Below are positions 1 to 64,000 of a stretch of 64,000 bases of DNA, in pieces. The DNA comes from Calcarisporiella thermophila CBS 279.70. Lineage: Eukaryota > Fungi > Calcarisporiellomycota. A program made the translations under genes and the position numbers. The stretch is taken from the NCBI RefSeq assembly GCF_041956535.1, contig NW_027192226.1, positions 60,259 to 124,258 on the forward strand, in the 5' to 3' direction. The notes under the pieces were generated by a model that was not told the origin of the DNA, did no database searches, and saw nothing but the letters and a program-made list of their open reading frames with translations. Each line of letters begins with the position of its first letter. Position 1 is the first letter of the stretch.

Positions 1-48
1 CTATAGTCTAGAGGTCAATCCCTTCCTTTTCATACCTATACTTTGCTA

Positions 49-2148
49 CTATGCTGTTGATGAAATGATAGTTAATCTAGTCGTACTTGACGATGAGTTC
101 TTTGGCGATTGTATTAGCATAACCAACACGCTCGTCATATTAAACGCAAAATTATCCGTGACATTAATGGCCGAAAGTGGCTCCAGGCTAACTCTAGGAA
201 TCAAGACTGGAATGAGAGTAGATGGATCACACTGAGGAACTTCAGCAACAGGTGTAGGAGCCGGACAATTCTCAGAGCGTTCTATCAAATTCTCGAGATT
301 TCGGATGAGCATATAGTCGTAATATATCAGAGACTCGTTTTGCAAAAGAGAAAGGATTCTACGCATATTTCTCAGAGCATGTTCACGCTGTCCGCAAATT
401 CCTGATTCAGCTAAGAGAATTTGAATACAAGCACTCGTACTCAGCCCAAATACTGCTATTGAATGCAGCGCAATGCTATCCGGGTCATTTATCACCAGCT
501 CGACTAGATCTACTATAATATTTGCTGATGGCACGCACTCTATAACTGCATCACTGTAGATAAACACAATTGGACTGTCACCTGCTTTCGGGAAGCGGGC
601 ATGGATATAAAGTGTGCTGAGAAAAAGTAGTATTTCTGCCATGTTTAACGGTGGAAGATCTTCTGGAATTTTGTTTATCATCGTTGCAAGCTTGGAAGGC
701 GAGAACGATATCTGGGATGGTGGAGACATAAGAAAATTTTGTGCAGACTCTTCATTATCGGGGTTATATAAGGACTGAAAGCCGGCAGTGGGGGGAAGTT
801 GCAGCCATATTTCTGTCAGAACTTCCGTTAGATATGCACAATTATAGAAGGAGCGGATTGCTTGAGCTTGGTCTTGAAGTGAAGTGAAGTAACCATGTTT
901 CATCTCGAGTTCATAGAGGTACGACTCAGTCTCGGTTTTAACAGGCATTTTCACATAACTAAAGACTAATGCCTTGTCTACCGGCGATCTGATATGAAAA
1001 TAGCTCCATGTAAATGCAATTCGCATTGCCCACCAGATGTTATTACGAAGTTCACGCTCTACAGGATCAAGTTTCTCATTAAAGCCTTCCATGTCCTGCT
1101 CTGGAATTCGCATCACAACTGCCATCTTCCATGCCGTTGCCAGCAACGGGATCCCGCTTTTTGACCGACCGACGCGTGCCAAATCGCATCCCAAGATGAA
1201 TAGTCCCTGCAGTTTAGTAAGAGATGGGCTTTGTGTGATATGATTGAGAAGTGAGAGAGCATATTCCGTGAAAACAGATCCCGGTCTCCCGCTTCTGGTT
1301 TGGTTGAAGAGAGGAATGCCAGAAATCATCAGAGCGGACGAAAATAGGGCGGAGTAGAGAAAAGGATCCACTAGTTGGTTTTGGTAGTTATTAATCATGA
1401 CAGCGCGACTGAGAATATTAGGGAAGGTTGTCAGCTGAAACCACTTATCGATAAGTGTAACTGCTTGGTTATAGGTGATTGACTTGAGGGGATCTTTATG
1501 TCCTAGCGGCATGGTTGTAAAAAGACTGTTGGCGTCCTCTCCATATTGAAACAAGATAGGGAATTTCTTTTCAAGTGTTTCCCCTACATTCAATGCGCTC
1601 AGATTTTCTACGAGAATACCAAGCATTTCGTTGGAAATAATTTTTGGATAAGGATATTGGATTGAATTCATCCGCCGGGACCAATCAATCTCCCATCCAA
1701 GATTAGCTGTGGGATGAGCAGTTCTAATCTATAAAATGAGAACGGCAAAATACATTTGTGTTAGCAACAATGAGAAGAGGCCCAAAATACGTTCTGTATA
1801 TTAACTCACATTCACGTTGGCAAAGGTGGGATAAAGCCTCTCTGCACACATTTGTACTTGTTCGGACATGCGTGCAATTCGCTTTTTACGAACCAGTTCT
1901 CGAGGAGTCATTTTAGCTATTCCATTCTCAGAGAGAATAAAATGACGGGCCTTAGAACGACCCCTTGGCAATTGGACTTTGGGGTATACACATTGGATGC
2001 AGTGTAGCTTGCAGCGAAAACAGCCGGAAATATTACCATCGCATTTTAGCTTCTTCTGACGGCAATAATAGCATGCCTTACGGCTGCGGCAGGGTTTTTG
2101 GTTGAGATGAGGCTGAAAGCTCAAAAGATTGAAGCTGGGGTTAGACAT
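49..2148 (-). CDS. Zn(II)2Cys6 transcription factor with fungal-specific TF (middle homology) domain, array copy 1, ~672 aa, 2 exons (2148-1810, 1728-49)
   Basis: Cluster CYYCRQKKLKCDGNISGCFRCKLHCIQC. Intron 1809-1729 (GTGAGT...GCTAAC...TAG) joins in frame to the ORF containing DPVERELRNNIWW. Confidence 0.9.
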
Positions 2149-2934
2149 GAATAGGCTGCTGAACTGCTTCTCTGTTAGTGTGCCTGAATTGACAGTTGAG
2201 GTGTAACCTAGTATTTATTGATTTGAAAGGGCTCTAGAAGGTATTAGGTTAGGATTCAGGGATGAGTTCAAAATGGAAATTTAATTTCATGTAATGGCAC
2301 AAAATCTGGTCTTCCCCAAGCTGAAACAGAATCTTCTGCGCATCAAAATCAAAGCGCGGCAGTATTGTAGCCATTGCAACACAGAATATTCTTCTATGAG
2401 GAGCATTCTATATATTTGTATACTAAAGCTGTCAAATGACGAAGTTGCACCCCCTAAAAATTCGAATTGACCGCTTGCTAAATCTTCAGATAAGCACTCA
2501 GAGATCTGATTCTGGTTTAGTTTTGCCCGAATATTATTCCCAAAAAATTTTTTTCAATTTCATGCAGAGTAATTTATGAATTGTCAATACCAACTAATAT
2601 CGCAGATAAAGAATATTATCACCTGAAGCGCAAAAAATGGCATATAAATACTTTCAAGTGCTGATAGGCAGCATACATTCAACAATCCTATAATGTCATT
2701 GAACTAAGAGAGCTAGAGCAAAAAGCAGTTGATATATGAAAAGTACAAGTAAGAGCATATGAACACATTACAAATAAACAAAATAGTTACAATGATATAC
2801 AGGTGTAAGGTGGAAGATAAAGAGTTGTATATCTAATTGGTAGTACAAGCAGGATTAGCTGGCATCACCATAAAAATAGGTTCAGATGAATTTGCTCATT
2901 ATAGCCAAGGGGGACATGTTACTAGCTCAATTAT

Positions 2935-5338
2935 TCAAATATTGTAGTTAAAGTTTGAAATTGTGCTGTAAGCATTTTGTCCATATTCAGAATTGGTTAC
3001 ATCTCTCATGGCAGGAGGAATGGTGCCATTAGGATAGAGGGAGAGGCCAGGAGGAAATTGTACCTGTGTATCATGCGCTGCCGTTGACCGCACATTACTT
3101 CCGAAATTATTCTTGGAGAGCGAAATTAATTCTGTGGCTCTCTCTTGTAGCTGGATTGGATCATACCCCTCTAAACTTGTGTCAATGTTTTCAAACCACT
3201 TGACATCTGGATGCGTTGGCAATGAATGTTCGATTGGAATGGAAAAATCGAATAGTGAGGACGGCACAGTTTGACTTAGGTCTAGAGTGGGAATAATAAC
3301 AGCCATTAAAGCTTTTTCTAGTGAATCCTCAAGACCAGTTGTCTCTATTTTCGCTATTGATTCAAGGCTCACATGAGGAATGATAATTGGCTTGTTGGCT
3401 TGTCTGCTAAAATTCTCCTCATTTTCACTTTCAAGCCTTGCAACTTGAACTTGTCGGCTCTCCAAGCGGCCCAGAGCTTCTTCAATGGCACGAATAAGTC
3501 GTCGATTAAATATCACAAGCTGCTTGCATTCCAACAGTTTTAGAGTGCGATGTAAATTTAAAATTGCCTGTTGGCGCTGGTTGCCTGTCCTCGACTCCGC
3601 TATCAAAATGTGAATGCATGCACTTGTATTCAAACCGTAAACCACGAGAGGGTGCAGAATTACGCCATTTAAATCATTGAGAATATTTTCCGCTATATCC
3701 ACAACGGAATCAGCAGGTCCCACACATTCTGCAAGCAAACTTTCCTCCACGATCAAAAGTGGCCCCTCAAAGTTTTTAGGGAAGTGAAGGTGAATTAGCA
3801 GAATGTTGTAGTACAGTAATAGCTCTGCTGCGTTAAGTGGAGCAAGGTCGCTGGGGAGGGCATTTGCCAGCATAGCCAAGTGTGCAGGTAGTGTGGCCAA
3901 GTCTCCCCGGGAAGAGGGCAGTTTTTCACAGACGAGCTCACCCTCCTCCGGATCAAGCAATGAGCGACGGCCCACGTCAGGTGTGATCATGAGCCATATC
4001 TCTGAAAATATAACTGACATATGCACGAAATTATAGAAGGAGCGGATGGCTTGTCCATGTTCAATCATAGTTGTATTGAGACCGTGTGCTTGATCCAACG
4101 CGTAAAGGGCTGACTCGCTTTCATTCTTGACGGGCATATTCACCTTGGCCTCAAAAAAGATCTTGTCGATCCCTGATCCAGCATTGAAATACCCCCATGT
4201 CATAGAAGAGCGCAGCACCCACCACATATTATTGCGCAGCTCACGTTCCACGGGGTCTAGCTGCAAGTTAAAGCACTCGCTATCTTGTTCGTGGATTCGA
4301 AGCTGAAGAGCCATTTTCCATGCCGTGGCCACTAGGGGCATTCCCATTTTTGACTGGCAGAGATAGATCAGATGGCCCCCCAGGATAAATAGACCTTGCA
4401 TTTTGGTGAGCGAGGGCTCGGGTGTCTCCTTCTCAAGCAGTGATAGTGCATATTCGGTGAAGACCGACCCAGGCCGTCTACTTCTGGTTTGGTTATATAT
4501 AGGAATTCCAGACATGTTGAGTGCGGAGGCAAACACAGCCGAATACAATAGGGGATCGTAGTTATTATTGCGAAAATTTCGAGTCATAACAGTGCGATTG
4601 AGAATGGTGGGAAAGGAATGGGTTTGAAACCATGTATTGATAAACAATAGCGCTTGTTCGTATGTAATCGACTTTAGTGGATCTCGGTGCTCAAACACCC
4701 GGTTGGCAAGTTGCCTTTCCTCTTTTCTCACTTGCACCATAGGAAACGTTTTTATGATCTTTTCACCAATGCTCAGAGAGCTTACTTTTTCGATAAGAAT
4801 ACCTAACATATCGTTGCTAAGCTTTTTCATATATGGAGCATGGGTGAATTTCCTTCCGCGGTTCCATGGCATATCCCACCCCAGATTAATGTTAATATCA
4901 GGCGGCAAATCGAGCTATATGGTAAAAGCAGTGAAATAAGCGGTAAAATACTATAATCATCCAAAAAAAATATTTTGCGAGTCTAGCTCTTACCTCAATT
5001 CCAACGATGAGATTCTCATATTTATCGAGGTATTTCATATACCGCTGAAGCAAGTTTTCTTTGAATGACTGACTAATTTGGGACAAAATCGGATTGCTGA
5101 TGTCGAATATTATCTGCTCGTTCTGTTGCAAAAAGCGGCTGCGTGGACGACCTCGGCGGACAATCTGGCTTCCAAATGAGCACGAAATACCGAGCATTTT
5201 ACACCGCGAGCAACCTTCGAGATTTCCATCGCATTTTACCTTCTTTTTGCGACAGCTGCGACATGCCTCGTGGATATGATAGGCATTGTCGTTGAGAGGA
5301 TCATGGATAATCACAACACGCTGCGTGACGGGTGGCAT
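2935..5338 (-). CDS. Zn(II)2Cys6 transcription factor, array copy 2, ~774 aa, 2 exons (5338-4994, 4914-2935)
   Basis: Cluster CRSCRKKKVKCDGNLEGCSRCKMLGISC then RRGRPR. ATG at 5338 (MPPVTQ). Intron 4993-4915 (GTAAGA...TAG) gives an in-frame join (IE|LDLPPD). Confidence 0.88.
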
Positions 5339-6149
5339 GGATACATAAGAATGTTGATAACTAAAGGGAGCTGAAGTGCCCGGAAGAACTGTAATAAATA
5401 GCCAATATGTTACTCTCACAACAAATAGCAACAGCTAAAAGCTTGAGTCTCTATGAGCGGGTTTTATTTTCTCGCTAGGCGCAGATCAAATTTTATATGC
5501 TCCATACCTCCTAACAAGGCAGCTGTTCTCCCAAATAGGTCACGTATGAGGTAAGAGCCTTCTTACAAGTGATAAGCCACATGGGATAAAGCCTATTGTA
5601 GATTCCGGAACAATATCATCTCCATGTTTCAGAGGAGAAAGGAACCCCCGAACTTGAGCACAGATTTGAATGCGCCTACGCTCTCTTGTCTCTACGGGGT
5701 TTTAGTCCAAATCGATCTGATCCTCTCTCCTCTGGAACACGGACTGAAATCCCCTGCTTGAGACATTGCTCTTTTGCTCGACACAAGGACCCCCCATCCT
5801 TAAGCAAGCCCAAATTGAGCTTATAGCAATGGCGAGGATTGGACCCTTCGAATTGATTTGTCTATCCTCACTAACCTCAAACGTGCCACAAAGTTTACAT
5901 AACTTTATTGACTAGTCCCGTGCCTCTTCCGCATTTCTTGTGTATTTCTATCATGACCCAGCATGGTACGAATGCACAAGAAATGCAGAAGAGTCTGAAG
6001 AGTCTGAAGTAAAACATTACAGTGCAACTAATATTAGCAGCAGATATATACATCAGTTGCAATATATAATAAACACACATTACAATTACGGAGCTCAACC
6101 AAAGGAATTCAACTAGGATTCAATATGGCTGGATTCCCTGGGATGGGCT

Positions 6150-8560
6150 TTACAATACAACATCAGGTTTAGGTTTCTCGAAAAATATATTGAATGCTAA
6201 GCTGTCAATGGGTGCAGAAGAAGGCTCCGCGTTATGCTCGAAAGTGTCGAATTTATCTCCAGCCATCTGATTTTCGGTCTGAATTGTTTGGGTAGTATCT
6301 GAAGAGTATGTGGGTGATTCCAGAAATGAAGCGAAAGAATCTTCCAAAATACTTTCGACAGCAAGTTTGGGAGCCATATCAGAGGGATTGGGCGATAAGT
6401 CGCTGTCCGAAAAGTAGGGGGAACACGAGCTCAATATATCTTCGATCGTCTCCTGTAGGTTGTCTAGTGACGAACCCGGTGAATTAGCACAAGCGGGAAG
6501 TGTCGAAAAATGGGATGTCGCAGAGGGTGCAGCACCAGATTTACTCACGACCATAACCAGCAAAGTGGGGAGTTCTTCTGCTGAGCCGCTCTCATATTTT
6601 CTTTCCAAAAGGGATATCGACTCGAGACTTGCACACGGGACAACGACTGGAACGATTATTCGGTCGTCGTGGTTGCTTAATCCTGATAGCGAAGTGGATA
6701 ATGAAGGAATCTCATATTTCTCTGCCCGAGAAAGAAAACTTTCGATCGTGCGGATGAGTCTGAGCGCTGTGTGCCCCAAGTATCTGCACACTAGTAGTGA
6801 GTGTATCTCTCTTAGTTTCAAAAGTGCCGCCTCCCGCCGCTCTCTCGCACCTGACTCTGCTGAGAGAATATAAACACATACACTTGTATTCAGTCCAAAC
6901 AATACAAGTGGATAAAGCGCAGAGTGTTGAGAGTCCGAAAGAGCAACCTTTGTTGAATCTAGGACTATATCCGCAGACGACAGGCATTCTGTAATGGCAT
7001 TGACTTCAATGAAGAGAAGTAGATTGCTGTCTACCTTTGGAAACTGGGAATGGATGCTGAGAATGTTGAGGTAGAGGATGATTTCGATCGTATCTGTCAA
7101 GCTCAAATCCTCTGGAATGGATTCCATTGCCTCCCTCATCTGGGCAGGCAAGGATGCCAAGTATTGTTGCGTAGGAATCTCTCCCCCATCAGGCTCGAAA
7201 CAGGGCAGATCCATCAAACAGAATGTTCGCTTGGGACTTATTCGGACCCAGATGTCAGACATGATTGCTGTCAAGAAGGCGAGATTGTAGAAATCTCGAA
7301 TAGCTTGAGCATGCTCCTTTAGCTGCATAACATTCCCATGTTTCAAATCCAGGGAGTAGAGCACAGAATCATTCGCGTTTTTGACGGGCAGTTTCACGTT
7401 CTGCATAACACAATGGACGGAAAATCTCGCCCCAATATTAAAGTATCCCCAAAGGAATGAAGCACGCATTACCCACCAAATGTTATTGCGAAGTTCACGT
7501 TCTACAGGGTCGAGCGGCTGATCAAAACCATCGGTGTCCTGTTCGTGAATCTGCAGGTCAAGCATCATTTTTGAGATCAGAGCTGACAAAGTGATCGACT
7601 TTTTGCCTCGGAAAGAATCCGTCATATGAGAACTGAGAAGCATCATGCCTTGCAACTTCGTTAAAGAAGGTTCTGGGGTTTCGCGCTCCAGCAAAGACAT
7701 TGCATATTCAAAGAAAACAGATCCTGGTGTTCCTCTTTTGGTTTGATTATAGACGGGATTTCCTATTCGCTCCAGTACCATACCGAACACGACCGAATAG
7801 AGCAAGGGATCGTACCGTTTTTCGCGGTAATTCTCTAGCATGAGGGTGCGATTGAGCATGGTAGGAAACATCGATATATGAAACCACTGGTTGATAAGCA
7901 AAACTCCTTGATCATATGGGATGGATTCTAAGGGATTTTTATAATGCGATAGACTATCCTTGCATACCACACCCACATCTTCCGCCGCATAAGAAAGCGG
8001 GAACTTCTTTAAAACCTTCTCCCCTATGTTCAATGCGCTTATCTTTTCAACAAGAATAGCAAGTGCATCGTAGATCAAAATTTTGTTCAATGGGAATGGC
8101 GGAAGCTGCATTCTCCTACTATCCCTCACGTTGGCCAATACAACACTCTCTGACACATGGGTTATCTGAAAAGATATAAAAAAAATGAGTTTAGCAATAC
8201 AATTCGTACTTGAAATCCCAAGCAGACAATCACATTAGCTTGATCTTCCATAATTCTAAGTTTATCAAATAGTCTCTGAAATTCCTCCATCATGTTTCCC
8301 TGCATTGTCACTCGCAGTAGTACAGGATGTCCCACATCAAAGAGGATCTTCTCATATTGTTGTAGGAAACGACTGCGGGGTCTTCCTCGGCGAATTTTTT
8401 CACTCTCAAAGACGCATTGGTGGCCAAGCCGTTTGCATCGCAAACAACCATTCGGTTCTCCATCGCACTTTAGCTTTCTTCGACGGCAGGCTTGACACGC
8501 CTTTCGAGCTGAACCTTTAGTTTCAACACCGGACCTCCAGACAATTAATTTGGGTGTCAT
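6150..8560 (-). CDS. Zn(II)2Cys6 transcription factor, array copy 3, ~788 aa, 2 exons (8560-8210, 8165-6150)
   Basis: Cluster CQACRRRKLKCDGEPNGCLRCKRLGHQC. A 44-nt intron 8209-8166 (GTACGA...GCTAA...CAG) gives FQ|ITHVSE in frame. Acidic Ser-rich C-terminus. Confidence 0.87.
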
Positions 8561-8793
8561 CAATGTATTGACTATGACTAGCTAAGAATACGTGGTGTTG
8601 GATTGCTACTGAATACTACCATTCAATGCACGGACATGTAAGAGATAAACACCTATATATATATCACACTACTTCGCCCTCTATTTCTATATTAATGGGA
8701 GTTAAATAGGATCCGATCACCAGAAATTAAACGGGCTGAGTTGAATCTCGGTGTTTTTGGATCCACTTTTTTGATGGAGATTCAAGTAAAACA

Positions 8794-8821
8794 ATGGTTT
8801 CATGGCCGGAATTCATTCCCG
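8794..8821. promoter_or_regulatory. Putative conserved upstream element of copy 3 (TGGTTT followed by CGG-N9-CCG)
   Basis: CGG 8807-8809, AATTCATTC, CCG 8819-8821, ~250 bp upstream of the ATG. The same spacing recurs upstream of copy 4 and the pseudogene. Confidence 0.4.
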
Positions 8822-10230
8822 GCGTCCTAGGGTCGTAGCACAGGGTTTTCTATCCTCCAGCAGTAGCATCCCTGCTTTTCCCTAATGCAGTCTTGACTGG
8901 TCTTATGAAGAGCATCCTGCACGCCATGGACCCTATTGGCAACTAAAGCTAATTTGTATCTGACTAGTGGGGTATATATTAAAATCGGCCTTGGCCCCTT
9001 AGTTTTAATTTCTCGACAATAACCGTGCACGTACATGACTAAATATTGTGAAAGGTGTGTGATACCGTGGTTAAGGAGTAGAATAATGACTTTATCTTGC
9101 AATAGCGAAGAAAATCTTAGAACCATGGCCTAGTTCTTAAATCACATTATGATGCGCAAGAGAATAAAAATCTAGATTCGAAGCGTTCGAGTCAAACGCT
9201 CCAGGCAAAGCGCATCGGACACTTCTTCTCGAGTGCCGGCATGCCCCACTTCTATTGAATAGGTACTGCCTCATTGAACTGATGTAAGCACCCGTTAATG
9301 CACACGTATTACTGAGCGGACTTGGATATTCTGCATGTATAGGCCAGTGAGCTCATTTGGCTTAGTTTGATAAACTACAAAAAAAGGACTGCCACTTAAA
9401 GGAAGTTCAGCTGATCACGACTACATATTTTATTTTATTAAATAAATTGAAGCAAGAATACAACATGAAAAACCTTCTTTGTGCAGTATTACATTTTGAA
9501 TACTATGTGGCGTAATAAAATTACTACTTAGCGGTTAAATATTCAAATTTACATATTGTACAGCAAATAAGCATTGTAATCGAAATCTCATTTCGAAACT
9601 CTTGTTCGTCTACAATTCTACAGTATTTGAGGCCCTCATGGTGGAAATTGATAAATTAATTTCGAGCAGTTTACAGGTGTATTCGAGATGCACATTAGAA
9701 TTATCAAGTATTATTAATAACCAATTGCTTTGTTGGAAGTGAGTGTGATATGGTGGGCAACCTCAATTATCGCTAGTAATTGATATCAGAAATTGCATAT
9801 TTTATTCCAGGTGTTAGACTAAAATATGGTAGGCTTAATTTTTCAAACTAAGACACTTTTAAACCATTTGTAGTCTAATTTGAAAATAATTTGCATGCGC
9901 AAAGTTTGATTAAATTCTCAATTACAAGTTTATAAAAGTTTATTCTAGCATCAAACTACTTTTCTATCGAGTTTAAATCAGTATCTAAAAGTATTTACAT
10001 TTATGAGAATGTGCAAAACATTGCTTAAGATGGAAATATGAACATAGTTAAATTTAATGTATGCAAATAGAGTGAAAAGGTCTATTCGGAATGTATTCTA
10101 GTATGAAAGAGCCCCCCCTTGGAAGTTGAAATGCTGAAAGGTGGAAAAGTACACGAGGTCGAAGCGGTTAACGTTGTCGGTAGTATTTGAAAGTGATTGG
10201 AATTAACTATATCTGGCGATAACTCAGAGA

Positions 10231-12353
10231 TTACATCACTGGCCGAAACAGAGCAGAGCACTGTTCAGTAATTTCTCCATCGTCTCGCGTATCCAATAGC
10301 ACTCCCACATACTTGGTGAGTAGTAAATTAGACACCGCTTCAGTACTATATTGGTCTTCATTTTTCACTACCATAACAAGCAGGGTGGAAGACTGGGATA
10401 CTGTCGAATTCAGATAATCATTGTCGAATAAAGGTGTTGTGAGAGCACGCGGGATAGCAACTGCCACAATTTTCCTATTATTATCATGCAATGGTGATGT
10501 CGTTAACATATGGCCTCCACTTCCTCGAGAAAGGAAATTCTCGATGGTACGGATGAGCTCTAGAGTTATATTTCCGAAATGCCTGCATTCAAGTAGTTTC
10601 TGTATCTCGGTGAGTTTGAATATTGCTTCTTCCCGCTGCTCAACTGAACCTGATTCTGCTAAAAGGATGTATACGCTTATGCTCGTATTCAATCCGAATA
10701 AAACAATTGGATCTATTGAAAAAACTCTTGGGTCTTTGACTGCAATCTTCGCCACATCCACTATCATGTTCGCTGAATTTCGGCACTCTTCGACAGCTCT
10801 GTCTTCGAGAAATAAAAGTAGATCCTTCTCCTTCTTAGGAAATTGAGAATGAATGGCGATAATATTGAGGCACAGGAGAAGCTCCGCAGCATGAATGGGT
10901 GACAGCCCACTGGAGATCGAGGCCATCATAGTTGTTAGCCTAGGGGGTAGAGTTGCCAGGGTCTTTTGCAGATGTGAAGGTTCACTACAATCATACTCCG
11001 TGTTTACCGGATTCCTCGAATTCAATAATGAGAGCTTATGGTGTGGCACGATTTGTATCCAGATTTCAGTCATAATGTCTGTCATGAAGGCACAATTATA
11101 GAAATCTCGTATTGCTTGCGCATGCTCGAGTTGGTTCATAATATATCCATGCTTTACATCCAGAGCATAAAGAGACGACTCATTCTCGTTTTTAACAGGC
11201 AGTTTCACAGTGCTCAGAGCAAAATATTTGTTAATTCCTGAACCGCAACGAAAATTTGCCCGTGACCAAATGCAACGCATCGCCCACCAGATGTTAGTGC
11301 GCAACTCTCTATCCACGGGATCAAGTCTCTGATCGAATTGATCGTTATCCTGTTCGTGGATCCGTAAGTCTAACGACATTTTGGCAGCCATCGCCATCAA
11401 TGAAATACCAGTTTTGGATCGATTGGTAATAACCATGTGCGAGCTAAGGACGAAAAGCGCTTGCATCTTGATGAGTGACGGGGCTGTAGTCTCACACTCC
11501 AGGAGTGACAAAGCGTATGTAATGAAATCTGACCCTATCCGGGTTTTTTTTGTCTGACTTTTGATTGTGATCCCTTTCCTCTCCAGGACTGAACCAAAAA
11601 TAGCTGAATAGAGAAGAAAGTCGTACTTTTGTCTGCGATAGTTATCAAACATGATAGTGCGATTTAGCACAGTGCTAAATGGATTGGTCTTAAACCATTC
11701 GCTGATGAGCTGGACTCCTTGATCGTATGGAATGTCTTGCAGCGGGTTTTCCAGCTGAGGTGGTGAAAAGCTAAAATCACATTTGTCCTCTTCATGTTTA
11801 GATAGGAAATATGCTTTTTGCACCTTCTCACCGAAGCATAGCGAGCTTATCTTTTCAATGAGAATTGCGAGCATGTCGTTGGTATAAACTTTGATTAATG
11901 GTATATTTAGTTTATATGCGAAATGATTTTCTATACTGTCCGACACAGACGTTATCTAATGAATTTAAAAATACGCGTTATTATTTGCCAACTCAATGTT
12001 GATCTTCGTGATTTGTATGCATTTACCACGATTATCTCTCGCATCTGGTTGAGTCTCCTATAGAGCAATTGAAATTGCTCCATCAAGCAACCTCGATTTT
12101 TTACGCAAAGCAAGGTCGGGATACTGATATCAAAATGGATGTTTTCGTATTGCTGTAGAAAGAGACTGCGGGGTCGACCCCTGCGAATAGTGGTGTTGTC
12201 AAAAATACAGTTGATTCCGAGTCTTTTGCAGCGCTGACAAACTTTTGAATCCCCATCGCACCTCAACTTTTTTTTACGACAGGATTGACATGACCTTCGA
12301 ATAAGCTTCCTCGTCCAAGAGGAATCCTCTAATGTGATTAAACTGCGAGGCAT
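10231..12353 (-). CDS. Zn(II)2Cys6 transcription factor, array copy 4, ~683 aa, 2 exons (12353-12027, 11955-10231)
   Basis: Cluster CQSCRKKKLRCDGDSKVCQRCKRLGINC then RRGRPR. Intron 12026-11956 (GTAAAT...TAG) gives IV|ITSVSD in frame. Confidence 0.88.
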
Positions 12354-12581
12354 ATTGCGGGCACTTTACACATTCGTCAATGCCCTCTGTCTTTTTCTAT
12401 GAAAGTATATCCCACTCAATACACCAATATAAATGAGGCAGACTGAATATATGAACCTGTTTATATTGGTTTGAGATAGCTCATGCTAAACTGAAACCAA
12501 AAAGCCATTCACATGTATATCGATATTAAAAAGCGGATAGGACAAATGATTTTGCGTAACGTTCTCAAAAATGATTATTCT

Positions 12582-12606
12582 TGGTTTCGGAGCCATTGCC
12601 CGAATT
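12582..12606. promoter_or_regulatory. Putative conserved upstream element of copy 4 (TGGTTT-CGG-N9-CCG)
   Basis: TGGTTTCGGAGCCATTGCCCGAATT, ~235 bp upstream of the ATG. Confidence 0.4.
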
Positions 12607-12720
12607 CGCATTATATTTTCTAGCAATTTGCTAAAATGATCTTAGTTCTATGAAAGCCATTGAGATGAGAACAGCGACTGATTCCTCGATCTTCTCAATA
12701 TATCGCGTATATAGTAGAGA

Positions 12721-12770
12721 AAACTTATGAAATCTAGAATACTATATAGTATTCTAGATTTCATAAGTTT
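12721..12770. repeat. Perfect 50-bp palindrome (no spacer)
   Basis: AAACTTATGAAATCTAGAATACTATATAGTATTCTAGATTTCATAAGTTT equals its own reverse complement. The flanking bases do not extend it. Confidence 0.97.
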
Positions 12771-12899
12771 GAAGCAGTTTCACCAAACGGAATATCCATA
12801 TTCAGAGAAAAACGCACGAATAATCAATTAGATAATTCAATAGTTACCAGACCCAAGTAAACACGCTGCTTCTCAGTCTTAACTTTTTTTGAGCTGGTT

Positions 12900-13770
12900 T
12901 ACTTTCGTTTAATCCTATATCCACGTTCACGGGGAGTCATATCCAAATAGATAAGAATGTTTTTGGAGAAACCGTGAATAAAAGGGTCTCTTTTGGATAC
13001 CCTTGAAGAAGTATCTGATATCTTTGACTTTGTAGCAGAAATAGCTCGGAGTATGTAATAAACGTATCGGTTTAGTTCATCTCACTTGACCTTCGCATTC
13101 TGCCTGTCGGTTCGAAATCTATCCCTTAGGTATTGAAGTAACTTGGATAAACCACTCAGAAGTTGTTAAGATGTGCTACTAATACAATCTGTTTTATAGA
13201 AGTTATAGTTGTTAGATCGCGGCAATATGTGTGCTTTGATATATCTTCATTACCTAGATGCTTTTCTATCAAAATTGAGATCATCGTTTATAAAAATGCA
13301 CCCATAAAAACGTGCAAAACATTACTAGAAATAGTAAGAGGGCTATAATTAATATCAGGTGAATGCAAATGAAGCTAAACGCTCAAAAAGCATTCTAGTA
13401 TTAGTTAGTCCTCGTTGAAAGGTGTAATACTTATTGCTAAACAATCAAAATATATTGGAAATAATTTTTAAACCATTTTATGAATACATGTTATAGCTTG
13501 AATGTATTTACCTCTGCATATTATTAAAGCTTGTAATCCATTTGAAATTGCTCGATCAAAGAACTCCGATCTCTTATGCTGAACAAGCTCGAAGTGTTGA
13601 TATCAATATGAAAGTAACCTAAACGTTTTAGAAATCCGTTGCAAATTCGAACTTTGCGAATCGTGGCACTATCAAAAATGAATTCGATATCGAGTCGATT
13701 GCATTGCTGGCAGTTACCCGAATCGTCATAACTTTTTTTTACGACAGGACTGAAATGACCCACGGATATA
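12900..13770 (-). pseudogene. Decayed Zn2Cys6 array copy 5, closest to copy 4 (boundaries approximate)
   Basis: IRGSFQSCRKKKL* then a frameshift to CQQCNRLDIEFIFDSATIRK...LIEQFQ, aligning to copy 4 IRRSCQSCRKKKL...CQRCKRLGINCIFDNTTIRR...LMEQFQ. Exon-2 remnants in the expected order: ISILIEK (~13270), SEWF (13160-13149), FITYS (~13055). Confidence 0.8.
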
Positions 13771-14581
13771 TCTCGCCTTGGCGAAATTGTTAATGAGATA
13801 TAAGTTTTTTTAAAATGCCGAATGTATTCTGGATATAGATTGCTTTTATCGCTACTGAAGCCTGAAAATGGGCACCATTTAAATACAAATGCGTGCTCCC
13901 TAGAAATACATAATTAAATAAATATATCGAGTTACATAAATTGAGAACCCAATCATGAAAAGTGACCGATTTAATGACATATTAAGATGAACTAGTGATG
14001 CAATTTTGGAATCTAGAGTAATATTTATGGGTTTCGGATGCAATGCCCAATTTTGCATAAACTTTCCGAAATATGTCAACTGTAGACACAGAAAGAGTCC
14101 AGAAAAGTGATCATCTGAATCAAATAGCTTCCATATTAAATTTATAGTTGTCCATTGAGTAATTTATGTTCAAGGGAATAAAAGCATCTTAAAACCCATA
14201 CTTGTGTTAACTCTCAACTAAGCTGCTAACATTTAAACATTTCGCCATGTGATACTTAAACTTTTGCTATTTACTGATTCGTTGATATAAAAGTGAATGC
14301 TAACTATACTATCATATATTATAAAAATAAAATGTAAATAGGAAACCATGAAAAATGAATATATACAAATATACAATTGTATAACAAATATTCTGCATAT
14401 AATCATAATAATATAATTACTATTAAAGTGATAGAAATATGATTAATTGTCTTGATGCAGGCAATAATAATGAGGGTAAATTTTCGGAGCAGTGAGTACA
14501 TATATCGAAATCTTCGTTATTCGAAAGGCAGTGTGAGTGCGCTCCAATCACAGTCCAATTAAAATGCTATGACTTTTCCTA

Positions 14582-16682
14582 TCAATAATGCAACGAACTT
14601 GTATGCTGCAGAGGAAATGGAAGTAATGCGGTTCTTGGTGGATACTGACTTGGCTTGTGTACAACCATGACAAGAAGAGTATTATGATGGATTGCGGTCT
14701 CGCTTAAACATTCCAGTGCAGTTATGGAGCAGAGACTTACACAAGGAATAACGACTGGCAATAATGTTTGACTGGATTGCTCACTCGAGTTCGAACCAGA
14801 AAACAAGAACTCTTCTCTACGCTCAGTTTGACAGAGGAATTGCTCAATCATTCGGATGAGTTTAAGTGCAGGGTACCCGAAAAACCCGGACTCCAATAAT
14901 TGAAGTATTGATTCTAGTTGTCTGACCGCTTCTCGACGCTCTTCCTCCATTCCTGATTCCGCCACAAGGACATAGATGCATACGCTTGTATTCAAACTAA
15001 ATAATAAAATCGGATGGAGAGAAGAATTGCATGTGTTTGAAAGAATCGCTTTCGCCATATCCACTATTGCATTTGCCAATGACATACATTCTAGTATGGT
15101 CTGAATCTCGAGGAAAAGCAGTAGGTTGTCCTCTGTCTTAGGAAAGTGGGAATGTATGCTTATGGTGTTGAGGTAGAGCATGAGCTCCGCTCTACTGATA
15201 AATGGCAAGTCGCTAGGAATTAAGTCCACTGTCTCTCTCATTATCGCAGGCATGGTTCCTAAATATTGTTGCAGAGGTAAAATCTTGCAGCCTTCAGATG
15301 TATCTTGTTCCTTCTCCCACAAGCAAAACTTAGGGGTTGAATTAATCTGCATCCAGATCCCAGCCATAATGACCGTTATAAATGCGTAATTATAGAAATC
15401 ACGAATTGCTTGTGCATGCTCTTGTAGTCCCATGATATTCCCCTGTTTCTCTTCTAGTGCATAAATTGCCGATTCCTTCTCAGACATGACAGGCAGCTTC
15501 ACTTTCTCGGCGATTAGACGAGTATTCACCCTCGATCCGAAGTGGAAATAAGCCCAAGTGTCTAAATTGCGTATTAACCACCAAACGTTATTGCGAAGCT
15601 CTTGCTCCACTGGATCGAGTTTTTGATCAAATTGTTCACTATCCTGCTCGTGAATCCTCAGATCGAATGCCATTTTGATCGCCATTGACACCAGAGCAAT
15701 CCCTCTTTTTGACTGAAGGTTTTCGGTCGTATGAATCCCAAGGAGAAGTAAGGCTTGGAGTTTAGTTAGTGAGGGTTCGAGAGTCTCTTGCTCAAGAAGT
15801 GACAGTGCATATTCAATAAACACCGATCCTGGCTTTCTGCTGGCTGTCTGGTTGTAAATAGGTGATTCTAATTTCCCCAAAACGGTTCCAAAAACAACTG
15901 AGTAGAGTAATGGGTCGTATTGCTGTTTTTGATAATTCTCGAGCATTATGGTGCGGCTTAGCACAACTGAATTTGGCATTACATGAAACCATTGATTAAT
16001 GAGCACAAGTCCTTGATCGTGTGGAAGAGAATGCAGTGGGTTGGTGTGCTGCAAAATGAAGCTTTGATCATAGCTATTCACATCCTCCGTCTGGTGGGAT
16101 AGAGGGAATTTTTTTCGCAACTTTTCGCCTGAACTCAGCGCACTGGTCCTCTCAATATAGATGGCCAGTAGATCATGCGTTAATATCTTGTTTACAGGGA
16201 GTCGAGATTCACACAAGCCAACTGCTTTGGAAACTATTGTGCTGATATTTGCATGTTCTACTGTGGGGATAATCTAACATATGGAGAGTATTCGAGTAAG
16301 GATATATCCTGATTTTAGAGTTAAAATTCTCATTTACCCCAATCATATCTTTTATGCCACAAAGCCTTCCAAACATCCACTGAAACTGCTCCAACAGACT
16401 TCCCTTCCTCCTTGTGCTTGTCAAGGTGGGATGATTAGCGATAAAGAGAATTTGCTCGTGTTGCTGCAAAAAATCACTGCGAGGACGTCCTCTACGTACT
16501 GTAAATTCTCTCTGCTCGAACCAGCATCGGATGCCAAGCATATTGCAACGTAAACAGCCGTCGAAGTTACCATCACATTTAATTTTCTTATTACGGCACG
16601 CATGGCATGCCCTAGTTGATCTTTGCTTCTTAATAATAGGTGGATTCGGCGAAAAGGGTACAAAAGTTTTGACTGGTGGCAT
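14582..16682 (-). CDS. Zn(II)2Cys6 transcription factor, array copy 6, ~678 aa, 2 exons (16682-16338, 16273-14582)
   Basis: Cluster CHACRNKKIKCDGNFDGCLRCNMLGIRC then RRGRPR. Intron 16337-16274 (GTAAAT...TAG) gives MIG|IIPTVE in frame. Confidence 0.88.
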
Positions 16683-18578
16683 TTTTATATTTTACAGTTA
16701 TAGTTCAATGCTCATACGTTCTATGAGTATAGCTCTTGATGCCAAAAATGAAGATAGTATATAAAGTAAAGAATAAGCTATAGAACAACAGGGATGAATG
16801 TAAATTTAAACAGATCTTTCAAATAAATATGTCAAAAAAATATTCTTTTAAGGTGTCTTTTATTAAGATATTCGAAACACTGGATTTATATCAGTTTCGG
16901 ATAGGTATATATTTTATGACTGAACTTTGCCAAACGCTAAACCTAACACAAGACCATCCTCAGCCGAATGCCCTGATTGGAATTTAAGGACCCTAAGATC
17001 ACAAGTACTATTGGAGTTTCATTTTGTGCCAATATATGTTAAATTAAAACTGACACCGGAGTGAAATGGCAAGTTATGTCTTGTTTATGCCCGGCTTCCA
17101 TTAATAACTACAGAGGCAATTTAGTTTTAATAGAATTCTTTTGTCTTATAAATCTTTTTTCCAAGGATCTGGGTTGAATTGGACCAATTAGCAAAATATA
17201 GCATGGAGACTGAGAAAGACAAAACGGGTTTAACTATATCGCCTTATTAATACTCGGTAAATAGCACGGCTATCTGTACTGTAAAGTAAATCTTGATTTA
17301 TAAACGACCAAACGGAAACCCATGGCTAAATAATAAATGGTTTATCCGGCAATAAGGTGGCTATTGAAATCAACCCTTCACGTTGATGCAAAATCCAAAT
17401 GGTAAATCTTAAATGATACACCAGGTATTATAGTTACGAAAAATGTGAAGAGTTTAACTGCGACTATTTAATAAACGCGATTTCAATGAAAGACATTAAA
17501 AACATTTGCCCTGCATTCCAAAAAGGGGAAAATTTTCCCTGTCAAATCGCCAACATGTTCAATATACACTCTATAACAACTGATAAGACCGTTAAAGGAG
17601 AGTGAAAATTGCGCCTTTCAAAAGGCGGCACATTGGATGTTATAGAATTACGAGTAATGAGAAGAGGGGATTATTGTTACGTTATTCTCTTCAGACCATC
17701 GTAAAAACGCTGAGGAACTTATGAAATATCTTAAAGATTTTTACAATTAAGGTATGTTGATTGTTAGCATGAGCTATATCCTACAACTAAACTGATAATT
17801 TTGACCTTAGGTAACCATTTTTATGTTTGTATATCGAGCTATGCGCTTGGAGTTTGCATTGAAGTAAATAATCCGTTTAGAGATGAAGGGAATTAAATAA
17901 CGTTTTCAGATTGAATTCGAAATATATCCATGAGTGCGGCTGGTAGACGATACCACTATAAACATATGTGTGAATCCCTCAACGGTATCCATATTAAAGT
18001 TACATATATACATGAATGAGAATTATTGAAGGTGGGATCATGCTACTTCTTATGGTGTTGTCTATACCAATTGAAATAGTGGAGAACTTATTGCATTTTA
18101 ATGCTACAAAAATCAGATAAAGATACTTTTTGTGGAAACGACACATCACATCAAGTGCAATGCACCATATTATGCAAGTTTACGTGAAAAAACGTGTGTT
18201 GTTGATGTAGCTGAAATAAGATATAAGAAGTAATAGTTAGCAAAGGAGAGAGTCCCTTCTAAAAAACTTGCAATGGCTTTGGATTTAAAGATCTAATGGC
18301 CACTGTTTAAAAATGATCTAAAAAAACTTCAACGTTAATATACTAACCTAAGTTCCTGTTAATAATTTTTCTTTGCAACTTACTGTAAAATCGAGTCCCG
18401 TAAAATTAAATCAAATGTATGGTTTTCTTCGTTCATTTCGATTTATTAAATGCTTAAAATTTGCAAAAGAATATAGATAACAATTTCAATAAATGCGTAT
18501 AAATTTACAACCTGTCACAATTTGCGACATAATGATGAAACACAAAATGAAAATATATATGCTATGAGAATATTGTTA

Positions 18579-21049
18579 TTAAGCTCCAACAAATGCGTTA
18601 AAATGTTCTGATGGAGCTGAGCACTTCACTAGTTCATTAACAAATTCGGTGTCGCACTCGGCCTGTATCTCCATATTACCAGGCACATTTCCATCCCAGA
18701 CACTAAACACATCTTCTGCCATGACTAAATCCGTAGATAGTGGAGAAGCATGCGATGAAGGTTCGGGGGAGGATTTGGATGAGAAAGTGCTCGCTATTAT
18801 TTCATGCAATGGTATAATGAACGAAAGGTCTGATGACGAGAGCTGAGGCATTTCCGTCGCAAATATATCCGCTACCGAAGGCTCTGGATCAAGAAGCTCG
18901 GCAGATGTAGATGAAGAATTAAGTTTATCAAGGATGGGTAGAGCCAATTCTTTATGTGCACCCAGATCCTGCTGCAGGTGCTGCTGATCAGACATGGCAA
19001 GTGGCAAGGATGTAAAAAATGATGGTTCAGGCGAAAACATGGAGGGAGGCTGCTCGTTATTGGATACCAGCATCGCCAACAGTGTATCTTTTCCCTGTCC
19101 TGTTTCATCCGAATCTCCTGCTCGTGCTAGTGACCTGAGACTTACGCGGGGAATTTCAGCTGGCACCAAGATTTGACGATCCCCATTCATACTTGGTGAG
19201 GTTACCCCTTGGTGCTTTTCTGCGTGGGCGACGAAATCTTCAAGTTTTCGCATCATCCTCAAGTCATAGCATACTGGTCGCGTGCTCGCCAGTAATTCCA
19301 TTATATCCCTTAAGTTACGGATTGCCTTAACTTGCTCCTCATTTGTCCCTATTTGTGCAACAAGAGAGTATACTGAGATGCATGTGTTCAATCCGAAAAC
19401 GACGATCGAGTGAAGCATCTGGTCGTCGCACACAGACTCTGCCAGATCCATAATTTTGTCCGCTGATTTTATACACTCCATTAATGCATTGGTTTGGATG
19501 AACAAGGTCCCACTATCGTCAGTTGTTTGGAAGAGGGAATGGATGATGAGAACATTGAGGTATAAGAGCAATTCGGCGGACTCTGTCGAAGCTGGTTCAG
19601 CAGAAATGGATTTTTCCAATGTGGATATGGTAGAATGCAAAGATAACAGATAATGACGAACGGAGCGTGGCCCACTACATGCTGGCTCGGATTTATCGGG
19701 AACAAATAAGGACTGAAATTCGGTGGGCGGTGCGATCTGGGTCCAGATGTCTGATAGTATATTTGTAAGGAAAGCGGAATTATAGAAGGACCGAATTGCC
19801 TGCGCAGTTTCTTGCAACTGTATAACGTGTCCGTGACATTTATCGAGTGCGTATAACACTGATTCTCTGTAGTCCTTGACCGGCAGTTTGATAGTGGATA
19901 AAAACATGTCGTGATCTAATCTCGATCGAATATGCAAATACCCCCACGTGTATGATATACGCATTGCCCACCAGAGGTTCGTTCTGAGTTCTCGCTCTAC
20001 GGGAATGAGAACTTGATCAAAAGTTTCGCTATCCTGCTCTGGTATGCGTAGTTCTGACGCCATTTTCCATGCTGTTGCCAACAATGGGATTCCCATTTTC
20101 GATTGACCTCGGTAAATAAGATGGCAGCCCATAATGAATACTCCTTGTAGCTTTGTGAGCGAGACACTGGACTCTTGGCGTTCAAGAAGGAATAACGCAT
20201 ACTCAGTGAATTCTGAACCAGGCAGCCCACTCTTAGTTTGGTCAAATACAGGCAATCCCATTAAGCTCAGTGCCGAGGCAAAAAGAGTTGAATATAGGAA
20301 CGAGTCGTAACGTTGTTCACGGTAGTTTTGTAACACGATCGTACGGTTGAGGATGGGCGAGAATGGGTGGAGCTTGAACCATGCGTTAATAAGCATTATA
20401 GCCTGATCGTAACTGAGCGACTGGAATGGATTTTTCGGTTCAGGCGGAATCTCTGGTGCAATGTCATTCTTGGCTTCGAATGAATTAACGTAAGGAAAAT
20501 TTTTCATGACGCTCGTTCCTTTGCTCAATGTATTCATTTTCTCGATAATAATAGCTAACATGTCGCTCGTCATCATTTTGTTTCCTGGCGAGTGTGTGAA
20601 TTGTACACCTTTAGTCCATTTCCAAGGTCCAGTTTCACGCTTATTAAAACATATTGGCTTGATCTAAGAGGAAGCAGAAAGTTAGACACTGTATTTCGAG
20701 TCATTGTGCCAAATTCTTTGCATACCCCTAGGCTACTGATATAAGGATCCAGCTTTTGTACAATCATCCAAACTTGTCCACATAGTCCTGATCGGAGGCT
20801 GTTTTGAGGGTGATGAGTATTGAATAGCAAATGCTCGTTTTGGTTGGTTAAACGACGCGGAGGACGACCTCTGCGAGCATTGTTGTCCACGAAAAGGCAT
20901 TGGATATTCAATATCTTACACCTCGAACATCCTTCGAGATTTCCGTCGCATTTGACCTTCTTTTGCCGGCAGGCAAGGCATGCTTTACGGCATATTTTAT
21001 CATTTAAGATGTCGTAGAGTATAAAGGAGCGTTTTGTAATGGGAGGCAT
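18579..21049 (-). CDS. Zn(II)2Cys6 transcription factor, array copy 7, ~802 aa, 2 exons (21049-20726, 20663-18579)
   Basis: Cluster CLACRQKKVKCDGNLEGCSRCKILNIQC then RRGRPP. Intron 20725-20664 (GTATGC...CTAAC...TAG). The spliced WKWTKGVQFTHSP matches copy 2 PWNRGRKFTHAP. Confidence 0.9.
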
Positions 21050-23180
21050 GCTTATAGTTTGTTATTTAATATCTTCTACTATCTTAATGCAATCCACAAA
21101 CAAAAAATGAGTGTAAGTGAGTGATTAAGGATTTAATTTTCCTCGGCGGCTAGGCACATTTATATATATTTGTGAAGAGGAAGATTTTGAAACTAAACTT
21201 TGCCAAATGGTTTTAGTTATGCCCAATTCCCGGTTCACGAGGTTTCATAGAAACCGATTTGGAATCCTCTTTAACCCATGGAGAAATAAGGACGAGAAAT
21301 AAAAATCGAAAATTCAATGCAACATTTGGCAACAACCAATATTCTAATAATTACATGGTTTTTAGAATAACTAAAAATAATAAAATTGACCCGATTAATT
21401 CTTTCTTTAAGTCAACATTGTTGCGATTAGAGATCTTAAAGGTACTATTTTTCGCTCTTATACCCTCCAAAGAGAAATGAATCTAATCAACCGCGATCAT
21501 CCACTCTAACGCCATACCAAAACTTTTAATAGGGTTCAAGGAGGTTCATCCACCATCAGGTTTAGAAAAACTGAGCAAATTGTTTATGGGTTTCCGACCG
21601 AGGCTAATTCACAGAACCCCTGAAAGGATCCAAACATTCCCAATTTGTAGCTTAATTTGTTTCCATATTTAGCGAGCGCCAATACTTAACAAGAACCAAC
21701 TTCGAAACTCCGTTCTTAAAGGAAAAATATGTACAATAAAACTTTCCATTTTTATCTAGCTAATAGCTATATGCTAAGTAAAATACTAGAGCAGCACATT
21801 AATAATAATCAGTGATAACAAAATGGAATATACTCTTGTACGAGTTGGAATTTCAATAAAATGGAAAGCTATAGAACATGCATCAGAAATACAATTCTGA
21901 CGCCGATGGTATGTTAAAATATATCGCTATTCTGATCTGTAAACTGAACATTTATCATCCTCACCAGTAGGTTTATTCACTCTAGAGATCGCATTGAACA
22001 TATCTGGTAACTACCCTTTTTGTCTAGTATGAACTCCGAAATATATTATAACTTATAATATATTGACTTAGAATTATTTTTACTAATACGAGTATACAAA
22101 GTTTGCATATTACTGAGACACAAACGATCTTGTCTGATTAAAATATTTACAAGCACAGCAAGCAGTACCATTAGTATATACACACGATTCACATAGCATC
22201 TTTCAATATTTTGTTTACAAGCTAAAAAAAAAAGTGGCACTAGTGAGTCACCGGGCAGCGCTATGACTCGAAAATAAAAATATAATCCGCTTCACGTTTG
22301 GTTACAAAATACGGCAGCTAAGAGGAGTAAAGTTAGCAAGATAATATCAACTTAGTGTCCACTCATGGAAGAAAATTGGTCCGAGTGGTTCAGACCAGGA
22401 TCGGCCAGTAAAACTAGATCTAAGAGTATGATCAGTGCTGTGTCAAAAATTTGACAGTGAAATGTGTTATGGAAATTATAATACAATAAGATCAACCCAT
22501 ACGAAACTGAAACTTAACCTTGCGAGTGGAATGGGAATAGTATAAGGTCTTCAGGCGCCAGTATGTTTGGTTTGAAATTTGGAACTATGTAGGTCAAACA
22601 TTAATCACAAACATGAGCATACAGTAGAAACTAATACAGTGGCGATCTTTAGAATAGTGTTGCGGATATTATGTACAAAAAGATTTCTCTTACCTTTCAT
22701 GCTGGAATAAACTGGAATCCATCCGCAATTTTGGTCCTAACCTCCAGTGACATGTAATTGGTATTCTCAATACAAGATTTACTAGGTAGGGAATTGTAAA
22801 ACTAGAAGACAATTACTAAATAAATATAATACCATATTTCTTTTTACTCTTAACACAAACGTTAAACTATGATACATATGCTCACGAATATCAAGAATGG
22901 TATCTTCAGTTGTATTTACACTAGATACTATCATAAGAAAGAAAATGCTCTTTTTAAGCGTGTCATGCAATAAATTCCTAGACCCAAATCTAGTAAGAGA
23001 TGATCTTGATTTGGCGGTTTTTTTTACACCTTGGCCCATTTCGAAAACCGTCCAAGGTAAGTTATCCAGGTAAAAGCGAATTTGTAAACATGACCATCTC
23101 CAGAGGCCCATTTATATTCCTTCGCATTAGCCATCTAGGATTTTGTGCCATACTATTTATTTTTAATATCTAATAGCAGA

Positions 23181-24494
23181 ATGCTTTATATTTTTTTATT
23201 GGTATTTAATATAATCACAGGGGCGCTCTCCATTCATACCCACCCATTAGCGCCTCCCATTCGTATTTCCGAACACCACCACCTCATCCCAGAAAACACC
23301 AATTTTGTTGGAAGAACTAGGAGAAGGGTTTTTATACGTTCACCAGCAAACACAGCGCCGCCTCAACCACAGAACCTCCGAAAATATCAGCAAGGCTATT
23401 CGCCTACACTTCTACCTGGCCAACCTGCATCTGCCATTCCATCGCCCTTGGAATATAGCGAATCCTCTAAATTAAAGCAACTAGGGCACACGGTGGCAGG
23501 GAAAAATGACCAGTCCATGCAAATGGCCGCGGCCCAACCACAGCAGCAAAAATACACCACGCAAACACCGGAACATAATTCAGGAAGGAAAGACATTCCC
23601 TCGGATAATGACAGCATAATTTTCCCTTCAACCCGACTGGCTGTCGCTTCGCCCTCAAAAAAACACTTGGACTTACAGCCGTCCACTCCAAATAATTCCT
23701 TACCGACATTTCAAGCGGCGGCTGGTGTAAAAATGGTAATAGAAGAAGTAACTGCTTTGTCTATGATGCCGCCGGCACCCACTCTATTGGGCGTTGCACC
23801 AACCAGGATTTCCCTTGATCCCTTCACACCAACTACTACTCAGGGAGAACAGCAATGGCCTTCGGCTGAATCTACTTCCTCAGGAAAAAGCCAGCCAACT
23901 GATGTCCCTACTCCCGCCATTACACAACAGAATTACTCGGAAACCCTATTGGAAAAACCGATTGGGATAGCTCTCCTGGTTGTGCCTCTTGTTTTGGTAA
24001 CTCTCTTCCTAATCAGTTGTGGGTGGTACCTTGTAAGAAAACGGAGAAAGCGTATGCTGGAGCAACAAATGTGGAGGCGCATGAGTATCTCTTCCTCTAT
24101 ATCTGATATCCCTGTATTTTCATGCCCAGGGCCGGGTGAAGAGAAGTGCAGGTCGGTGAAAGAGGAGATTGAGGTCACCTCACCTGCACCCACACTCCAG
24201 CCTTCTCAGTATCATATGAGAGAGATGTACTTGAAGGAGTCTCGAAGAACTAACCCAAAGCTCTTTCTCCCATTGCTCACCACGACACGCAACTCTATTA
24301 GCCTCACGCCAGTTACTTCTCGAAATGACATCCTCATACGCGGGAATATTGGCCTCGACTATGCCCACTACCTCTCACCTTCAACCACCGTATCAGATAT
24401 CCCTTCTTATTCTTCGGGCTCTACAATTTCAATCAACAATCTAAAGCATTGCAACTCCCGTTTTTCTGCCTCTATTACCTATCCGCCCTTGTGA
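23181..24494 (+). CDS. Single-pass type I membrane protein with Ser/Thr/Pro-rich ectodomain (function unknown, cell-surface-sensor-like)
   Basis: Signal peptide MLYIFLLVFNIITGALS, low-complexity S/T/P/Q region, TM IGIALLVVPLVLVTLFLISCGWYLV, basic stop-transfer RKRRKR, Ser-rich tail. Confidence 0.8.
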   Translation: MLYIFLLVFNIITGALSIHTHPLAPPIRISEHHHLIPENTNFVGRTRRRVFIRSPANTAPPQPQNLRKYQQGYSPTLLPGQPASAIPSPLEYSESSKLKQLGHTVAGKNDQSMQMAAAQPQQQKYTTQTPEHNSGRKDIPSDNDSIIFPSTRLAVASPSKKHLDLQPSTPNNSLPTFQAAAGVKMVIEEVTALSMMPPAPTLLGVAPTRISLDPFTPTTTQGEQQWPSAESTSSGKSQPTDVPTPAITQQNYSETLLEKPIGIALLVVPLVLVTLFLISCGWYLVRKRRKRMLEQQMWRRMSISSSISDIPVFSCPGPGEEKCRSVKEEIEVTSPAPTLQPSQYHMREMYLKESRRTNPKLFLPLLTTTRNSISLTPVTSRNDILIRGNIGLDYAHYLSPSTTVSDIPSYSSGSTISINNLKHCNSRFSASITYPPL

Positions 24495-24952
24495 GCATAT
24501 TCACGCTCCAATGCAGTTTCATATGAGAGTAATGTAGAGGGTATGAGAGCTACACATTGTACAAGAGCCAATCTTTAATTTTTGTGGGGATGGTCACCTG
24601 TCATTCTCTCTGCTTTCCTTGTTTGGGCAGTTTGACCACATTTTAGTTCTGTTATATTAGCATCTTTAAATTGCTTGATGATCTTATAGCTATTATGATC
24701 TTCTGGTTACCTTTTTTGCTCTCTTTATTTTAACATAAATAAAAAGGTCACTTCAAAGTTTATTATCTCAAGCTTCCTTATTGGAAGATTATCCATCCGC
24801 AATACAAAAGTGAATAATAAAATAGCAATAATAGGGCAAAACGCGAAAAGTGTGGTCAAGATACATGAAAAAACAAGGCAAATAAACAAATAGGAATAGG
24901 GATATATAAAATATATTTTAACTGAATGAATAATAAAACAATAGTAGAAGGA

Positions 24953-27569
<2,617 letters not shown>

Positions 27570-27731
27570 TATTTTTTGCAATTAGAGATGGAGAACAGTA
27601 AAAGACTATGATCTCATAATATATGCATTTTGTTGAGGGTGAGTAAGTGGCGCTGAATTCGACTTGCACATCATCTTTGACGGGTCCGAAGTAGTAGTAA
27701 TTCCTTCTCTCCATCCTCTACAAGGTCCACC

Positions 27732-28272
27732 ATGGTGAGTACAAAGCAACTAAACAGATGACGACTTGTAACAAGGACGGAATGGATGGATTGATGAGTG
27801 ATGGATGATTTCACTTAAAGATATGAGCTGACATACTTTTTTTATTTCAATAGACTAAGGGCACACAATCCTTCGGAAAGGTTAGTAGCCTGTCCATCTA
27901 CATCTGCAACCGCCACATCCTGAAATCTCATTGTTTTATTTATTTTCATTTATGACATTTAGAGGCACACCAAATCTCACACGCTCTGCAATCGTTGCGG
28001 TCGTCGCTCCTTCCATAAGCAGAAGGCCACCTGCGCTCAATGCGGATACCCTGCCGCAAAACTCCGCCACTATGAGTGGGGTCAAAAGGCGAAGCGAAGA
28101 AAGACGACTGGCACAGGAAGAATGCGCTATTTGAAGGGTGTAAGCCGTCGTTTCAAGAACGGCTTCCGCGAAGGTAAAATCAAAACCATATCACGACGAA
28201 ATAGGCATAGTATTCTGATAAATGCAATCTTTAGGCTCGCAAGCTGTGAAGAAAGTTCTGGCTTCCGCTTAA
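27732..28272 (+). CDS. RPL37: 60S ribosomal protein L37 (eL37); exons 27732-27734, 27854-27880, 27963-28173, 28235-28272
   Basis: Spliced translation M|TKGTQSFGK|[71 protein letters not shown]|[11 protein letters not shown]. Only its C-terminal part appears in the ORF track. Confidence 0.97.
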
Positions 28273-28495
28273 ACCAGTTAATAAACATAAATATTTTTGG
28301 TAATCTTGAAGACTTGTTTTATTATATCTCGCATTTTCCTGTGTAAAAAACTCCACCATTAGTGAATTCTTTATTACATTGAATCAAGACGGAAATGAAA
28401 AAAACTAGACAGAAAAATCAAACATCGTAATTCTAATCCCGCGTCTAATGGGGCATATCACGCTCGTATTTTGGCTTTCACTATAAGCCTCTCTT

Positions 28496-28790
28496 TTAAC
28501 GAACGTTTTGTACTACGCGTGCGCTACTGGCCGGTGTTGGGTCGTCACTAGATCCCTGTATAATGGCACCTGCAAAGGCTCCTGTTAGGTTGGACCCACT
28601 TATATTTTCCTACATTCAAAGTAAAGTGGTGAGAAAATTTTAAGCTTCAGCTAAAAAAAGGGCCTTGACCTACCTCAGCAATGTACTGATTCCCTTTGGC
28701 CGCTACATTTCCAAAAGTGACGCCACGAGGAACTCTTGATGCTCCTACTAACGAGAAAGTAAGCAGAGATGCTATGAAAGTAAAGAGCAT
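28496..28790 (-). CDS. Small secreted protein (~76 aa, 2 exons), unknown function
   Basis: MLFTFIASLLTFSLVGA signal peptide. A GTAGGT...TAG intron after AE joins in frame to ENISGSNLTGAFAGAIIQGSSDDPTPASSARVVQNVR*. Confidence 0.6.
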
Positions 28791-29332
28791 CTTTGTGTAA
28801 AAGACTTTAAACTTAATAGAATAAAGCACCAGAAGAGGAAAAGTAGAAAGACTAAAAGTTCCCCGGGGATGAAGTGGAGCCTTTTTTTTAAAAGGCATAA
28901 GTGGTTTTAGTTTACTCATCACTTTGCCATCGCAAGATTACAAGTTGGCGGCAAATATATTTTATGATTGGAACATATCTCGATACGTCACCTTAATACA
29001 TTAGAAAATTGATGATCGCTTTCACCCTTATCCCCTGTAAATTTCATAGAATGTTGTAAGTGCCAATTGCAACGCTCAATGAATGTGGTTTAACACTGTT
29101 AAATGTATTTATTTATGCTGAAATAGCTGATGGAAATGGTGGATACTACCAAAATTCGGTATCATGCGTTATATTTTTCAAGATTAAACCTTGGTGTGAA
29201 GGCTTTAGCTAACCCAATAATCTATTTCAGGAAGTGATTTTTAACTATGACAAATCATCAATTGACAGTCACTTTTAGATGATATATGCGACCAAAATCC
29301 AAGCTTAATATATCTTTCATCGCCAAGTAATA

Positions 29333-30371
29333 ATGACCACTGCTGATCCTATACGCATAGCTCTCCTGGTAACGGGGCAACTTTCCCAGCCAATTGCACA
29401 TCGTACGGGGCAATACCCGGACGTATTTAAAAAATGGCTAGAAACAGCGGCAGAGCAAATTGGCTGTCATATTGAAATGAATGCGTATGATGTGAAGAAT
29501 GAAGGAGTCTATCCAAGTGATGAGGATCTAAGGTCTTATGATGCTATCATGATGACGGGATCAGGTTAGGAAGAGTTGATCTTTGATGTGATAACTGATT
29601 TAGCTTAATACAATATCCTTTAAAGCTGCGAGTGCCTACGATGATATTCCTTGGATAAAAACCTTGATTGCATTCGTTCAAGATTCAATGAAAAAACATT
29701 CGCACCTAAAGACAGTGGGCATTTGCTTCGGTCATCAAGTGTTGGCTCTCGCATTTGGTGGACAAGTGGAAAAAAATCCGTTGGGCTGGGAGGTTGTATA
29801 CAAGTAGAGTCTGAGGTATTTTATTAATTTTAAGGCTGATCTATTAATATAATAGATAGGTATTAGAGAAAATGAATTGGCGGAGCCTAAGCATAAATAT
29901 CTTCAATTTGAGAACAAGATAATGGTATATAATATAATATTCTGATGAAATTTAATGCGTAAATGCATAAACTAACCCTTATTGTTACAATTAGAAACTA
30001 CATCAAATGCATCAAGTATATAAATAAATCTCTCTTTAAAACTAAAATATATAGGATTAGATATATATTATCATTTTTAGGATCACGTTACTGTCGCCCC
30101 TCCAGGCTTCACTGTTCTCGCATCCAATAATATATCGCCTATACATGCAATGATATCATCCGATTCCCGTTGTATTAGCGTCCAAGGGCACCCTGAATTT
30201 CGCCGCGACATTAGCGAAGGTTTGATAAATGAGCGCATGCAGAAGGGTTTATTTTCTTCTGAATTTGCAGAAGAAGGTTTGAGAACTCTGGACAAGCAAG
30301 ATGATGGCATCTTATTGGGAGAAAATATTCTTAGATTCATAAGCGAAAGACATAGCTTGATTATGAACTGA
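29333..30371 (+). CDS. Class I glutamine amidotransferase-like protein (GMP-synthase-GATase-like, multi-exon)
   Basis: AIMMTGS, nucleophile elbow GICFGHQ, MHQDHV (a 21-nt micro-exon at 29995-30015 supplies KLHQMHQ), catalytic QGHPEF. Confidence 0.9.
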
Positions 30372-30615
30372 TATAATATATTTATATTTTACGCGAAAAT
30401 CTAACTTTGAGTTTTACATATTATTTATACCACATGGGATCTACTATCTTACTGCTAAGAAATATTTTTGTCGTACTTGAGGAAACTTCTGGATTTTTTA
30501 TATATTTACCGCCATTTATTCATTATACATTCATCAGTTAAAGCATACAAACAAAACATAGAATAGAAGCAATATTGAAATAATATATACAGTAATAATG
30601 GGCTAGCAACATAAT

Positions 30616-31228
30616 TTACGTTTTACCGTATTTTTTCTTCAGATTTTCCACTCGCTGATGTTCAAAGTTATCATCTTCAGATAGACTCCACGGAGGCTGC
30701 GTATCATACCTTTGTAGGCTTGTCCGCCTTACATTGCTTGACGGTGGAGGATTCCTATTCCACTGATAGAACGATATACTTCTCCGACTATATCCCGTTA
30801 AAAGCGGGTCTCTTTCACGATTTTCAGTTAATCCAGATTGCTCTTCATCTCTATGGCGCTTCCAAACTCTTAGATAATGGACACAGAAGCAAAGGAATGA
30901 CATAATGAGTAAGAATGAGGCGATGGCAGCAAGAGCCAGTAGAATCTGAAGATGCGTGACATTGCATTGGCGATAAGAGAATTCAAGATTTGAGCAAAGG
31001 GTGTGATTAGACGGTCCAAAGAGATCTCCGGGAACGCAAAGATTTATCTATTATTATATAAAGAAATGACTTGTAGATAATTATGCGGGTTTTACAAAAA
31101 TACACGTATATACTCTTGGACAAAATCCACACTGTTCATCCTGCACACATTGCTTGCAATCAGTATATTGCCCACAGAGCTCGCTTACTATCATTCCAAT
31201 AGAAGATGGTAATGAAATCGAAATAAAC
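30616..31228 (-). CDS. PSI-domain single-pass membrane protein, PTTG1IP/PBF-like (5' end uncertain)
   Basis: Spliced CGQYTDCKQCVQDEQCGFCPR|INLCVPGDLFGPSNHTLCSNLEFSYRQCNV, TM ILLALAAIASFLLIMSFLCFCV, C-terminal RVENLKKKYG resembling the PTTG1IP IRKKYG tail. Confidence 0.6.
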
Positions 31229-32955
31229 TAGAGTCAAAAAACAAAATGTAGTAATTACATTTATTGGAAGTATCCAGTACATTCATTACAAAGATTGATC
31301 AGATAGAACGAGATAAATGCTAAGAGAGCAATAGGCTACACGAAGATATTATCGCAATGCGGAGAATTAATATGACTGCGCCTCGATACGATATATAAGC
31401 GGCATTTTTTTGTTTACATCTCTAACAATCCTCTTCCTTTCTTTCCTAGTTATCTTTTCCTTTTTTCGCGTTTTTTTTAATTTGGTGAGTATCCATTTAT
31501 CAGTTTATAAATGCTGCTGTTTTACTTATATGATGAGACCTTTTACTCTTTCACCTTGGAGAACTGAATACTCCCTGTTGATAATTGTAAAAGCTAATAG
31601 GAATTCCTCGTTTCTGATTCTTTTTTTTTTGACCAATATTTTCTCAATATTCTTGAACTAATCGAGTATTTAATTTTATTAGTGCATTGTTCGCGTTATA
31701 ATTTTCTCGATGAATTAAGGTATATTTATATAATTTTAAATATATCTTTTGGCAGGAGGACGATAATTTCCATACACCAATTCCTGACTGATATGGAAGA
31801 GGGATACAATTAACATGCACTACCAACCGACTGCAATTATTTTTTAGCAGCTTAATTCATATTTTATTATTTCGCCTAATCTTATTATAAATAGTAGGTT
31901 TGTTGCCCATCACTTATCACATTCGTATGCATTTCTTCGGTAAGCATCTTTCATATTTTTACTCTATTTTTTGCGTGATGATATTATGTTGTATTATGCC
32001 AGTTCTGCTTCTGAATATAATTGAAGAGAGCGCAACATTTCGCATTTCATTCTGATATTTAAATTTTATTATATAACATTGATTATTGATGTGACATCGA
32101 CTAATCATATATAACTGGATATAGGATAAATACATACTATTTATTGCCATCCTAGAGACTCAACTTACTTAAGGTAATTGTTGCTATTTTAATAAACGAA
32201 ATGATGCTCTTGATCAAATCCGTGTTTCACCTGATTTGCTTCTTTAACGGAGCATTGATTACAAAATGACCTTGATCCCTGATCTTCAACATATTTTTTT
32301 GAATTTTACCTCGTTATACCAAGTTTTTACGACTTTCTAACTTGCCGCTCTGCTATATTTTAGATTTTGCGCGAGGGGAGGATTTCTGAATTATCAAGGT
32401 GAGTAGCAGAAAATGCTACAAACGAATTTGAAAATGATGAGAAATTCGTTTTATCCATTCTATGATTTTGGAGAGAAATGTTGCGCTGAGAAGACGAGTG
32501 AGTTGAGAGCGTTTTGCTTTCAACTTTTTCAAGCTTCTCTGTCGTGTTTTCCCTCTGAGGATCGAATTGTGGCTCTGATATTCCGAAATCTTCGGATTAA
32601 ATCAATTAAATTGGGAACCTATTTCTGACAAATGTATTCATATGTAGGTGAGTCCGTACTTTATACCATTTAATTTTTTCATTCGAGTACACAACAATAA
32701 TAAAATTGGTCTAGCACCTATATATATTCTAAATCTTAATTTTCCTTTAGAATTTTTATTATTTATGTAAGATAATATTAAGGAAAAACTTCTCAGGGTT
32801 TTTCAATCACAAAGACTGAAGAAACTGCATCAAACAGCTATGCATAGTTCAAAATTAAACAACTTTATAATTAGATTAAATAAAGTGACTATTTTAGGAC
32901 TGTCTATTCAATTACCATTTTATTATTTTTTGAAATCATAATCGGAAAAGATAGA

Positions 32956-33689
32956 ATGGATTCCGATTTTATTACATATGACATCTCTTGTCACAAATCC
33001 CCTACTAGACGTGCTGAATACCTTGAGAGGTACTTTACTTGCCGATTTCTAGTGCACCCAGAGAAGGGGCGAGAAAGTGATCTTATGATGATGCAGCTAC
33101 CGAACAAGTATTAAATGAACATTTCAATTCAAGATGTAATAATATTTATTGTCAACATTTTTATCAATACAGATTATGCGTAGTTTGTTTGGCTCCCACA
33201 CATCCCTTACTGAGTCATCCCTTCTCATCTTTCTCTGTCTCTTTCAAAATTGCTCCGTCTGTTCGTACTCCGGAAGAGCAACAAAAATCAAACGGAAAAC
33301 AAGGAAAAAAGAATATATTGCCCAACGTTAGACCTGATACAGTAGTGTGCGAAATTACCTCTCATGACGAAATTGAAAATGAGGAAAAGAAGTACGAGAT
33401 TAGAGCTGGTGTGAGTGGAAAAGTTTTAGAAGTTAATGAACGCGTGGTTAATGATAGTAATCTTATCTTAAGAAAGGTTGAGCTAATCACCTCCTATTAC
33501 ATGTATTCATACCAATGAAGATACTGATTTCTTTTTTTTTTATAGCCTGAAAGCGAGGGATTCCTCTTTGTTCTTAAGCTCACAAAAGATATCGACCTTG
33601 ATCGGTGTGTACGTGAGCCTTGGAAGACCCTGACCCGCAAACAATATGAAGCCTCTTATTCTTCAGCCAGTTCAGTTCCTCTTTCGTAA
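32956..33689 (+). CDS. ABITRAM/FAM206A (Simiate)-like protein, glycine-cleavage-H-like fold, 3 exons
   Basis: YLERYFT...QLPNK|LCVVCLAPTHP...GKKN...YEIRAGVSGKVLEVNERV...ILRK|PESEGFLFVL. Confidence 0.8.
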
Positions 33690-33756
33690 GTGCATCTAAA
33701 TCCACTTTATTTGTAAATATTAGGCCTAGAAATAAAAAACCGCTTCAATCGATTTT

Positions 33757-34427
33757 TTATATCTTTCCCACTTCCCCTTCATCAAAACACCAATCCCCAC
33801 TTTTTCCTCCCGTTTTTCTTGTCACGCGTATCCCATCGATCACCATCTTTTTTCCCACAGCCTTGCACATGTCAAACACCGTTACCAGCCCAATACTTAC
33901 GGCCGTAATCGCCTCCATTTCTACTCCAGTCTTGCCTTCACATTCAACCGTCGCTTCGCACTCCACCGTCTGCTCCGCTTCATCTAGCCAGAGTTTGACG
34001 TCCACCTTCGACAATTGTAGAGGATGGCAGAGAGGAACCAAATTAGATGTTTGTTTCGCAGCCTGAATGCCAGCTATCTGCGCAACTGTTAGGACATCTC
34101 CTTTTTTTATATGTTGATCACGGATAAGCCCAAAAGCTGTCGGCCCAACATGGATTCGTCCACGGGCAGTGGCACTGCGGTGAGTGGATATTTTCCCAGA
34201 AACATTCACCATAGTAGCCCGTCCTTGAGCGTCTGTGTGTGTGAGTTTTGGCTCTCCTGAAACTCCTTCAGGCTGACCAAATCTTGGTGCTTGTTTATCT
34301 CTAGTTGAGTAAAAGCGGGCTACACCTTGCGGGTTCGTTGATTGCCTCTCAATAAAAAGGGGGATGACGCCTGATCTCGACCACCTCGCTCGGGGTTTTG
34401 ATTGTATAGGTGTCCCCAATTGCGTTT
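33757..34427 (-). CDS. MOCS1: Cyclic pyranopterin monophosphate synthase (MoaC/MOCS1B/Cnx3) exon, predicted to be expressed by splicing from the upstream moaA
   Basis: LTHTDAQGRATMVNV, KKGDVLTVAQIAGIQAAK, LVPLCHPL, GKTGVEMEA, VFDMCKAV, KTGGKSG. No in-frame ATG before the LTH motif. Acceptor AG at 34429-34428. Confidence 0.92.
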
Positions 34428-34669
34428 CTACAAAATATTTGAAAACTGAAAAAAGATATTAAAATATATTTGCTAGTAAGCATAAAGATAAAAAAAAAGG
34501 GTCCGATATTGTCATTCACAAACAATTATAGAATTTAATATGATACAAAGGTAAACCTATTAAATAATGCATAAACAAGTTTTGGTAACAATTCATAGTC
34601 CCTTGTATATAACTTAGGATAAATAATCTCAAAAAATAAATAAAGGGATGCATTCTCCATCAATCAAGT

Positions 34670-36053
34670 TTAGCCTCCAATAAGTATCATAGGTCGGTTC
34701 TTCATGTTTGCTAGTGTAAACATACCTGCATGCTGTCGCTTTTTGTTCTTCACGGCTGTGCCAATAACAGACAACAGCTCTTCATCCGACATATTATGCT
34801 CCCGCATCATGTCGCGAAGGGATACTTCAGAGTTTCCAAAAAGACACACCTACAAAGTATTCCTCAGATATTGGGATGATTCAAAACAATCTTTGAATAC
34901 GCACCTTCAAATTTCCGTCTGCAGTGATTCGCAATCGATTACAGGTTCCACAAAAATGATCGGTCATGGAGGTAATAAACCCAAGTTGCCCGGAATACCC
35001 AGGAATTCGAAATGCCTTCGATGTATCATTCATCTCATCATTAAGCTTTTCCAGAGGTCCAAATGCTTCTTCGATTCGATTGAGAAGCTCCTTGAATGGG
35101 ACCATTTTTTCACTATTCCATTTATTCCCTACAATGATCAAGATGAAATATAAGATGTCTTAGCAATTCGGCAACTACGCTAAGCCTTTAAAATATTCGT
35201 CTACCATCGAATGGCATATACTCAATAAACCGCACATCTACCTTCCTGTTGCGTGTATACTCCACGAAATCTAATAGCTCATTGTCGTTGACTCCACGAA
35301 TCAAAACGCAATTTACTTTCACATGCTTTACTCCCAGCCGGATTGCCTCATCTACTGCACCTAAGACTCGGTCCAAGCCCTTCCGACGTGTGATGATTTG
35401 GAATTTGTGCGGATCGAGAGTATCAAGACTGATATTAAGGTGCGTGAGTCCGCCTGCAATGAGATCAGGAAGTTTCCGTGTAAGTGCGATGCCATTTGAA
35501 GTAATGGCAATATCCCGTAGCCCCACTGGCCGTAGCTCGCCAAGAGAGGAAACAATATCTATAATATCCTTGCGCACTGTCGGCTCTCCTCCGGTTAGTC
35601 GTATTTTCGTTACTCCTTCCGAGACAAATAATCTTGCAAGACGAAGAATCTCATCTATGGTTAGGAGCTTTTCCGAGGGTGTTAAATCTACACCTTCTGC
35701 TGGCATGCAATAAACGCCTACGTTGTGATCGTGAATCTCATGGTATGAACCAAATGAACAGATAAGGGACACTTACATCGTAAATTACATTTCTCCGTCA
35801 AAGAAATACGAAGGTAAGTATGCTTCCTCTGGAAATTGTCAATCAAGAATGGAGAGAAGGGGCGCTCTCTATCTATTGCCTCTATTCTTTCCTAATATGA
35901 ATTCATTAATGAAATTGAATTCTTCAAAATCAAGATCATTCTACTAACTTTTGCGCTTTGCCGTGCTAGATTTGCAGCTGCAGCAGATCGAGTGGGAGCT
36001 GCCGTGTAGAATGTTCTCCCAATCATTGACAAACATCGTGAGAATTTATCCAT
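34670..36053 (-). CDS. MOCS1: GTP 3',8-cyclase (MoaA/MOCS1A/Cnx2), radical SAM, with mitochondrial presequence (multi-exon)
   Basis: [23 protein letters not shown] presequence, [19 protein letters not shown] (CX3CX2C), [32 protein letters not shown]-terminal NRPMILIGG* (stop 34672-34670). Confidence 0.95.
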
Positions 36054-36525
36054 TTTGATGTGCGTCTGATAAAAGTGCTTTGATAGAGAGTTGAGTCAAA
36101 ACTAGCAATAAGATTCACTATTTTGGAATAAGAAGAATTTCAGAAGAATGAAGTCCCGAAGTATTACATATTTAATAAAGCGACGCTCTATAAAAAACCA
36201 AGAAAAAAAAAATAAAAGAAGACGATAAAAAAATGCATTAAAGTTAAGAAAGAAGGCATATATAATCAAAATAGAAGAAAGTGCATTTTGTAAAAAGAGA
36301 AAAAATGTATCCCCCTTTCATGGCCATAAAACAAAAAAAATGAAAAAGAAAAATTCCATATTTTTTTCCGTTTAAAGATCGCATCCAAATCATATAGCAG
36401 AGAAATGAAGAAATAGAAAGAGCTAGGATGAGTGGGGAATACATAGTATATATATTTAAAATAAATTACACGTTCTGAACCCATATCTATACCACTGGAT
36501 CGCTTTGGCACCAGTGCACATGCCC

Positions 36526-37927
36526 TTATTCAGTGAACGACTTATTGGTCATTGGTAAAACCTCAGACTCCTTAGAGCGGACGCGCACTTCCTCTCTTTC
36601 AACGTTTACTTTTGCGCTCTGATACATCCAAAGGCCAACGAAGGTCAATAGAATTCCGCAAGCTTGAGTAAAACTGACAACCTGGCCAAACCATATTATT
36701 GACGCAACGATCACGAAAATTCGCTTCACGAGACTCGCGATTGAATAAGTTACTGGTGATGTTAGAGAAAGCAAGTTGAAAGCTACGACATTCTGCGCAA
36801 AGTGCGAGATACCATTGAGAATAAAGCCAAAAAGGATGCTCAATCCTCCACTACTTGTGGGACTGTTATGTGTGATTGAAACGTGGGTAGTGTGCCGTAG
36901 CCAGAGAGCAATTAGATGCTTTCCTTCGGAATAGAACCATAGCGGCATCATCAACACAAATGCCATGAAGGACGAGTAGAAGAGAAGATTTAGCTTGTCA
37001 AGTCGTTTTTTTTCTTTGCTCTGCTCCTTGAAAAGTAGTTTTTTGGAAAATATGTTTTGCGTCACAAACACCAAACATGACCCAAGAGCGCACAAGAATC
37101 CCATAGCATTGCCCTTTGCTTGTAAACTAAGCACCATCATTACACCAAATGTGAGCGGAAGAAGAGAGATATAAACTTGACGACGATAGTTCACACGGAA
37201 GAGAAAACGATAGAGGAGTACAGTAAAAAGAGGTGATAGAGCCTATCGTTATTAAATGATGTAGAATTAGTTTTTTGTGCATAACATTCCCTCTCCCCCC
37301 CCCCAGTGACAGGTGGTTATAGCGGGCTTTGAGTGTAATTAACATATACTACACCCAAAATTTCTATAAGATTTTGAAAATTACCTTGATACAATGAACA
37401 AAACTAACATGCACTTGAGAAATTGCAACACTTGAGAAAACGTGGCCGACTATCTGGAATGCACTTAGCGGCAACACAGTCAACACTATATCCCTTGTCG
37501 CCACTCGTATTCTTGAGCCCGATACCCATGAAAAAAGGTAGCAGTATAGGGCCACAAAACCGAATTGAGCATAGGTGAGCGTGACGGGGTATTTGAACTG
37601 GTTCAGTATCTGCTTGCCTATGTTATTTGTGATGGCGGAAGACCCATACCACAATAAGCACAAGAGTATAAAGCGGAGGGTGTCCGTGCCTGCGGCAGGT
37701 AATGCTGGGATTTTCAACCCTTGTGCAGAGATGGCAGATGTAAACTTGGGTTTCAGGGATGCGGTGAGGGAAGGCGGATGAGCAGAGGCAGCCAGCTCTG
37801 CTGCCTTGGTGCCCGGTGTAGGCGGACGATCATAGCTGTCCTTTTTGGAAAGGGGGGAGAGTAGTGTCGTGGCCCGCAAGACACCATTGAAGAAATCGGG
37901 GGGTTTACTTTGAATATAGGAAGTCAT
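36526..37927 (-). CDS. Triose-phosphate/nucleotide-sugar transporter family protein (SLC35E/Sly41-like), 2 exons
   Basis: LCLLWYGSSAITNNIGKQIL, FKYPVTLTYAQF, VSFVHCIK|ALSPLFTV, QNIFSKK, SPVTYSIASLVKRIFVI. Multiple TM segments. Confidence 0.9.
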
Positions 37928-38270
37928 CTAATTTATATTATACTGATTTGCAAGTAAGTAATCAAGAGATGGTTGTAATGTTTGTGATGAGAACCAAAAG
38001 ATAAAGAAATGATAGGCAAAGCCCTTTTAGAACCCAACAATGCACAGAAACATCTGATATTAAACTCTCATTGGTTGGTCTATTTCGGGACATTTCATCC
38101 AAACCACCCTCAACAAGTTTCACTAAAAATTAAGGTTAATTATGTAAAAAATTACAAAACAAGTGTATGGCAAAGCTGTGCAAATCAAGAAAAAAAAAGA
38201 AAAAGAAAAAGAGAAAAGGAACACATAACACCAGACTTAGTAACTGATATATTACCAACACAAATAGTGT

Positions 38271-41200
38271 TTATCCCTTAAGCTCGGCCAAAACTATAGA
38301 CAAATACTTGCTTAGCACGGGCTGCTCAACAGTCATCATTGCAAGCTCCGCTTCATAAGGAACAAAGTATATGTGGTTCTCACGGATCCTTGCAAAATTC
38401 CGCAACACTAGTGCACTAGTCAACGGAACCCCCATCGGATCCCCAGGGTCAAAATTGGATGCCTGAGCAGGTAGAGCTGATACAGGAGCAGTTGTTTCGG
38501 GGCGAGGTGCAGTCCCCGTTATTACTGTTTGCATTGTGGAGGCTGTATTCGCACCATTAGCATCAGTGGAAAGAGGTGAAGATCCTTCAGTAGTTATTGT
38601 CGGTAAGTGTACTTTGATGTGTGCTGCTACCTGACTTCGAGGGGCACCCTGGCTATACTGCTGGCAAGATTTCCATTGACAACGATGCAGCTTGATATTA
38701 CGCGGAAGATGAACCTCGAGAATGTGAGCGAATAATTTACCCACGTCATCCCCGCCACTCTTACACTCAGGCCAATGACAAGGGAATTTAGGAGGAGTAA
38801 CATCGATGTTCATTTCATCTTCTGTGGCCCCATTCTGCTGCTCATTTTGATTTGTTCCATCTTCTCTCTCACCATCCCGTTCTCCCTCCACTTCTTTGTC
38901 TGACTCGTTATCCCCGTCGTTTTCCTCACTTTCCCTCTCTTCAGTGGGTGGTGCATTAGCAGAAGAGGGTGTATCTGCAGGAGTATCAGGGCGAGAGCCG
39001 GAGGGAGCAGTATTGGTAGATGTTGGCTGGGGTATTGAGTCGGTAGATGGGACTTGCTGCAATGTAGAAACTTCGGCTTCAGATTCGGGCGTGGAAGTAT
39101 GGGACGGTGTTGCAGGGTGTTGGGGTGCAGCATGCGGTGCAGCAGTCAGAGATAAAGGAGCCGTTGTCTGAGTGGTTGCTAAAATAGTTGGCGCGGCAGT
39201 TGTAGGTGCCGAGGGCAAAGTCGTCGGCAGAGTTGTGCTTGAAGCTTGTATAGTTGATGAGGACGTGGATACGGGTAAGGTGGAATTTTGTTTTGGAACA
39301 GCGGGAGATGCTGTATTAATCGGCCCGAGCATAGGCGCTATATAAAAACGCGATTATTCATATTTAAAATCTACTCAGATGTACAAATATATTCTGATCT
39401 ACCATTACCTTGAGTTTTTACTTGCTGAGGTGGGCCTGTGACTGTCGGTAACGGTACTTTGCTTCTTATTCCCCGTACGCTGGGAACATTACTTCCCTTG
39501 AATGGGAAATTTCCTGATTCTGATTTCGGGAAACAGATTTTGATCACTTGAAGAAGATCAGATAGTGCCAGGACTCGGCCATCTCCAACTGAGCTGAATG
39601 TGCTTCGATATAGTTCGAACAAAGCATTCTGTGGTGCTATATCGTTCATCGTCCCCTCAATAAATGTTGTTTTGATCCTGAAAGTAACACAGAACAATTA
39701 GTAAATAAAGGATTGGCAGAAATGAATTAAGAATTATTACCAAAAAAGTGCACGAAATGGCTCCTTAACATTCATGCACTCTGGTGGTATGCTTGGAGGT
39801 GGTTGCCCATTAATTTGCCGGCCCATGGACTGTTGAGTATGCTGATGCCCGAGGGCCAGCGAAGCATTTGACGGAGGACTAATGGGTGAAGGCCATCGCA
39901 AAAATGTGATAAGCAATCGCACAAAATTAGCAGGTGCCATAGTGAGAAATCGCCTGGTGAAGCTGACATGGGTTGCCGAATACTGGTACAGGTGGTCCAG
40001 TGCAGCCGCTACAATTTCCTCGTCCTCAAGCAAAAGAAGCTCCGCAAGTCGAGATACTAGTCGACGATCAATGCCTGAGAGAGCTGCATGATTGTGCTCA
40101 TTTGTTGCAAGTCGTGTAAGAGACCGTAAGCTTCCGAGAATCATAGATCGATCCTCTGCAAATAACATTCGCCACAACAATTGCAGTACCTCATCTTTGC
40201 GCGTGCGAAGTGTGATGTGTGCACTCATATTCTCGAAGATATCAATACAGTAATTTTGTAACTCAACTTGCTGCTCATATGCAGGTGCCACCAGGCATTC
40301 CATCAGCAACTGTCGTAATAAAACATGTTCTGCCATACGAGCACTATTATGATCGAGAAAAGAAAAGTTGCGGATTATGAGAAACGCCTGAAGTACGCGA
40401 TGAATCAACTCCTGGTCGGATTTGGATGTGAAAAAGCGGGAAAGGAAGGAGTCCTCTGGGGCACTTCGTTTCTTTCCGCCTTCATGTGAGGCATTCGAGT
40501 GGGCAATGATTTTCGAATATGAACGGCATCTTTCGAAAAACGGGGTTGTGAATGAAAGTAAGATATCCAGCAGATTAGGAATCAAGTCGATACGGAAATC
40601 ATCAGGGCATTCGTACGAGAGTGTGATAAGACGAGAAAATGCCCAGTCAATTTCATTGGGTAGCTCGGATTTTAATGCAAGGAGAATACGGTTTTTTGGA
40701 CCACCATTTAAATAATAACCTATTTTGAAAGTAATGCAAAGAAGTTTAATAGAAATAATAGATTTGGTACAATTAAACTATTTCTTACCCTCAGTATCTA
40801 TTCCCATTTTCGCGCCCTGCTGAACTTGCTGTAAATATTGTGCCTGCGATGTTTGATACGACATTGGAGTTACAGGCGTAGGCTGCCATCTATATTGTTG
40901 CGAAGATTGTACTGGATGAGCTCGAGAAATTGCCATAGATGAGGAACGAGTCGTAGCGTGAATGCTTTGTAATTTCGAAGCTAATCATTATCCGATTAGT
41001 AAAGTCTTAAAATATCACCATACAGTTTACTAAAATTTTACCTGGTACATCCTTTCGTAAATTTGTTGCAGGGGAGCCGCTGCGTGTTGGAGGGGGGCTA
41101 AGAGGAGGTTTCCATGGACGTTTCCAGTGATGTACCTCCTCGAAACCGGATAGGTACTTCATATACACAGTCTTGAGCACAAATGCACTATTAGTGCAAG

Positions 41201-41581
41201 TGGGTGGAAACTTAAATGGATCACCTATCTGCCTCCATAGTTTTTCTCTTGTAACCTTGTAAAAATTTACGATAAGGTTAGATTATAAGTTGATAAAATA
41301 ATGATTCTTAACTTACTGTCTCATAGCCGCCTTGCTCAAGTACAAGCCTGTACATCATGAGTAAATCAAGCTTTTTAGAGCCGAGAACAGGCTCTCGCAT
41401 TTGTACACCAGTGCTATCATGAAGCATAGAGAAAATTAATCATGGATGATCGCAACTAGATTGGAGTATATTTATCCAAATCCTACCCGTATTTCTGATG
41501 AAAATCACATAATTTATCCCAAAAGGCATTATATTCTGGTGTACGCTCAAAATCCTCCGGCTCCTTTTTTGATTTTGACAT
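38271..41581 (-). CDS. RSC9: RSC/PBAF chromatin-remodelling subunit Rsc9/ARID2-like (ARID + ARM-like + RFX-like + C2H2), multi-exon
   Basis: ARID exons (EPVLGSKKLDLLMMYRLVLEQGGY, LWRQIGDPFKFPPTCTNSAFVLKTVYMKYL), RILLALKSELPNEIDWAF, IIRNFSF, CHWPEC...HILEVH, CQWKSC...HIKVH, GVPLTSALVLRNFAR. Confidence 0.85.
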
Positions 41582-41884
41582 TTTGAGACAAGGAAACCTC
41601 TTGATCGCGTTGTAACTTTATCTTTTCAACGCGACCTGAAAGGTGACGTAATCATTTTGTTGAAATAAAAAATTGAAGCGCAGTCACAAACATTTCGGAA
41701 TTTACTATCATCAATGCTACATTTTCAACATGATAGAACTAGTTGAACTGTGTCCAAGAGATTCAAAATCGAGCTCCTTATAAATATAGTCGAGTTGACC
41801 TCCATTTATCCTTCCTTGTTTTGTTACGTCTAATAATATCATATTTAAGCCTGAAGGTGGTGGACAGAAGTGCTAAAGCGTATG

Positions 41885-41941
41885 ATTTAAGATGGAATAT
41901 AATATAATTGTATTACAATTATATTATATTCCATCTTAAAT
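41885..41941. repeat. 57-bp palindrome: perfect 28-bp arms with a 1-nt spacer
   Basis: ATTTAAGATGGAATATAATATAATTGTA-T-TACAATTATATTATATTCCATCTTAAAT. Confidence 0.97.
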
Positions 41942-42594
41942 AAAAATGTCTACAATATTGTGGACATTTTTTGCAAACTATAAATATAACATCTTAATCA
42001 AACACGAAGCTTCTCGAAGAAGTAAGATATTATTAGTGATAAGTTAATATCACGAATAATATCTTAAACTTAAAATTATAGCATATAGCTGCCAATCCAA
42101 CATTCTATTACCATTTTCTTTAAGTCTTCCCTATTTTCGAGCGGGAATACAATGATCTACCGATCTTGCATATCTTTAGAGTAAATGCGTTCACATAGTA
42201 GGAAGATATCTCATATTAAATATATTTTGATTGGTTTCTTTGGGCAATCAGGAAATGAAAGTATCTGGCCCAACATTATTATAATGATTCAAAACATACT
42301 AATATTGACATGAGTTAGATCTATTACACAAACTAGCCTCCTAAAAATCCACTAAAGCACGCGTTTCTTATTTTAATATTACGGAAAGTATGGCAGATGA
42401 TCATATTCAACAAACTTATATCCATGCTATTTGGTTATGCTTGAGAGTTATTGGTAAATCAATGTTTAACTTCGAGGTTCATCTGAAAATTTCGTGGGAA
42501 TTTTATCTTTGATACTTTATGATTCAATTCCATATTAATAATTCTCCTCAGCCTTCAATCAAAAATCCTGCTCGGAAATAATATATAAAAAAAT

Positions 42595-43164
42595 ATGTTC
42601 GCGTCTCGCCTTCTTATTCCCAAAGCATTACGCAGAATGAGTACCCTACAGACGATTTCCACTAAAAGAGCTCCCGGAGCTATTGGACCCTACTGTAATT
42701 AACAATTTTTTTCATTAATCTCTTGGTGGTAATACTAACGGGTGATTGTCAATCATGATTATTTATTAGCGCAAGCCATTGTTGTGAACAATATTGTGTA
42801 TACCTCCGGCCAAATCCCCGTCGATCCTGCAACGAATGAGCTTGTGGAAAATGATGTTCGAGTTCAGACTGTAGATAAGCCATTACCTAATGCATTTGTT
42901 TGATAATCACTGATGAATTTTCTAAATTTTCAGCGTCAAGTCCTCAAGAATCTTTCTGCGTTACTTGAAGATTCTGGCTCAGGAATGAACAATGTCATTA
43001 AAACTACAGTATTCCTTAAAGATATGAATGATTTTGTTAAGATGAATGAGGAATATGCCAAGGCTTTTGGCGACCATCGACCTGCTCGTTCTGCCGTCGA
43101 GGTTGCTCGGCTTCCCAAAGACGTGCTCGTTGAAATCGAATGCGTTGCTCTGCTTAAACAATAA
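42595..43164 (+). CDS. RidA/YjgF/UK114 family enamine/imine deaminase (Mmf1/Hmf1-like), 3 exons
   Basis: [58 protein letters not shown]-terminal presequence-like [14 protein letters not shown]. Confidence 0.95.
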
Positions 43165-43367
43165 GATGCAGACACAATAGCACTGGAGGAGTAATAATAA
43201 ATGATAATAAATAAATAATAAAACTGAGATATTTAATATTTTTTATAAAAAAAATAAACTGGAGTCCTCTTAATTGAAAAGCTTACAATATCAAGGCAAA
43301 AAAAAATCTACAAAAAAGGTATATTCTAATACGAATATATACAAAAGAATAATACGACTAGTATAAA

Positions 43368-46300
43368 TCATACTTCTTTCTCAACTTCCTCCAAAACCTG
43401 TAGAATTTCCCTAAAACTCTCAAACATCGATGGGCGTCCTTCATTTTTCGCTTCAACTTCAATTCTTCCTGGTTCGCGTTCAAGGGCCTGGCTTAAACTT
43501 ATAAATTTTCTCACTACAGACACGAGATTGCACAATGATTTGCCTGGCATGCCTTCAATAACCACTTGCCTCATGTCAGGATGTTTCATTAGACAGCCTA
43601 GTAACAGCGCAAGATATGCAGACATTAATGATGCGCTACACCCTTCATCGTCCTCTTCCGCTTCTTCCTCTTTTTGAAAACGCTCTTGTTGTTGTGATTC
43701 TTGAGCATATTTCAGATACACACTGATGACAAGTTCTACTGCCTTTATCTTATCCTGACATTCGCACTCCTTTAAACATGCACAACTTCTTCCTATCCAT
43801 TTTGCGTCAAATAAATCTCTATTCGCAGCCTCAGTTTCCATTAAGTTGATGAGTAGCCCAACCGTTAGGAGGAACATGTCGTCAAATGCGAAACCACTAT
43901 CATGGCTGGAGCTTTTGTAAATATCGGCACGTTTATGATCGTTCTGTTGATCCATTGTTTTCAAAAGAAGCTTGAGAAGTGTATGTAGACCCTGGTTCGC
44001 AATATCTCGACAAAGAGAACTATCATCGTAGGTAAGATTGACAAGCAAGCCCAACGTAGCAACCAGACATATATCATAGGCGAGCGGATCAAGCCGAGGG
44101 GATATATGCTGGTTGAGCCGAATCATGCACATGTCGAGTAGAGAAAGCAGTCGATCGATCATTCCGGGTTCCTCGTCGAGAAGAAGCGAGCGATTCTGTG
44201 AATGGAAGAGCACTGCTGAAGAAAGAACTCTTACGCAAACACTTGCCAGGTTGGCACCGCACTCCGATAATACATACTGATCTTCTGCATATTCCTCATC
44301 AAATCTTCCAGCAACAGCATTGCATAGAATTTGCCACATGGATTGCATAATTCCAAGAGAACCCATATGACCTTGTAGCATACTTATATTCCTCTCTCTT
44401 ATCAAATTTCCAATGGTCATCACGCCTAATATCTGTGGTGACACCACGCATCCTGGAGGAAGTATACCCGACATTCTCACCAACTCCAGAATCTCTCTGC
44501 ATACAGGCTTCGTATTTCCCATCTTTAATAGCAAAGAGATTGCCTCTAGTACATTTTCTCCATTAGCGACTAGTATCGTAGAATAGCGCACGGAGAGCTG
44601 GTAAACCACCCATGCAAAACTCTCTATTAGCGTCATAGAATTTCGCATCTTTTCCTTCATGGTCTCGAATAGCTCAGATGCTATATCTCCACCTAACAAC
44701 CTCAGACAGTTAACGTCCGCTAATCTCTGAGCCATCTCTTGACATGCTGAATGAATTTGTGATGCTCCCTTCGCGTTGAGCAATTCCTGGAGTTTTTCCC
44801 GCATTAGTGCTTGGTTAGCTACATACTCATCATGCCCTTCAATCTCGTTCTCAATGAGGGAGCTATTGCGAGAGTAAGTGATATGCACCTGCGGATGCCG
44901 ACGAGAGAGCCTTGAAGAAGATGCAATAGATGCTCTTTTATAAGCTAAAGGTAAATCCGGCATTCCATTGCTTTTTCTTGCCATATACCTGTCTTCATCC
45001 TTTCGCTTCCCTTTCTGTCCTCCCATCTCTATCGCCGATCTCACCCTTTTTGGCGGTGCTCGCTTTCCTTTCTTTTTAGTCAACCTGGGAGTCGGTGAAT
45101 CTGCTAAGAGTTTTTCAACTTGTAATAAAACCGCGTCGTCTCGTGTCATGGTTCGTGATTCTTGTGAGGACATGAGCGAAGGCTGACGTGCAGAAATAGA
45201 GTGCAAAAATGACAGCGATTCTTCCAAACTCTGAGAGGGCCGTAAGTCTTCTTCCTCCTCCTCTGATCTCTTTTCTTCTTCTATATCGTCATTTTCATTT
45301 TCACGTATCGACAGCTGAGATATTAAATTAAATCTTTTTCTGGGCTGTTGCGATGTGGAGAGCCTATTTTGCAACGATTGTGACAAAAATGCGTCTGACT
45401 CGTCATTTTTGTAATCATTATCTTCCCCGTCTATCGTCGAAAGAGCAGCATCAATTGCATTCCAAATCTTGTTGTCGTCTGAGGAGACGTTGGGGAGATT
45501 TGAACTATGTTGACTTGTACGGGAAAGAAGTGCACTTGGATCTGAAGAAGTCCTAGTTAGAGCGGGGTAATTTCGCGAGTTAATTGGTGAGGCTGCAAGC
45601 ATCATCAGACGAAGTTGGGCGTTGCGGTACTCGGGTGAGGGAAACTCCTCTTCAATTGTGTTCGTGGGATCTCGCTCGTCTTCCTTTGTGAGAAGAACAT
45701 CACTTGAAGATGCTATGCTATCTGCGAGAGGAATACCGCGACGAGTAGCGGGTGAAGGAGACGGCGGATCAAGACGCGGGAACTGATGAGTCCGCCTACC
45801 GTCTCCACTTTTTGGGGTGGAAGGCACTTCATAGTCGTTCTTTTTCGATTTTACTGGGGATTTAGAGGGAGAGGAACGGATATGCCTTTTAGTACCTACT
45901 TTTATTTCTGGCGATATAGGACCCTGCTTTTTCACCAAATTCCCTTTTCCACTATCTCTTGTAGTGCTTTTCGCTATCTCCTTTTTTTTAGACCCCCTAG
46001 TCATCTCCCTTTTACGCGTCGATGTTCCCTTCCCAGTTCTCCGAACTATCAATCCACGTTTCATACCAGCCCGCGCCTCCTCTTTAACCTCTAAGGCCGC
46101 CATTTCAAAATCTGACCCATCATCAGCTGGTTCAAAAGCTGGGTCAAATATATCCACCACCATATCATGATCAAGTATTCGGCGTTTTGGTGGCGAATCA
46201 AAACACTTAGCAGGTGATGTATCTTGCATGGAGAGCAGCGAATACGAATGAGAAAGTTTTGAGCTAGGAGTATCTGAGGGACCTAGCTCATTGTGAGGAG

Positions 46301-46487
46301 TGTCATCGTGGTCGCTTTCGTGTTCCTTTGTTGGTGATCCCGATGAAGATATCTTTGGATCAAGAGAAGCCGTTGTGTCCGCACCATCCTTAGCCGCTCG
46401 GGATTTGGTGTTATGCTTTTGCTGATGAAGGCGACGATGTCTCCGGCTATATGTGATGGTTACACGTCGCGGGCATTCTTGTAACAT
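43368..46487 (-). CDS. WAPL: WAPL (cohesin release factor, Wpl1/Rad61-like)
   Basis: Long disordered N-terminus with two TYSR motifs. C-terminal helical domain with LGLLVNLTYD, LLTVGLLINLME and SAYLALLLGCL, typical of WAPL. First ATG at 46487. Confidence 0.78.
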   Translation of the reverse strand: MLQECPRRVTITYSRRHRRLHQQKHNTKSRAAKDGADTTASLDPKISSSGSPTKEHESDHDDTPHNELGPSDTPSSKLSHSYSLLSMQDTSPAKCFDSPPKRRILDHDMVVDIFDPAFEPADDGSDFEMAALEVKEEARAGMKRGLIVRRTGKGTSTRKREMTRGSKKKEIAKSTTRDSGKGNLVKKQGPISPEIKVGTKRHIRSSPSKSPVKSKKNDYEVPSTPKSGDGRRTHQFPRLDPPSPSPATRRGIPLADSIASSSDVLLTKEDERDPTNTIEEEFPSPEYRNAQLRLMMLAASPINSRNYPALTRTSSDPSALLSRTSQHSSNLPNVSSDDNKIWNAIDAALSTIDGEDNDYKNDESDAFLSQSLQNRLSTSQQPRKRFNLISQLSIRENENDDIEEEKRSEEEEEDLRPSQSLEESLSFLHSISARQPSLMSSQESRTMTRDDAVLLQVEKLLADSPTPRLTKKKGKRAPPKRVRSAIEMGGQKGKRKDEDRYMARKSNGMPDLPLAYKRASIASSSRLSRRHPQVHITYSRNSSLIENEIEGHDEYVANQALMREKLQELLNAKGASQIHSACQEMAQRLADVNCLRLLGGDIASELFETMKEKMRNSMTLIESFAWVVYQLSVRYSTILVANGENVLEAISLLLKMGNTKPVCREILELVRMSGILPPGCVVSPQILGVMTIGNLIRERNISMLQGHMGSLGIMQSMWQILCNAVAGRFDEEYAEDQYVLSECGANLASVCVRVLSSAVLFHSQNRSLLLDEEPGMIDRLLSLLDMCMIRLNQHISPRLDPLAYDICLVATLGLLVNLTYDDSSLCRDIANQGLHTLLKLLLKTMDQQNDHKRADIYKSSSHDSGFAFDDMFLLTVGLLINLMETEAANRDLFDAKWIGRSCACLKECECQDKIKAVELVISVYLKYAQESQQQERFQKEEEAEEDDEGCSASLMSAYLALLLGCLMKHPDMRQVVIEGMPGKSLCNLVSVVRKFISLSQALEREPGRIEVEAKNEGRPSMFESFREILQVLEEVEKEV

Positions 46488-46801
46488 AATACTACTATTA
46501 TTGAGATCGAACAACTTAGTTGATGGAAATACACCGGGCCTATCCCAATACTTAATATCACGATTTCAGTTAGCAAGTCACAAAGAAAAATTCAAAACGG
46601 AACAGAATGAGGCGCGTAATGCATAAGGCAGCAGAGTTTGCCAATCTAAAAAGATAAAGCTATGATATAGCCGCAGTGTGCGAAAGATATTAAGTTTAAT
46701 ATAATCAATAAAATAGGATAAAGCAAAATTCATTAGATATAAATTATGTTTGACAATAATTTTTTTTTCAATGCATTCAATTGTATTATATATTCTCCCT
46801 T

Positions 46802-49433
46802 TTATGCTACATCCATAGATGCTTTCATGACTAGCCGCTTCAAGGTATCTGGCTGATGGATTGCATGCGCAAGTTGACGCAATTCAACTGTGTCTAAAAG
46901 TCGCACAGTCACACGATTTGCACGTCGGATACCGGTCGCCTTTACCGCAGGGAAAAGGCGTGCGCCTAAAACCTCTTTCTGATCTTCAATGGAAAGACAA
47001 CGTAGGGCACTTAGGAAAGCATCCGTTTCAAGACGTCGTGAAGCCTCCTCATCTTCCGAAAAGCGAGGAGCTTCAGATGCGGCAATGGGCATTGTTGCCA
47101 TGATTTCTTTTTTGGGTGAAGAATCAGACGGCTTTTTCTGTTCCACAGGAGCTGGCACTTTCTTATGGGATATAGATGATTTGGCGATCTGTGGGGGCTC
47201 TCTGTCAGTAGACGGAATTCTGTTTGCTTGGTATTTTACAGCATTGGGAGGCTTAAATGAATTCGATGAATTCCGTTGTAATGGCACCATGACCATCGGA
47301 CCAACAGCTTTTGGTAGATTTTCAGGCTCTAGTCCATCTTCAAAGTCATTATCGCTCTCTGCATACGCTTCCTGATCTTCCTCATCCTCTTCTCCCACCA
47401 CTTCTAGCGCTTCTTTTGCCATCCTTACTTTTTCACGCAAATATTCGGAATTGAATAAGCACAGTGATCTTTCTTTTCTCCCTAAAGTGAGGAGCATGTC
47501 GACCACATCTTCTACGCCCTCACTAGTCACCTTTTGAACGGCCAGTGTAAGCTGCAAACGCAGGGCTTTGGATGTACGCTCCGTCATTACTGTAGCGACC
47601 GTTGGAGGTTTACGTGGATATACGGTTGGAATTGTCCTAGTATGATTTTGCGAAAGAGATGGCAGAGAAGTTTCGGGATTGATTGGAGTAAAAGGATCGG
47701 GCTTAGGGGACGGTGTAGGCTTATTTTGTGATGGGTAAAAGGCTGGAGCATCTGGGCGCAATATGGGAGATGGTTCCATACTTCTTTGTTGAATTAGTTG
47801 ATCTATCTGTGTGGCCATAAAAATTATTAACCGTTCATCATACATCCAACCAGGGTTAAAAGGGCAATTATCTACCTTTGATTTGAGAAGTTCAGGCGAT
47901 TTTATCGCATCCACTATATCTGCAATATGCAAGTCCAAGAGGGATTCAATCGCTCTCTCGCACTCGCTCTCGCTCAAATGCACACAATGGCGCTTAATTT
48001 GCCCATTAAGCAATCGACGAAGAGTCGTAATTCGGGTGTCGTGACGAACAAAAGAAAGTGAAGTGAAAAATGCTTCATTAAATGTACCGTCCGCAAGATA
48101 AGGATTTACTAGCCCATCGCCTTCATTATCTTCTTCTTCTGTGCCATCATTTGTATATGTATATTCCACTGCTTGATTCTGCTGCACAACTGAACGTACA
48201 GCTGCGAGTTTTGCTTCACGCAATTTTTTCGGCTCGTGATATGCTACCACCACCCTCTTTCCTCCGATGTCCTTTCCATTCATTTCTCGAAGCGCTTGCG
48301 CAGCTGATTCGGGCTTGTTAAAACTGACAAATCCAAAACCTTTGGATTGATTACTCGTGGCATCAGTCATGACGCGAGCGCTGACGATACGGCCGTAATG
48401 CCGAAATGCATGAAAGAGGTCCGTACTTGTGAAGGAAGGGTCTAAGTTTTTGATATAAAGATTACATGGATCGATCCCAGGAAGATTTTGTTCATCTACA
48501 GGGGCGTCTTTGTTGGTCAAAGGCGGCTGGAATGAGCGAGAAATGTCATCAAGAAGTCAGCAAAATTTAAAATAGTGGTCAAGATAAAGACGCTTACAGA
48601 GAACGACGCAGTATAGAAAGCCTCAGAGGGTATTGTCATCTTATCTTCGCAATTTGCTGAACTATACTGCGATACTTTAATTGACTGCCCGTCAACCACA
48701 AGACCATTCATCTCTACCACAGCGCGATCTGCATCCTTCTGATCAAAGTATTGTATTAAAGCGCGTCCCTCAAATTTTCCACTCGAAGTTACAACAGTAC
48801 GACACATGGAGAGTGGACCGTGTGGGCGGAAAAGGTCATAAAGCCGGTGATTATTTATTGTTGTGATAGAAAGATGTTCGACCAGAAGCACATGGGCATT
48901 TGGTTCTGGCTCAAAAGTGGAATGATCTGGAGAAGCAGTGGGATCTCGCATGGAAAAGTGTAGATATGAGTTTTGAGGCCCGATAAGTGTGCCATTGAAA
49001 ACGGCATAAGCTCGCTCCGCTAATGGAACCAAATATGTCAGAAAAATAATAGCGGAATGGACTGAGAGGAAAAATTGATACCCTGAGTTGGGGATTTGAA
49101 TAACACGATTCCACGCTGCATGCCATCCCCTGTAAAATACAATTTTACTCTAATCCGATGTTAATTGAAAATATGTATATATACGTTAAACATGAATAAA
49201 ACTAACTCAACAGGCTCGCACACCCTCAATAAATTCAATATGTCCTCCCGTGATACTTCCATGTCCACATCAAGAATATACAGCATATTATTAAAACTGG
49301 AAGAAGGGGGGTAATGTACCGGTGATACAAGTGGCGAGAGGGGAGGCGATGGAGTCGCAGATCGAGGAGTTTTCTTGCGTTTAGATTTGGAAAGAAACTC
49401 GCGAATGGACACTGTAACAGTTTCTGGCTCCAT
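46802..49433 (-). CDS. rrm4: Rrm4-like RNA-binding protein (3 RRM + 3 MLLE/PABC domains), endosomal mRNA transport, multi-exon
   Basis: RRM3 IDPCNLYIKNLDP...IVSARVM...GFGFVSF. MLLE-like repeats LLDLHIADIVDAIKSPELL, LLTLGRKERSLCLFNSEYLREKV and QKEVLGARLFPAVK...VTVRLLDTVELRQLAHAI, matching the Ustilago Rrm4 layout. Confidence 0.82.
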
Positions 49434-50081
49434 TGTTGTTATTACTTGACGTACCGTAGCAATGCTCTCTGCTGATGTTACAGAAAAAATATAGATGATA
49501 TCCAGACCTCAATTCTAATAGATGTCCTTAACTCACAAGTAATATAGATGAGCTAAGCCACTTATTATTTATATTTTGCCACATTTTATTAGAGTTTGAA
49601 ATTTCAACACTTGATCTACTAATCTGACCCCTGACACCATATGGCATACAAGATGTTTTTCTTGCCCCATAACCCTTGTCTATTCTCCCTGTAGCTACGA
49701 AGTTACAATTATATGGTAAAACTTTTACTTAAATATGTTACAAATTAATTCCTCATAATATCCTGTATCTCTATTATGCAACTTCAGCGAAAACGCAAAT
49801 TCCATTTTATTAGTTAAATAAAGGGGGAATGGTCTTCTTGTAATTCTAATAGCCACTCGCCTTTTATATTGATGGTATTCTACACTGCAAACAAGTCCAT
49901 GACGTGTTGTCACTTTAGAATAACTTGCCTCCATGATAGATATATTTGCAATCATATTTAGCTTTATTCTGAAATTTTTCTCATTGTTGCAATGCATTGA
50001 ATTTTAAACTCTACTATTTTCAAACTGAAGGTGGCCAGGTAATATAATGAAACTTGTGACCATTAAAGCAATGTTTTTGAC

Positions 50082-51144
<1,063 letters not shown>

Positions 51145-51568
51145 TGCTAACTATAATATAATTTAATTATAGATATTATGCCTTGCGATTCTTTTTGTAT
51201 TATATCTGCATATATATATGCCCTAATTACTCTCTATATTGTTTATGCATTGTATTCTTGTAATATTAACTTGTAGTTTGAAATGTTGATACTACATAGC
51301 AGTTTTACAGAGGAATGGATTCTGAATATATGTGACAAGGTAATACCTTGTCCTTTTTTTTTTGCATTAAGGGAATAAATTATCATTTGTCTCCTGAGCG
51401 TATAAGAGTTCAAATATAGCCAGGGAAACAATTTTACCACTGGATAGCGTTTATTCATTCAATCTAATACTACTACTTGACTGCGCCTCCCTTCGAAATT
51501 TGTAAACTTCATGCAAGGGGTTTTAGGAGAAGGATGTTTTCACGTTAGATCCATTTGAAAATTACACC

Positions 51569-51890
51569 ATGCCTCTTATTGCCAACGTAGCTGGCTTTGC
51601 TGCCTTTGGATTCACTGTACGTGCATATGCACTTGCGCTGCAGAAGAGACCCATTCTTGACAGTAAGTCCTACAGCTCTTGCATCCTCTTGGATGAGATA
51701 AAAACGCCATTCTCGATGATACTAATCCCCCATTGTCATTGTAGACATCAGCGGACATTTCCTTATGGCTGGTGGGTTTGGTGCACTAGGTTATTGGTTG
51801 TATGGTATCCAAGAGCGTCAAAACGAACTGATTGAGGCACGAAAACAGATTGTGCTCGAGAACCGACAAAAGCGGGAAGCGAACGCATAA
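51569..51890 (+). CDS. Small mitochondrial complex I accessory subunit (NDUFC2/B14.5b-like, fungal type), 2 exons
   Basis: MPLIANVAGFAAFGFTVRAYALALQKRPILD|NISGHFLMAGGFGALGYWLYGIQERQNELIEARKQIVLENRQKREANA: two small-residue TM helices and a charged tail. Confidence 0.7.
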
Positions 51891-52108
51891 AATACTGGCA
51901 TATGTTTATTGTTTTTCTTTTATATATATTTCTTCGTGTTCTCCTGTTATAATAAATTTTCTGACAATTATAAAATAGAGAATCGATCATGGAACTTACC
52001 CCTGATATTTATCACAGGCTTCTATTGTATTAATCATTTTTAAACAAAAAATAATCTCTATGCCTTGTTATTTGCTTCTTTATTGAAAAGTAGATGCGAT
52101 TTGTCTTA

Positions 52109-53252
52109 TTACATGATCTGCCGGCACTGAGCTCCATCTTCTACCAGCTCTAACACTTTATAAAAGCTTTTGTGGCCTGCATTCTTGAACACCTCCTGAA
52201 CGGCATTGCCGATGTTCTCAAAATTATCAGTGGCCAGAGCGAGGACCGTTGGTCCAGCACCGCTTAAGCAGATACCAAGGAGACCTGGATGTGTATCGGG
52301 ACGTATATTGGCTAGAATCTCGGCAAGCCCTGGCACAAGGCCCATACGATAAGGCTGGTGCAGGCGATCAGTCATCGCATCATAAATAAGAGCAGGGTTA
52401 GGAGGGGATTGGGCAAGGGCGGCAGTGAGGACAGCAAGCCTTTGGAGATTGAAGATCTAGTACATGTTTTTAAAAAGATGAATACTCGTCGCTATGTAAT
52501 AGGGAGTAGCATTTGAAACTTGATAATTCCAGAATACTTACGACATCTTTCTTCACATAAGTCTCTGGTAGGACTGCACGTGCTTTAGCAGTCGAGACCT
52601 CAAACTGTGGTACGACGACAATAGCTCTAATCTCTGAAGCCCATCTTAACCTCATATAGTGCCCAATGCCCCGCGGGGGTTGAGCTGGGGGCTTCCCGTC
52701 CTTATTCGCCGAAGTTCCATTATGGACTTTCTCCGTCTCGGACTCTGGTGCCGCACGCTGTCTTTCCTCCTCTTCTTCTTTTGTAAGTACACGCAGATAG
52801 CTGGCCACAAACCCGCCCACAAGTGCCGCTGCAACGTTATCAGGGTGTCGCTCGATCATTAGACAATAATCTAGCATTCTATCTTTGTCCATCCCCAACT
52901 CTCCAACTACATCGGCCAACATGACCCCACCTACAACCGCCGCTCCAGAACTGCCTAATCCTCTTCCAAGTGGTATCGGATTATTTACATGTAATTTTAT
53001 TGGCGGTAGTTGTTTGCCATAAGTTGACAGAACATATAAAGCTGTTTTGGTAATGAGATTCTGCTCTGGAATCAATGGCACGTCTTCAGCACCTTCACCC
53101 TCATATGTCATGGAGAAGGACTCGGTAGGCGGAAGTATCTGCACATCAAGAGTAAGGTAAAGACTAAGACTTGCTCCGGCGACATCATAACCGGGTCCTA
53201 AGTTGGCCGTTGAACAAGGCACGGTGATTTTATAATGTTTATAAGGCTGCAT
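52109..53252 (-). CDS. THR1: Homoserine kinase (GHMP family), 2 exons
   Basis: VPCSTANLGPGYD, NPIPLGRGLGSSGAA, IERHPDN, DRLHQPYR, CLSGAGPTVLAL. Confidence 0.95.
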
Positions 53253-53699
53253 GATGCGAATGATAACTTGATGTCTCAATGAGGAGCGAAATAGAGAGCG
53301 AATAATCGACGTCTAAAAGAATTTCAGCTACGATAAATTACAAAGGCAAATAATGGAACTTGATCGTTTCGACTGAAAAATGAAAGATAAATACAAGGTT
53401 GATTCCTCGTGAATTTGTGCTACTATGATTTTTTATGTGTCAAAAATATTGATAAACGAGCTTAGATAACTCGAGAAGCAGTCAACCTTTTTTCAATTAA
53501 TTGATATATATTGTATAAGAGCATGTACTCATCTAATTGAAAAATAAAAAATGTGAAATAAATGAAATAGAGAAAAAGAAAAAGTTAAAGCAAGCGAGAC
53601 AGCTATCCAGTTCACCCGTGAATCAGATAATTTGCTTTTGCGATTATGACCTTTTTTAGCATATCCTTAGTATCTATATACTCCTGGCTCCAGCGATTT

Positions 53700-55296
53700 T
53701 TATATCATCGCTGTTGATTGCACCTCCCGCCATCTCCGCATGCAACTATAGGCGGTATCATCTAACAAGCAAAATGTTAACAACCAATTTAAATTTTCAC
53801 TCAAATAGAGCAAATTACCGAAGTTATCATGTGGATTGCAATGGCACTTTTTCTGAATAGATTTTTCCTGAGGCTATTGTTAAAAGAAAAGCAATTAAGT
53901 AAACATATATTGAAGCATCAGTAATACTTGTACTAACGCAATGCTGGAATGGGTTATGGCGATACCTATGAATACAATCGCAAGGTGTTAAATGGCATTA
54001 AAATAGCTCTTCAAGCATATTTCTCTATGTATCTTACCCAATATCATTAAAGAAGTGGATTTGGCTCTTGTTTAAAAAGATGCTTGCTGCGATGGAATGT
54101 ACAGGTGCATCACCCCATCGTTCATAGAAGAAGCCGCCTGCTTTATCAAGGTACTCAAAGTATTTACTATAGGCTTCAGATCTCCAAAATTTTAAATCTG
54201 CGATTTCGAAATTGGACCAAAAGTGGCAGAGGTTATATGAGTTTCCACCATCATTGCTAACAAAGTCCATCGCTATCATTAATAAAGATATTAATTAGTG
54301 GGAAAATCGCCGCATAAAATATTGGAGTTGTAATACCATTATCTGGAGCAACATATTCAGGATGCTTCTCAATGAATTCCTTCGTCGTTTTCCACAGAGT
54401 AGGTATAGTGCTCTCGTATTCAAAAAGAGATATGGTAAACCCTAAACATTGAAATTATTAATGTACGATCACAGGAGTTATTAATCCAACGTTCCCTTGG
54501 TTCGATTTTCTACTCTCTAGTATTTTCTTCCTAACTTTTCATCTTCTGGTGATCAACTTACCATATTTCAGGTCATTATCTTGCATGTATAAAAATGGAT
54601 CATAGTCTATGTCGCAGAAAAAGTCCACACTCGGCTCCACGCGCCAGTAATAGTCCAGATCTTTCAAAAGTTCATGTCGATAAAAGAATCCGCTCTCAAA
54701 TCGACACATGTGCCGATAGGACAGGCTACCACCGTAAATGATATTATTAGCCGCCATCTGTTCGCGAGCCTCACGAGCTTTCTCTTCGTCTACCCAATGG
54801 GGTATTGACCAATGCTCATGTGGGATTACTCCATAGTGTGTTTTAGCATTGGTGAGTGATTGAGTAAGTGTCTTAAATTCCTCTTCAAATTCGACATCAT
54901 TGAGAAATATATAAGGATAGTTATACTTGTGATTGAATCGAGCCTCAAGCTGGCGGATAGTCCACCTGAGTTCTATCGAATTAAAGAGATAAATTAGAAA
55001 AAGAACAACGTTCAACAAATGAAATATTGCAAAGTATGCTAATGATCTGTTTGTCTACAAAATTACTAAAGTGAAGCCCTACCATGGACGTCAGTATTCC
55101 TTGCTAAAATAACAAAAGCTGCTTTTGCACGCCGTGTAGTAGTATTCGTATATTCATTATTTGACCAAGAAGTGTAATCTAATCTCTTCCTTGCTAGGTC
55201 AGTATAAAGGCTGTGGTCGCCTGTGGATTTGAAGAGTAAAAGGAAGAGTAGTAGAATGGCAAATGAAATGAAAAGCGGCCCTGCTTTTTTCAACAT
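53700..55296 (-). CDS. Alpha-1,2-mannosyltransferase, GT15 (KRE2/MNT1/KTR family), multi-exon
   Basis: Type II TM anchor, [57 protein letters not shown]. Confidence 0.95.
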
Positions 55297-57849
55297 CTTC
55301 TCTTCGACTCTAAAGAATTAGAGAATCTGGACAAAAAGGATGATGGCTAGCCGAAGGTTTGGACTTATCTCAAGGAAAGGAGCAATACGGTGCGGGAACT
55401 TAATTCTAAATTCAAATATCATTGATTGGCTCGCGCGAATATTGAGATATTACTACAATAAACACTTGGGAATGTTACTGAGGGATTTCCACCTTTTTAA
55501 CCTATGGCGTAGATTGACTCCTGTAGATCCGTGCACCATCAAGTGACTGCCTTTTCCAGGTTACTACAGAAGTAAAGCTCTAGATCTATATTGCAGGAGA
55601 GTAAAACAAGCTTAGTTTAGCTCAGAGCATACTCTCACCGTGAGATCAATAGAGACCACCTTTATGCATTGATCAAAACATTGATTGATTAAAACATATC
55701 GATATGATATCGCGTAAATCTCCGTGGCCACCTGGCGTTTAATTAAATTATTGGTAAAATGCAACTGCCTGTACCTATATGACCGACGGGCAGATGTTTT
55801 TCGCCATGCTTGTTCTGCAGAATATTAGAATATGAAAGCTTTGATTCTTTTGCATCAAAATACTAGGCAAGATTGCAGGCTTAGTAAACAATTTTAGAAT
55901 CCTTCCTACTCGGATATCGCTCAAAATCGAAGCACTAATTATGCCTAGTAAATATAGAAGATAAACCTTGAAACTCTCCGCTGATGCCTATGATTTTTGT
56001 ATAGAAATGCACCAAATGCGGAAATATATGGCGGTGATACAGGTACCTTGTAATAAAGAGATCTTTTCTCTAAATATTTTATTTTTGCTGAAATTCACTA
56101 GTGAACAATAGCCACTTTATTTACGTACCTAGAGCGGTAAAGTTTAATCAACATTATTGAATTTGCTCTTGTTGCAACTCCGGTTAAGCGATATTACTTA
56201 AGCAATTACAATTGTATTAGAGAATGATTAGAATTAATGGGTTAAAAAAAAAGGCTAAAATATCCTACATGATATTCTGGCGCAAAGCATTCGAATATTT
56301 TATTCCTATATTACTCCCAATTATATTTCATCCTCAGCCAATGCTCTAGCATTTTGGAATAGAACATATGATGGCCAAGAAATAGTCATACTAACAGCGG
56401 TAAATCTCACATCCGAAATCAGGATCTGTGAGAAGCATTGCTCCTAACGAGGCTTTATATTTGCTTTTTCTCATAAAGCTCTATAAAATACTATAGTGAA
56501 TTAAAAAATAAACCACGTTCTCCTAGCAACACCTCTGGAGTAGTATCTTCGAATTGCGTTTCATTTTCACTGAGCTCAAATGTATACGAAATTAACTATA
56601 TGCACGAGGGACAAATTTTGTCACAAGGTCTGCCTAGAAACCGGCCAAAAGATTTTGTGGGTATGCAGTCATTAATTACTCTTTTTCCTTTCTTATCCAG
56701 AAAATAAAATCGCATCCGCTTATTGTATCCTTTTGGTACACACAGTGATAGCTTTACAAAAGCTATCTAATTAAGGGGCTTTTGCACCTTGATGATTGAT
56801 ATTTTATGTAGAACTTCGGAGGCAAAATCCCGCTAATGATTTATTGACTGCGTGTTTCCGAATGCTTATTTTTTTGAACTAGGCCAGTAATTATGATCAT
56901 ACGCTATTCATACCCAACCCATCATTTTGGCGCCTTTTATATTAGAGGTGTAACGAAAGTGATGAAGAACAGAAAACTTGCCGATTCCGACGCAAAGACA
57001 ATCAAAACGATCCAATTAAATCTGGATTTCTATTGAAAGCAACTTCATAATTGATTCATAATACTCAGCTCACTGAATATGGTTCATTAAATGGTTCCCT
57101 GCTCTATATTAGGAGGTAGAGAAAATTGATATACGACTACTTTGCTGCATATGTTGACTATCTAATTTACGCTCAGCAAGTGCTCTTGTTTATCGGAAGG
57201 TGGGGGATCTTTGCAGAAGCATTTGTGTATTATCGAGAAAAGAAATGAATTCTGCTGCAATTCAGGTTTGAAATGTTCTTAACAAAGCAGTAGAAAATTG
57301 TAGGAAAACGTTAAGTACTATGGTCAAACCAGTAAACAGTTTTAATCCATTCCCTGCTGGCTATTTTGCTGCATGATGATAATATTACATGCACTCAACG
57401 AAAGCCAAGAATATCTTAATAGTAAATACTATTTTTTTTACACAGTTGCTTTTAACTCTAAGCATGGAATGTCTCGGGACACTTGTATAATCTCTTCTAT
57501 GAGAGATAAACTGAAATATTTAAAGAAAGAATATATTGATAGAATATCTAATGTAGCAGTAGCATCATTTTCTCAGACAGTAAATTTGGAATCCATTCTA
57601 ACTCTATTCTAATATTTCTTTTGCTTCAAGCGAAGAGAATAGTTTTCGGTGGAATTGAATTAGTGGAGGGGAGTGGGGCGAGGGAGAAGGCCATTGCATC
57701 ATTAAACGTCTGAATTAAGCACAGCTTAACCAGTGCAATTTCAGTATAATTGACTATACTAAAATTGTAATCTTTCAAATATTTTATTGAACAATTTTTT
57801 TATTTGGAAAAAAATAGAGTAAGACATCTATCCAAATCCTTCTCAGATA

Positions 57850-58468
57850 TTACAAAATTAGCCCCATAACTACCAATAGCCCAGCCCCCATCATTATACC
57901 AGTCAGAATCTTAGATAACTCTGCGCCGCTTATTCGATTTGCTACAGCCCCTCCTGTACTGGTAGCCGCCGTTTGGGGTTGGGTTGAGGCTGTTGGAGTA
58001 ATTGATAACAGCTTCCCACTCGCTGAGCTCACACTTGTCGCAACCAAGGAGGCAAGAGCAGCGGCAGACGAAGTGGCAGACGGAGTGGCAGACGGAGTGG
58101 CGGGCAGGGAGGTTGGAACCGCTCCGCAGTAAACTTGGATTTGACCCTGTTGGATCTTGCTTTGCTCCTTGATTTGGTAGTCATCACCACATAAAGCATA
58201 GCACTGGAGGAGGTCTTTCTGCCGCTGACATTTACAAGCCATATCGCTATAGGCGCAGAGATTAAACATTTCCTCTCCTCTGTTGAGGCATGCGGCAAAG
58301 CTAATGGGAGAGCATATCGGTTAACGGGGGGCATGGCTTGGCTCAAACTGCTAAAGCATTTGTGGCCGATATGTTACGAGTGTGTAAAGAGACTTACTTT
58401 ATTTGAGCTAGGCAGGCAAAGGAAGCCGAAATCTGAGTAAGGAGGAAAAGGACAAAGAGTGGGTGCAT
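57850..58468 (-). CDS. Cys-rich secreted, probably GPI-anchored protein, 2 exons
   Basis: Signal MHPLFVLFLLTQISASFA, Cys-rich N-domain (CLAQ...ACL...LC...ACKC...QCYALC...YC), ATPS repeats and S/T/A stalk, hydrophobic C-terminus ILTGIMMGAGLLVVMGLIL. Confidence 0.8.
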
Positions 58469-59154
58469 GATTTTTGGGTCCTGTTTTTCTTTTCGGGGGG
58501 AATTACTTTGGGACAAAATCAAACTCAGAGGAAAAAAGAGAATAGGCGAAGATAAGGATGGAGGGAGGATGGGAATTATGCCTGCAAAGGACGAGGGGAA
58601 TTTATATCCTCTTATTCTGGAATGCTCCCATCACAATCTGGCCCGGATTCATCGGATTTCATTCCACAATCTCTTCGATAGACTCAAAACACACTCTATT
58701 TAAATAGCAAGAATCCCTGGAGTAATGTCTTTTATTTCGAATTTTAATTAAAAAAAAGGATTTTTAAATTTTATAGACACTTTCGTATCGATTGGTTTTT
58801 CCTTCTCCATGGAATCGAGAGCGCAAGCATTTCTGGCTGCAATTACGTCATTCCACGTGAAATAGCCCTAACCTTATTATCTCGCTTGGTCACACCTAAT
58901 GGAGCCATACGCTTAGGCCGAACCAAATGTGGTTACAATCGAAGGACGGCCGAAAGTAACTGTTTATACTTTGGCGAGATCGATTTTTTATATATACGTC
59001 AAAGAAAATACCTCACGTACCCTCCCCCCAAGACCATCAGGTAGAAAAAAAATAGACTTCGGAATTAATTCCCTCCTTTTTTTTCCCATAAATATCCTAA
59101 CCCTTCTTATTTAGACCATCACGTCCTTTTTTCTCGAACTCTCTGGTAGACGTG

Positions 59155-62100
59155 ATGAGAGTCTCCGCATCCGTTGCCCTAGTGTGGGGGATATTTTCTT
59201 TAACCGTTGTCTCCGCACTCCCAGTATTCAACGAGGGTAATATGTCGATGATAGATGATTTCTCCTATTCGGTCGAACGGTTGTTCATCATCTTCCACCA
59301 TTTATAGTGAATGATTTCCAAGTCGATGGCACAAAATGTCCCCTCCGACCCAAATTCAACCAGGCTTGCCCTCTCCTCTGTGTACCGTCCCTTTCACAAT
59401 GCCCTCCATCACTAGCACCTGCTTGCCCTGCAAACACTGTTTTCTGTGGTGATGGTAATTGTCATCCTTCTTGCGACGGCATAGCCAATGCTTGCGATTG
59501 TGGGGAAGAGGTCAGCGGACTGGTGGCGTGCGCAACTGGACAGGCTGTCAATATTACAGAATATGATCCACGAGATAAAGGTCTCACCCTTCGTTCATGC
59601 GCACAGGCTGCTAATGTTACGGGGGCTGTCGATTGGGCAGAGAGAGGGGGCGGCAAGCCTGCCTGGATGACATGCACCCCAATTCCGTTTTTCACTTGGA
59701 AGGAGCCAATGTGGATTGGCATTTGGTCAGTGCTTGGAGGCGAGGTCTTGCTGCTTTTCACTTGGTATGCCTACAAGCAATTCAGGGAGCGAGGGATTAG
59801 AAATGCGAAGGCTTCTCATCTCCTAGATGAATCTCGCAGCGTCGAAAAAGAAAGTATGGGCGAGAAGATGAAAGCCGGGGGAGACGAAGCAGATTCCTCA
59901 GCGAGCGAGCGCTCTTCTGAAGAAGAGCTACTCCAGTTCCGAGGCTTTAACAATGATATCTTCGGGTATCTATGTTATGGCTCTGTTATCCTCTTCACCC
60001 TCTTCCTTCTTGCACTACTTGGCGTATCTGTTGCGGACTACTATGGCGCCGTCACGGGTGCGACATATGGAGTTTTCCTCACGTCCGATATCTCAATGAA
60101 GGTTTTCTGTGTCGTATGGCATATAACCCTGGCATGGCTTATCGTCGTTAATCATATGCGTCATCGCCTGCAAAACTACTTCCGTATTGAAGTGTCCCCC
60201 AACACAGGCTCATATGTGCAGGTCGAACGGCCGCAGGATCCCGTCATTCTCTTGGACGATGACTCGAAACTTCTAAAAACAATGCGTCGTCTCGAGGGCA
60301 TAGTGCATAGATTCTTCGGTTCCGATGTGGTTGTGACAACCTGCCCTGTGCGATATACAAAACAGCAAAGCCGCAGATATTTTGAATATCAGTGCACTCG
60401 CTTTGTCTACAATGACCAAAGTAACCAGTACCACCCCTATGTGTTTGAACTTGGCCGCGATGGAGAAAGTCTCCTGCGCCAGGGAGGAGGTCTTTCCGAG
60501 GAGGAGTCTGACTTCCGCCGGGCACTCCTTGGTCCCAACTTCATCCGCGTGCATGTTCCGAACTTCCTTGGGGGCTTGATGCGCGAGTTCACTTCGTTCT
60601 TCTACGTCTACCAGATGATGTGCCTGTGGGTTTGGTTCTATTTCCAGTATTATTACATGGGTATCGTACAGACGGTGGTTATTCTCACCTCAGCCATCGT
60701 CAAAGTCATTATTCGGTTGCGTAGTGAGAAGCGAGTGAAGCGTATGGCAGAGCACGTGGACTCCTGCCAAGTCCTACGCGGAACCAAATGGGTGAAGTCA
60801 TCATCGGCGGATTTGGTGCCTGGTGACGTGATCTTGCTCAAGGATGGCACGGTACCATGCGATGTCGTGCTCTTGGGCGGAAACGCCATTGTAGATGAGT
60901 CGTCTCTCACCGGAGAGTCTTTGCCCGTCAGGAAATTCGCACTCCCCAGCGATCTAGCACGGTACGATAAGTTGACCAGCGGAAAGTCGAGCACTCTTTT
61001 TGCTGGAACGACAGTCGTGAGCACCACCTCTGCGGTAAACGTGCCAAGCGCCAATTCGGAAACGGAAAATGAAAAAGCGGAAAAGAGCGTAGAGTCGGAA
61101 GAGGGAGTACGGGCGTTAGTATTGGCGACTGGCACTGCGACGGAGAAGGGCCACCTGATCCACAAGATTTTGTTCCCGAACCCGATTAGCTTTGTCTTCA
61201 ACGAGCATCTAAAGATTGTCGTCACCATTCTCTTAGGTTGGGGTATTGTGGCCTATGGACTCTCCATGTGGCTAATGGGACGAGGCGATATTACCTCTTG
61301 GTTCTATGCTGTTTTCGTTATTAGGTAAGGGTTTATTTTTTTCTTCTTGGCTATTTGTAGTCGGCAAGAAAGGTGCTGAGCATTTTTTATGCACATTCCC
61401 CAGTGAAATTTTGTCTCCGCTTCTTCCTGCTGCACTTGTTGTCGGTCAGTCGGTGGCAGCCACACGACTTCGTTTGAAGGGCATATTCTGTGTTGACTTA
61501 CCTCGGATTGTCATGGCGGGTAAAGTCCAAATTTTCTGCTTCGACAAGACTGGCACACTCACTAAGCAAGGGCTGGACTTCCATGGAGTGATTCCACCTC
61601 TTACTTCGGCGGTGGACGAAGGAAAGAAAAGAGTGGCCCTAAGCATGGATGACCGACGCGCCGTATTTGGGGAGCTGTCTAAAGATATTCAGCTTGGGAT
61701 GGTGGCGTGTCATTCCGTTACAAGCGTCCAGGGAAGGCTAATCGGAAACCCCGTGGATATCGAAGGCTTCCGCGCCACTGGATGGGAGCTCGGAGAACAC
61801 ACCGCCCCCTATATCGACACTATTGTAAATCCTCTCGCCTCGGATCAAAAAGTGCATATTTTGCGTCGTTTCGAATTCGTCCATGCTCGTGCCTCTATGT
61901 CAGTGGTGTGCTTAGATGAGAAGGGTGAAGTCCACTGCTTCGTCAAAGGTTCCTTCGAGCGGATTAAACAGATATGCGATCCTGACTCTATCCCCGGGGA
62001 TTACGACGAAATCACGTCGCGTCTCGCCATGGAAGGATGCTATGTACTTGCCTTGGGCCACCGCTCGATGGGGCATATCGACAGTATTGGGCACGATACC

Positions 62101-63507
62101 ATCCAAGGCTGGACTAGGGAGGAGGTGGAAAAGGAACCGCAATTCGCTGGGCTAATTCTCTTTAGGAATAGCCTGAAACCAGATACGGCGCAAGCCATCG
62201 CGGAACTCAAGAGAGGAGACACCCGAGTGGTGATGATCACAGGAGACAACGCACGGACGGGTATTTTCATTGCACGCGAGTGTGGAATGGCCGCTGGTCC
62301 GATGGTGTTGGCGGATATGGAGGGGGGCGAGGTAGTGTGGCGGGATGTAGACTCGGGAGAGGTGGTCCAGGAGGTGGAGAAGGAATGCGAAGAGCTCGCG
62401 ATGACCGGAAAAGCGTTCGATGCACTGGTCGCCCAAGGCACCATCGAAAAATACCTCCTTCGCACCCGCGTGTTTGCCCGCATGACCCCAGCCGGAAAGG
62501 TCAAGTGCGTGCAGCTACACATGGAGAAAGGCGTAACGGCAATGTGCGGCGACGGTGGCAACGATTGTGGTGCCCTCCGCTGTGCACACGTGGGACTTGC
62601 TCTCTCGGAGGCAGAGGCGTCGATTGTGTCCCCCTTCAGCACAAATCGCCGAAGCGTCGATTCATGTGTGGAACTGTTGCGCCAAGGAAGAAGTGCCCTG
62701 GCTACAAGCTTTGCAGGGTATAAGTTCTTGATCCTGTACGGAGAGACGATGGCATGGTGGGAGTTGATCATGTTCTACTTCACCGTCATTGCACCCCAGC
62801 CACTTTGGATGCTTATTGATGGTGTCATTACCGTGGGCATGACCCTGGCCATCACCCAGGCGCTTCCTGCCCGGAAACTCGGACCAAGGCGACCCACCGC
62901 GCGGTTGCTTGCGCCCGAAACGATCCTCTCCGCGTGTGGCATCATTTTCATCAACTTCTGGTTCATTATTGGAGCGGTGGTCTTCCTCTTCCAGCAGCCC
63001 TGGTTCGCTTGTAATGAATTCGATGGCTCGCTCGTGGACGCCGCCAAATGGTGGCTCATTGGTGACAACTTCGAGGCCGAGGTGATCACCCTGGTGGTTA
63101 TCTTCCAGTTCTTCAACTCCGGGGCCATTTTCAACTTTGGTAGCACGCATCGTCGGGCCTGGATCACTAACATCCCCCTCGTGATCTTCTACGCCATCCT
63201 CTTCGTGGTCGGCTCCTTCCTTATCCTGGCGGACCCGAATCCCTTCTCGTGCCTCTTCCGTGTCAACTGTGGCTCCGCCGACGTGCTCGTTGCGAAAGGA
63301 TACCCCGAGCCCTGGTGGCGCATTGAGCCGTACAACTCGCCCATTGGGCACAATGTGCTCCCTCACGACTTCAGGTGGAAACTGTGGGGGTACTGCCTGG
63401 CGAATATGATCTTGGGCTTGCTGTGGGAGCGCCTTGTGATTTTGGGGCCCGTGCGGGGCTGGGCCAGGAAGATGTGGGGGGTGAAGCGCAGAAAATTGAA
63501 ACTCTGA
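59155..63507 (+). CDS. P5-type (P5B-like) ATPase with N-terminal signal peptide and Cys-rich ectodomain; exons 59155-59236, 59308-61324, 61404-63507
   Basis: DESSLTGES, FCFDKTGTLT, FVKGSFE, MITGDN, VFARMTP, MCGDGGNDCGAL, EAEASIVSPF. Introns 59237-59307 and 61325-61403 keep the frame. Confidence 0.92.
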
Positions 63508-64000
63508 ACCCCATCTTTTTGACACTGTACCAAGAGACTCTTTATTATTTCCCGTTTACTAATTTATTCTGATGTTTTATTTATGATATTGTACTCCATT
63601 GTCTCTCTAGTATTATTCTCTACCCTTCGGACTGACTCTGAATTTCCTCCTTGCCGACCGACTCTGTTTTACTTTTTGGTAATCAAAAGAATAGTATGCA
63701 CATTTGTCTTAGACTGAAAATGCCACTCGAGGAAGGACACTCATTTCAATGTTGTGAAAACGCCGAGGTTGCCTGTCTCCTTAGAAGAGTAGCCACACTC
63801 TGAACTTCGAATGGATTCTACATATGGGAGTTTCCAATCTTGATCAGACATACCGCATTTAGATTTTGAAGAATCGGCGTTTCAGAACTCTCTGCAAGAG
63901 TATCCTTAAAAATACAATATATATTCAAGAATATTCATTCTCGAAACCATTTTTACGCTTTTTTGCTCCACATCTTTGAATTCGTTAAAAATCATATACT

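Follow-up and report, generated by a model that had tools for sequence, protein, structure and literature searches.

A tandem array of paralogous Zn2Cys6 regulator genes in Calcarisporiella thermophila

Calcarisporiella thermophila, a fungus of the Mucoromycota, carries within ~25 kb seven intact genes that encode a Zn2Cys6 cluster together with a middle homology region, and one relic of such a gene. Its genes are true tandem paralogs coding for regulators of the Zn2Cys6/middle-homology-region type, and the array is not a new kind of system. It is probably best explained as an old tandem array that arose by local duplication and comprises seven functional paralogs and a decayed exon, belonging to a family known from databases only in C. 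thermophila.

Six of the intact genes, of two exons each, lie on the minus strand of the window, the stretch of 64,000 nucleotides that was analysed and to whose first letter the positions below refer; they correspond to VTP21DRAFT_8056 to 8061 and are called here g1 to g6. One further intact copy, g0 (VTP21DRAFT_8055, G000:C36:56003-58527), is found just to the left, in line with the original prediction that the array might pass the left edge of the window. To the left of VTP21DRAFT_8055 come unrelated plus-strand open reading frames (ORFs), so that the array ends there, and on the right it ends with g6. The deposited locus tags are consecutive, from 8055 to 8061, and no ORF of 100 codons or more was found between the copies when antisense ORFs inside genes were set aside. 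The predicted head-to-tail arrangement of six intact genes and one pseudogene on the minus strand is thereby borne out by Pfam, tblastn and the ORF survey, and the predicted lack of any other intact gene between the copies by the survey and the consecutive tags. A seventh full-length copy in the window was ruled out, as tblastn up to an E value of 10 retrieved only the exon 1 relic. A pair of ORFs of 572 and 171 aa at 46802-49032 encodes a poly(A)-binding protein (RRM + MLLE) and is not a member of the family.

Each of the six in-window loci contains an ORF of ~110 codons with a Pfam Zn_clus match over the cut-off, followed downstream by an ORF of 540-668 codons with 38-50% amino-acid identity to the other five (pairwise tblastn E 1e-105 to 1e-161). 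The introns of the six genes are GT..AG introns of 62-81 nt, which are in phase 0 and occupy the same position. The prediction of a phase-0 intron in all six intact copies therefore stands, for five of them by deposited proteins, mapped onto the DNA for g1, g2, g3 and g5 and represented for g6 by VTP21DRAFT_8061 (P0011), and for g4 by homology only.

The leftmost in-window gene, g1 (VTP21DRAFT_8056, 672 aa), occupies 49..2148 on the minus strand, with an exon 1 of 339 nt (1810-2148) that encodes the Zn cluster and linker, an intron of 81 nt (1729-1809, phase 0) and an exon 2 at 49-1728, stop codon included; its C-terminal tail is short, with 20 aa. The next gene on the same strand, g2 (VTP21DRAFT_8057, 774 aa; 2935..5338), is composed of exon 1 at 4994-5338 (345 nt), a phase-0 intron at 4915-4993 (79 nt) and exon 2 at 2935-4914, and has an acidic, Ser/Thr/Pro-rich tail of 118 aa. 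The tail of g3 (VTP21DRAFT_8058, 780 aa; 6150..8560, minus strand) is likewise acidic and comprises 131 aa; here, exon 1 spans 8234-8560 (327 nt), the phase-0 intron 8166-8233 (68 nt) and exon 2 6150-8165. In g4 (10231..12353, minus strand), which by tag order is presumably VTP21DRAFT_8059, exon 1 at 12027-12353 and exon 2 at 10231-11955 are separated by a phase-0 intron of 71 nt placed by homology at 11956-12026 (GTAAAT..CATTAG), and the tail has 44 aa. A tail of only 25 aa is present in g5 (VTP21DRAFT_8060, 678 aa; 14582..16682, minus strand), whose exon 1 at 16338-16682 (345 nt) and exon 2 at 14582-16273 flank a phase-0 intron of 64 nt at 16274-16337. Finally, g6 (VTP21DRAFT_8061, 802 aa; 18579..21049, minus strand) has exon 1 at 20726-21049 (324 nt), a phase-0 intron at 20664-20725 (62 nt), exon 2 at 18579-20663 and an acidic tail of 161 aa.

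The DNA-binding exon is uniform in its Zn cluster. All seven copies have the cysteine spacing C-X2-C-X6-C-X6-C-X2-C-X6-C with invariant cysteine columns, and Zn_clus (PF00172) scores are 28-38 bits against a cut-off of 21 bits. The first knuckle reads CR[EQKRN][KR]K[LVI][KR]C in all seven, and the motif originally put forward, CR[QKRN][KR]K[LVI][KR]CDG, fits all six in-window copies. This knuckle aligns column for column with CRLKKLKC, CRLKKIKC and CRKKKWKC of Gal4, Ppr1 and Lac9, respectively; in solved complexes, the basic residues of the first knuckle (R-x-K-K-x-K) read CGG. The choice of site by Zn2Cys6 proteins is set by the linker and the dimerisation segment, and in the array this is the most diverged part of exon 1, whose last 60 residues include the semi-conserved motif LxEQFQxxxxKL. 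Since the CRxKKxKC knuckle is generic to Gal4, Ppr1 and Lac9, it says nothing about the overlapping target sites that were proposed for the copies.

As in Gal4, Lac9 and Ppr1 (PF00172 + PF04082), the Zn cluster, which aligns with theirs ungapped, is followed by a basic stretch and a linker, and then by a large helical domain with Fungal_trans matches at or near the cut-off in five of the six in-window copies. In contrast to these proteins, the array family has an RRGRPR motif after the cluster and a conserved C-terminal strand pair, and in the middle and C-terminal part it stands as a separate family. The six in-window second exons are mutually homologous (E below 1e-100). Fungal_trans (PF04082; gathering score 23 bits) is matched with 25.6-40.7 bits in g2, g4, g5 and g6 and with 22.1 bits, just under the cut-off, in g1; exon 2 of g3 has no Fungal_trans match at E 0.01 or better. 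The AlphaFold model of this exon predicts one helical, Cep3-like domain (pLDDT 84, pTM 0.87), on which the conserved C-terminal strand pair (PVVIP..SL and LLVMVV motifs) packs.

The ten best matches of the model among solved structures are all Cep3 of yeast CBF3 (PDB 2QUQ, 2VEQ, 6GYS and others), with Foldseek probabilities of 0.97-1.0 and VIA Z scores of 11.2-12.9 over 351-379 residues, a range that helical proteins can reach by arrangement alone, so that the match is supportive and not decisive. Like the array proteins, Cep3 has an N-terminal Zn cluster (6p7v_B); however, at a sequence identity of 8-12%, an rmsd of 8-9 Å and a TM of ~0.3, the two share the fold class only, and Cep3 is a single-copy kinetochore protein and not a transcription factor. 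By sequence, the middle region gives no match to solved structures up to E 1.

Several features mark the array as tandem: the copies share the strand and the intron site, the adjacent g3, g4 and g5 are nearest kin, and the relic resembles g4 most. For seven loci of a family of at least 22 to lie side by side in a 28-Mb genome is far beyond chance. In the trees, g3, g4 and g5 form a clade with support of 100/99, and with outgroups included the seven array genes group with two dispersed copies (SH-aLRT 92); monophyly of the array is not rejected by the AU test (p = 0.386). The deep branches among g0, g1, g2 and g6 obtain no resolution in the trees, and a single in situ origin of all seven is not demonstrated. 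When the intergenic regions are compared with each other, no DNA similarity is detectable except for the relic.

The pseudogene that was predicted in the array is confirmed for its DNA-binding exon only, of which tblastn detects a solitary relic at 13530..13773 on the minus strand. The relic is nearest to exon 1 of g4 (tblastn E 2.6e-13, 66% nucleotide identity) and has acquired an in-frame stop and a frameshift, while cysteines 1 and 6, and apparently also 3, are gone; a second-exon remnant was looked for downstream and not found. Broken copies also occur elsewhere in the family: TGA stands in place of conserved Trp codons in C20_27k and C20_50k, a TAG occurs together with a frame change in C8_743k, and of C2_1541k there are fragments only. 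The locus C6:510k was rejected as a pseudogene, given that its TGA is the natural stop just past the C-terminal motif and its second exon is intact, and an apparent ORF of 1826 codons fused to the family copy on C22 is spurious, being produced by 4646 N in the sequence.

Divergence between the array copies varies strongly by segment. The Zn cluster retains 62% identity (dN 0.28) and the core of the middle region 51-61% (dN 0.35), while the middle region outside the core retains 38-45%. Change is fastest in the N-terminal leader, at the linker end and in the C-terminal tails, with ~20% identity and dN ~1, and the dimerisation segment is only ~19% identical between copies. With pS of at least 0.75 in every segment, synonymous sites are saturated and dN/dS is undefined, which is why dN is given per segment instead.

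Saturated synonymous sites, together with seven frames that are all open over 672-816 codons, indicate that the copies are of great age and kept by selection. The same frames argue against the very improbable reading that the duplicates are decaying or redundant and serve no function at present, as do the values of dN, which for the Zn cluster and the middle-region core are three to four times below those for the tails, and the retention of the six cysteines and the intron splice sites in every copy; in favor of decay there are the single relic in the array and the several broken copies elsewhere. These losses are also signs of the birth and death of genes that had been suggested for the array. 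All its duplications are ancient (pS saturated), so that no ongoing rapid turnover is seen inside it.

The original prediction described the array as a receptor-like repertoire of sensors, in which similar DNA-binding domains act on overlapping targets and the middle regions have diversified to respond to different ligands or signals. The number of diverged copies and the gene death in the family are consistent with this idea, and so are the restriction of the family to one lineage, where roughly one in three Zn-cluster genes of the genome belongs to it, and the identity of only 38-45% in the middle region outside its core. Divergence was tested for a concentration in the putative sensing domain relative to the DNA-binding domain, and it is not concentrated there: the supposed contrast between a similar recognition subregion and a strongly diverged regulatory domain does not hold, as conservation of the middle-region core is similar to that of the Zn cluster, and change is fastest in the tails, at the N-terminus and at the end of the linker. 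The generic knuckle, next to a spacing-setting segment that is less conserved than the rest of exon 1, and the antiquity of all duplications in the array, with saturated pS, further count against a bank of sensors, which is thus unlikely.

For the preferred reading, an old array of functional paralogs, a mechanism can be proposed by analogy. Judging from its class, each protein probably dimerises and recognises CGG-type half-sites, and binding would involve the Gal4-like Zn cluster, the linker and a short helical segment, all of them encoded by exon 1. Exon 2 would provide a Cep3-like helical domain of ~530 residues that may control activity or partner binding, and the long acidic C-terminal tail is a likely activation region. 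Such tails, acidic, Ser/Thr/Pro-rich and 118-167 aa long, are present in g0, g2, g3 and g6, and g1, g4 and g5 have short ones of 20-44 aa. The copies differ chiefly in the linker/dimerisation segment, in the presence or absence of the long acidic tail, in the N-terminal leader and in promoters that are wholly unrelated. Differences in these four places make ordinary sub- or neo-functionalisation the likeliest outcome, and the copies would then be distinguished by the spacing of their sites or by their partners, by how strong their output is and by expression, and would not form a graded set of ligand sensors.

The division of the tails also bears on a combinatorial network of dimers, in which the long-tailed g0, g2, g3 and g6 would act as activators and the short-tailed g1, g4 and g5 would act as dampers by pairing with them or competing for sites, the array being treated as a single regulatory module. 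Zn2Cys6 factors and Cep3 dimerise, and the best structural matches of the middle region are Cep3 dimers in CBF3; moreover, the split between acidic tails of 118-167 aa and tails of 20-44 aa is clear, and the adjacent close kin g3, g4 and g5 include both types. However, the ~19% identity of the dimerisation segment argues against promiscuous pairing, the length of a tail does not by itself establish activator or repressor status, and the seven upstream regions share no promoter motif. At spacings from 0 to 20, no CGG/CCG pair is common to as many as three of them, and the lack of a shared upstream CGG-N-CCG motif gives no hint of auto- or cross-regulation. There is thus only a slim chance that such a network exists. 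In a broader form, the array and the rest of the family would be a self-contained combinatorial module, whose activator-type long-tailed copies and short-tailed copies associate or compete by way of diverged dimerisation segments and the Cep3-like domains; this is doubtful, but if true, a burst of Zn2Cys6 duplication in an early-diverging thermophile would have built a new signal-integrating layer, independent of the well-known ascomycete expansion.

The family as a whole comprises at least 22 loci and accounts for roughly one in three Zn_clus matches of the genome (22 of at least 65), and a third of its members are in the array. Its absence elsewhere rests on an exhaustive profile search of 1.84 billion protein database representatives. 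Nineteen matches reach 216 bits or more, and every one of these that was looked up or mapped to genome loci is from C. thermophila; the next-best ones, from Tuber, Kalaharituber and Mucorales, score at most 120 bits and cover only the first ~400 profile positions, and past approximately position 400 none of the 1.84 billion proteins outside C. thermophila is matched. As far as databases show, the family appears to be restricted to this species, and hence a single family without close relative supplies about a third of the Zn-cluster genes in a thermophile of the Mucoromycota.

The expansion of Zn2Cys6 proteins as a class of regulators is a hallmark of Ascomycota. Early-diverging fungi have fewer of them, a point discussed in two papers (Etxebeste, 2021, PMC8396895; Shelest, 2017, PMC5415576). 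For Aspergillus nidulans, dispersed duplication is proposed among the main causes of the expansion, tandem duplication seemingly not being the main mechanism (Etxebeste, 2021), and this agrees with the initial statement that Zn2Cys6 genes are usually dispersed; dense tandem clusters are an unusual route of expansion for the class. The paralog groups of A. nidulans resemble the C. thermophila family in their duplication-driven expansion of the class and in occasional pseudogenes (PMC8396895), whereas in C. thermophila a third of one family sits in one dense array. The array may therefore serve as a small natural system for how duplicated zinc-cluster regulators partition DNA sites, partners and activation strength.

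The relatives in Sporodiniella and Apophysomyces are solitary genes. The nearest outside relatives form a cluster in Cunninghamella echinulata, also in the Mucoromycota (MU611948.1, L031 7911-16626), where paralogous Zn_clus genes are likewise arranged head to tail on the same strand, but in three copies compared to the seven of C. thermophila. One of its proteins, P0026, is encoded without an intron between the Zn cluster and the middle region, and one pair of the Cunninghamella copies is much younger, with 75% identity.

The window covers 60259-124258 of contig C36 from the Mucoromycota fungus Calcarisporiella thermophila. On the minus strand between 49 and 21049 lie six pairs of open reading frames, each composed of an ORF of ~110 codons followed by one of 540-668 codons. 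Every shorter ORF matches Zn_clus in Pfam at 28-38 bits (cut-off 21 bits), and five of the six larger ones match Fungal_trans, whose 23-bit cut-off is passed by four and narrowly missed by that of g1; the larger ORF of g3 has no Fungal_trans match in Pfam at E 0.01 or better. The larger ORFs are 38-50% identical to one another (tblastn E 1e-105 to 1e-161). Five of the genes have deposited proteins: VTP21DRAFT_8056, 8057, 8058, 8060 and 8061 map exactly to g1, g2, g3, g5 and g6, respectively. In this order, exon 1 (Zn cluster and linker) measures 339, 345, 327, 345 and 324 nt, from which it follows that all five introns are phase 0, and the GT..AG introns preceding exon 2 (middle homology region and tail) measure 81, 79, 68, 64 and 62 nt. 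For g4, a 71-nt phase-0 intron, GTAAAT..CATTAG, is predicted from the homologous junction, which completes the set of six phase-0 introns originally proposed. In searches and alignments, the two exons were handled separately and not as joined proteins.

The pseudogene of the array, located between g4 and g5 at 13530-13773 on the minus strand, consists solely of a decayed DNA-binding exon. This relic resembles exon 1 of g4 (tblastn E 2.6e-13, 66% nucleotide identity), carries one in-frame stop and one frameshift, and has cysteines 1 and 6 substituted, with cysteine 3 apparently gone too; downstream of it, no second-exon remnant was found. The array continues beyond the left edge of the window, as had been suspected, by one more intact copy on the same strand, g0 (VTP21DRAFT_8055, 816 aa, C36:56003-58527, with a 74-nt phase-0 intron), to the left of which there are unrelated ORFs on the plus strand. 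To the right of g6, an unassigned 449-codon ORF is followed by an SNF1-like kinase gene. The six intact head-to-tail genes and one pseudogene of the original prediction are thus confirmed, and the whole array consists of seven intact genes and one relic over ~25 kb. Since locus tags 8055-8061 are consecutive, the annotators likewise found no further gene inside it.

Members of this family are also found elsewhere in the C. thermophila genome, where exon 2, compared with all of the DNA in six frames, gave at least 21 further matches, almost all with a Zn-cluster exon directly upstream; the family accounts for 22 of the genome's Zn_clus matches, which number at least 65. An HMMER search with the exon 2 profile covered 1.84 billion cluster representatives. 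Of the top 19 hits (at least 216 bits), every one that was looked up or mapped to the genome belongs to C. thermophila; these hits mostly cover the whole profile, apart from a few fragments, and the next-best hits (120 bits or less), from Tuber, Kalaharituber, Sporodiniella, Apophysomyces and Cunninghamella, cover only profile positions ~27-400. In a tree that includes eight of these outside sequences as outgroup, the C. thermophila members form a single clade (SH-aLRT 99) with a long stem.

Within the family, the adjacent g3, g4 and g5 form a clade (support 100/99), inside which g3 pairs with g5 (99/97). This clade groups with g0, g1, g2, g6 and two dispersed copies, C11:876k and C6:510k, at SH-aLRT 92 and without internal resolution, and monophyly of the seven array genes is not rejected (AU test p = 0.386). 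These groupings establish local tandem duplication for part of the array and are compatible with such an origin for all of it; one lineage may have moved out.

For Aspergillus nidulans, a published survey proposes dispersed duplication among the main causes of Zn2Cys6 expansion, tandem duplication seemingly not being the main mechanism (PMC8396895). Other grouped family members in C. thermophila are loose: contig C20 has three within 50 kb, and C25 has two within 20 kb. In Sporodiniella and Apophysomyces, the relatives are solitary; Cunninghamella echinulata, in the nearest outside clade, has a triplet of Zn_clus genes (866, 861 and 737 aa; MU611948.1, locus L031, 7911-16626) that are head-to-tail paralogs like those of the array. 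Their identities are 75% and roughly 37-50%, and the tandem duplication behind the pair at 75% is therefore far more recent than any of those in Calcarisporiella. It follows that small tandem sets of such genes occur in the phylum; with its seven genes, the array is a large case of this and no new phenomenon, and its most notable aspect is that the family is lineage-restricted.

The original prediction interpreted the array as a bank of sensors, with divergence concentrated in the sensing domain and similar recognition motifs directed at overlapping targets. A per-domain comparison of dN/dS, by Nei-Gojobori counts on codon alignments, provided dN for each segment; pS is at least 0.75 throughout, which is saturation, so that dN/dS is undefined and the duplications are ancient. 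The Zn cluster (62% identity, dN 0.28) is followed by the exon 2 core (alignment columns 100-250; 51-61%, dN 0.35), the rest of the helical domain (38-45%, dN 0.53) and, as the fastest segments, the N-terminal leader, linker end and C-terminal tail (~20%, dN ~1.0). Divergence is therefore not focused in the sensing domain, and a sensor bank, which nothing specific supports, has a low probability, although the tandem paralogs, the gene death seen in the relic and the unusual clustering on which it drew all stand. Overlapping targets fare no better: over the Zn cluster, the exon 1 profile aligns without gaps to the DNA-binding domains of Lac9, Ppr1 and Gal4 known from solved structures, including the CRxKKxKC knuckle, and the highlighted motif is, judging from this alignment, the element with which the class in general reads CGG and no special likeness among paralogs.

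All seven frames (672-816 codons) have remained open at such divergence, and the array copies keep all cysteines and splice sites, which is strong indirect evidence, at the sequence level, that each copy is functional. No similarity was found among the intergenic regions, so the promoters have wholly diverged, and no CGG/CCG promoter motif common to the array genes was found. Past the LLVMVV motif, the tails are of two kinds, being acidic, Ser/Thr/Pro-rich and 118-167 residues long in g0, g2, g3 and g6, and 20-44 residues long in g1, g4 and g5. For g3 exon 2, residues 1-560 were modelled with AlphaFold from 41 aligned sequences (pLDDT 84, pTM 0.87); the model is a single all-helical domain whose C-terminal end bears a small sheet composed of the family-specific PVVIP..SL and LLVMVV motifs. 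Every best solved match to it is Cep3, a Zn2Cys6 protein with a likewise helical domain (Foldseek probability 1.0, E 5e-3; VIA Z 12-13 over 350-380 residues, rmsd 8-9 A), which supports the predicted fold class and is not decisive, the protein being helical. By analogy with the class, each protein would act as a dimer on CGG half-sites, the linker and dimerisation segment determining the spacing and the choice of partner, the Cep3-like domain controlling activity and the acidic tail, where one exists, activating transcription. Because linker end, tails and promoters differ most, the best-supported reading is ordinary sub- or neo-functionalisation, by which the copies would have come to differ in site architecture, output and expression.

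The SNF1/AMPK-like kinase gene lies ~4 kb right of the array (24953-27499, minus strand; Pkinase 26978-27499, C-terminal AdenylateSensor 24953-25432). Cat8 and Sip4, two zinc-cluster factors of yeast, are under Snf1 control; the nearness of the kinase gene to the array may be coincidental. A box C/D snoRNA match follows on the plus strand (31970-32058; Rfam snR61/Z1/Z11, 46.7 bits, gathering score 45), and ordinary housekeeping genes fill the rest of the window (33757-63507): MoaC (33757-34419), a triose-phosphate/nucleotide-sugar transporter (36526-37927), a WAPL-like protein (43368-46514), a poly(A)-binding protein (46802-49032) and a P-type ATPase (59307-63507), where GC rises to ~0.50.

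Among the dispersed copies, the loose trio at C20:2055-51245 (L016, L017, L020), close to a contig end, comprises an intact member and two recent duplicates of one another (tree branches 0.07 and 0.11), each with a TGA, at different conserved tryptophan codons (NIWW, TTWSY). Another member, at C22:2859-7504 (L033), is interrupted by 4646 N, either a gap in the assembly or withheld sequence, which also produce spurious ORFs of ~1800 codons on both strands. The copy at C6:509993-511974 (L011) is annotated without its Zn-cluster exon (P0012, 514 aa); an intact-looking one lies upstream of the annotated part, and its knuckle, CRQDKEIC, has two acidic substitutions at basic positions.
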